A DNA stretch of 48,161 bases from Cyanophora paradoxa CCMP329 (lineage: Eukaryota > Plantae > Glaucophyta): assembly GCA_004431415.1 (NCBI GenBank), contig QPMI01000320.1:1-48161 (forward strand), written 5' to 3'. Shown here piece by piece: positions 1 to 48,161 of this stretch. Below the pieces are notes generated by a model. That model was not told the DNA's origin, did not search any database, and saw nothing but the letters and a program-made list of their open reading frames with translations. The position numbers and the translations under genes are program-made. How positions within the stretch are numbered: the stretch's first letter is position 1; the number at the start of each line of letters is the position of its first letter.

Positions 1-722
1 GCGTACGGCCCCACGCCCCCGGGCCCGCTCGCCAGCCGCCGCGGCGGCGACGTCACCGGCGTCCCGGGCCGCTGGGGGCCAGCTGGCGCCCCGAGGCGCT
101 GCGGGCGTGCCGGGGCTGTCGCCCGCCCGCGGCACGTCGATGCTGGCGACGCTCGCGAGCCGCTTGAAGGCCGACGGCGGCGCCTGCTCGGCCCGCGCCG
201 CGGCGGCGTCGCGGGCGAGCTCTCGGGCGGCGAGAGCCTCCTCGCGCGCCGCGTCGAGCGCCTCGAGCAGGGCCCGCGCCTGCCGCTCCTTCTCCAGCAG
301 CAGCTGCCCGTACTCGCTCGAGCCCGCCACGATCACCCGCACGAGCGGCGACGCCTCTGCTCGCGCCCCGTCACACGCCGCCGACGGCCGCGGCGCGGGA
401 GGCGGGCGAGCCCGTCGCACCCGGGCGGTCGGGGCGCTGGGGCCGCTGGGCGGAGGCGACCGGGACGGGCTGGGAGGTGCCCGGGAAGAAGCGGCGGAGG
501 TCGGGGACCTCGATGCCGTCCCGCGCGAACTCGATGGCGAGCTGCGCGCCTTCAGCCGCTCCGGTCGCGCGCAGGGCAGAATGAAACGCTCCGCACCTCG
601 AAGGCCGCGTTGAAGTAGGAGCGGTTCAGGAGGAACGCCGCGATGTTCGCCTCCACGCGCGCCTCCGCATCGCCCCGCGCGCCCGACTCGGCCGGCTGCG
701 GGTGCGCGCCGACCGGCCTCAT
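1..722 (-). CDS. RELCH/KIAA1468-like LisH-type protein, 5' part (runs off the window)
   Basis: ATG at 722. The spliced reading across a GT-AG intron gives ANIAAFLLNRSYFNAAFE|LAIEFARDGIEVPDLRRFF, followed by a coiled-coil (LLLEKERQARALLEALDAAREE). This resembles the N-terminal motif of RELCH-family proteins as recalled, not searched. Confidence 0.55.
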
Positions 723-871
723 CGCGCCACGAGCCCGTTCGATCCGCGGAGGGTTTTCGCGCCCCTGGCTTCGATTCGGACGAGTCTCGCGCCGAGTCGT
801 CGACTCGGGCGATTCAAAAAGTTTCCAGTTCGAACCCGGCGGCAGTTACTTTTCGGCGCTTGCCTGAAAGC

Positions 872-2124
872 ATGGCCCCGCTCTCGTTCGTCGCCTCCTG
901 TCCTCCTACGATCGGTCAGCGGCGTTCTGGCCTTCCGATTGCAGCCCGTGCGCCGCCGGAGCCCATCGCGGCCGGCGGGCGCTAACGGCGCGCAGGGCCG
1001 GCTCGCGTCTGCTTCGAGGTCAAGGCTAGCCGCGAGGATGAGAGGGAGGTGCGCCGACCCACCTCGAAGCTGGCTGCCTTACCCGCCCTCTATGGGCCCT
1101 ATCATAGCTCGACTCCGCCAGCCCGACTCCTGGGCCGGCCCAAGCAGCTCCGTTCGAGCTTCAATGTTCAGCGACACCGTTTAGTTAGGCGTCCGCCGAG
1201 CGCCGTGCTTGAACTGGGATCCCCCACGAGTTGGCTAGCGGACCCGGCGTCGACGCGCTGCGCATCCCGCCGCGGCGAAACAATTCGCGGATAAGCTCCG
1301 AACATGCATAGCTCTCCGTCGCTTTTGTGCACCGGGCCGCTCAATGCCGATGTAAAAGAGTCCGCCGAGCGCGCGTACGCCGACTGCGGGGGCGGCGCAG
1401 GAGGCGTTCCGGCTGCAGCAGGAGATCCTCGAGCGGCGGCGCAACAAGAAGGCCCAGCAGCAGTACTTCGACGGTCCGCCTGCCCCCCCGCCCCGCCCCG
1501 CCCCCGCGCCGGCGCCGGGGCCGAGCGGCGGTGGGCGGGCAGAGGTGAAGAAGAAGCGGACGGAGATCGAGCAGAACCTCAAGGCCAAGAAGCTCCAGAT
1601 CCGGCCCGTGCGCCCGCCCGTCCTCCCCGACCCACCCCGCCCTCCCCGTCAACCCGAGGGGGCTCTGCAGGGGGAGGACCCCCTGGAGGCCTGGAAGCGC
1701 CTGCAGGCGGAGGGTGTGCCGCCCGCCGGCCCCGCCGCCCGCCTTCCCGCCCCGGGCCCCGCGGCTGAGGCCGGCGCAGGGAAGATCAAGGACCTCGGGT
1801 ACGAGCCCGAGGACGAGGGCGGCATCCCGATCCCCATGGCCAGCTTCGGTGCCCTCTCCCCCCGCTCTCTCCCCTCCCGCATGCACACCGCCCTGATCGC
1901 GATCCTCCACTCTCGCCATCAACAGGCATCCCGAAGTGCGCGGGGCGGGCGGGGCGGGAGGCGGGGGCCGCGCGGGCTCTGACGCGGGGCGGGGCAGGTA
2001 CGACAACGGGGAGCGCTTCGACCTGCGCCTGCCCTACGTGGACCAGGGCTACGAGGACAAGGACGCCGACGTCATGGGCAAGATCGCCGGCCTCTTCGGC
2101 TTCGGCAAGAAGGGCAAGAAGTGA
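872..2124 (+). CDS. Putative plastid-targeted protein of unknown function, 8 exons
   Basis: Exons 872-947, 996-1048, 1401-1473, 1543-1607, 1671-1713, 1780-1848, 1926-1935, 1998-2124 are all joined by phase-compatible GT-AG introns. Product: MAPLSFVASCPPTIGQRRSGLPIAARPARVCFEVKA-SREDEREEAFRLQQEILERRR...GGIPIPMASFGIPKYDNGERFDLRLPYVDQGYEDKDAD...KK*. The N-terminus is Ser/Arg-rich with an early Phe. Confidence 0.8.
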
Positions 2125-2503
2125 GCGCCGGCAGCCGCGCCCTATGGGCAGCCGCGCGCCGGCCCGCCGGCCCCGGCACTGCGGCACGCCCTCCCATTTT
2201 GAAGGACTCGGGGCGCGCGCCCGATCCGCCGCGCCCCCGGGCCCGCACGGCCGCGACCTCGGACCTGACGCAGCGCGGCGTGTCGTGTATCTGTGTACAT
2301 GTTGGTTTTCATTGAGATCAAATCTGTGTGTGTAGATGTCGCTCGGCGCGGAGACTCGGGAATCGCCGAGCGAGACCGGCATTGGAACGAGGACTAGACT
2401 AGACTGCTCAGAAGCTTAAGCCCTCAAAAAGCTGGACCCTACTCAGGGGAGAAGGGACGTCTAGAATGGACGTAGCTTGGGGCGAGGGCCGCGGGGCTAT
2501 ATG

Positions 2504-5500
2504 TCACGGGTACGCGGATGCGAAGCGGCCGCCGCCGTACGCGCCGGGGTAGACGTTGTTGGCGGGGCCAGCGGGGCCGGAGGCGGGGCGCGGGGTGGCG
2601 GAGGCGGAGGCGGGGCCGGCGGGGGCGTGCTGGCCCGGGTAGCGCGAGGTGCTCCCCTCGCCGGGCTTCAGGGAGGAGGCCCGCCCGCGCGCCCCCGCCC
2701 CCACACTCCCCGCAGGCCCGTGCGGGGCGGGGGCGGGGCCGGCGGCGAGGAAGGCGTCGAAGGAGGAGGACTGCGAGGCGTTCGTCCCCGAGAGGGCCCC
2801 CGCCCCGTGCACCGGGCGCGCCCCCACGGGGTACCCCAGGGGCCCCACCCGCGGGCCCCCCGGCGCGTAGTTGTGCGCGCTCTGCGCGGTGCCGTGGACG
2901 CTGGAGGGGCGCGGGGCGGTGGCCCGAGGCCCTGCAGGGCGAGCGGGGCCTGCGCGGGGCGCGCCGCCCGCCCCTCCCCTCCACCACCCCCGCGCCCCAG
3001 CGAGGGGCCCGGCGGGGCGCCCGCGCCCCCGGCCGCCGCGCCGGGCGCCGTGGGGACGCCCTTGAAGGCGAGGCAGCGCATCCAGTCCGCCGCTGCGGGG
3101 CCCCCTCGGCGCCCGAGACGGGGCGGGGCGGGGCGGGGGCACCGGCGGCGGGGTCGGGGCAGCGGAAGTGGAGGGTGCGGAGGTCGCCGGCGGGGGAGGA
3201 GCGGGCGTCGTCCTCGCAGCGGGCGACGAGCGCGAAGGCCTCGGGCTCGCCCTCGGGCCCCCCCGCCCCCATCGAGATCACGTCCCGCAGGCTGTACACC
3301 TCCCCCGCCCCCACCCCCGCTTCGAACTCCTGCCACCCCCCGCCCCGCTCGCCCCGCCCCGCGCTGGGGCCCCGGGGCGGGGCGGGGGGGCGGGGCGCAC
3401 GGCGGGGCTCTCGTAGCAGGCGAGCTGGGCGTCGAGGAGGACGAGCCAGCGGCGGCGCCAGATGCTCAGCAGCCCGAACCGCGCCCGCCGCTCCACGTAG
3501 CCTGCCCCCCGCCCCTCAGCGCCGCGCCTCGCGCCGGGCGGGCCGGGGCGGGGGCGCGGGGCTCGCCCATCTTGAGGGGCCGCCCCGCGGCGGCCGCCTC
3601 GAAGCGCGGGTCGCTGTACTCCGCGGCCGCCCGGCCCAGGCCCCGGACGCCGGCGCCCCCGGCCCCTGTGCCCCACGGTCATCCCGCCGGCGCGGCGGCC
3701 TCGGCGCGGGGGCGCACCGGGCGCTCGGGTAGCTGGCTGGGGGGGCCGCGACGGGGCGTTCCGGTGCGGCGGGGCCGGCGGGGCCGGCACGGTCGGGTCG
3801 CCTCGTAACTGGCGAGGCGGGTCTGGGCGAGGGCGCGCCGCGCCCGCTCGGCCTCCTGCGCCGCCCGCGCCGCCCGCGCCGCCGCCCGCTCGGAGCTCTC
3901 GCTGCCGCTCCCGCTGTCCTCGTCCTCGTCCTCCTGCGGGGCCTCGCTTGCGGGGCGGGCGGGCCGGCGCGATGCGGGGCCGGGGGGCGCACGCGGAAGG
4001 CGGGCCCGGGGACGGGGCCGCCGGCGTGGGCGAGCTGCTGGAGCTTGGCGCCGGCGTCGTCGCGGTGGGCGTCGGTGCCCGGGGCGCCGAGGAAGGAGGC
4101 GAGGAGCGGGGTGCGGGCGATGGCGGTGGAGCGGAGGAAGCCGAACGCCGACGCGTAGTCGCGGCTCGAGTAGGTCACCTCGAGGGCGGGGAGGAAGACG
4201 GTCCCCTCGGGATGGAAGAAGAGCGCCCCCGCCGCCTGCTCCAGCATCACCTTCACCCGCGTCCCCCCCAGCACCAGCTTGATCGAGTGGTCCAGGTGCT
4301 TCGCCGGGCGCGCCGCGCGCAGCATCTTCGACTTGTGCGAGCGCGGCCACTGCTTGTACACGAACTCGGGCCACGGCCTGCGCCCCGTCGGCCTCGGCGG
4401 CGCGCAGGGGCGGGGGCGGGCGGGGGCGGGGCACCGGTGGAGAAGGCGCTTGAGCTCCTCGAGGAGAGGCCCGTAGAGGAAGAGGTCCATCGGGCCGAGC
4501 GCCACCAGCACCGCCCACTCGTCCCGCCCCGCCGCCGCCCCCGCCTCCCCCTCCGCCCCCGCCGCCCCCAGCAGCCGCTGCAGCAGCGATGGGCCCTTTT
4601 CCTTCACCGCCACGTGCTCCAGCGTCTGGCCCCGCGTCGGCCCCCGCACGAGGCGGGGGGGGGGGGGGGGGGGGGGGGGGGGAGGGGGGGGGCGCACGAG
4701 GCGGAACATGGGTGCCGTCCACGACGGGTCCTGCGCCGCCTCGGGGCCCGGCGGCGCCAGCCGCGTCAGCACCTGCCCCGCCGTTACAGGCGCCGCAGGA
4801 GAGGCGAGCGGGGCGGAACGGGGCGGTGGGGTGGGCGGGCGGGCCTGGGCGCGGGCCTCGGTGTTCTGCATGAAGGCCTCGATGTGCTCGACGGTGCAGT
4901 CGAGCTTGGTGCTGTTCACGCGGTGCGCGAGGGTCGTGCGGATGCCCCGGCTCACCCCGCTCACCACGTCCATCTGCGGCGCGTCGGCGTGGGCGGGGCG
5001 GACGGGGCGGGCTGGGGGCGGGGCGGGCCTGGCGGGAGTCGGCGAAGGCGAAGAGGACCTCCCGCACGTGCGTCTCCACCTTGATCTTCATCGGCTGCCC
5101 CCGCCCCCCTCAGCCGCGCTCCGGGGCGGGGGTAGCGGGCGGCGCGGCGCGGGGCGCGCGTTCTTGGAGCCGAGGAGGGCCTCCTTGAGGAGGAGCATCT
5201 TGCGGCGGGCGGTGGGCGGCACGGGGGGCGCCCCCTTGACCGCGTGCGCCGCCTCCTCCTCCGCCAGCTCCTGCGCCCACTCCGCCGCCGGCTCCAGCGG
5301 ACGCCGCTCCCGCCCCACCAGGAACACGCCCCCGTCCCCGTCCGCCCCGATCTGCCGGCGGGGTCTGGCGGGGCGGGGTGCTGGGCGGGGGGCGGGGGCG
5401 GGCCTGGTTGCCGGCGCGGCGGAGGCGGGCCTCGACCTGGTGGCGGTAGCGCACGATCTCCGAGGGCGCCATCGCGTCCTCCAGCCGCAGCAGCACCGCC

Positions 5501-7188
5501 GCCGCGCCCTCGCGCCCGGCGAGGTAGCAGTGGTACGCCTGGCAGTAGGCGTCCCGCCGGATGGCCTCCAGGACGACGTGCTTCCACGCGAAGCGCCGCG
5601 TGCAGTAGCGCACGTAGTGCACCGCCACCCGCCCTGCCGTCCCTCAGGCCCCGGGGGCCGGCGAGGGGGCGGCGGGGCGGACCGGCGTAGTGCCACCAGG
5701 CGCGGGGGTCGTGGCGGGGCCGGGCGCGGGGCCGGAGGCCGAGGCACTTGCGGGACTTGCCGTAGTTGCGGAGGTGCGCGGCGAGCGCGAGGGCATCGTC
5801 GTACTGCTTGCGCTGCAGCCGCAGCTCCACGCGCTCCTCCACGCGGGCCGTCAGCTCGACCGTTGGGCGCGCGTGGCTCGTCTTCCGCAGCGCCACCTCC
5901 GCCTCCACGCTCAGCGGCCGCATCACGTACGCGTGCCCCGGCGTGAAGCCCCGCCGCGGCATCTGCCCCCCCCCCCGGTCAGCGGCGCGGCTGCAGCGGC
6001 GCCCGTCCGGCCGCACCCACGCCCCGAGCATGTCCTCGAGCACGTCCGGGGCCCTGCCGCCTTGTCAGCGGGGCCGTGCTGCTGGGGGAGCGGGGCTGGG
6101 GGTGGGGGCGGGGGCGGGCCAGTTGCGGTTGGGGCTGTCGGAGTCCCAGTAGACGGAGACGGTGGAGAGGGCGAGCCGCTGCGGTGCGTCGCGCGGGGCG
6201 GGCGCACGCGCGGGGCGCGGGCGGGGCGGGCCTTGGTGACGTAGCGTTCGCGGTGGAGGAGGCTGCTCTCCTGCGGCTTCGAGCTCGTCTCCAGCGTCAG
6301 CGCCTCCACCGTCACGCCGAGCGCCCACGGGTGCTGCCCGCCGTCAGCGCGGCGCGCGGGGCGGGGCGGGGCGGCGGGCGGGGGCGGGCACCCAGGTGTT
6401 GGAGAAGTCGTCCTCGAAGCGGACGTGGACGTTTGTGACGCTGACGCGCACGTTGAAGAGGATGTCCGAGAGCACGCTCGGCTTGAACGGCTTCTCCTCC
6501 TCCGCTGCCGCCCCGCCCCGCTCGCCCTCCCCCGAGCGCCGGCGGGGCGGGCCGGGGCGGGGCGGGGCGGACGCTTCTTGGGGGCCCCGGCGTCGTCGCC
6601 GTCGTAGAGGGCCTTGACCTTGCGCGCGTGCTTGATGATCGCCCGCGCCTTCAGCGCCCGGTCCCGCTCCACGAACTGCCGCCCCCGCCTCGGGCCCCGC
6701 CCCCCCCCGCAAAGCCACGCGCCCCGCAGCGCCCAGCGCCCGCACCTTGTCCATGTTCCACTGCGTGCCGAGCACGACGCAGACGCGGTCCACGTGGACA
6801 GTCGTCGGCTTGCTCTTCAGGTTCGTCCACGGGATGTCGATGCGCACCTCCCCGATGTGCCCTGCGCACACAGAGCCGTCGCTCGGGCGACGCGAGCTCG
6901 AGCGGGCGCGCGCCGCCCAAGACCAGGCCGCACCGCCCTTGATGATGATGGGCAGGTTGTACGAGTCCAGCGCCTCGGGATTGAGCTCGACATTCGTCAA
7001 ACGTATGTCACCTGCAGCGGCGGCACGCCCTCTCAACATCGAACGCGCGACGCGGCTCCCAGGCGGCTCCGACAGGCGGCGAGCGCGCACGCACCTGAGA
7101 GCAGGCCTATGTCGACGTTGCTCGAGTCGAAGTTCTTCAGGAAGCGGGCGGCGAACTTGGAGACGAGGTCGGCTGCGAGTTTGTTCAT
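2504..7188 (-). CDS. Short VPS13-like bridge lipid-transfer protein (chorein-N at N-terminus, PH domain near C-terminus), multi-exon
   Basis: MNKLAADLVSKFAARFLKNFDSSNVDIGLLS|GDIRLTNVELNPEALDSYNLPIIIKG|GHIGEVRIDIPWTNLKSKPTTVHVDRV, then NVRVSVTNVHVRFED, GVTVEALTL and RPRARPRHDPRAWWHYA, all VPS13 N-terminal motifs. A downstream PH start reads PLKMGYVERRARFGLLSIWRRRWLVL. The internal exon chain is only partly verified. Confidence 0.8.
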
Positions 7189-7651
7189 TGCGCTTCGCGG
7201 GTCCGGCCCTGGGTTCGGTGCACGCGGCGGCCGTCGAGTGCTCTACGACTGCGCTCAGCAGCTGCGGCGTGGGCAGCGGCCTGGGTCCCGTCGGTCACGC
7301 TGCTGCTGTCACGCCACGCGAACCAGGTTCAAACCTCGCCGAGCGGCTAGCGCATGTAGCGCGATGCTCTCGGTTCTCAAGCGCGCTATGAGCGCTCTCG
7401 TCGATCTCCCCTCCGGCTGGCCTGCAGCTGCGCGCGGGCGAACTTGGCCCGCGGTTTCCAAAGGAAACCTTCCTGTCGAGGGTCGAACTTGGAACTTGGC
7501 AGCGGCAGGGCGACGCCGCGGCGAGCTGCTGGAGGACGCTGCGTCGTATCGCTCGGTAGCCTTGCACGGAATCCGCCCGGCGCGGCGGCCACCGCGGCGC
7601 TAGCCCAACTCTTCAAATTCCAACTATACCCCGCCGGAGGGGGGGGCAAGC

Positions 7652-7870
7652 CTTAACTGCCCGAATCCGGGCACTTAAGCGGAAAAAAAGGCTTAAGTGG
7701 CCGGATCCGGGCACTTAAGGCCAGAAAGCGGCCTGACGGATTCGAACCCGCGTCCTGCGAGACGGGCTTAACTGCCCGGATCCGGGCACTTAAGCGTAAA
7801 AAAAGGCTAAAGTGGCCAGATCCGGGCACTCAAGGCTGGCAACGGCCTCTTGGATTCGAACCAGCGTCCT
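7652..7870 (-). repeat. Two tandem 115-bp units, each with two 28-bp imperfect palindromes, an A7/T7 tract and a Pol III B-box
   Basis: Palindromes with consensus CTTAAGTGCCCGGATCCGGGCACTTAAG at 7652-7679, 7692-7719, 7767-7794 and 7807-7834. GGATTCGAACC (minus strand GGTTCGAATCC) at 7738-7748 and 7852-7862. Confidence 0.85.
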
Positions 7871-8278
7871 CAGCGCGCGCTAGCTATCGCGAACGCAATT
7901 GCAAGCGCCCGGCCGGCGTCGGCGTACGCGTCCGCGACGACTCCGCGTCCGCGTCTCACGTGCACAGCCTTGCAGCTTGCTATAGAGGCAGTCACTGCAG
8001 CTGGCGGCTCCACGGCGGCCGCGACCGCGGGACGGGCATGCGCGCTATCTTGGTTTGGCTCTACCGAACTTCAAAAGCTGACGAACGCGTCTGACGCGCG
8101 GCGCAGTGCGGCAGGTCGTGGGCACGTCTCTGACTCAGTGAGAGCAGGCCAGTGGGCTCTCTGCGCACTGCGGCATGCAAGCTCTCCCGGAGTCCCACTC
8201 CGTGCGCATGTAGCTCGCGGGGCTCAGCGGCTCGCTGCGGAGCGCAGATCTCACCCACGCGCGCGGACGACGGCCGCC

Positions 8279-8386
8279 CGGCCGGGTGCGAGGGGCTAGA
8301 CAGGCCGGTAATACTAGCGTTCTAATGCGCCAATCCTATGAAGTATGTATATGCCTTGTGTGTATCGAGTGCGGGGCGCAGGGGGC
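8279..8386 (+). repeat. Left inverted repeat of the element
   Basis: CGGCCGGGTGCGAGGGGCTAGACAGGCCGGTAA... matches the reverse complement of 21768-21875, with 32 of the first 33 bases identical. Confidence 0.85.
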
Positions 8387-9039
8387 GTAAATATGCAAGC
8401 AGGAGTGGTGTATGGCATGCTGTACATCTATTGCAAATGAGCGGGAGCTCGCCAGCAGTGGTCATCCCATATACGTCGCGGCGTCCGCGTGCTGCTCAGC
8501 ACTGGGGCGCTTACGGCGGGTCTAGCGAGCAAGGCGTGCATGCGCGGCGCATATGCGTTCTTTTGCAGCCACAAGCTGGGGCCCGGCGCGGTCCCCGTCA
8601 GCTGCGGGAGCTGGCGAGAACTGATACCCCCCGCCACCCCCCCCCCCTCGGCAAGCCGGCAGCATTCGTCCGGGAGCTCGGTAGGCAGAAGGTGCGCTCA
8701 TGCATCATGCATCGAAGCAGTTTCCAGCCAACCAGCCTCAGCGAGCGACACAGTTGGCTGTTGCGCCGCGAGCGCGCGAGCGCTGTGCGCGAGCGGCGAG
8801 CTCGAGCGCGCGAGCGGAGCCACGTGCTCACAGGTGGCAGTTGCGCCGGGCCACGCGGACGTCGACTGCGGGCAAGCGCGAGCTCGAGGCCCAGTGTGAG
8901 AACCCGCGCGCGACCGGCACCCGCGCAATGCTCCCGCCGATCGCGATATGGCTTCCGTTGCGCGAGCGCGCAACGCGCTTGCAATTGCGCTCCCGGGCGC
9001 CGGCCCGCGCGCTCGCGCGCTGCCCAAATCTCGCGCATC

Positions 9040-11350
9040 GAGGCCCGCCGAGGGCCCTACACGCGCGCGTCGACGGATAGAGATTCTAAATATGGCCTGG
9101 GTCTGACCGCCGCGCGCGCAGGGACCCACCCCCTGCCCCCGCCGCCCCCTGAACGCTGTACCCCTGGTGCGAGCCCCGGGCCGCGCTCCCCGCCAGCCGA
9201 TGGCCCGGCGAGGGCCCTACAAGCGGGCGTCGACGGATAGAGATTCTAAATATGGCCTGGGTCTGACCGCCGCGCGCGCAGGGAACCACCCCCCTCCCCC
9301 CGCCGCCCCCTGAACGCTGTACCCCTGGTGCGAGCCCCGGGCCGCGCTCCCCGCCAGCCGATGGCCCGGCGAGGGCCCTACAAGCGCGCGTCGACGGATA
9401 GCGATTCTAAATATGGCCTGGGTCTGACCGCTGCGCGCGCAGGGACCCCCCCCTGCCCCCGCCGCCCCCTGAACCCGGTACCCCTGGTGCGAGCCCCGGG
9501 CCGCGCTCCCCGCCAGCCGATGGCCCGGCGAGGGCCCTACACGCGCGCGTCGACGGATAGAGATTCTAAATATGGCCTGGGTCTGACCGCCGCGCGCGCA
9601 GGGACCCTCCCCCCCTCCCCCCGCCGACCCCTGAACGCTGTACCCCTGGTGCGAGCCCCGGGCCGCGCTCCCCGCCAGCCGATGGCCCGGCGAGGGCCCT
9701 ACACGCGCGCGTCGACGGATAGCGATTCTAAATATGGCCTGGGTCTGACCGCCGCGCGCGCAGGGACCCTCCCCCTGCCCCCGCCGCCCCCTGAACACTG
9801 TACCCCTGGTGCGAGCCCCGGGCCGCGCTCCCCGCCAGCCGATGGCCCGGCGAGGGCCCTACAAGCGGGCGTCGACGGATAGCGATTCTAAATATGGCCT
9901 GGGTCTGACCGCCGCGCGCGCAGGGACCCTCCCCCCCTGCCCCCGCCGCCCCCTGAACGCTGTACCCCTGGTGCGAGCCCCGGGCCGCGCTCCCCGCCAG
10001 CCGATGGCCCGGCGAGGGCCCTACACGCGGGCGTCGACGGATAAAGATTCTAAATATGGCCTGGGTCTGACCGCCGCGCGCGCAGGGACCCTCCCCCCCT
10101 GCCCCCGCCGCCCCCTGAACCCGGTACCCCTGGTGCGAGCCCCGGGCCGCGCTCCCCGCCAGCCGATGGCCCGGCGAGGGCCCTACACGCGCGCGTCGAC
10201 GGATAGAGATTCTAAATATGGCCTGGGTCTGACCGCCGCGCGCGCAGGGAACCACCCCCTGCCTTCGCCGCCCCCTGAACCCGGTACCCCTGGTGCGAGC
10301 CCCGGGCCGCGCTCCCCGCCAGCCGATGGCCCGGCGAGGGCCCTACAAGCGCGCGTCGACGGATAAAGATTCTAAATATGGCCTGGGTCTGACCGCCGCG
10401 CGCGCAGGGACCCTCCCCCCTGCCCCCGCCGCCCCCTGAACGCTGTACCCCTGGTGCGAGCCCCGGGCCGCGCTCCCCGCCAGCCGATGGCCCGGCGAGG
10501 GCCCTACACGCGCGCGTCGACGGATAGAGATTCTAAATATGGCCTGGGTCTGACCGCCGCGCGCGCAGGGAACCACCCCCTGCCTTCGCCGCCCCCTGAA
10601 CGCTGTACCCCTGGTGCGAGCCCCGGGCCGCGCTCCCCGCCAGCCGATGGCCCGGCGAGGGCCCTACACGCGCGCGTCGACGGATAAAGATTCTAAATAT
10701 GGCCTGGGTCTGACCGCCGCGCGCGCAGGGAACCACCCCCTGCCCCCGCCGCCCCCTGAACGCTGTACCCCTGGTGCGAGCCCCGGGCCGCGCTCCCCGC
10801 CAGCCGATGGCCCGGCGAGGGCCCTACAAGCGCGCGTCGACGGATAAAGATTCTAAATATGGCCTGGGTCTGACCGCCGCGCGCGCAGGGACCCTCCCCC
10901 CCGCCCCCGCCGCCCCCTGAACGCTGTACCCCTGGTGCGAGCCCCGGCCGCGCTCCCCGCCAGCCGATGGCCCGGCGAGGGCCCTACACGCGCGCGTCGA
11001 CGGATAGCGATTCTAAATATGGCCTGGGTCTGACCGCCGCGCGCGCAGGGACCCTCCCCCCTGCCCCGCCGACCCGAACGCTGTACCCCTGGTGCGAGCC
11101 CCGGGCCGCGCTCCCCGCCAGCCGATGGCCCGGCGAGGGCCCTACACGCGCGCGTCGACGGATAGCGATTCTAAATATGGCCTGGGTCTGACCGCCGCGC
11201 GCGCAGGGACCCTCCCCCCCTGCCCCCGCCGACCCCGAACGCTGTACCCCTGGTGCGAGCCCCGGGCCGCGCTCCCCGCCAGCCGATGGCCCGGCGAGGG
11301 CCCTACACGCGCGCGTCGACGGATAGAGATTCTAAATATGGCCTGGGTCT
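9040..11350 (+). repeat. Tandem array A, ~160-bp unit, ~14.5 copies
   Basis: 15 occurrences of ATTCTAAATATGG spaced ~160 bp apart. Units are near-identical apart from a few substitutions and C-tract length. Confidence 0.97.
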
Positions 11351-11363
11351 GGGGGCGCGAGAC

Positions 11364-13468
11364 GGTTGGGGGGCGGCCGGGGGGCAGGGGGCGGGCTCAC
11401 TGCGGCCGGGAATTCGATGTCAGGATTAAAGCGACGGCGACGGCGCGCGGGGCCCGCCGCTAGCGCGCCCGAGGGGCCGAGCCTCGGGGGGGACCCGGCC
11501 GGCAGCGCCCAAGGGGGTACCTGTTTGCGGGGCGGCCGGGGGCAGGGGCGGGCTCACTGCGGCCGGGAATTCGATGTCAGGATTAAAGCGACGGCGACGG
11601 CGCGCGGGGCCCGCCGCTCGCGCGCCCGAGGGGCCGAGCCTCGGGGGGGACCCCGGCCGGCAGCGCCCAAGGGGGGTACCTGGTTGCGGGGCGGCCGGGG
11701 GGCAGGGGGCGGGCTCACTGCGGCCGGGAATTCGATGTCAGGATTAAAGCGACGGCGACGGCGCGCGGGGCCCGCCGCTAGCGCGCCCGAGGGGCCGAGC
11801 CTAGGGGGGGACCCCGGCCGGCAGCGCCCAAGGGGGTACCTGGTTGCGGGGCGGCCGGGGGGCAGGGGGCGGGCTCACTGCGGCCGGGAATTCGATGTCA
11901 GGATTAAAGCGACGGCGACGGCGCGCGGGGCCCGCCGCTAGCGCGCCCGAGGGGCCGAGCCTCGGGGGGGACCCCGGCCGGCAGCGCCCAAGGGGGGTAC
12001 CTGGTTGGGGGGCGGCCGGGGGGCAGGGGGCGGGCTCACTGCGGCCGGGAATTCGATGTCAGGATTAAAGCGACGGCGACGGCGCGCGGGGCCCGCCGCT
12101 AGCGCGCCCGAGGGGCCGAGCCTCGGGGGGGACCCCGGCCGGCAGCGCCCAAGGGGGGTACCTGGTTGGGGGGCGGCCGGGGGGCAGGGGGCGGGCTCAC
12201 TGCGGCCGGGAATTCGATGTCAGGATTAAAGCGACGGCGACGGCGCGCGGGGCCCGCCGCTAGCGCGCCCGAGGGGCCGAGCCTGGGGGGGACCCCGGCC
12301 GGCAGCGCCCAAGGGGGGTACCTGGTTGGGGGGCGGCCGGGGGGCAGGGGGCGGGCTCACTGCGGCCGGGAATTCGATGTCAGGATTAAAGCGACGGCGA
12401 CGGCGCGCGGGGCCCGCCGCTAGCGCGCCCGAGGGGCCGAGCCTCGGGGGGGACCCCGGCCGGCAGCGCCCAAGGGGGGTACCTGGTTGCGGGGCGGCCG
12501 GGGGGCAGGGGGCGGGCTCACTGCGGCCGGGAATTCGATGTCAGGATTAAAGCGACGGCGACGGCGCGCGGGGCCCGCCGCTAGCGCGCCCGAGGGGCCG
12601 AGCCTCGGGGGGACCCCGGCCGGCAGCGCCCAAGGGGGTACCTGGTTGGGGGGCGGCCGGGGGCAGGGGCGGGCTCACTGCGGCCGGGAATTCGATGTCA
12701 GGATTAAAGCGACGGCGACGGCGCGCGGGGCCCGCCGCTAGCGCGCCCGAGGGGCCGAGCCTAGGGGGGACCCCGGCCGGCAGCGCCCAAGGGGGGTACC
12801 TGGTTGCGGGGCGGCCGGGGGGCAGGGGGCGGGCTCACTGCGGCCGGGAATTCGATGTCAGGATTAAAGCGACGGCGACGGCGCGCGGGGCCCGCCGCTA
12901 GCGCGCCCGAGGGGCCGAGCCTAGGGGGGGACCCCGGCCGGCAGCGCCCAAGGGGGGTACCTGGTTGCGGGGCGGCCGGGGGGCAGGGGGCGGGCTCACT
13001 GCGGCCGGGAATTCGATGTCAGGATTAAAGCGACGGCGACGGCGCGCGGGGCCCGCCGCTAGCGCGCCCGAGGGGCCGAGCCTCGGGGGGGACCCCGGCC
13101 GGCAGCGCCCAAGGGGGGTACCTGGTTGGGGGCGGCCGGGGGGCAGGGGGCGGGCTCACTGCGGCCGGGAATTCGATGTCAGGATTAAAGCGACGGCGAC
13201 GGCGCGCGGGGCCCGCCGCTAGCGCGCCCGAGGGGCCGAGCCTAGGGGGGACCCCGGCCGGCAGCGCCCAAGGGGGGTACCTGGTTGCGGGGCGGCCGGG
13301 GGGCAGGGGGCGGGCTCACTGCGGCCGGGAATTCGATGTCAGGATTAAAGCGACGGCGACGGCGCGCGGGGCCCGCCGCTAGCGCGCCCGAGGGGCCGAG
13401 CCTCGGGGGGGACCCCGGCCGGCAGCGCCCAAGGGGGGTACCTGGTTGCGGGGCGGCCGGGGGGCAGG
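11364..13468 (-). repeat. Tandem array B, ~160-bp unit, ~13 copies
   Basis: 13 occurrences of GAATTCGATGTCAGGATTAAAG spaced ~160 bp apart. The reverse complement is related to array A. Confidence 0.97.
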
Positions 13469-14651
13469 GAGAGGGGGGCGGGCCCGCTGAGGATGGGTTT
13501 TTAAGAGAAGGAAGCAAGGAAAGTATGCAATTAGTACCGGCATGCGCTTTTGTTCGCCGGTTGATCGCGTTGCGCCGTGAAAAGGCTCGCTTCTCTGTTC
13601 AGCTGCTGTGTGGCCAATTGGCCACACGCCACAGAGAGCGATTGGATTAGCGCTGAGAGCAAGTTAGGCAGTTTATGTAGCTTCAAAGTAAGGCGACTCA
13701 CAGTGTTAGATGAGCTGCTAAGTGTCCGGCTCTCGGTTGCAAGTTGCAGTTGCAGCTGCGCGATATGCATATGCTGCGCATGCTGTGTGGTCAAATGACC
13801 ACGCGTACGTGCACACGCGAGCGAGAGGGCGGCAAATGCGCGCGTGTAGCTAATATAGATTCCTTATGCTGTATACTTGTTCTAGCTCTATAGTGCGCTT
13901 GCCGCTCCGCGTCCTATAGCTGCTAATCATAACGAGCTCGCGATTTTCAAGCAGAGCTGCTCACGATCACATGCGTGCGGGCGGCCGCACAGCTGCTCAC
14001 GTGCGGTGCTAGCGCTGCGCCTGCAGAGTCCGGCGGTCTGCGGGCGCAGAGTGACGTCGTGCTTGCTTGCTGCAATGCGTACCCCCCTTGCTGGCCGCCT
14101 GTCGACGTCGTCACTCTAAGCGGCGGGCTAACTAGCTGAAACGTTGCTTTTTGGCCTGCGCCTCATGTCGCAGCTGCTTGCGGCGCCCAGAACTGCGTGC
14201 TAGCGCTTGTGCGTGGTTGCAAGGTCGACCATACGGAGCCCAGTTCATAGACGCCGCCTGGCTGCAAAGATATCGGGTCTAGTCGTGTAATGCTCCATGC
14301 TTTTGCACAAACGAAGCCCCTCAGACGCCGCGAACTCCTTTTTTAAAATCATACAGTTCTGGGACATCTGGAAAAGAGGGTTTCCGGCCTGTCATACCCC
14401 TGATAGCCGGGTAACAGGGGTCCTACAGGCCGGAAACTCTTCAGACTGTATGTTCCAGATGTATATAGGTCCAGAAACAGGCTATGGCCGTAGACGAGGC
14501 GCGTTCTGAGCGCGTTTATTTGACCATCTAGATGCGCAAGCACTGCACGCAAAGGCTGGGCGGTCGCTGCGCACCTCATTCGAGCAGTGCGCCAGGCTGT
14601 CATATATGCGGGGGAGGGTACACGCGCACGTGGAGCATCGCGCAGCGCGAG

Positions 14652-15649
14652 ATGACGTCGAACGCGGGCGGGAACGAGAGCGTTAGCGATGGTCTCGTGC
14701 GCGTAAAGGTTGGCGAAGAGATCAGGAGTATCCGCTCGTCGAAACTGAAGGAGCAGCTACCCGACATCGTAGAAGCGGTGCTCCAGATGCAGCTGTGGAT
14801 GCAGACAGCGATCTTCGAAGAAGTCGACGAGCGCGCGAATTCGAGAGAGACATTCTCGCTGAAGCGCATGCCTGATTTCAAGTGGAAGACTGGCACAAAT
14901 GAGAGCCCGAGCAAAATCTACTACGCCATCGTCAGCTGCGGAAGTGCGACGCGTTTTCGATGCTTTTCGATCAATCGCGAACGCAGTCTGAAGCGCGAGC
15001 GCAGAGCCGGAGCAGGGGAGCGCGTCGCAGACAGCTGCTGGCGGGGCGAATGCACATGCCTCGCCGCCGCCTTCAGCTGCGGCCGCGGCCGCTGCAGCTG
15101 GCCATGGGGCATCCGGCGTTACGCCCGAACTTCTGGACATGCTCAAGAACTTGCACACTCCCGCCGGGTCAGGCAAGTTGCACCAAGTGACTGCCGAAAG
15201 CTTAAGCGCTGCTTTAGATCTGATGTGTGCGCACGCCAGGTGGAACTGGCGTGAACTACGGGATGGGGGCGATCCTCAATCGGATCAACGCGTCGAGGGA
15301 CCCGGGCGCCCCGATGACGATGGAGCAGCTGCGGGAGCTGGCGGCCAGCCTAGGTGGCGGTGGGGGGGGCTCGAGCCCGTCCAACACCAACCCCTTCACC
15401 GAGGTGCTGAACGTGTGTGCTACGCCACGCTTGCAGTAACGCGGGCCCCCTCCATCGCAGGCCCCTGCGCGGGGAACTACGGTCCCCCCTGCCCCAATGT
15501 CCCAGAGGGGAGGCACCCAGTCGAAATCAGACAGCTTCGGCAGCGGAGCCCATGTAAGGAACGTCTCGTGGAGTTTCATGAATGCAAATGGTATCGCACG
15601 AATCGATCCACTCTCGATGAAGCTCTCTCCACCTATCCAGGGTGCGTAA
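14652..15649 (+). CDS. Second gene of the element, unknown function (spliced, ~220 aa)
   Basis: MTSNAGG...VRVKVGEEIRSIRSSKLKEQLPDIVEAV...KIYYAI|TAAGGA...LLDMLKNLHTPAGS|GGTGVNYGMGAILNRIN...NPFTE|APARG...GAH|GA*. The introns are phase-compatible and one has a GC donor. Confidence 0.5.
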
Positions 15650-15999
15650 AGTCGAACTCTTGAGCTACTCACTCGAAATTAAACGATCGCAGTTTCGACA
15701 GTAGACAACGAGTCCCTGGTCTACGGGCCGCAATTTACGGGCACGATTGCAAACACGATCGGTATCCTGTTCTCAAGACATCGAGAGACAAGCTCGAAGC
15801 CTCTGCAGCCTGGAGAACCGTCGTACCCAGGTGCAGGACATGCAAGCGAAGATCATGCATCAAGCGATTGCATGTTAATCGAAGCTCCAGATTTCTTGCT
15901 GGAAGGTGGCGTCCTTGCAACTCTAGTTGTCGGCTGGATCGAGCGCAAGAAAATCGACAACAAGCATCATTCGTACGTCGACTTTTTCGAACCGGTGCG

Positions 16000-16160
16000 T
16001 CTCAACGCATAAATGCAATTGTGCAACACATGAGCACCAACGCTTGCGCAACGCTTGCGTTGCAATTGTGTAACACATGAGCGACAACGCTTGCGTAACG
16101 CTTGCGTTGAACTTGCGTAACGCTAGCGTTGACACTTGCGTAACGCTCGCGTAGAACGCG
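16000..16160 (+). repeat. Degenerate 11-bp minisatellite (AACGCTTGCGT-like)
   Basis: Repeated caacgcttgcg/taacgcttgcg units. Confidence 0.75.
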
Positions 16161-16539
16161 ACGCTGCGGGAGCTCCGCCAAATAGCGTTTGAGAATGAGG
16201 TGGGCAAGGGCCAGCAGCAGGTGCGCAATAGCGTTTGAGAATGAGGTGGTCTGCATGGGGATCAAAAATTGCTGCGAAACAGAAAACGATTATCAGGGGA
16301 TCAAAAATTGCTGCTGCTGCTGTGTAATGAACTATTACTCCTTCGGTGTACTTACGTATAGGCTCCCAGTGTTCGCGCCGGGCGGTCCGCACCGTGGCAC
16401 CCTCGAGTGTCGCCTCGGCCCCGCGCTTGGCCGCCTCCGCCGGTCTTGCGAGCTGGCCAGCTCTTGCAAGCGCATCAGCGGCAAACCGAGCGCTCGAATT
16501 GCGAATAACAATTGCGCTCGGCACCCGGCCAGCAGACTA

Positions 16540-17085
16540 GTTCGCGTGCTGCGCACGACGTGCGCCCCGCGTTGCGCCGCCGCCTGCAGCTGCGTCCCCG
16601 CCGCCTGCCACCCGGCCAGCAGTCCAGCTCGGTTGCTGGGCACGGCGCGCCGCTGCACACCGCTTGCCGCGCGTGCTAGTCCGCTTAGCCGCCCGCTGTA
16701 CACGTGCGCCAGCGGGCCCGCCACCGCCTGGCCCCGCCCCCAGTCGCCCCAGCCCCGCCCCCAGGGCGCGGCGGCGCGGGGCGGGAGGGCGCACGGGCTT
16801 CTTCTTCGTGGCGGGGGTCGTGTCGATGGCGTCGGGGGCCGTCCACGGCCGCCCAGTCGTCCCCGTCGCCAACGCCGTCCCTGCCCCGCCCGCCCGCCCG
16901 CGTGAGGGGCGAGGGCGGGGCGAGGGGGCGGCCGGGCTGCCGGGCACCCTCGGGGCTCGGCGAGGGGAGGGCGCGCGGGGACTCCGGCTCGGGGCTGATG
17001 CCGTGCTCCTGGGGCGCGGGGAGGCGGGCCGGGGTCAGGGCGCCCTGGGAAGGGCGGCGCGAGGGCGGGGGGCGGCGGGGCGCAC
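16540..17085 (-). pseudogene. Captured host-type gene fragment with three introns
   Basis: Minus-strand GT-AG introns at 16728-16794, 16881-16947 and 17009-17085 have host-like C-rich 5' ends. GC content is far higher than in the flanks. Confidence 0.55.
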
Positions 17086-17088
17086 GGT

Positions 17089-17349
17089 GTGGACGAGGTG
17101 GATATCGAAATTCAAGACCTTGTCTACCAGATGCGCGGCGGGAGCGAGCAGCGCGCCAGCCGCATGGCTCTGCGGGCGCTCGAGGCGGCCGGCCGCCTCA
17201 CCATGCTCTCGCAGGACGGCTCTCTTCAGGACCGGCGCCGCTGGCTGCCGCTCACCCCCATGGCCGACTTCCGCCCCGACCCCCTTCAGAAGGCCTGGAT
17301 CGCCTATGTTTACGGCGAGCCCTCTGCAGACAGCACCATCATCTTTTAG
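17089..17349 (+). pseudogene. 5'-truncated coding fragment (DEVDIEIQDLVYQ...WIAYVYGEPSADSTIIF*)
   Basis: GC3-rich codons, a stop at 17349 and an AT-rich 3'UTR-like tract after it. No credible start or acceptor upstream. Confidence 0.45.
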
Positions 17350-17654
17350 CCAGCTGTTCAGGGTTAGCGGTAGGCCGTGCGAACACAGTTGATGCGCAGC
17401 GTTTTTTCGCTCCAGAACAATCTTTCTTATATAATTATACAGTGCGCTGAATCTGGCCTTTCATTGAGCCTTTTCTTTATTCGGTTTGATCGCAGCGTCT
17501 GCTTAATGGGCCTTTTCTATTTTTTATAATCATATACACTCTGTGTCTATCTTTACACTTCAACCTGCCGCGCGCGCTGGGCCGGGGTCGATCTAAATCT
17601 GCCCCGTGCATGTTCGTGCCACTACGACTCTTTCATTAGATCCCGGTTCCCCCC

Positions 17655-18170
17655 TTGCACCCCCGGCGCGAGAATCGCGGCCGGGCCCCTAGTATATGCT
17701 TCGGGTGCACAACCACGTCGGGCAAAAGATCTGGTGCTACCAATTGTCCCTGCCAGTCTAATGGTCAGTATCCATATGTTATCTATCTTCAAATTAAAAT
17801 AGAATTGCGTTCTGATGCATGTGTTCCAGATCCAAAGAGCCCGGCTGCGAAAAAGAAGCAGCGGGCCAAGCAGAATTCGAACCCTGCCGAAGTCAATCGA
17901 CCTCCTGCAGCTGTACCACAGGGAAGCAGCGCGCAAGAAGAAGCAGCGCTCCCTCCTGCTCCTCCTCTCCCCATTGATATCGACAGCGTAGCTTCGTCAC
18001 CGATATCGATATCGTCTGGCACACCGCCTGCAGCTGCAGCTCAGCTCCCATCTCGGGAGAGAAGACAGTTAGAGACAACTCTGGTAGATCAAGAGCCCCC
18101 GACGGGGAAGCGCAGCTGCAGGCGCAAGGACACCGTGTCTGCGGACAAAGCCTTGAACTTAAAGAAGTAG
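17655..18170 (+). CDS. Possible Cys-cluster plus basic/low-complexity ORF fragment
   Basis: CFGCTTTSGKRSGATNCPC followed by AKKKQRAK and KRSCRRK basic patches. Gene structure unresolved. Confidence 0.3.
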   Translation: MHPRRENRGRAPSICFGCTTTSGKRSGATNCPCQSNGQYPYVIYLQIKIELRSDACVPDPKSPAAKKKQRAKQNSNPAEVNRPPAAVPQGSSAQEEAALPPAPPLPIDIDSVASSPISISSGTPPAAAAQLPSRERRQLETTLVDQEPPTGKRSCRRKDTVSADKALNLKK

Positions 18171-18719
18171 TTCTTCAGAAACGTAGATGTTTGTGTGCTT
18201 GTGGATGCATAAACAAGTGAGTGTGTTTGGAAGACCATCTCAGGCCTAGGACTGGACCAGTGCACGTCGAGATACTTGGCGGCACTGTCAGGGCACGGCG
18301 GGGCATGGAGGGGCATGGCTTGGGCACTAGCGGGGCATGGCGGGGCATGACTGGGGCACTAGGCGGCACCTGGCCGCAATTAAACTCGCCAACAAGCAAT
18401 GCCCAGTAAATGAGTGATGTATGAGGCATGTTTTAAGCCTTTATATGCAATATGCATGCTGTTAAAAATTGGTAATGAAGTCACCTACCGAGGTTAGGTT
18501 TCATGATGACAGTTTCGGGTGAGGTCTAGTTGTCAGGTTTGTGAGCTCGTCAGACGTTTCGGCGGCCTTTTCCGGGATAGATTAATTTGCGAGCCCCAAC
18601 CTTTTTATATATCCTGAAAGCTCTTTTTATTGTCGTTCTCATGATACCCTCTGACAGAATATAACTACTTTCTATCCAAAGATATTCAGTTTACAATGGA
18701 ACCTGCTGTGGGTGGCACA

Positions 18720-19150
18720 TGGCACCCTCGTCTTGCTCTGGCCATCCTCCTGGCGCCCAGCGCCCCCGGCTCATCTTATAGAATTTGAATCCCAGTGTAA
18801 TAATTGTTCTTTGGCAGTGCTTCGATTCAGGCTTGGGGCCCGCCCTGGGGTGAATCGAAAGGCCGCGGTTCCGTGGGCTCATCCCCTCAGGTGGCCCCCC
18901 CCGCTACCTTGAGGCGGACCTCGTGCCTCGCACCCGGCGACCCCAGCTCATCTTATAGATTATGGATCCTTGTTTGTAGCATAATGTTTCTCGACGGCCC
19001 GATTCAGGCGTGGGGCCCACCATGGGGTGACAGGCAGCGGTTCCGCAGGCCCAACCCCTCATGTGGCCCCCCTGATTACCTCGAGGCAGACCTCGTGCCT
19101 CGCACCCGGCGCACCCAACTTATCGCATAGATTCTAAATCCCTGTATAAC
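18720..19150. repeat. Degenerate ~175-bp tandem repeat, ~2.5 copies
   Basis: Recurring GCTCATCTTATAGA, CGATTCAGGC.TGGGGCCC, GTGGCCCCCC and CCTCGTGCCTCGCACCCGGCG at ~172-178 bp spacing. Confidence 0.8.
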
Positions 19151-19488
19151 AAATGTAAGCTTCCGCTTCCTTTCATTAAGCATGCGTTGAAACCTCCAAC
19201 CTAGCACACAACGCATCCGCAACGCATGCGTTACGCAATCCCAACGCATGTGTTGCGGATTGCGTAACACAAATGTATGTGCTCTAAGGACCATGGAAGG
19301 ACATCAGCAATGACCTTGGTCTGCGATTAGTATTATCTATGTGCCCAGGCATGTGCCCCACGTGCTGCCCCTGGTGTATATGCGCTTCCATGTCCAGATA
19401 TTTATCTTGTTGAATTCTACTAAGTACACTGCATTTCGAACTAGTGCATTACATCTGGATCTACCGGATCTACCAGAACTAAATTTAC

Positions 19489-21499
19489 TCATACATGAGA
19501 TTCTTCATGAGATGGGAACGATGCGTCGAAAAAAGCATCTCGAGTCGCCCTGGCCATGGATCGGGAATGGAACCAGTCAGAAACCGGATTTATTATACAA
19601 GCTGGAGAGACTGCGGCTATTCTCAATATTTATCGCACCTGAATTGCGGAGCAACAGGATCCCGAAGGCGGGGATCCGAGTCTGTCCCCACAATCTTGGA
19701 TCTCGGGTTCTTTTCGAAATGAAGCTCCAGCATCTCCTCGTACGATGGAAGACGGATAAGCAGAGGCCGAAGGCGGTTAAGACCTGGCCTTTCGAGCCTG
19801 CGAATTCCAAGTTTAGCCGGTTTTAAGCGCACCATAATTATACATATGCATTTCAATTACCATTTGTTGGGACGGCCCCTTTGACCCGTCTCCTTGCTCC
19901 CTGTGTTGACATGCTCGTTCCAGCTGACCCGCTCAAGCTCAAGCCCGAATTCGAGCAGGAAGATGGCCGCTTTCGACATGGAGAAGTACATCAGAGGGTC
20001 GTTCCTGCGCAGTGGCATGTGAGATTCTGAACACTATTTACATTGCAGATAATTTCGCAGCTCGATCCGCACATCCGGTACATGCCCATCTTGAAAAGCA
20101 TCTCTGCAGCTCGAGTGAGGTGCGCTGCAGCGTTCATGTTTGGTTGCCTGTCGTAACGCAATTGTCAGCGCAATTTTGCAACGCAAGTGCAACGCAAGTG
20201 TTACGCAATTGGCAACGCAAGTGCAACGCAAGTGCAACGCAAGTGTTGCTCAAGCGTTGTTGCAAGCGTTGGTCGTTGCGTTGCACAAGCGTTGCAGATT
20301 TCGTAGCGCCGTCTTAGGTTGCATTCTCATATATATATGTAATCTAAATCATTATAATTACCATAGCCATCTTCGTATTTTAAAACGTTTAATTTTCCAA
20401 GCGGGACTGCCGCCACGACCGCACCGCCAGTACCGCTCAGCGACGACGTTTCGGAAGGACTCCCCTTCCCACACGGGCTCCCTGTCGTAGTGTAGGTTGT
20501 ACTGGGCTCGCTGAGCAGAAAGGTCAATGGGCTGAATGATGCCGTGCTCAGCAACCCATGCTGGGTCGGCATTCAGTAGATCGAGAGCTGCATTTGTCTT
20601 CTCAATCACATATGCCTGTGAAAATTCAAGTAAGACTGCAGAAATGTGTGGGGGTGCGACCGTCGGACTGGACATGCGGCGCACGTGCGCGGTACGAAGA
20701 AGCCTGTTCTCGCACCCTGAATCGCAGCTGAGCTGTTCGGGGACCCCGTAATTGCGGAGTGCCGAACTGCAAGTGACCATGGGGCATCAATATTAATTTT
20801 AAGAGCAACAGTACTAGTTTGTAATGGCCATGGGGCGGTGGATGCGCACTAGTAGATCTCAAGCCCCTGCTTTGTAGAACGCGACTGGAAGACTCGAGTG
20901 GCCATGACGATGGAGGACGAGTTGTCGATGGCGTTCTCAATCCACACGCCCAGCCACGTCAGCATCTTCTCATTCTGTGCGAGCGCGTTCGCGCGACGTC
21001 AGTTCATGCTTCACATTCCGCGCGCACCGCGCCCACAGACGCTTGCCTGGTCGATTCCCATGCTCCATCCGACGTAGGGACCGAAGTAGGGGGCGCGCGG
21101 AATCACCCGCCGGCTCCGCTTGCCGAACTGCAGGAGGCGCTGGTCGCGCCCTTTTGGATCGACCTTCGCTAGAGCTTTTTTGATGCGCTTTTGTCCAGCA
21201 AAAAGCTTCCCGTGATTCGCTGCCCGCAGCGTCCCATACACAGATTTGCCGCAGTTGCCGCCGCGAAGCTCCGAGGCTGCGCGCACGTGCTTCTCCAATT
21301 CGGATTTCGAAACCCAATGCCAAGTTGACAAGCCTAACTGCCGCAGGTAGGAACGCAGTGTCGTCCGAGACAGCTTAATGGGCTGCTCCGGATCCGTTCG
21401 CAAAGCTATCAGCATCGCTGGAACGCGAAGCTTCTGAACATTTACGAGCTCGCGAAGTCGAGAAGCTAAATGCTCGTCCAGCCCGCTGGGGCGCACCAT
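19489..21499 (-). CDS. DDE (integrase-core, IS3/IS481-related, IS3EU-like) transposase, at least 8 exons
   Basis: Spliced product: HTH-like LSRTTLRSYLRQLGL, QKRIKKALAKVDPKG, PYFGPYVGWSMGIDQ|NEKM..GVWIENAIDNSS, YGVPEQLSCDSGCEN, GESFRNVVAERYWR, SWNEH, GRPNKW. Putative triad: D(GIDQ), D(CDSG), E(AERYW). The 3' end is approximate. Confidence 0.88.
20150..20295 (-). repeat. 11-bp minisatellite (GCAACGCAAGT) inside a transposase intron
   Basis: Repeated gcaacgcaagt units. The reverse complement resembles the 16000-16160 repeat. Confidence 0.8.
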
Positions 21500-21767
21500 G
21501 CTCTCGCAGCTAGAAGAGTGGGGGGTACGTACCGAACTGACGCGCACTCGTCCTGCTTCGCGCCTGCACTGGCATGCACTACGATGCGTATAGACCTTGC
21601 GCCGTCCCTGGGGCCGCACAGAATCGACGTGCGCCACCCCTGCGTGCAGTGCCGCCCGCCCCATGCTAGCTACATCTATATGCTGAACGCGACTTGCACG
21701 GCCGCGTCCCTGAGCGTGCGCTGCGGCCATTTCACATGCACTAGACCACATTCATCGCTTCTGAGGT

Positions 21768-21875
21768 GCCCCCGTCGCCCCGCTATGCGCAGACACAAGG
21801 CACATGCATATCATATACTTCTGGCGCTATAGAACTCTCTAGTTACCGGCCTGTCTACCCCCTCGCACCCGGCCG
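21768..21875 (-). repeat. Right inverted repeat of the element
   Basis: The reverse complement aligns without gaps to 8279-8386. It lies ~270 bp upstream of the transposase ATG. Confidence 0.85.
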
Positions 21876-22571
21876 TGATGGGCGATTCAAATGATTGTCC
21901 AAGAGCATCGTTGAGATGCCCCGCACGGCGAGCGCGAAGATGCCGCAGTGCAAAGATCTCCGATCAGTGTGCAGTGCGTTTCGCGCGGCCGCGCGCCACC
22001 GTGGCACCCCCGCCGGGCCTGCGCCTGAGGCCTGCAGCTGACCAAGTTGCTAGGCGCGTGCCGCAGTCCGACGGTCTGCGAGAAGAGCTATCCTCCGGGC
22101 GGGCGCGAGCTGCGACCAAAGCGGGAGCGTCACGATGAAGCGGGCGGGCGGCGATGCCCTCCGGAGCCTCGGAGGGCGAACTTCGGAAGGCGGAGGGCGG
22201 GGCGCGCGCGCTCCGCTTGAATACGGGAGGGCGGCAGACCGGTCGGCTGCCGCTGGCGCCAGGGCCTGTGCTTTGCAGGGGCGGGCGGGACTCGCTGCTC
22301 GCTCCACCCGCGCGCGCCTCGGCCCTCCGATCTGTGGACCACTTGCTGTGCATGCTCGCATGCTGCGGTGCGCTCTTGCTGAAGCTCTGAGCCACCGTGG
22401 GCACAGGCGCTGCATGTGGCGGCGCGGCTCGTGCGGCGGCGGGCGGCAGCTCGGTTTGCTTGATTGAGCGGGGGCGTGCAGCGGGAGGCTGCGCGGCTCG
22501 GTGGGCGGGGCGGAGCGCGGCGGGCAGCGGCGCGGCTCGGCGCGCCTCTGGCCGGGCGGGGGGGTGGGGGG

Positions 22572-22604
<33 letters not shown>

Positions 22605-23355
22605 GCAACGGGCGGCTCCGGATCCGGATTCGCTGGCTCTCCGGGCCGGGCGGAGGCGCAGCGGGGGGCGGCGCGGCTTGCCGGACGGAGGTGGAGGCGC
22701 AGCGGGCGACTGCCGCAGTGCGCGGCTCGGCGGGCGGAATTGAGCGCGGCGGGCGGCGGGCTGGTGGCTGGGCTCGCCGGACGCGGCGAGGGCGTGGGGC
22801 TCAGCTGTACATGTGCGCCTCGCCAGACGGAGGTGAAGGCGCGGCGGGCCCGGGGCGGCGGCACGGCTCGCTAGGCTTTCTGGGCTGGTATGCCCCTTCC
22901 ATTTCGTTTTCGCTGCCGCAGTGCTGCGAGCTATTTGCGTCTGGCGGCCCAGCCTGCAGCTGGCAGGCCTACGCATGGCAAGCGGTACTACGGTAGCTGC
23001 AGCTGCAGGACACTCAGATAGCTTTACGAAGTTAGATTGTCGTTGTTAATTATAATCAAGACCCGGTGACCCCTGAGACCGCCGGGCGCGGATGGGCTGG
23101 TTCAATTGCAATTGAACCGTTGAACGGCAATATGCATGCACAACCTGAGTCGTACCGTACGCGTCGATCGACCGCGCGGCGCGCGCCGGCCCGCCACCTT
23201 TAGCTAGGGCCTAGGTCCGGGGCACAAGTGAGCAGGCGGCTGCATGGCGGCTGCAGGGGACCTCATGATCAGGGCCTCAAAGACAGGTGCATGCCCTTCG
23301 ACAGCGGGTTGCAGGAGAGGGCGGGGTCGGGGGGTGGGAAGGGGGGGAGGAGGGG

Positions 23356-25413
23356 TCACATGTGGAAGAGCTCGGAGCGCGGGCCGTCGCGGCCGGAGAC
23401 GAGGCGGCCGGCGTCCGAGGCGTGCGCGCCGCCCCGCCCCCGCCCGCCCGCCCCCCGCCCTCGGGGCCGGCGGCGGGCCCCTCGGGCCCTCGGGTCGAGG
23501 ATGAACTCGACGCCCTCGTCGGCGTCCATCTGGGAGCGGTTGAAGCCGCCGCCCCGCCGCCCGCCCCCGCCGGCCTCCTCCCCGCCCCGCTCCCACCGCG
23601 CCCCGCCCGCCGCCGCCGCCGCCGCACCGCCACGAAGACCGCCGCCCCCGCCACGCCGGCCGCCACCAGCACCGCCGCCGCGATCCCCACCCCGCCCCCG
23701 CGCTCAGCCGGGCTCGCCCGCGGCCCCGCTGCGGCGCCGCCGCGTCAGGCGGGCGGGTGCCGGCGGGCGGGGCGGAGGGGCGCGGACGGCGGGGACGGTG
23801 GCGCCGATGACGAGGCCCCCGACGGGGACCCCGAGGCGGTCCTCCAGCCGCTCCAGCGGCCCCTCCAGCGCCCCCAGCTGCCCCGCGTCAGCCCGGCGGG
23901 GCGGCGGGACGGAGGGTGGGTGCGGTGGGGCCCGACCCGGGTGCGGATGGCGGCGGCGCTCTGCTCGAAGATGGCGGGCAGCACGAGGAAGCGCACCCGC
24001 ACCGAGGCCGCCGCCGCCTCCCGCAGCCGGCGGGCCCCGGGGGCGGGGCTCGGGGAGGGCGGGAGGGGCCCGCCGGGGGCGAAGGAGAAGGCGGTGAGGC
24101 GGGCGGCGGGGAAGGTCTCCAGCGCCTCCGACACGTACACTGCGCCCGCCTCAGCGGCCCTGCGGGGGCGCCTCGGGCGGGGCGGGGCGGGGCGGGCGGG
24201 CCGGCGAAGAGGCGGAGCTCGGTGTCGTCGGGGGCGGCGGCGGGCCCCGGCAGCGCCTCCGAGGGGCCGTACGCGAAGGAGACCTCGAGGGCCTCCGCGG
24301 GCACGAAGACCGCCACCGCCGCCTCCCCGCTCGCCCCCTCCCCGTCCGTCCCCGTCACGTTCGCCCGCAGCACGCCTGCCGCGCGTGAGCGCCGGCGGCG
24401 GGGCGCGGGGCGGTTGTGCGGACCGCCGTAGAGGCGGGAGAAGGCGATCTTGGGGCCGCGCTCGTCGGCGAGCGGGGCGGGGAGGGCGCGGGCGGAGGGG
24501 GCCGGCTCCCAGGCCCACGACCAGGCCCAGCGGGCGACGGGCCGCCCGGTGTCGGCGTCCACCGAGCCCGACGCGTCCAGCGTCACCGCCTCGTCCGCCA
24601 GCCCCAGCACCACGGGCGCCTGCGAGAGGCGCACCTCCGGCGCCCGGTTCTCCACGCTCATGTAGAAGGTCACCCCGATCTCCGCCCACGTCCCGTCGTT
24701 GCTCCCTGCCGCCCCGGCCCCTCAGCCGCGCCCCCGGTGCCCGGCGGGGATGCGGGGCGTGGGCGGACGGATGGTGAGGTTCGTGCGGTAGTTGCCGACG
24801 GCGCTGAAGGCCTCGCCCTGGAGCCCGGGGGTCACCGTGACCGTGATCTGGTCCACCCATCCGGGCTGCACCGTGCTGTCCGGCGGCAGCACCCGCAGCC
24901 AGGTCGCCGCCGGGTCCACGTGCGTCGTGAAGAGTAACGGCGCGCTCCCTGCGGGGCCCTCAGCTGCAGGCCGGCGCGTCGCGCGGGGCGGGGGCGGCGG
25001 GCCCGTGTTGGATACGGAGATGACGCGCTGCGAGGCTGAGCGGCGGTAAGCGATGACCTCGTACTCCAGATCCGAGGGGCTCAGAACGATTCGCGGGCCG
25101 CTCTCCTCTGGCTGCGGAGGGCTCGGCGGCGGCGTGGGAAGGGCCGCGGCGACGGTCGTCGGGGACGGCGAGGGCGTGTATGCCGCTGCAGGAGCTGCCT
25201 CCGCTGGGGTCGGTGATGGCGCGAGGCCATCAGGCGCGGCGGTGGGCGCCGCTTCGGGCGCGGCACTGGGCGTGGGGTCCTCCGCTGCAGCGTGCACGTG
25301 TTCAGGGGCAAGTGGCTGTTAAAGGCGCGAGCAATTGCACCAGAAGCGTGCAGAACCAATTGCAGCAGCAGCAGCCACGCGCCTAGGGCGGCCGAACCGC
25401 GCCGGCGCCGCAT
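23356..25413 (-). CDS. Type I membrane protein: signal peptide, Pro/Thr linker, Ig-like and PKD-like domains, TM helix
   Basis: MRRRRGSAALGAWLLLLQLVLHAS|AEDP; ISVSNTG|SAPLLF...WLRVLP...ITVTVT; NRAP...VTLDASGSVDADTGRPVARWAW (PKD-like); TM GIAAAVLVAAGVAGAAVFVAV followed by RRRRRR. Confidence 0.75.
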
Positions 25414-25800
25414 TGCAGCCGGGCCGCGCAAGGGGCGCGAGCCCGAGAGACGGGTCAAACCGACGAACGCCTACTGAACGTCAACGCGCTGGCCTGAAGC
25501 GTGCGGTCCCGCACGGCTGCGGCGTGCGGAAGCGTGGACGAACCACCAGAGCCAGGTGCTCGGGGATGAAGTGCTCGCTGCTGCTGGCTTCAAGCGCTAG
25601 TGCGCTCCGAGGGCCCAGTTGTGAGAATCGAACTTTCGCGCGGTACGAACTAATGCTCCCCTGCAGAGTGGAGCGCGCGGTCGGAGCTCGAGGGTCCAGC
25701 CCAGTTGCAAACTGGCCTATGGCGACCGCTGCCCCACACGAAACACCAGGGCCCACGCCGCCACACGGATTCAAGCGAAATGAACGTATTCAACGGCTCG

Positions 25801-27355
25801 CTAGCGCCCGCGGCGCATGCGGGCGGCCGCGGCAGCCAGGGGGTCGTCGTCCTCCTCCTCGAGGGCTTGCACCGCCGCTGGCGCCGCGGCCGCCGGCCTG
25901 GCCGCAGCTGCAGGCGCCGGCGCCCGCGCAGGCCTGGCGGCCTGGGCGGCGCAGCGGGGTGCGCGGGGCGGGCGCAGCGGGTCGTGGCGGAGCAGGGCGG
26001 CGGGCTGAGGGCGGGCTTGGGGCGGGGGCGGCGCCGGGGCGGGGCTTTGGGTGCGAGGCGGCGGCGGCTTGGGCGAGGGGGTCGTGGCCCTCCCCCTCGT
26101 CCCCGGCGGGGGCGGCGGGGCGGGCGGGCGGGGGCGCGCGGGGCGGCCGCCTGCGCGGGGGCGATGCCGCGGAAGGCGGCGGTGAGCTTGCGCGCCGCCG
26201 CCTCCCGCTCGCCAGGCACCGCCCCTGCCCCACGCCCGTCAGCCCGCCGAGCCGACCCTCCGGCGCGAGCGGGTCGCACCGGCCGCCTTGGCGCGCTCCC
26301 GCGCCGCCTCGGGGGTATGGCCTCCGGTGCCGGCCGGTGCTCCCGCGAGGGCCGCCCCGCGGGGCCGGGGCGGGGGCGGGCTCCTCGCGCTCCGCGGCGT
26401 GCACGTGGCGCGTGCCGTCCTTGCCCACCTCGATGCGCAGCGAGCCGATCGCCGGCATCCCCGGCGGGTGCGCCTGCCCCCCGCCGTCACGGCTGGCCCG
26501 GGGCGGCGGGAGGGCGGGCGCGGGGCGGGGGCGCACCACGCGCATCCAGTCGCCGTCGCCGTCGCCGTCGCCGTCCGTGGCGGGGGCGGCTGCCTGGCGC
26601 TCGAGCCGCTTGCGGTTGAGAATCTCGCGCGCGTCCAGCGCCGCCCCGCCCCGCCGCTCCGCCTCCGCCGCCGCCTCCTCCGCCGCCGCCGCTGCCGCCG
26701 CCGAGGCGCGCTTCTGCCTTATCAGCTCCCGCGCGTCCACCTCCCCGCCCCCCGACGCCCGCCCCGAAGACCTCCGCATTTCCGCCCCCGCTTCCGCCGC
26801 CCCGCCGCTGGGCCGCTGCGCGTGCGCCGGCGCCGGCTCCTCCCTCGCTGGGGCGCGCTGCGGGCCCCTGCCGGCGCGCTGGGGCGGCTGCTGGGGCTCG
26901 TCCTCCACCACTTCCTCCCAGCCTTCGTCGTCATCCTCTTCCTCCTCCTCGTCGCGCGACCGGCCGCCGCGGCCCCGCGCTGTTGTCCGCGCCCCGCCGC
27001 GGCCGGCCTTGACCCCGACGCGCACGCCCGTCTTCGCCGCAGCCGCCCGCACGCCGCCCGCCTTTGCGGCCGTCGAATTCGGCTTCCCGTCCGTTTTCGC
27101 CTCGCCGGCCTGTGTGGAGACGGGCCCGAAGGCCTCCTGCAAGCGGATCGGCCGATCGAAACCGCGGCGGAAGAGGCTAGCTACGCTCCCGCGGCGCGTC
27201 TAGAACGAAGAAGCAAAGCGGGCAGCTGGCGTTCCGGGAATCCCAAACGTACGCACCAAGAACTTCTCGTCCGGCACGAAAGCCTCGTCATCGTCAGCCC
27301 AGCTCTTCCGGTTGTTCGCTCCTTCCGCACCGCCGGACTCCGCGGCGTCCGCCAT
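25801..27355 (-). CDS. Low-complexity charged protein of unknown function
   Basis: MADAAESGGAEGANNRKSWADDDE..., an acidic tract EEEEEDDDEGWEEV, two DAREL/DAREI motifs, and a C-terminal LEEEDDDPLAAAAARMRRGR*. Introns are host-type. Confidence 0.55.
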
Positions 27356-27472
27356 GGCGCGGATTTGCGGCAACGCAGTTCGCGCCTCTACCCCTCAAAC
27401 TCCCTGCGGCGCCTGCGCTCAGCGGCTTCGCTCGTCAGCGCACATCGCAAACATTCAACGCGGCAGCGAACG

Positions 27473-29183
27473 ATGAATCGAATCGAGCGCTTCATGCGCC
27501 ACGTACGCGCGCTTTTGCGTCCGCGCGGCCGCTCTCACAGCCGCGCAGACGGACGGCCGGTTCTCGCCCCTGACGGTCTACTCGGGCTTTCAGAGGACTC
27601 GCGGCACCCCTTCGCCCAGCCTCATCGTTCGATCGAGCCCGAGCCCCGCAGGCGCGCTGCGTCGGGCGAACGCCCTCCAACGGCGCTGCGCGGCGCAGGC
27701 GCGGCGCTCCTTGAGGCGCGCGGCACGCAGAGTTTGCGCCCCTCGGTGATCCAGGTGAGGAGGAGATCGCAGTGGACGACGAGCGCATTGAGCGCGCCAT
27801 CGCCTCTGCAATGCTCCGTGTTCGCGCGCTCGCTCGCTCTTTCTCGTCGCGATCGCGCATTTGAGGAACGAGTGGCAGGTTGAGAAGGACAGCGAGCCGA
27901 CGAACGACGTTGCAATTTTGGTCGACAACAGGTCCGGTCTCTGCGGCCGCAGCGGAGCGCACTCACGGCTCAAAAAAAAAATTTGCTCGGATAGGTCCGG
28001 CCAGGCAGGGAGAGCGCACTCACGGCTCGCGGCAGCGTGGGGATGGAGGGCCTCCCGATGCTTGGCGTGGGCGCTGGCGTTCGCGTGCTCCTCGAGAACC
28101 TCAAGGTCGCCGCACCTCGCGATCGCATCGAATCCCCCCGCGCGCGGCGCGGCCCAACAGCGGTGGACCGCGCGCAGGGCGAGCACGACCGCATCGCAGT
28201 GAACTCGTTCGGCTCCGCGGTCCGCCCGTGGCCGCCCTTCAAGGCGCGGCTCCCGGCCCCGCCCGCCACCCCGGCGCCCCGGCGGGTGCGTGACGGGCGT
28301 GCAGCGGGCGGGGGAGGTGGACCTGTGGGAGGACGTGGAGGGGAAGCTGCCGGCGACGGAGCACTCAGCGCGGCTCTTCGACGCCCTGGCGGGGGCGCTG
28401 GCGCACTTCGCGGGGGCGGGGCGGCACCCGGAGGCGCGCCTGCTGCTGCTCGTGGCCTCGCACGGCGCCGACGTCGACTCGGGCGACGCCGACGCCGACC
28501 TCGTCCGCGACCTCCTCCGCCGCGCCGAGGCCGCCATCCCCCACTTCGCCCTCCGCCTCCTCGTCATCGCCGAGGGCGACCAGCCGGCCCGCCCCGCCCC
28601 GCCCCGCCCCGCCCTGGACGGGCCCGGGGGGGCCTGAGGCGGAGGCAGGGGCGGGGGGCGGCGCCGCGCCTGCTGGACGCTGTGCTCGCCTCCCTCGCCG
28701 ACCTCGCCCTCCACGAGGACCCCGACGCGCCTCAGGAGGCCCCGCCGCCTCCAGCCGCCCCACCGAGCCCCAGCCCGAGCCCCAGCCCGAGCCCGAGCTC
28801 GAGCCCGAGCCGGAGGCCGAGGCGGAGGCGGAGCTGGGGGCCGGTGCGCGCCGCCGCCGCCGCTCCTCCGCCGTCTTCGCCCCCGTGCGCGCCGTGCACC
28901 GGGCGCCCCCCGGCGCGGGGCGGGAGCGAGTGGGGAGAGGGCGCAGGGGGCGCTGCCGGCGGCGACGCGGCTGGTGCCGGTGGAGTCGAGCCTGCTGGTG
29001 CCCGTGGCGCCCCGCGTGGCCGCCGTGCGCGCCGCCTTCGCCGCCCTCGCGCCCCTCCTCGACACCGCCCGCGCCGCCGTCGCCGCCGCCCGCGCCGCCG
29101 CCGCCGCCGCCGGCAAGGGCGGCCCCGTGGCCCCGGCCGAGGCCGAGGGGGAGGCCCCCCACGAGAAGGCCGTCGAAGAGTGA
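27473..29183 (+). CDS. Degenerate von Willebrand A domain protein
   Basis: DVAILVDN|SVGM, DRIAVNSF, RLFDALAGAL, LLLLVASHGAD and LRLLVI follow the vWA strand/helix order. Confidence 0.6.
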
Positions 29184-29501
29184 TCCCCGCCCCGTCCCAC
29201 GCGAACCGGCCGGCCCCCCGCCCAGCGCATCGGACGCGAGCTCTGTTCTGTACACGGTTCACTGCCCTTCAAACTCTTTACAACGCTGGGCAGCTGCATA
29301 ACTGTGGCATCGATCACGCCCTCGAGAGGGCCACGATCAAGTTAGAGCACTAAGGCGCTAAGGGTGAGGTTGAAGGAGGGAGGTTGAAACGAAAGGTTCT
29401 GTTGAAAGTGCGGGTTCTAGCTATACATCTGCCCAGAAAGAAGGGGCGCTCGAGAGGCGCGGAGGAGGGTCCACGGCGGCGAGCCCGGGGCGGGGCGGGG
29501 C

Positions 29502-32500
29502 TCACATCATCCAGAACTCGGTGCAGCCCTGGCCGCGGCGGGGGCGCCGGGCGAGGAGGGAGTCCCCCTCGGCGGGCCCCGCCGCCCCCGGGGGCGCGCC
29601 CTCCCCCTTCCGCTTCCTCCCCCGCTTCTTCGGGCCCGCCTCCGGCCCCGCCGCCTCCGCCTGGCTCGCCTCCGGCCCCGCCGCCTGGCTCGCCGCGGGC
29701 TCCGCCGCTGCCGCAGCTGGCGGCGCGGGGAGCACAGGCGAAGTCGGGGCCGGGGCGTCTGGAGGCGGGAGCTCGAGGTCCGCAACGGCAGGAGCCTCGG
29801 ACGGGGCCGGGGCATCGGGGGCCGGCGGGCGAGCGGCCAGATCGACGAGAGGAGCCAACGTCGCGGCCGGCGGGTCCGCGGCCGACGGATCCACGGCTTT
29901 TGGGGCCGCGGCCGCCGGGTCCGCGGGTGGTGGGTCCAGCTGCAGCGGGACGGCCGCCGGCTCGTCCAGAGAGACTGCGGTTGTTGTCGGAGGATCGGGG
30001 GAGGTGGGCATGGTGGGCGGAGCTGGCAGCGACGAGGGCGCCGCCGGCTCAGCCTCTGCAGCGTCGGCCGCGGCCGGCGCATCGAGAGCCGCAGCCGCGG
30101 CTACAACGGCTGCCGGCGAGCTCGCAGGAGGCGTGTCCTCGGGAGCCGCGACCGGTGGGGCGGGATCGGAGAGCTCGGGCGGGGCGGGCGCGGCGAGGAG
30201 GCCCTCCTCGCACGCCGGGGCCTCCGCGGGGGTCCCCGCAGGGCCGCCTGCGCCCTCGGCCTCCGCGTGTGTTGCGGAGGCGGGGCCAGCGCCGCGCTCT
30301 GCGGCCGGAGCTGCCTGGGCAGCGGCGGGGGCCGCCGAGGCGGGCTCCTCGGCTGCGCTCCCGTCGGAGAGCAGATCGCCGACGGCGGGAAGGTCGCCCG
30401 GTGCGGCATCGGAAGGGTCGCCGTACAACTGTGGCGGCACGACACGAGGGGCGGCGTGAGCGGTTGCAGGCGCGAGGTTGGGGCGCCGTCGCACCGGGTC
30501 GAAGCTCGAGAGGAGGGGCGGAGACGGGGGCAGGGGCGAGGGCGGGGCTCGCTGGAGGGGCGGGGCGGGGCGGAAGGGGGAGGAGTCGACGTCAGGGGAG
30601 GGCGGGGTGATGGCGAGCACGGGGGGCCTCGAGGGGCGCGGCGAGGACGGGCTCTCCCCGCCGGCCCCGCCGGGGGCCTCGCGCGGGGCGAGGGGCCCCG
30701 CGGGGCTCTCGAGGGGCGAGGAAAAGGCGAGGACGTGCACAGGGGAGGGTTCGGCGGGGCGGGGAGAGGCCCCGGGGCCCGCGCCGGCGCCGGCGCCGGC
30801 GGCCTCGGCCTCGGCGTCCTCGGGGTCGGGGTCGGCCATGACGATCTCCACCGAGGGCGAATCCCCGCCCCACCGGCCCCCCGCCCCCGCCCAGCACTCG
30901 CCCTCGCCCTCCCCGGCCCCCGCCCCCGGCGTCTCCTGCGGCGTCGCCTCGAGCACCGGCGGCCGCCTGCGCGGCGGCGTCGACTGCCCCGAGCAGCGGC
31001 AGCCGGCGAGACGGGCGCAACAGGCCCCGGGGGCGAGGAAGAGGCAGCGGGAGAGGCGGCGGGGGCGAGGTTGCCTCCGGGCTGGACGCCGCCGCCGCCT
31101 GGCTGTGCGGCGCCGCCTCCGGCGCAACGGGCGCCGGCGCAGCCGCCACCGCCGCCGCTGGAGGAGACATGGCCTCGGGTTTCGCCCGCTGCTCGCGCTC
31201 GGCCGCCGGTTGCAGCTGGCGCTGCGAGGCCGGTGGAGACTCGGTCCCCTGGAGGTCCCCCGCAGGCCGGGGCTCGGGCTGGGATGCCACCCGAGGCCGA
31301 GGCTGCGCGGGCGGCGCCGGCTGTGGCTGGGCAGCAGGCCGCCGCTGAGGCTCGGAGGGCGGTCGCGGCTGGAGTCCCGGGGCGTCCCGGGGCGGCGCCT
31401 CCGCGGCCGCCCGGGCTGAACCAGAGCGACCGGCCTGGTCGGCGGCTGCGCGGCTGCCCCCGGCTGGGACTCGGCAGCAAGCTCGACGATCGGCCGGGGG
31501 CGCGGCTCAGGGGCCGCCCGGGCCGGCGGCTCTGCTGTGCGGGCGCGGTCCGAGCTGCCGGCGGCAGCCTCCGCCAGGGGCGCCGGGGCCGCGCGCCGCA
31601 CGAACTGCAGCGTTGGCGGCGCCGTGCCACGCGGCTTCCCCGGGTCCAAGTGCTGCTTGCCGGCGCCGGCGCCCGCCCCGGAAGCCGGGGCGAGGCGGCG
31701 GCCCTCGGGTGATGGAGGGAGCTCGAGGCGCTGGCGGCCGCCGCGGCCCTGGGGAGGGGCGCCAGGGGCCCCGAGCTGCTGGCCGGCGCCGCGGGCCTCG
31801 GGAGGGCGCCAGGGGCCCGCCGGCGGCCTTCCGGCGTGGGGCGGGTTCGGCGGCCTCCGACTGCGCGCGGCCACCGCCGTTCCGACTGCGCGCTGCGCGG
31901 CGGCCATCAGGCAGCGCCCCGCCGGGACGCTCCGCGGCACTTACACCAGCGCGACTGGGAGAGGCTCGGTGCCGCCTGCGCCCGCCCGGAGGCTCCTGCG
32001 GCGGGTCGTGAGGTGCGGCGGGGCGATGCTCGAGGGGCCGGCGGGAGGCGGCCGCACCGGAGCGCCGTGAGGCGGCGCTTGAGACGCTCTCCTGCGACGA
32101 CGAGGCCTCCTGCGACGAGCTCGGCACCTCCTCGGCGTCCCTCGCCGCCCGCGGCCGCCCCTCAGCCCGCGGCTCCGGGCTCCGCCCCTTGGCGGCCCGC
32201 GCCGGTGCGCGGGGGTCGTGCATGCCAGCAGCGGCGGACTTCTCGCCGGCGGCTGCGGGGATCGTCGACGAGGGGCGCTCTCTCAAGGAGGAGGCGCGGC
32301 CGCCGGAGTCGGGCGGCGCCGGGGAGACCATGAGAAAGGAGGGCGGGCGGGAGAGGGGCGTGCGCGGGCTCACGCCCGCCCGATCGTCGCCCGAGGCCAG
32401 CGCCGCCGGGGAGGCGCCCTCCCGGGCCCGCTTCAAGGGGCGGGACGCCGACGCGTCGGGCCCCTCCCTCTCGCCATGTGCTCCAAGCTCGGCGCCGGCC

Positions 32501-33689
32501 GCCACAGCCGCCTCGAGAGCGCAGACGCGCGGCCGCGAGCGAAGTCGCTGCGCTTCGGAGGTGAGCGATGCGCCGCGGGCGCCCCGCGCGCGAGGCACGC
32601 ACCGCGCCGTCTGCGCCCGACCCGGGCGCTCCCGTCGAGCCGGCGCTGCCCCCGCTCTGCGGCGTCCGCCCCTCGTGCGTGCTCGGGGTCCTCGGCGTGC
32701 GCCGCTCCGGCCACGCGAGCAGGTGCAACGGCTGCCTCGCCACGTGAGCACGAAAGAAGCTCGCGCAGACGCCGGCCGGCCATGGGACCGGTGCTTACCG
32801 AGCAGCGACGAGCAATGGCGGCGGCGCGTGCGGCGGCCCGCAGCAGGAGGAGCTGCTTGATAGCAGCACGGCGCAGGATCAGGGCACGCAACGCCGACGC
32901 CGCATTCCGGAGCAGCTTCCGTCTTCGCCGCGCAAGAAGCCCCCGGACAGACGCCTGCAGTCGGATCGCGGCCAGCGAGTGCAGCTTCCTCCTCGCGAGA
33001 TGCATGCGAACTGCTGTCTGCAAGCAGACCGCCGCTGCATGCTGCTTCCGGCGCTCGCGGCGAAGGCGGAACCGCCGCTGGCACTCCAGGACGCCGCGAC
33101 GAACGACAGCGAAGAAGCGTTTTGCGTTATGCGAGCGCCAGATCGCGTGGATTTTGATCGAAGCGGCCGTCCGCTCGCTTGCCTTTGTCTGCGCACGAGC
33201 GGGCGTCAAGCAGGGCCGCACAGCAATTCGAGAGCGGAGCACACACCCTGCTCTCGATCAGGGAAAGCTCAAATATGGACAGCTGAGCGTGCTGCTTCTC
33301 CAGGCGCCGAAGGGATTCGACCGCCTGTCGCACCGACTGGCGCACCGCCTCCAGCTCCGCCTCGCGGGAGCGCCGGCTGCTCTTGACGTGAGCACATGAC
33401 CACAAAATGCACGCGAACGCGTGCAATCGCACCGCTCGTCGAGATCGGTAACCGGATCAATTCTCGCGCGCGCTGAACGAGCGCTCCCGGGCCGCCACAC
33501 AGTGCCGCAGGGCTTCCAAGGGGATTCCAGCGGAATTGAAGCGGGCCTTGGAGCCGATTCGGACTGCGACGAGGAGCGGAGCAATGGTGAGCGGGGAGTT
33601 CGACAATTTGATTTCGAGCGAACCCGCATCCTCGAGGCGGAGAACGCTCCGCCCGGGCCTCCGGTGCCCTTGAAGGCCGCAGCGAACAT
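29502..33689 (-). CDS. IQ-motif protein with a long Pro/Ala-rich disordered C-terminus
   Basis: ASIKIHAIWRSHNAKR, AAVCLQTAVRMHLARR and AAIRLQASVRGLLARR. The C-terminus has PKKRGRKRK and ends ...EFWMM*. Start and exon structure are approximate. Confidence 0.65.
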
Positions 33690-33951
33690 GCCTCCACCCT
33701 GTGCAGGCGTAAATCGCTCGGATTGAGGTGCGCTCCGAGCGAACCTCGGGGAGCCCCGGCGGCGTGGGAAACACGAGCAAGTGCGCGTCCGCATTCCTCC
33801 TTGCGACGAACGACACCCCGAAATCGCCTCCCGGGGCCATCCGGCCCGAGTTTGTGTCTCGTTTCAATTCGATATCGATACCCCTGTCGCGAGGGGCCTG
33901 GGGCCTTTTGCCGGCTTCCGCAGCGTCAATCAGGGGGCGTGGAGGGCGTCG

Positions 33952-35797
33952 ATGGACGCCGAGGCAGCTATTGCCAAGTTCAAAGGTGCGCGTACGCGCG
34001 CCTTCCCGGCGCGATCCGTTCGGCTCATGCACGGCTTTCCCAGCGCGCATCCTGAAGAAGAAAGCGTCGGAGAGTGAATCCGATCGCACGCGCGCCCCGC
34101 AGCGGCAGACTCCGCTCGAGCCTCCCAGCGTCCCGAGCGCCAGCGCGAGCTCTGCGCCGCTGCTCAACGATGACGCGCTCCTTCGCGCCGCGTTCGGGCA
34201 CGAGCGTTCGGGCACGAACTCGTCCGCTTCAGGGCCCAGCAAAGGCCGCGAGGTGCACCAGGAGGCGATGAGCCGCTTCCGGCGGCCGGCGCGCGAGGAC
34301 AGTCTCCTCGCCGACGTGCTTGACCATCGCGGCGGTCTCGCTGCGGGGCTCGCGGCGACAGTCGGGCCTGCGAAGCGGGGCCTCGCGGACCCCCTCCTCG
34401 ACTCGTCGGGCATCTTTGTGAGGGCTCCCCGGGCCCCCGCATTCTCTCGTGCCGCGCCGCCGACGCCGGGCGCAGAAGAAGGGGAAGAGGTCGATGGGGG
34501 CGAAGGAGGCGGTGGAGTCTCTGTCGCGCGCCGCCTTCTCCGAGCTCGACTTCTTCCTCTGCGGCCGCGGCCCCGGCCCGGGCCCCGCCTCCACCCCGCC
34601 CCCTCCCGGCGCTCCGCGCGCAGCCTCCCCCGAGCAGCAGCCGCATCCGGGCGGCCCGGTCTCCTCCCAAGCGCCCGCCGCCAAGAGCGCACCCGAGGGC
34701 GCGGGGCCGGCGTCCTCCAACACCGGTACAGGCGCTCTTCTGCAGCTGTGCCCTGTCGCGCGCGCGCCTGCTCCTGCGTGCTGAGGGCGCGTGGCGCTGG
34801 CGCAGGCGTGCGGGGGAGCGGGCCGGCGCCGGCTCCGGGACGGGAGGCCGGCGGGGTGCACGAGAGGGCGGAGTCGCCCGAGCGGCCTCCCGCCGCCTCC
34901 GAAGGCGAGCACGCCGCCGCGTGCGCCCCCCGTCCCCGCCCCCGGCGGCGCCGCGCGACGCCCCGGGCAGGGCGGGGCGGGGGTGGAGACGCTCTCGCCG
35001 GAGTGGGTCCCCGCGACGCGCCTCGCGCAGCAGGCCGCCGACAGCGTCTGCCTCCGCCAGCTCCTCCGCGATGGTCCGGATCCCCGCCTGCCCGCCCCGC
35101 CCGGCCCACCCCCGCCGCCCCGGAGCGACGCGTACGAGCTCGAGGCGGGCGCGCGGGGCAGCGGAGGCGGCGGGGGCGGGCCTGCAGGAGGAGTGTGCGG
35201 CGGGGCGCCGGGCGGGGAGATGGTCGCGCAGGCCGCCCGCGTGCGCCCCCACGCGCGGCCCGCCCCCGCCGCCGGGGCGACGCTGGGCGCAGGCGGCGGA
35301 GCTGCTCTCCGCGATGGTCGAGTTGACCTTCTGCGAGGCGCGCCCCGCCGGCCCCGCCCGCCCTATCCCCGCCTCTGAGACGCGCCGCAGGGGGCGGAGG
35401 GGGCGGAGGAGGCGCTCGAGGAGGGGTTTGAGGAGGAGGAGGCGGGGCGCGGGGAGGAGCCCTTTGAGCGCGACTGGGGCGGGGCGGGGGCGGAGGGGGC
35501 GGAGGGGTGGGCCTCGGGCCGCCGGGGAGGCGCCCCGCGAGCCCGCCTTCCCTGTTCTTGCAGCCGGCCCGGGGCCCTCCCCTGGCCCCTTTCCCCAGCC
35601 CCGCCCTCCCCCCGCCCCCCGCCCGCCCCGGCCCCGCCCGGAGCTTCAGCGCCCACGCGGGGGCCTCCTGGAGGCCGGCGCCGGGCCGAGGGCCCCGGGG
35701 AGCGGGCGGCGGGCCCGAGTGGCCCCCGCTGGAGTCCCCGCGCCGCGGCCACTCCGCCCCGAAGCTCTCCCCGCAGCGTTTCCTCCGCTCATCATGA
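33952..35797 (+). CDS. Protein of unknown function, multi-exon
   Basis: MDAEAAIAKFK|ARILKKKASES...DSSGIF|KKGKRSMGAKEAVESLSRAAFSELDFFL...AAELLSAMVELTFCE|GAEGAEEALEE... The last exon needs a homopolymer correction suggested by the duplicate copy. Confidence 0.55.
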
Positions 35798-36949
35798 CCC
35801 GCCCCCTCGCTTAAGCTTCTTCCCGCGCACCCGAGCCCACCCCGACTCTAATCTAGACCTAGAATCACCTGAACCTGTGCATGTGTGCGACTCATGATCA
35901 GAACCCGGGACCAATCATTGAATTGCAACATATGCGTCCGACGGTCTCTTCAAGTCTTCAAGGCTTGCCAAGTTGAGCTCCAGTTTCAAGCTTCGAGCCT
36001 CGCAAGCACTGCGGCACTGCAGCAGGGTTTTCCGTATCCGAGCGGCCTCGAGCTCGCCAAGCTTAAGAGTCGGAATCAGAATTCTTTAAGGCTTTAGCGC
36101 TTGCCGTACTATGGTAGCCTAGTAGCCTAGTAGCGCAGATTAAAGCCCTCAAGGCTTTAATTTTCAAGCTACTCATCATTCGGCATGCCATGATGATCAG
36201 TGGCTTCGAATTCGAGCCGGCGCCGGCGCCTCGGCCACTGGGCCACTTGTCCGGAAAGCATGATCGTGATCATGAGGCCCTGCAGCTGAGGCCCTGAGGG
36301 TGCTCCGGAACTTCGGAAGATCCGGTCGGAGAGTGTTCGAATTCTTCTTAACTCATTGAAGGCTCCGAGCCGCTGAGCCTCCGAGGCTCCAAGCGGTTCA
36401 ACGGTTCACCGGCCCAGGTTCAAGGCTCCAAACTTGAAACTTGATGTGGCAAGGCAGGCCCTGAGGCCCTGAGGTTGTGATCATGACACTCACTGGGTCA
36501 GTGACTGTGGCAATATCGATGTGGGCCGGGCAATGATTCACAACCCGTTGAACCTCCCAACCGTACACCTCCAGTGTCTGGTCCCCCGACTCTGATCATG
36601 AGCTTCCCCTCACTCGACTTTCTGAGCCCGGAAGCTTTTACCTACGTATACGTATACCAGGCCTGAGGCATGGTATACGCAAGCTATTTTTAAGCCCACA
36701 GCCCTCAGGGCCTGCAGCTGCGCCCGCCATGTCGCATGCTCAGTGCCAGTGATACGATGTGTCGTACCTTAACATACAGAATGGTTTATATTAATTATAA
36801 GACTATAGAGCTCGAGCTCGAGCTCGAGTGCCTTCCTGGAGGCCCTAGCTTGCTCTATAGCTAAGCTAGGTAAAGCTTGCAATCAAGCTGCAGCTCCATC
36901 AGCCGTTAACATTCGAATTTACATATCGTACTTCCCTAGGCCTCTCTCA

Positions 36950-37402
36950 TCCTCAGGTAGTCACTCCTCCCTTGAGTAGAATCTCATCTGCATTGCAGCA
37001 TTCGACCAACTGTTTACACATCAGAGCTCCATCCGGTCCGATGTCCAGAAGGCTGAGTCCCTCGAAGGCTGATAGCCATTTGTCTTGGTGTGTGTGAATC
37101 CATCATGTCACAGCAAAGAGTTATCATGATCAGGACCATGACTCCCCCTGGCCAGCATGAGGAAGAGGCCCACATTAAGATGTCTGTGGTTGCTTTCTCT
37201 GTCTGTATATGTGAGCACAAGACCGCAGGGGCATTCAAGGTAGAATGTGTAGCTGTGTTGTAGCTGGTTCACTGTCGATTGTGCATGGGGCCTTCAATAC
37301 AAACAGTTGTTGCGTGCTGCCTAATCATGTTTCGGTTCACTGTCGATTGTGCATGGGGCCTTCAATACAAACAGTTGTTGCGTGCTGCCTAATCATGTTT
37401 CG
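36950..37402 (+). mobile_element. Degenerate LINE endonuclease fragment with a 68-bp tandem duplication
   Basis: Inverted, diverged copy of ~38985-39440. An exact 68-bp duplication starts at 37266 and 37334. Confidence 0.55.
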
Positions 37403-38949
37403 ATTTGTAGAACAGGCCTTCAAGCACATCGAAGACATCGTCTACGACTGGGACCCTTAGAGACCCATGTGCTTTCTGCAATAGCTGTTTAGAGCGATAT
37501 GGCGGGAGGGCACCGGAGCGATCATTCAGACCTGTTTTAACTTCTGCATTTGATTGCCGGTTGCTTCGCCGCCATCCAGATTAGCCACATGTGTCGCAAG
37601 GCCAAACTGCGCGGGAGGAAAAGCGTTCTTTGAAGGGATGTGCCTCTGCTTCGAATGAGAACGCCACCTCTTCGACCGGGGCTGGACTGACAGCTTCTTG
37701 TCTTCTAGTCTTGAAAAGGCCCTCGAGCATGTCAAAGGCATCGTCTATGATTGGGACCCGTAGAGATACATTCGCACTCTGCGTTGGAGACACGATACAA
37801 TGGCACTTTCAGATAGATGGTGCAGGGGGCACGGTGAAAGCTCTCATTCAAACCTTTTCCTGGGCATGAGCTCCCCCCGGGCCATCCACGTAAGCCGGCT
37901 GAGCGACGCAGCTGCGCATGCCCACCGAATGCATGTCGAAGTTGCTGGTTGTTTGACCGCTTGCAAGGCGGGCTTTCTTGCAAGGCGGCACACCAGGCTT
38001 GACGTATTTGCTGTTATGAGCTCGGCTGCTCCTACTATGCACGTTTATTGCGCTACGGGCGCCGAAAGAAAACAACTTGCCGATCTTCGTACCCCTTTCC
38101 CAGGGGGGTGAATAGGGGGATCGCCGCAAATCATTTAATCATTCATCATTAAAGCCGCGTCCGGCGCGTCGTTGTCCTCGGTGGGATCAAAATCCAGCAT
38201 GCATATGGCCGCGCAAGTCTCCCCATCTTCGCGACCGGTTCGCATATAGCGCAGATAGTTGAAATCGCGACTGGGACGGCGGAGGGGGCGGGCTCCACAT
38301 CAACTCTCTTGCGCAGCTGCAGATAGGCGGCGCCACCGTGGCCACCGCTGGTGTGGATGAGTTCGACATGAGGACGGAATTGAACAATCTGAAGAAGGTT
38401 CGTGGTGGAAGCGCCTCCCTTGTTTTCGGCCCTGATGGACCTGTTCAGAAAGTGAACGATATCGTCCAGGTAATGAGTGCTTGCTTTTTCCGAAGTTCAT
38501 TCGAAGGTTATAATTACTAATTGTGGTATAGATGAATCGCAGGCGGCGCATACTCCGAGTTGTCACTACAATCATCATTGTGGCCGTCGAACTGTCCACT
38601 CGAAAGACTGCTTACTCCCTCGCTGCCATTCCATTCTCCTACTAATTTGGTAGTACTAGTGGAGTTGTACGGTGTCCCACCCACTTTTAAACTCCCAACT
38701 ATCTATTTTGCCTCGTACATTTCGTGGCCTGCTATTCCTGGTGCCATGTTGTTGCCAACGCTGGGCAAAGGCTACGCTCTGTGTGCAACAGAGGGCTCTA
38801 GGTCGTGCGCCACAATACATGGGAGATTCTACTCGAGGGAGGGAAGTGACGACGAGGGCAAGAGAGGGATACGCGACTGAACTCTAGCTATTACTGGATA
38901 TTGCAAGCAAGGGGAAGAAGAAGAGTATGCTAAGACCTGTCCAAGCCAG

Positions 38950-40950
38950 CCATGTGATTTTGACGAAAGCTGAAGGATCAGTACCGGAAGGCCCCAGGCA
39001 CAATCGGCAGTGCACCTGCCAGAAAAAGGGTAGTGGTGGCGAAAACACCTAACGGTCTATTCTACCTTGCATGCCCCGGCGGTCCGGTGCTCATACACAC
39101 AGACATGGAAAGCAACCACAGACATCCGAATGCAGGCCTCTTCCTAATGCCGGCCTGAGGGAGTCCTGGTCCCGAACTTCGGAATCTCATGTGTGAAACC
39201 ATCAGCTGTCAGCCATGTCATCAGCCTCATCGTAAGTAATGAACGGAACAAGGACACTGACACACGTTGGAGGGGACCGGAACAGGGACAATGAACGCTT
39301 TTTGAAATGAATTCGCACACACCGAGACAAATGGCTAGAGATATAACTGAGGTGTCCATCTGTGTCAAGTCGAGAGATGAACCTACGGGACTAAGCCTTA
39401 CGGACATCGGACCGGGTGGAGCTCGGATATGGAAATAACTGGAGACGCTATCCCGGGGACTAAGTCTAGAGCTGCAGCACAGGAAAGATCCTACGCGGGA
39501 AAGGGAGTGACTACCCAGGGACGAGAATAGAAATCAGAGGTGGGCAGCAAAGTGAACTGCAGCTGTAGCTATCGCTATGCCTAGTAAGCTAGGGCCTCCG
39601 AGAAGGCGCACTATAATCTAAACCACTCTGTACACGCTAGAGTACGGCCCGCCGTGTCGTCGGCACGGCGGGTCGGGTCGGGGGCTCGCTCGTCCGAGAA
39701 CAAGCCTGGTGGAGCCGCCGGGCTCAGAGCATTCGGGGAAGATTGGTCGGGGGAAAGGGGGACGGGGGCAGGGAGGGGGGCGCGGCATGGAGCGACGTTG
39801 GGCGGTGGGAAGGGACGGGGGAGGACCGGGTCGGGCAGCCGCGGTCGGGAGGAGGGAGGCTCCAGTGGCGCGTTCCGCCGGGCTTCCAGCCGCCCGCCGA
39901 CCGCCTCCCCCCCGCCGCGGGCAATGACGAGCCCCCTCCGCGGCGGTCCGGCCGCCCCGGCCTGGCGCGTGGCCGGGGCAGGCGCCGGTGGGTTCAGCGG
40001 CCGACCGACGACCTTCCACCTGGCAGCCCGCACCACCGTCCCCTCCCTGGGGTAGCGGGAGATCAGCAGAGCAGAAGGGGCGGAGGGGGTGGGGGATGGG
40101 GCCGTGGGGGAGGGCGACTGGGGCAACGGGCGAGAGAGGGCAGGGCGGGAGAGAGCAGCGGTGGCGGCGGGGGGCGAGCGTGTCGGCGGTAGGGAGGGGG
40201 GTGTGGAGGCGCAGGTCGCGCAGGCGACGGCGGGCCCTGCTGGAGGGGAAGGACCTCTTAAGTTCTGAGCAGGAAAGTGCAGGTTTGCGCACGGTTTAGC
40301 CCTGCTCGTGTGGAGTCTGCAGCTGATAGGAAATCGGTGCTTGGGGGAGGTCGAGCCTTAGCGTTTGAAAAGAGAAGAGGGGCCTGCAAAGTCAGAACAG
40401 GTCAGATCTGCCAGAGCGCCTTGAAGCGCGGGAGCCCGACTGCACCTTCGTGTTCTTTTCCAGAACGCTTCAGGCCAAGCTCTAGCTCTTTAAAATAGAA
40501 GTTAAGGCCCATTCTGGCTCGATTGCATCAGCTCGCGGTGGCCGAGGCAGCGACGAGCAGAGATTAGCTGCTCAGGCGCAAAGCACGGTGCTGCGGGTCG
40601 CCGAGTCGAGGGAAGTGAGAAGGTGGCGTGCGTCAAAGCCAGAAAGTCGATGCAATCGAGCCTGGTGCAGCAGGAGACTGATCGTCGTGCTAGAGCGCCG
40701 GCAGTGCGGTTCGGTGGGATGTACGAAGTGGACCTGGATGCTCGCCGGCGATTCCTTAGCTAGAGCACTCGCAATTCCTTAGAAACTTAGAGCACTTTGC
40801 GGAAATGCCGAGCTCACCCGGCGAAGCGCGCGGCATCGGCACGTCGGACGCTTTCGGCCACACATGTACTGGGATAGAACCTGCGCTTTACAGGCCAGGC
40901 AAGCGACTCCCGCAGCGTGTCTGAGTCTAAGCGCACGCTCTCGAGCTCGA
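38950..40950 (-). mobile_element. Degenerate non-LTR retrotransposon (ORF1 end plus APE endonuclease relic)
   Basis: Across stops and frameshifts: CAFSEA.L, LDTDGHLSYI...IHF.SVHCP and QGRIDR.VFS, in the order of L1/Tx1-type APE motifs. Several related copies lie nearby. Confidence 0.55.
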
Positions 40951-41399
40951 TCGACAGCTCGCTGCGCATGCGAGCTGCATGGATCTGTTAGCAACTCGAG
41001 CTAGCTTAGTCTAGTACTAGGCTAGCTAGCTAATTCACCAACCCTACTACTAGGCTAGCCCACGAGGGCGCATCTGCCTCCGCGCCCTCCAGCCGCTCTG
41101 CGCAACTTCTCTACACCCTGTACCCCCCTGGATCAGGCGACTCAGTGGCGAGGCACGCAGCAGCACAGCAGCAGCAGCGCGGAGCGTGGTGCGCACTTAT
41201 TCTTATCTTATGCGTCGTTCTGAGACTCTCCTGCCCTCGGGCACCTACAATCTGCCGCGAGGCACCTATCCCTGTCTTTTTGGCACCTATCCCTGCAGCC
41301 TCGCTTGTTCTATGTGCCAATGCGCATCACATGACGCGTTTTCCGCTTGCGTCACCGCGCGCACCTGATCGCTACTCTGCGTCGGCAGTTTTGACCGTT

Positions 41400-42098
41400 A
41401 TGGCTGACGAAGACTGGTCTTCCTTACAGCGAGGCGCATCGTCTGGCGGACGTAATAAGACTGAGCGGACTCATTTTATGTCGTTCTGGCACAAGCCCGA
41501 TCGTTCTGCGAGGCGTCATCCTGTGTTTGCGGCTCCGGCCGCGGAGAGGTATCTTATTCGTCAGGAGCTCAACCATGCTTCGGGAGTGCCGACTGAGCTT
41601 CGCTTCCGCTTCCCCTTGGATCCTGCCAAGGCGCGAATCACTGAACCTGATGATGTGCGCAAGGTCCAAGGTTCCTATCGCTCAAAGGAGATGATATCTC
41701 GTTCTCGGGACCTCTCACGGCACATGCAGTCGACCCCATTTCAGCGCCCCGGCACTTCTGGCATCTCGCTTGACCCCAAACTGAACCCTGACAAGAACAC
41801 TCTGGACATCACTGTTGATTTTCACTCCCCAGACCATGGCGTCCTTCAATCCTACTCGGCTTTTTATGGCACCTTGGACAAACTTATAGAACTTTTCCCT
41901 ACCACAATCTCAGACTTCTATCCCCGTGGACATCGCTATAAACTGTTCCTCCACCATCAGACTGTAACTGATTTTGTTCGATCCAACTCTGTTGCTGGTG
42001 TCCCTTCCTCAGTCCCAGCCCTTGCCTCTAGCTGGTCATCAAAGCCAGGAGAGCCTGAGCCCCACGTCCTTCTTGAGCTGTCAATTAACCTTCCTCCC
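41400..42098 (+). mobile_element. Intronless truncated ORF (MADEDW...), probable LINE ORF1 5' part
   Basis: About 233 open codons with no introns and lower GC than host genes. It is preceded by GGCACCTA repeats and broken at 42099 by an inverted LINE piece. Confidence 0.45.
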
Positions 42099-42990
42099 AT
42101 GGCTAGAGATAAAATGGCTAGAGATATAACTGAGACAAATGGCTAGAGATATAACTGAGGTGTCCATCTGTGTCAAGTCGAGAGATAAACCTACGGGACT
42201 AAGCCTTTCGGATATCGGACCGGGCGGAGCTCGGATGTGGAAGTAGATGGAGAGGCTACCCCGGGAGCTAGTTCTAGAGCTGCAGCACAAGAAAGATCCT
42301 ACGCGGGGAGGGGAGTGACTACCCAAGGACGAAGAGGAGGAGCATGAGTGGACGGCACAGTAAGAGCTGCAGCTGAAGCTATGCCTAGTTAGCTAAGGCC
42401 TCCGGGAAGGCGTACTATGATCTAAACCACCCTATACACGCTAAGGTACGGCCCGCCGTGTCGCCGGCACGGCGGGCGCGGGCCGGGGGCTCGCTCATCC
42501 AGGAGCGGGCCTGATGGAGCCGCCGGGCTCTGGGCATCGGGGAGAGGACGGTCGAGGGGGAGGGGGAGGGGCTGGGGGAGCGGCATGGGAAGGAGTGAGG
42601 CAGTGAGAAGAGGCAGGGGGGGACCGGGTCGGGTGGCCGCGGCCGGGAGGGGGGGAGGGTCCAGTGGCGCGTTCCGCCGGGCTTCCAGCCGCCCGCCGAC
42701 CGCCTCCCCCCCGCCGTGGGCAATGACGAGCCCCCTCCGCGGCGGTCCGGCCGCCCCGGCCTGGCGCGTGGCCGGGGCTGGTGCAGATGGGTTCAGCGGC
42801 CGACAGACGACCTTCCGCCTGGCAGTCCGCAGCACCGTCCCCTCCCTGGTGTAGCGGGGGATCAGCAGAACGGCAGAGGCGAAGGGAGCGGGGGGGTTGG
42901 CCGGAGAGGGGCGACTGGGGTGACGGAGGGGAGGGGGCCGGGTTTGGCGGGGGCGGCGGCGGCGGCGTGAAGCGAGCGTGTCGGCGGTAG
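42099..42990 (-). mobile_element. Second copy of the LINE relic
   Basis: Colinear and highly similar to ~39325-40190. Confidence 0.75.
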
Positions 42991-42999
42991 TTTAATCAC

Positions 43000-44040
43000 T
43001 GAATTCGCACACACCGAGACAGTACAGCTAGTGATGAAACTGGGGTGTCTGACTGTGTCATGTCGAAAGGTAACAAATTAGGCTAAGGCGCAATGCTAGC
43101 CATCAGAAACCGGACAGGGTGGAGCTATTGTACTGAGGAAAGCGAACTACACACACCTAGCAACGCTGCTTACTCCTATCTAGAGAGCCGAAGCAGGACA
43201 GAGCAACCATAACCCCCCCTCAAGACGTGGGAGCCTACAAGAGAGAGCCCAGGTATATGAGAGCCGCGCAGCCTGAACTATAGCCCTCTATCTGATAGGG
43301 AAGAGGCGCACTAAGGGAGCAAGGCCAGCTAACCCCAGGGAGGGCCGGAAACCGGAGCCCGTGAGAGCCCGGGTGAAAACCGGCGGGCGCACAGCATCGC
43401 CGGCCGCAGCCAGCGACCTGTGCTCCTCGGCCGAGAGATACCTCCTCCAGCTGGCGCGCGCGCGCACGCGGAATCCGCTGCGGCGGGGGTTGGGAGGCCC
43501 CGGGGCGCCCGAGTGCTCAAAAGCACGTCGCCTCGCCAGGAATCCAAGCATCTGTGCGGCCGCGACGCCCACGGCCGCGACGCGGGCGTGCACTCACACG
43601 ACCGACGATCATCTGCGCGGGCGCAACGCAGGTCGCCGGCCCCATAGCCGCGGGCGGCCGCTCGAGCTCGCTACCGCAGAGAAGTGCTCGGGCTGAACGA
43701 GAGAGCAGCTGCTGAAGCCGCCGCTGGTGTCCGCTGGAGTGGCTCGCCGAACCGACCCACGGAGCGGATTCCTAACGGACGCGCGGCTAACCAGCTAAAG
43801 GAGGGATGGAGGTACCGCCGAGGCGATTCGCGGCAGCCGGAGAGGCGCCCAGCGGGCAGGAGCCCGCCACCTACTTTCTCTCCAGGACCGAGTCCAGGTC
43901 GACGTCGGGGTACGCGAATCGTCGGTGGTAGCGGGGGAGGGTATGTAGGCGCAAATCGCGCAGGCGGCGGCGGGTCGGCAGCGGGCGCGGGGGCCCGGCG
44001 AGCGGCCGTAGGTGATAGGTTGAGAGTGAGGTCGTCATAG
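43000..44040 (-). mobile_element. Third, more diverged copy of the LINE relic
   Basis: TGAATTCGCACAC..CGAGACA at 43000 matches 39308, and 43920-43975 matches 40183-40236. Confidence 0.55.
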
Positions 44041-44636
44041 GCGGGTCTTGGTGGCCATGGTGGAGTCTCCTCGTCTCCTCCAGGTGTAGCCCCCCCCCCC
44101 CCCCCCCCCTCCCCTACGCCGTGACGCCGTGACGGGGGTTAGTTATCCGGGAGGGGTAGGCTCCAGGGGCGGACCTTAAGCTTGGTGGTGTCGTAGATCT
44201 CTTGTGCTCGTAGTGCTGCCTTCCATCCACTGTACTCCGGCGGGCAGTCGGCGTTCTGGGCTGCGCGCAGTTCGTTATGGAGGTGCAGGGGCCCGTCGCA
44301 GGCGGGACAGAGCTCTATCGGGCGCGGGGTCCGCGGGCGCGTTCTTTAGCCCTAGCTCCTGTGCGGGGCGGGCGCGGGCGACGTTTAGAGGCTTGGGAGA
44401 TGCGACAGTCCCGTTCCCAGGCTGCAGTGATCTCGCATCGGCTGGTCCACAACCGGCGCGCGCGTTCGATCAGCATCTGACGTACGCGTTTAGCCGTGCG
44501 GGGCGCGCGGCGCGGATCGAGGTCAAGCCGTCGAACCAGGTCGCTTTCGAGCGACGTATACGTAGGAGCGATGCCGGCGCCCTGGAGTACCCAGAGTCGC
44601 GGGAAGACGGTCGGGTCGTCGTCGAGGCTGCGCGCT

Positions 44637-45407
44637 TCCGGGCGGCCCGGTCTCCTCCCAAGCGCCCGCCGCCAAGAGCGCACCCGAGGGCGCGGGGCCG
44701 GCGTCCTCCAACACCGGTACAGGCGCTCTTCTGCAGCTGTGCCCTGTCGCGCGCGCGCCTGCTCCTGCGTGCTGAGGGCGCGTGGCGCTGGCGCAGGCGT
44801 GCGGGGGAGCGGGCCGGCGCCGGCTCCGGGACGGGAGGCCGGCGGGGTGCACGAGAGGGCGGAGTGGGCGGAGGAGGCGCTCGAGGAGGGGTTTGAGGAG
44901 GAGGAGGCGGGGCGCGGGGAGGAGCCCTTTGAGCGCGACTGGGGCGGGGCGGGGGCGGAGGGGGCGGAGGGGTGGGCCCTCGGGGCCGCCGGGGAGGCGC
45001 CCCGCGAGCCCGCCTTCCCTGTTCTTGCAGCCGGCCCGGGGCCCTCCCCCTGGCCCCTTTCCCCAGCCCCGCCCTCCCCCCGCCCCCCCGCCCGCCCCGG
45101 CCCCGCCCGGAGCTTCAGCGCCCACGCGGGGGCCTCCTGGAGGCCGGCGCCGGGCCGAGGGCCCCGGGGAGCGGGCGGCGGGCCCGAGTGGCCCCCGCTG
45201 GAGTCCCCGCGCCGCGGCCACTCCGCCCCGAAGCTCTCCCCGCAGCGCTTCCTCCGCTCATCATGACCCGCCCCCTCGCTTAAGCTTCTTCCCGCGCACC
45301 CGAGCCCACCCCGACTCTAATCTAGACCTAGAATCACCTGAACCTGTGCATGTGTGCGACTCATGATCAGAACCCGGGACCAATCATTGAATTGCAACAT
45401 ATGCGTC
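44637..45407 (+). pseudogene. Direct duplicate of the 3' part and downstream flank of the 33952-35797 gene, with an internal deletion
   Basis: Near-identical to 34646-34874 joined to 35401-35938. Confidence 0.92.
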
Positions 45408-45584
45408 TCTTAAAGATCTTAAGCGCCAACTTTCATGATTATGAGCTAGTCCGACGGTCATGATCGCTGTCACGGAAAGCAGCTCTGAAGTTTACTGTCA
45501 CTCCACGACGATCACTCAACTTGCAAATGGCAAATGCGGCTCGCAGATCTAGAGGACGAGGCAAGGGGGCGCGCGGGGCGGGGC

Positions 45585-47987
45585 TCAGAGGGCGTCGGCG
45601 CGGCGGAGGATCTCGTGGACGAAGCGGGCGCAGCGGCCGAGGTCGCGCAGGGAGACGCGCTCGTCCACCCCGTGGATCCGCCGCACGTCCTCCGTCGTCT
45701 GCCGCCCGGCCGGGGGCTCGAGGGGGAAAGAGGCGGGGGTGCTATGATAGGGGAAGGCGGGGCGCACGAGATCGACGGGGGAGAAGCGGCAGACGCCGCC
45801 CGGGCACACTTTGCGGAAGTGCTGCCCCCGCGCCCTCAGCCCCAGGCCCCGCGCCGGCGCCGGGGCGGGGCGGGGCGGGGCGGGGCGGGGCGGGACGGGG
45901 CGGACGCGGGAGTCGGTGGCCTGGCTGGTGGTGTAGGGGGCGACCACGACCTGCCGCCCCGTCGGGGGAGGAGGCGGCGGGGCGGCGCGGGGCGGGGCCG
46001 CACGTGGTCGCAGAGGACGGCGCGGGCGCTCTGCTCGACGAGGCGGTACGCCGGCCCCGCCACGTCCGTCACCGGCGCCGCCTCGTGCACCGCCCGCCCC
46101 GCCCGCACCCGCACGCGCGCCCCCTGCACCCCGCCCCGCCGGCGATTGCCTCGGCGCGGGGCGTGCGGGGGCGGCGCGGGGGCGGGGGGCGGGGCACGAG
46201 GTCGCGTGTGTGCTTCTCGACGTGCTGGATGGCGTCCTCGACGCTCTGGCCCGGCAGCATCCGCACGTTCAGGCACGCCCGCGCCACCCGCGGGATCACT
46301 GCCCGCCCCTCAGCGCGGCGGGCGGGACGGGGCGGGGTGCCGGGGGCGGGGCGGGCCGTTGAGGGCGGTGCCGGCCTGGACGGTGGTGATGGCGATCGAG
46401 GTGCGCACCGCCGCCGCCGTCTCCGCCTTCCTGCGCCCCGCCGCCCCGCCCCGCTCGCCCCCGCCGGCTGCGAGGGCGGGGCCGGGGCGGGGCGGGGCGG
46501 GCTTGAGGTAGGACTGGAGGAGGAGGTGCTCGCGGACGAGGGCACCGCCAGCGCCGCCCGCTTGAAGAGCGGCATGTGCGGCGACACCGCCTGCCGCGGC
46601 GTGAGGGCCGCCCGGGCGGCGCGGGGCGGGGGCGGGGCGGGGGCGCCTCGATGAACTTGAGGATGGGCTCCGTGAGCACCGGCGGCATCGGGTTCTCGTC
46701 CACCCTGCCCCCCGCCCCGCCCCGTCGCCCCGGCAGCCCCGGCAGCCGCGGGCGGGGCGGCGCGGGGCGGGGCGGGCGGGGACCGCATGAGGGCGTGGGC
46801 GAGGCGGGCGACGGGTCCGGCGGGCTGGGGCATCGACGCGTGCCCGCCCTCGCCCTCGCACTCGAGCTCGAGCACCGCGTCGCCCTTCTCCGAGATGCCG
46901 ACGACGGCGACGGGCGCCGACACGCCGGGGACGACGCCGCGGGAGACGACGCCGCCCTCGTCCAGGAGGAGCGCCGCCCGCACGCCCCGCCCTCCAGCAC
47001 CCCGCCACCTCCCGCGCCCCCCGCTGGCCCCCCACCTGCCCGCCCCCGCCCCGCTCGCCCCCGCGCCCCGCGCCCCGCACCGCGCCGGGCGAGGCCGGGC
47101 ACCTCCTCGTCGTGGCCGGCGACGATGAGGACGGTGCGGCGGGGCTTGTGGCCCGCCTTCGCCAGCCCCTGCCCCCGCCCCGTCGCCCGCGCTCCGAGGC
47201 GGCGGGGCGGGGCGGGGCGGGGCCGACGTCGACGGCGTAGAGGGCGCAGATGAGGGCGTGCTTCATGTCGAGCGCGCCGCGGCCCCACACGAATCCCTGC
47301 CCAGAGTCGGCCGGGGCGGGGCGGGGCGGGGCGGGCGGGGCACGTCGGCGATGGCGCCGGAGAAGGGCGGGTGCGTCCAGCCCTCGGGCGGCGCCGGCAC
47401 CACGTCCTGCACGCGGCAAGGCGGCGCAGCTGAGCCGAGCCGGGCGGGGCGCTGCGGGGCGGGGCGAAGCAGGGCCGGGCTGAGCGGGCGGGGGCAGGGC
47501 ACCTGGTGCGCGTAGATCATCACCGCCTCCTTCTCCGGCTCCGTCCCCTTCCACGTAAACCTGCCCCGCCCGAGCCGCCTCGGCGCCAGGACCCGCGGCG
47601 AGGGCGCGGGGCGCGCGGCGGCGCACAGGAGGGAGTGGTTGGCGATGACCTCCCGCGTGAGGACCCGGTGCAGGTCGGGGAAGCTCGCCTCGAGGTACTC
47701 CCGCAGCTTCTTGAAGTTCGCCGCGTTCTTCGGCTCCTCCGCCGTCGTGTCCGACTCGTAGCTCGTCGTGTCGATCTGCGCCGGAGCTTGAGCTCACAAG
47801 CGCCTGCGGAGTGTCGTTCGCACGGCGAGGCGCGGACCTGGATCGCCCCGGAAAGGAGCTTCGCAATGCGCTCCTCCTCTTCCGTCGGCTTGTACGGCTC
47901 GGACGAAGCGCCCTCGGCTGCGGCCGGCGCCGAGTGCGCATGCTCACCTCCGCCGTCCGAATTCTTGCTTCCGCGGCGGTGGCCCAT
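45585..47987 (-). CDS. M20 family metallopeptidase (PM20D1/carboxypeptidase S-like), multi-exon
   Basis: YAHQ|DVVP, WTHPPFSG, VWGRGALDMK, GHDEE|VGG, LDEGG, EKG, GGHASMP, N|VIP, NVRMLPG, ATDS and IHGVDER. Confidence 0.92.
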
Positions 47988-48161
47988 CGGTGCCAGTGAT
48001 TTGATTTAGCTTAGATTCGAAGGTGACGCGCTCCTTCGGCTGCCGTCGGTGTCGGGAGAGAGAGTTCTGTTGAGCTCGTCCTTGTTGTGCAGGGGACTGG
48101 TCGACTTCACGTCTCCGGATTCCGGATTGGAGGCGCAGATCGACAGGATTCGACACGTCTC

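Follow-up and report, generated by a model that had tools for sequence, protein, structure and literature searches.

IS3EU is among the least studied eukaryotic transposon superfamilies, and we found no paper that settles its mechanism. As far as the consulted parts of the family descriptions go, IS3EU and GingerRoot elements have TA..TA ends, sometimes TG..CA, together with a 6-bp duplication (PMC10045372, PMC6839031). Tandem elements separated by one duplication are also known (10.1101/158386). Here, we analyzed a 13.6-kb segment (8279-21875) of the glaucophyte alga Cyanophora paradoxa, located in a window of 48,161 nucleotides, which is the whole stretch of DNA that was analyzed. A first-pass annotation had described the segment as the best candidate for an undescribed system and as a giant cargo-carrying single element. 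Instead, it contains an IS3EU-type transposon, satellite DNA, a nested Helitron fragment, four ends rather than two and a tip-to-tip joint that had escaped the annotation. To the reading that we prefer, we assign about an even chance: two IS3EU-type units belonging to one family lie here as mirror images, with their TA ends joined tip to tip.

Organization of the segment

8277..8286, no strand: left flank, palindrome CCCGGCCGGG; last 6 bp, GCCGGG, read as left target duplication of unit A
8287..8312, + strand: outer left end of unit A, TG type; likeness to the right end continues subterminally to about 8400
9042..11351, no strand: satellite array 1, 14.4 units of 160 bp that are 96% alike
11364..13469, no strand: satellite array 2, 13.2 units of 161 bp that are 98% alike
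14380..14405, - strand: inner end, TA type, end-motif match, closes unit A
14406..14411, no strand: 6-bp spacer GCCGGG separating the two abutting TA ends; 8281-8286 has the same sequence
14412..14437, + strand: inner end, TA type, end-motif match, opens unit B
14532..16238, + strand: second gene of unit B, 7 exons, orphan, convergent with the transposase
16014..16157, no strand: 11-bp CAACGC-type array in intron 6 of the second gene
about 16262..17692, + strand: nested high-copy Helitron-like fragment, 3' hairpin and CTAG before T
17693..18170, + strand: two orphan 3' exons (17693-17763, 17830-18170)
18749..19145, no strand: tandem repeat of 172-177 bp, 2.3 copies, with a 13-mer that recurs unchanged across the right end and its flank
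19489..21499, - strand: IS3EU-type transposase (predicted), 429 aa, 8 exons, ATG at 21499, stop at 19489, no internal stop
19489..21499, - strand: transposase exons 21499-21047, 20974-20850, 20766-20685, 20615-20425, 20147-20073, 20004-19861, 19797-19639, 19549-19489
20152..20263, no strand: 11-bp CAACGC-type array in intron 4 of the transposase
21842..21867, - strand: outer right end of unit B, TG type (...CA on the + strand), 368 bp upstream of the transposase ATG
21868..21877, no strand: right flank CCCGGCCGTG; opens with the spacer in reverse complement (6 bp) and agrees with the left flank, in direct orientation, at 9/10 positions

In the two-unit reading, unit B (14412-21867, 7,456 bp, TA..CA) would be the autonomous type, with the transposase and a second gene converging from both ends. 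Unit A (8287-14405, 6,119 bp, TG..TA) would be a gene-less relative, whose content is two inverted satellite arrays. The units are diverged partners, about 75% alike near their ends and different in content, and pairwise comparison revealed no likeness beyond the end regions. The two-gene layout that had been proposed applies to the 7.5-kb unit B, but not to the whole 13.6-kb segment as one element. The size of the segment is owed to 4.4 kb of satellite and the 1.4-kb nested Helitron fragment, and a single giant cargo-carrier is not supported in the form proposed. Scars of 8 bp are absent from 3,415 bp inside the segment, whereas 2,400 bp of flanking DNA contain 14 of them (p = 4e-6); the segment is therefore younger than its flanks. 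No tRNA or Rfam family was found in searches of the segment.

The two tandem arrays (9042-11351 and 11364-13469) bear out the 4.4 kb that had been annotated. Array 2 is a diverged inverted homologue of array 1 (score 107 vs 83 +/- 6, 1/300 shuffles). The 177-bp repeat was also considered as a relative of the satellites and ruled out (z about 0); its 13-mer spanning end and flank lies at 18926 and 19098. A third cluster of the CAACGC type is located at 19200-19265.

Ends, spacer and flanks

The inverted repeat described earlier was recovered at 8279-8386 / 21768-21875, 13.6 kb apart (108 nt, 75-76% identity, E 1.5e-14), and its outermost 33 nt are identical at 32/33 positions. A 26-bp end core occurs at four places (8287, 14405, 14412 and 21867) in the same register. 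This motif was found exactly four times and 0 times in 100 shuffles, even allowing 2 mismatches, a count that overstates the rarity because the motif was derived from the same sequences. Past the core, longer likeness holds within each end type. The inner end pair (14380-14437) forms a palindrome (z = -6.6). The termini read TG..TA for unit A, TA..CA for unit B and TG..CA for the whole, so that the strict TA..TA of IS3EU is found in none of them.

Judged by sequence comparison, the ends most likely read TG/TA, in line with known IS3EU family ends, and CGGCCG, previously taken as the terminus, would hence be flank. In the relative L001 (78% aa), the common end begins only at TGCGAGGGG and extends inward, upstream of the L001 transposase; the bases outside TG are CT, not GG. 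A contig of X1 with about three copies breaks exactly at 21867, and the two inner ends lie in register. CCC/CAC at 8277/21877 is similar to the C(A/C)C of CACTA/CMC elements, but lacks their 2-3-bp duplication, and the transposase is of the rva_4 type and not a CMC enzyme. The only 4-bp repeat at the ends results from the palindrome.

Unit A is bordered by an exact 6-bp direct repeat, GCCGGG, which has a host frequency of 0.002 per site. Several observations count against the two-unit reading. The flanks of unit B, GCCGGG / CCCGGC, are inverted and contain no direct repeat; at the TG/TA ends, neither unit B nor the whole segment shows a clean 6-bp duplication. If the ends are set 2 bases further out (GG..CC), CGGCCG flanks the whole segment as a perfect, centred 6-bp repeat. 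The outer ends are alike at 24/26 positions, the two ends of either unit at only 18/26. The L001 flank does not contain the supposed target palindrome, and no solo copy of A or B was seen. The 10 bp of the left flank also adjoin another left end (run X19). Any target preference is based on three ends.

Transposase

The predicted transposase is an integrase-like DDE enzyme of the IS3EU type. The first-pass annotation had correctly described it as stop-free, intron-split, IS3EU-like and equipped with a full D-D-E triad. The catalytic residues are D150 (at 21052), D208 (at 20723) and E280 (at 20438), with 71 aa between D and E. They sit in motifs that match the IS3EU rows and not the IS481EU rows of the alignment in PMC10045372, as compared by eye. 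Neither the duplications of about 4, 15 or 25 bp nor the IS481-like core of IS481EU were found. The first catalytic D lies inside the 100-300 aa range of IS3EU/GingerRoot, and no HHCC was seen by eye.

Database searches were carried out exon by exon, and the joined protein was used for a frame check and pairwise comparison. Exons of the window match the sister-family protein P0002 (E 1e-12, 6e-8 and 7e-16), which lies above the Pfam rva_4 cut-off and whose Atlas neighbours are all rva_4; the sister family also shows a weak Clr5 match. Against rva_4 itself, the exons of the window give no better than E 0.07, with a weak HTH match. Another candidate relative, P0003, was a false match to a laminin G/EGF protein. 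A PDB sequence search gave no match and a fold search nothing at E 0.001; the single-sequence folds were unusable (pLDDT 38 and 37). In length, the transposase falls about 100 aa short of the sister family, and no relic of a lost tail was detected in the downstream sequence.

Comparison with sequencing runs confirmed the gene structure: contigs from two probable RNA runs lack all 7 introns, of which intron 1 is GC-AG, and neither of the other two runs compared shows this skipping. The transposase is present in about three copies, and its dN/dS against L001 is about 0.16. It is intact, spliced and probably expressed. Relatives of it were not found in metagenome, viral and bacterial contigs. The end pattern was also not found in metagenome contigs, and one viral match to it was judged to be chance.

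Second gene and nested Helitron-like fragment

As in IS3EU, unit B encodes two proteins, the transposase and the product of the convergent second gene, and both genes begin 120-370 bp inside the unit ends. The second gene, already noticed in the first pass, equals the published model tig00001343_g8328.t1 (376 aa), which runs from 14652 into a 46-bp duplication that holds its stop. Its intron 15995-16154 is spliced in X19, and no match was found in Pfam and Atlas. By eye, its last exons have a ubiquitin-like look.

In this copy, the second gene is split by the Helitron fragment and probably truncated. On its 3' side the fragment shows a hairpin, CTAG and a following T, and other copies have other flanks; its 5' start is presumably A|TC, doubled at 16262 and 16301. 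Its depth is 26-88 times that of the transposase, with loose ends at 17693-4. It is internally deleted at 17100 and carries the tail of an ORF (17100-17348) of no known identity. Neither this insert (about 16262-17692) nor the inner end pair at 14380-14437 was seen in the earlier annotation. The gene fragments it had listed are real, but they consist of Helitron cargo and a cut-off 3' part of an element gene. RNA of another copy appears to join the orphan 3' exons to upstream sequence that is missing here, and the exons at 17693-18170 may represent a third gene of unit B.

Origin of the joint

A doubtful but possible explanation is that A and B form one composite transposon that moves on its outer ends, with the inner joint as a fossil of its assembly. 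The duplication would then be CGGCCG with GG..CC ends, or the 10-bp word with one later change. This would fit the exact centred repeat at 8285/21869 and the 9/10 repeat at 8287/21867, the likeness of the outer ends along 108 bp and the recurrence of the 10-bp flank at a second left end. However, L001 has CT and not GG outside TG, the X1 contig breaks at 21867 and not at 21869 or later, and the examined portions of the family literature contain neither GG..CC ends nor 10-bp duplications (PMC10045372, PMC6839031). A single simple giant element with the termini CGGCCG (or CCC/CAC) and no duplication is very unlikely. The inner palindrome would here be a regulatory or binding site and not an end pair. 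The inverted match does extend to 8279/21875, the 13-mer over end and flank recurs at both internal sites, and the X19 left end has the same bases. Nevertheless, no duplication exists at these registers, L001 and the X1 contig break place the end at TG/CA, and the inner motifs, 6 bp from each other, both open with TA and keep the register exactly.

It is also quite unlikely that the inner joint arose as an end-to-end junction like those of IS3, with one TA end attacking 6 bp outside the other (the figure-eight step of copy-out/paste-in). In variants of this explanation, two inverted copies fused and lost the intervening DNA, or a TA..TA circle re-entered at the TG/CA joint and gave a permuted element. 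Spacers of IS3, IS30 and IS256 are donor flank, typically of duplication length, and the 6 bp here equal the flank; fusion of inverted copies would account for all three flank words without mutation, and Styx donors are retained after transposition. On the other hand, end-targeting by IS30 yields only left-right junctions and not like-end ones, the same spacer is expected from an ordinary double insertion, and no circle or junction read was seen.

For the preferred tip-to-tip pair, family knowledge suggests by analogy that the N-terminal helix-turn-helix part of the transposase would bind the 26-bp ends, and that the enzyme would nick at the terminal TA/CA and join target DNA with a 6-bp stagger. 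It may favour G+C palindromes like CCCGGCCGGG; because of this preference, a second insertion (or an attack by the TA end of B) would have hit the 6 bp beside the TA end of the other unit. Both units would then share a single spacer, as after double insertions of P elements. The right flank of B would be the target of B itself in opposite-strand reading, and the host sequences on the two sides of the segment may stem from two neighbouring insertion sites. More generally, it seems unlikely that the IS3EU lineage keeps the bacterial IS3 end-to-end chemistry, in which one end attacks 6 bp outside another, resulting in four-ended composites or circles, permuted re-entry and palindromic G+C target guides.

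Comparison with known systems

An intact, spliced, low-copy transposase here adjoins a natural end-to-end joint, and the spacer of this joint is as long as the duplications of the family; the choice between cut-and-paste and IS3-like copy-out thereby becomes directly testable in a culturable alga. The segment extends the family range to glaucophytes. It suggests asymmetric TG/TA ends in the IS3EU family, and a sequence-specific target is possible. It also illustrates how 'giant' elements can arise without cargo capture, through the combination of two units with satellites and nested inserts.

Integrase-like core motifs, two genes, TA ends and a 6-bp duplication (unit A) are shared with IS3EU (PMC10045372). 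In contrast, each unit here pairs a TG/CA end with a TA end (only 18/26 alike), the D-to-E spacing is 71 aa, the second gene has no known domain, the joint is like-end and tip-to-tip, and the host is a glaucophyte, for which we found no paper on IS3EU. GingerRoot belongs to the IS3EU lineage and, in the part of its description consulted, has 100-150-bp inverted repeats, a size of 3.9-12.9 kb, G+C-rich 6-bp targets and gene fragments; a strict target sequence, an inner end pair and a satellite-only partner do not appear in that part (PMC6839031). Styx / REP9 of Zymoseptoria is an active IS3EU-related element of 7.9 kb with a 6-bp duplication and extra genes, whose degenerate copies are moved in trans (PMC8232023, PMC10853768); unlike the segment described here, it is fungal and has a single pair of 43-bp inverted repeats and four genes. 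The nested fragment resembles non-autonomous Helitrons in its hairpin, CTAG, insertion before T, high copy number and captured gene piece, whereas its 5' end is only deduced and it is internally deleted.

Ends that abut over a short flank-derived spacer are known from the junctions of IS30, IS3 and IS256 (PMC9333248, PMC7780238). These are bacterial and, for IS30, left-right junctions only, and no such intermediate was seen here. In dimers of the P element and hobo all three duplications should be direct, whereas the third one is inverted here; as proposed for the units of C. paradoxa, they consist of two elements one duplication apart, with best-matching targets favoured and head-to-head forms occurring (10.1101/158386).

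Element ends and division of the segment

The segment 8279-21875 (~13.6 kb), which the first-pass annotation had described as one giant IS3EU-like transposon, is enclosed by an inverted repeat of 108 nt (8279-8386 and 21768-21875), which the window self-comparison confirmed at 75-76% identity. A palindrome at 14360-14460 (z = -6.6) represents two further ends, and a motif scan identified the end motif at four sites only in the window:

8287, plus strand: end motif, TG type
14405, minus strand: end motif, TA type
14412, plus strand: end motif, TA type
21867, minus strand: end motif, TG type

The spacer of the abutting inner ends, GCCGGG, is identical to the 6 bp preceding the left end, and the 6 bp after the right end are its reverse complement. 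The family rule is TA..TA termini, sometimes TG..CA, with a 6-bp duplication (PMC10045372, PMC6839031). Based on this rule, the four in-register ends and the GCCGGG words, the segment splits into two units:

8287-14405: unit A, satellites only, with an exact 6-bp repeat at its borders
14412-21867: unit B, two convergent genes, each starting near an end

Within an end type, 24/26 and 22/26 positions agree, against 18/26 between the two ends of a single unit, which means that unit A mirrors unit B. The flank is a palindrome, so repeats appear in further registers as well, namely a CGGCCG repeat with GG..CC ends or a 9/10 match over 10 bp. The CGGCCG termini proposed earlier are poorly upheld: L001, a related element from another public sample, matches the end from TGCGAGGGG inward and not outside it, and a contig that represents about three copies breaks off at exactly 21867, just past CA, a graph break which may have other causes. 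In run X19, a second left end has the same 10-bp flank with different DNA beyond, which points to target preference or to flank bases travelling with the element. A 13-mer identical to the final 7 bp of the right end together with 6 bp of flank was found at 18926-18938 and 19098-19110, within a 172-177-bp repeat.

Transposase

The joined exons of the minus-strand transposase gene (ATG at 21499, to 19489) encode 429 amino acids with no stop, and the motifs around D150, D208 and E280 agree with the IS3EU sequences aligned in PMC10045372. The intact, intron-split D-D-E transposase and its IS3EU kinship were thus recovered as predicted. The seven introns are skipped in contigs from two probable RNA runs of different studies, whose listed exon pieces show 0 mismatches to the window, and are not skipped in the other two of the four runs compared. 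Depth in run X3 (331 vs 111-113) suggests about three copies, so the RNA may derive from a different copy whose exons are identical.

The databases were searched with the single exons, the joined protein serving for the frame check and a pairwise comparison, and the nearest named relatives all belong to the C. paradoxa proteome. About seven C. paradoxa loci hold a sister family, which shows 36% identity over 350 aa; it exceeds the Pfam rva_4 cut-off, its Clr5 match is weak and its Atlas neighbours are all rva_4. Its near-identical proteins (P0002, P0004-P0008) are annotated as host genes, and the family was probably active recently. L001 (275-1139) is a closer relative (78% aa identity, dN/dS about 0.16), which keeps the GC-AG first intron and has a TG end in a flank different from that of the window.

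Interior of unit B

The convergent second gene (gene 2) exists as well: it starts at 14532/14652, has seven exons and equals the published model tig00001343_g8328.t1. This identity, together with the transposase relatives in that proteome, identifies the host as Cyanophora paradoxa. Its sixth intron was seen spliced, and domain searches gave no recognisable domain. The exons are followed by a 46-bp duplication and a stretch with 26-88 times the transposase depth, which terminates with a hairpin, CTAG and T and whose other copies have different flanks. This stretch is a Helitron-like insert, with an inferred start at 16262. At 16261-16314, A|TCAAAAATTGCTGC is doubled, possibly as stacked Helitron starts. 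Two more exons lie 3' of the insert, and in a contig of another copy they appear to be linked, with the frame kept, to sequence missing from the window. Cargo and gene fragments are thus present, but chiefly as a nested Helitron-like element plus a broken element gene; given the insert and the detached exons, gene 2 is probably damaged in this copy.

A 23-bp direct repeat, 46 bp apart, occurs at 16181-16249, and dropping 16200-16245 as a GT-AG intron would preserve the gene 2 frame, as in intron gain by duplication. Each of the two genes has an array of an 11-bp CAACGC type shortly before a 3' splice site (16014-16157 and 20152-20263), in the same sense orientation, and a further array is intergenic (19200-19265). 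The CAACGC motif reaches 4-7 per kb in the unit B genes vs 0.1-0.4 outside.

Satellite arrays, genomic setting and age

Two satellite arrays with units of 160 and 161 bp confirm the tandem arrays reported inside the segment. They adjoin each other and are diverged homologues in opposite orientation (alignment score 107 vs 83 +/- 6; 1/300 shuffles). Host genes lie on both sides of the segment, which is 1.1 kb upstream of a VPS13-like gene:

5600-7188, minus strand: host VPS13-like gene, starting 1.1 kb to the left

8-bp scars are common in the C. paradoxa genome. None occurs in 3,415 bp of the segment's non-coding DNA (introns and Helitron excluded) vs 14 in 2,400 bp across both flanks (p = 4e-6), and the segment is therefore younger than its surroundings. 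It is not brand new, since the transposase introns hold a few scars missing from the majority copy. The left flank (7646-7870) contains two copies of a MITE-like repeat of ~115 bp; both are internally symmetrical in inverted orientation and include an A-run.

The repeats at 37006-43974 are likely other mobile elements:

37006-37061 and 39387-39442: nested inverted repeat, outer
37130-37246 and 39059-39175: nested inverted repeat, inner (84%)
39321-40192 and 42129-42990: 880-bp direct repeat (84%)

A direct repeat of ~800 bp (34642-35938 and 44633-45407; 98%), the first copy split by ~500 bp, brackets the 36-44.6 kb region and is LTR-like or segmental.

Origin of the pair

The best reading, to which we give an even chance, is that of two separately inserted units that belong to one family and have asymmetric ends. 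The DDE enzyme would favour G+C palindromes as targets and insert units there with a 6-bp stagger, and the second insertion would land on the 6 bp beside the TA end of the first unit. Tandem copies with one duplication between them are known for P elements (10.1101/158386). The weak point of separate insertion is the right flank of unit B, which is inverted. It is possible, with clearly lower probability, that units A and B now transpose together, as one composite that uses the outer ends.

Fusing two inverted copies would account for all three flank words, and bacterial IS3 spacers are flank-derived and of duplication length; both favour an IS3-like end-end junction at the inner joint, which we nevertheless consider unlikely. 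The wider idea that the IS3EU lineage retains IS3-like end-to-end chemistry and builds tip-to-tip composites is hardly less doubtful. With four ends found, the simple giant element first proposed is the least probable of these.

Comparison with known transposons

Our literature search returned neither a paper on such transposons in Cyanophora nor a report of abutted ends in IS3EU. The segment departs from the strict TA..TA rule of IS3EU. Judged from its sequence, it would work like IS3EU/GingerRoot, and protein motifs place it in this lineage. The designation as an undescribed system does not stand: GingerRoot elements have been reported to reach 13 kb, to have long inverted repeats and G+C-rich target sites and to contain fragments of genes, and extra genes were already reported for Styx and fungal IS3EU.

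What the first reader, a model, noticed from the sequence alone, without database searches (positions are those of the whole stretch)
9040..13468. Two abutting 160-bp arrays are diverged homologues in opposite orientation
Seen: array A (~14.5 units) switches within ~15 bp to array B (~13 units), both with a ~160-bp period. A's GCAGGGACCCTCCCCCCTGCCCCCGCCGCCCCCTGAACCCGGTACCCCTGGTGCG aligns to the reverse complement of B, GCAGTGAGCCCGCCCCCTGCCCCCCGGCCGCCCCGCAACCAGGTACCCCCTTGGGCG. Each unit has one AT-rich island at an equivalent position, and strand skew flips from C-rich to G-rich at 11350. Each array is internally homogeneous. Inference: unit length and core were kept while the arrays homogenised separately. 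This suggests a mirror-symmetric nucleosome-phasing or protein-loading platform (centromere-, origin- or enhancer-like) carried by a transposon.
Basis: partly seen in the sequence, partly recalled or inferred. Interest (0 to 1): 0.85.

Follow-up and report, generated by a model that had tools for sequence, protein, structure and literature searches.

The report
Inverted satellite pair inside algal transposon
In the alga Cyanophora paradoxa, two facing blocks of 160-base repeats inside a large jumping gene descend from one repeat; they touch here most likely because this copy lost the DNA that lies between them in its sister copies, so this is an unusual version of a known transposon habit and not evidence of a new centromere- or origin-like element.

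Summary
Confirmed: array A (9042-11351, 14.4 x 160 bp) and array B (11364-13469, 13.2 x 160 bp) are each homogeneous (95.5% and 97.4%). A aligns collinearly to reverse-complemented B (55-60% identity; core 41/55), beating all whole-unit shuffles. Both lie inside a 13.6-kb IS3EU/GingerRoot-like DNA transposon of Cyanophora paradoxa (contig tig00001343), 1.1 kb upstream of a VPS13-like gene.

The 'mirror platform' reading is not supported. The junction is about 50 bp out of register. The two nearest AT islands are 89 bp apart and asymmetric, their sequences are not conserved, and the equal unit length is not statistically remarkable. Short-read contigs show that sister copies (roughly 3-4) carry A, then unique DNA, then B. 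Abutment is therefore particular to this copy: a deletion with a 12-base filler or, less likely, a misassembly. The junction itself could not be verified.

Best reading: foldback-like inverted arms built from one ancestral satellite, each homogenised separately. One contig shows an A/B hybrid unit, suggesting occasional exchange. No function is shown. The scan noted the same layout on other DNA of this genome (s1-549536, s1-515325).

The parts
8279..8284 (.). CGGCCG, candidate 6-bp target-site duplication (left); palindromic, so the exact end of the element is ambiguous
8285..8395 (+). left terminal inverted repeat, about 110 bp, about 76% identical to the right one; the core shared with a related element begins with TG at 8287
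9040..11351 (+). array A: 14.4 units of 160 bp, C-rich on +, one AT island per unit, G-quadruplex-type motif on the minus strand in most units
11352..11363 (.). 12-nt filler joining A (ends at phase 21) to B (starts at A-equivalent phase 71); likely deletion scar, not verified by reads
11364..13469 (-). array B: 13.2 units of 160 bp, G-rich on +, inverted homologue of A; all 13 units share a variant (G at the 11409 site) almost absent from short-read contigs
14652..16235 (+). second gene of the element = published model tig00001343_g8328.t1 (376 aa); no Pfam family, no atlas hit, no usable fold
18749..19145 (+). decayed 177-bp tandem (2.2 copies, 75%); not detectably related to A or B
19641..21496 (-). 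spliced DDE transposase gene, IS3EU/GingerRoot-like; catalytic D, D and E motifs lie in separate exons; the first intron has a GC donor (read from the sequence)
21760..21869 (-). right terminal inverted repeat
21870..21875 (.). CGGCCG, candidate target-site duplication (right)

Best explanation
A and B are the two arms of an old internal inverted duplication in a small family of large IS3EU/GingerRoot-like DNA transposons of Cyanophora paradoxa. Step 1 (inferred): a 160-bp tandem array already existed and was duplicated in inverted orientation around a unique core, giving a foldback-like A-core-B module. The arrays start at different unit phases yet share period and collinear content, which points to an array, not a single-copy segment, as the ancestor. 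Step 2 (pattern shown, mechanism inferred): unequal exchange or slippage among head-to-tail units homogenises each arm, while exchange between the inverted, now 55-60% identical arms is rare, so they drift apart as blocks. Step 3 (shown by contigs): sister copies keep unique DNA between A and B. Step 4 (inferred): this copy lost the core through a deletion with breakpoints inside both arrays and a 12-nt filler, which makes the arrays abut out of register. The arrays are most likely passive, CpG-methylated satellite cargo. A nucleosome-sized unit is the usual size of satellites and needs no special function.
For: Homology and separate homogenisation. Transposon frame: about 110-bp inverted ends; a related end 370 bp from a 79% identical transposase in an independent contig; exon matches to Cyanophora Clr5 + rva_4 proteins. 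Sister copies: a contig joint from A (11278) to B (11387) with unknown sequence between, in two runs, at 3.3-4.0 times the depth of apparent single-locus contigs; other inner ends of A run into at least 255 unique, more AT-rich letters absent from the window; outer edges match this element's flanks with small differences. The window's majority A variant at 11308 (10/15 units) makes up only 13-15% of contig depth, which fits this array being one of about 4-5. All 13 B units share a variant that is under 1% in contigs, consistent with locus-level homogenisation. One contig carries an inverted A-like 96-bp piece (about 90% to A, where B is only 70%) running nearly in register into B, as expected from rare exchange between the arms. 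Precedent: foldback elements with tandem-repeat arms (PMC4079207); most satellites have nucleosomal or very short units (PMC8122249); C. paradoxa repeats are CpG-methylated (PMC12344493).
Against: The core of the sister copies was not obtained, only its first letters and the existence of the joint. Contig depth is not a copy number (tool's caveat). The junction was not seen in any run. The hybrid contig appears in one run only, and its reciprocal was not listed. Neither the array flanks nor the terminal repeats resemble the units, so the origin of the unit is unknown. The arrays show no CpG loss (o/e about 1.0) and mostly transversions, which is not what long-term methylation-driven decay predicts, though host DNA has the same ratio. 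The B variant's absence from contigs could also come from graph simplification.
Confidence: 0.7

Rival explanations
1. The A-core-B module is functional for the element. The arms position phased nucleosomes, or present repeated binding sites for an element-encoded protein (transposase or the 376-aa second gene), around an AT-rich core, as VANDAL repeats do for VANC anti-silencing proteins or Galileo internal repeats do for transposase. This copy would be a damaged derivative.
For: Same period in both arms. One AT island holding most ApT sites per unit. A G-quadruplex-type motif in the best-conserved part of both units. Layout kept in several copies. Other elements of this genome reportedly show the same design (s1-515325, s1-549536; unchecked). 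Precedents: PMC5735166, PMC4079207; linker 6mA at ApT in AMT1-encoding eukaryotes (PMC12695648).
Against: AT-island sequence is not conserved (z 1.2). G4-type motifs are common in host DNA here (2.6-3.3 per kb versus 4.3-6.1 in the arrays). Length conservation is not significant. Units do not resemble the terminal repeats. Gene 2 has no recognisable domain. No clear 160-bp periodicity in the window's host DNA.
Confidence: 0.15
2. The abutment is an assembly artefact: the long-read assembly joined A to B across a missing core, so no real chromosome has this junction. The homology of A and B stands either way.
For: No listed contig of four short-read runs spans 11352-11363, and in one run the depth arithmetic leaves nothing over 11360-11363. 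Sister copies have a core.
Against: Logan contigs are simplified by Minia3 with SPAdes-type heuristics (bioRxiv 10.1101/2024.07.30.605881). From my own knowledge, these remove short low-depth links between high-depth nodes, which is what a 72-bp single-copy junction is; the tool also filters records. The assembly used about 75x PacBio reads from about 15-kb inserts (PMC6704402), longer than both arrays together (4.4 kb). The 12-nt filler and the locus-specific B variant are easier to explain as real.
Confidence: 0.12
3. A-core-B is a separate, older foldback-type transposon nested in the IS3EU-like element, its arms being decayed terminal repeats.
For: Same layout as foldback elements (PMC4079207): tandem-repeat arms facing a middle domain.
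Against: No inverted similarity between the DNA left of A and right of B. The outer ends of A and B fall at different unit phases (119 versus 41). No duplication seen at the outer edges by inspection.
Confidence: 0.1
4. A and B are unrelated repeats whose likeness comes from G/C-run-rich composition.
For: The strongest similarity is in low-complexity C/G runs; the non-core half is only z 1.9-2.5.
Against: Whole-unit scores exceed all dinucleotide and block shuffles and all 1078 real control stretches. Identical period, near-ungapped collinearity (88/161), and an in-register hybrid unit in a contig.
Confidence: 0.03

Closest known systems
Foldback-type DNA transposons (FB, Galileo, Tetris; PMC4079207)
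   Same: Two inverted arms made of tandem repeats around a middle domain, variable between copies, and a source of satellite-like arrays.
   Different: Here the arms are internal (750 bp and 8.4 kb from the ends), only 55-60% identical to each other, unrelated in sequence to the terminal repeats, and the carrier is IS3EU-like, not Mutator- or P-like.
IS3EU/GingerRoot superfamily (PMC10045372, PMC6839031)
   Same: Integrase-like DDE transposase (relatives carry Clr5-like HTH and rva_4), 100-150-bp terminal inverted repeats, size near the reported upper range (12.9 kb), extra gene content, a GC-rich 6-bp duplication candidate.
   Different: Ends are TG..CA without a direct duplication, or GG..CC with a 6-bp one, not TA..TA. 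Kilobase inverted satellite arrays were not mentioned in the passages I read.
VANDAL/VANC tandem-repeat targets in Arabidopsis (PMC5735166)
   Same: Non-coding tandem repeats inside a multi-gene DNA transposon, whose units change together between copies, in a host that methylates transposons.
   Different: No short motif shown to be bound, no VANC-like protein detected, no inverted pair of arrays described for VANDAL in the passages read.
Inverted-repeat regional centromeres (Candida tropicalis, fission-yeast type; PMC4741521, PMC7292649, abstracts only)
   Same: Inverted repeats flanking a central core, as in the sister copies.
   Different: Those arms are homogenised with each other, whereas these have diverged. 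This copy lacks the core and sits in a mobile element next to a host gene. No CENH3 data.

Membership tests
IS3EU/GingerRoot DNA transposon | Integrase-like DDE transposase of this lineage | tested here: met
   Exons match full-length Cyanophora proteins that pass the Pfam rva_4 cut-off and carry a weak Clr5 hit; D, D and E motifs align. The window's own exons give only weak Pfam hits. No tree was built.
IS3EU/GingerRoot DNA transposon | Terminal inverted repeats of about 100-150 bp | tested here: met
   About 110 bp, 76% identical
IS3EU/GingerRoot DNA transposon | TA..TA (occasionally TG..CA) termini with a 6-bp target duplication | tested here: inconclusive
   TG..CA ends have no adjacent duplication; GG..CC ends have a 6-bp palindromic one; a related end favours TG
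IS3EU/GingerRoot DNA transposon | Dispersed copies in the genome | tested here: inconclusive
   Variant edges and joints in contigs indicate several copies, but their positions and flanks were not obtained
Foldback element | Long inverted arms made of tandem repeats around a middle domain | tested here: met
   Inverted homologous arrays; middle domain present in sister copies, absent here
Foldback element | Arms are terminal, nearly identical and flanked by a target duplication | tested here: not met
   Arms are internal and 55-60% identical, outer ends at different phases, flanks not inverted-similar
VANDAL/VANC-type anti-silencing target array | Element-encoded protein binds a motif in the repeats and removes methylation | not testable with these tools
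   Gene 2 has no recognisable family or fold
Inverted-repeat regional centromere | CENH3-bound central core between homogenised inverted arms, one per chromosome | not testable with these tools
   No CENH3 data for glaucophytes found in the paper search
Inverted-repeat regional centromere | Core present and arms homogenised with each other | tested here: not met
   No core in this copy; arms 55-60% identical
Nucleosome-phasing satellite | One positioned nucleosome per unit, with unit length equal to the host repeat length | not testable with these tools
   Host DNA of the window gave no clear 160-bp autocorrelation peak; MNase data needed

The most novel reading that the evidence does not exclude
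Several unrelated large transposons of Cyanophora have evolved a functional module, two inverted nucleosome-phasing satellite arms around an AT-rich core, that creates a protected chromatin domain (anti-silencing, replication-start or kinetochore-like), with occasional arm-to-arm recombination flipping the core. This window would hold a core-deleted derivative of it.
Probability: 0.1. Interest if true: 0.75.

Novelty: new variant of a known kind. Interest (0 to 1): 0.3.

Why it matters
It is a clean natural example of concerted evolution with a barrier: two arrays from one ancestor, a few kilobases apart in the same mobile element, each 95-97% uniform but only 55-60% alike, with a hint of rare exchange between them. 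With the sister copies in hand one could measure how orientation and divergence stop homogenisation. Public nanopore 5mC/6mA data for C. paradoxa (PMC12695648, PMC12344493) allow a direct test of unit-locked chromatin. If the arms turned out to be functional, it would be a new cis-module of giant eukaryotic transposons; nothing here shows that.

Tried and rejected
Rfam and tRNA scans: nothing. Exact searches for an A motif in metagenome and prokaryote contigs, and for a B motif in viral contigs: nothing. Units versus terminal repeats, versus the 177-bp repeat, and left versus right array flank: no significant similarity (best case TIR-left versus B, 5/200 shuffles among eight comparisons). Cruciform or hairpin at the junction: a 334-nt strand folds no better than shuffles (z +1.0). 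Higher-order structure or gradient within A: distance between units does not depend on lag. CpG-decay signature: absent. Nucleosome-scale periodicity in host DNA of the window: no clear peak at 160. Length conservation as evidence of selection: not significant. Gene 2: no Pfam, atlas or fold signal, mean pLDDT 36. DNA of sister copies could not be fetched, because EukProt proteins have no contigs on record. The laminin/EGF protein P0003 was rejected as a low-complexity false hit. Absence of the junction from short-read contigs was rejected as proof of misassembly (see rival 2).

Full report
Observation. Units within A are on average 95.5% identical and within B 97.4%. A 12-nt stretch, found only once in the window, separates them. 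The A consensus aligns collinearly around its whole circle to the reverse complement of B. The local score is 52 against 26.5 +/- 4.2 for dinucleotide shuffles (0/500) and the global score 112 against 81.7 +/- 4.9 (0/150). Block shuffles that keep G/C runs never reach these values, and the forward orientation scores at or below background. Real DNA from the rest of this very GC-rich window scores at most 45, against 63 for the A/B pair under the same scoring. Identity is 55% with two one-base gaps, or 60% with lenient gaps. The signal is strongest in the C-run core (41/55, z 4.8), weaker in the second half (z 2.5) and absent in the AT island (z 1.2). Homology in opposite orientation is therefore well supported; conservation of the AT island is positional only.

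Source and setting. A published Cyanophora paradoxa gene model, tig00001343_g8328.t1, matches the window at 14652-16235 essentially exactly. The window is thus from the Canu/PacBio assembly of Price et al. 2019 (PMC6704402; about 75x long reads, probably haploid). The arrays sit inside a 13.6-kb segment bounded by about 110-bp inverted repeats. It encodes on the minus strand a spliced DDE transposase. Its exons, searched one at a time by reference, match full-length Cyanophora proteins carrying a Clr5-like helix-turn-helix and an rva_4 integrase core, with the D, D and E motifs in place. An independent contig has a 79% identical first exon about 370 bp from a similar end, the same layout as here. 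The ends are ambiguous: TG..CA with no adjacent duplication, or GG..CC with a 6-bp palindromic duplication. These features fit the IS3EU/GingerRoot group (PMC10045372, PMC6839031) except for the terminal dinucleotides. The element is inserted about 1.1 kb upstream of a VPS13-like host gene.

The junction is not a mirror centre. A ends at unit phase 21 and B begins at the A-equivalent phase 71. The two nearest AT islands are 26 and 63 bp from the junction and 89 bp apart, too close for a nucleosome if they are linkers. The strand across the junction folds no better than its shuffles. The skew flip follows directly from inversion. Equal unit length is weak evidence of constraint, because few indels separate the units (P 0.06-0.5).

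Sister copies have a spacer. Both units are very deep in all runs. In two runs a contig goes from A (to 11278) through unknown sequence into B (from 11387), at 3.3-4.0 times the depth of contigs that look single-locus. Inner ends of A continue into at least 255 unique letters that are not in the window. Outer ends match this element's flanks with small differences. The window's commonest A variant at 11308 is 10 of 15 units here but 13-15% of contig depth, which fits one array among about 4-5. These depth figures are rough, since the tool warns that depth is not copy number. An unchecked note of this scan describes two homologous 160-bp satellites inverted around a unique AT-rich core on another contig (s1-549536). 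It agrees with what I had inferred and may be such a sister copy; I could not fetch that DNA. One contig holds an inverted A-like piece (about 90% to A, where B matches A at only 70%) followed after 20 letters by B, within about 10 bp of homologous register. That suggests a rare exchange between the arms or an edge unit that escaped homogenisation; it was seen in one run only.

Is this junction real? No listed contig spans it, and in one run nothing covers 11360-11363. This is not decisive. Logan contigs are simplified with SPAdes-type heuristics, which from my own knowledge remove short low-depth links between high-depth nodes, and the tool filters records. Reads longer than both arrays, a novel filler, and a variant shared by all 13 B units but under 1% in contigs favour a real, locally homogenised deletion copy. 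I put misassembly at about 0.12.

Mechanism. Shown: homology, inversion, separate homogenisation, transposon context, and spacer-bearing relatives. Inferred: an existing 160-bp array was duplicated in inverted orientation around a core (the arrays' own boundaries fall at different phases, 119 to about 108 for A and 41 to 49 for B, yet the content is collinear across both). Head-to-tail exchange then kept each arm uniform while the arms diverged, and this copy lost the core. The arrays are probably passive cargo under CpG methylation, as reported for C. paradoxa repeats (PMC12344493), although they show no CpG depletion. A role in nucleosome phasing or protein binding remains possible: one AT/ApT island per unit, a G-quadruplex-type motif in the conserved core, and VANDAL and Galileo precedents (PMC5735166, PMC4079207). 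But G4-type motifs are common in host DNA, the units do not resemble the terminal repeats, and gene 2 gave no functional clue.

Comparison and verdict. It works like a foldback element's tandem-repeat arms around a middle domain, but fails membership because the arms are internal and diverged. It sits in an IS3EU/GingerRoot-like carrier. It resembles inverted-repeat centromeres only in the layout of the sister copies. My literature searches found no description of diverged inverted satellite arms in this superfamily, so it is a new variant of a known kind. The scan has noted the same design in other DNA of this genome (s1-515325, s1-509586, s1-549536). Interest 0.3; the functional-module reading has probability about 0.1.

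Noticed in passing
window:7646-7870: Two 115-bp copies (88% alike) just left of the element, each with hairpin-forming palindromes and a tRNA T-loop/B-box-like motif on the minus strand; possibly a small SINE- or MITE-like repeat. ARAGORN and Rfam found nothing.
   Followed up: partly
window:16014-16157, 19211-19254, 20152-20263: Short 11- to 47-bp repeats of one motif family occur just after gene 2, near 19.2 kb, and inverted inside a transposase intron (77-82% complementary between 16.0 and 20.2 kb).
   Followed up: no
window:17089-17349: Compact 86-aa ORF inside the element, after a GC-rich intron-like stretch; may be a captured host gene piece. No Pfam hit.
   Followed up: partly
window:34642-35938 and 44633-45407: Two stretches (241 and 554 bp) duplicated at 98-99% identity about 10 kb apart, bracketing an AT-richer region; possible long direct repeats or a recent segmental duplication.
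   Followed up: no
window:37006-37246, 39059-39442, 39321-40192, 42129-42990: Nested repeats: an inverted pair (about 84%) and an 870-bp direct pair (84%) that share a motif; looks like layered remains of other mobile elements.
   Followed up: no
window:6347-7188 (minus strand): First exons of a VPS13/bridge-like lipid-transfer gene; the transposon sits about 1.1 kb upstream of its start.
   Followed up: partly
L001:255-645: End of a related element (same terminal core, 79% identical transposase exon, same GC-donor intron) from another sequencing sample; shows that the family has diverged relatives.
   Followed up: partly
proteins P0002, P0004-P0009: A second, about 35% identical IS3EU-like transposase family with near-identical gene models on about seven Cyanophora contigs, i.e. 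probably recently active.
   Followed up: no
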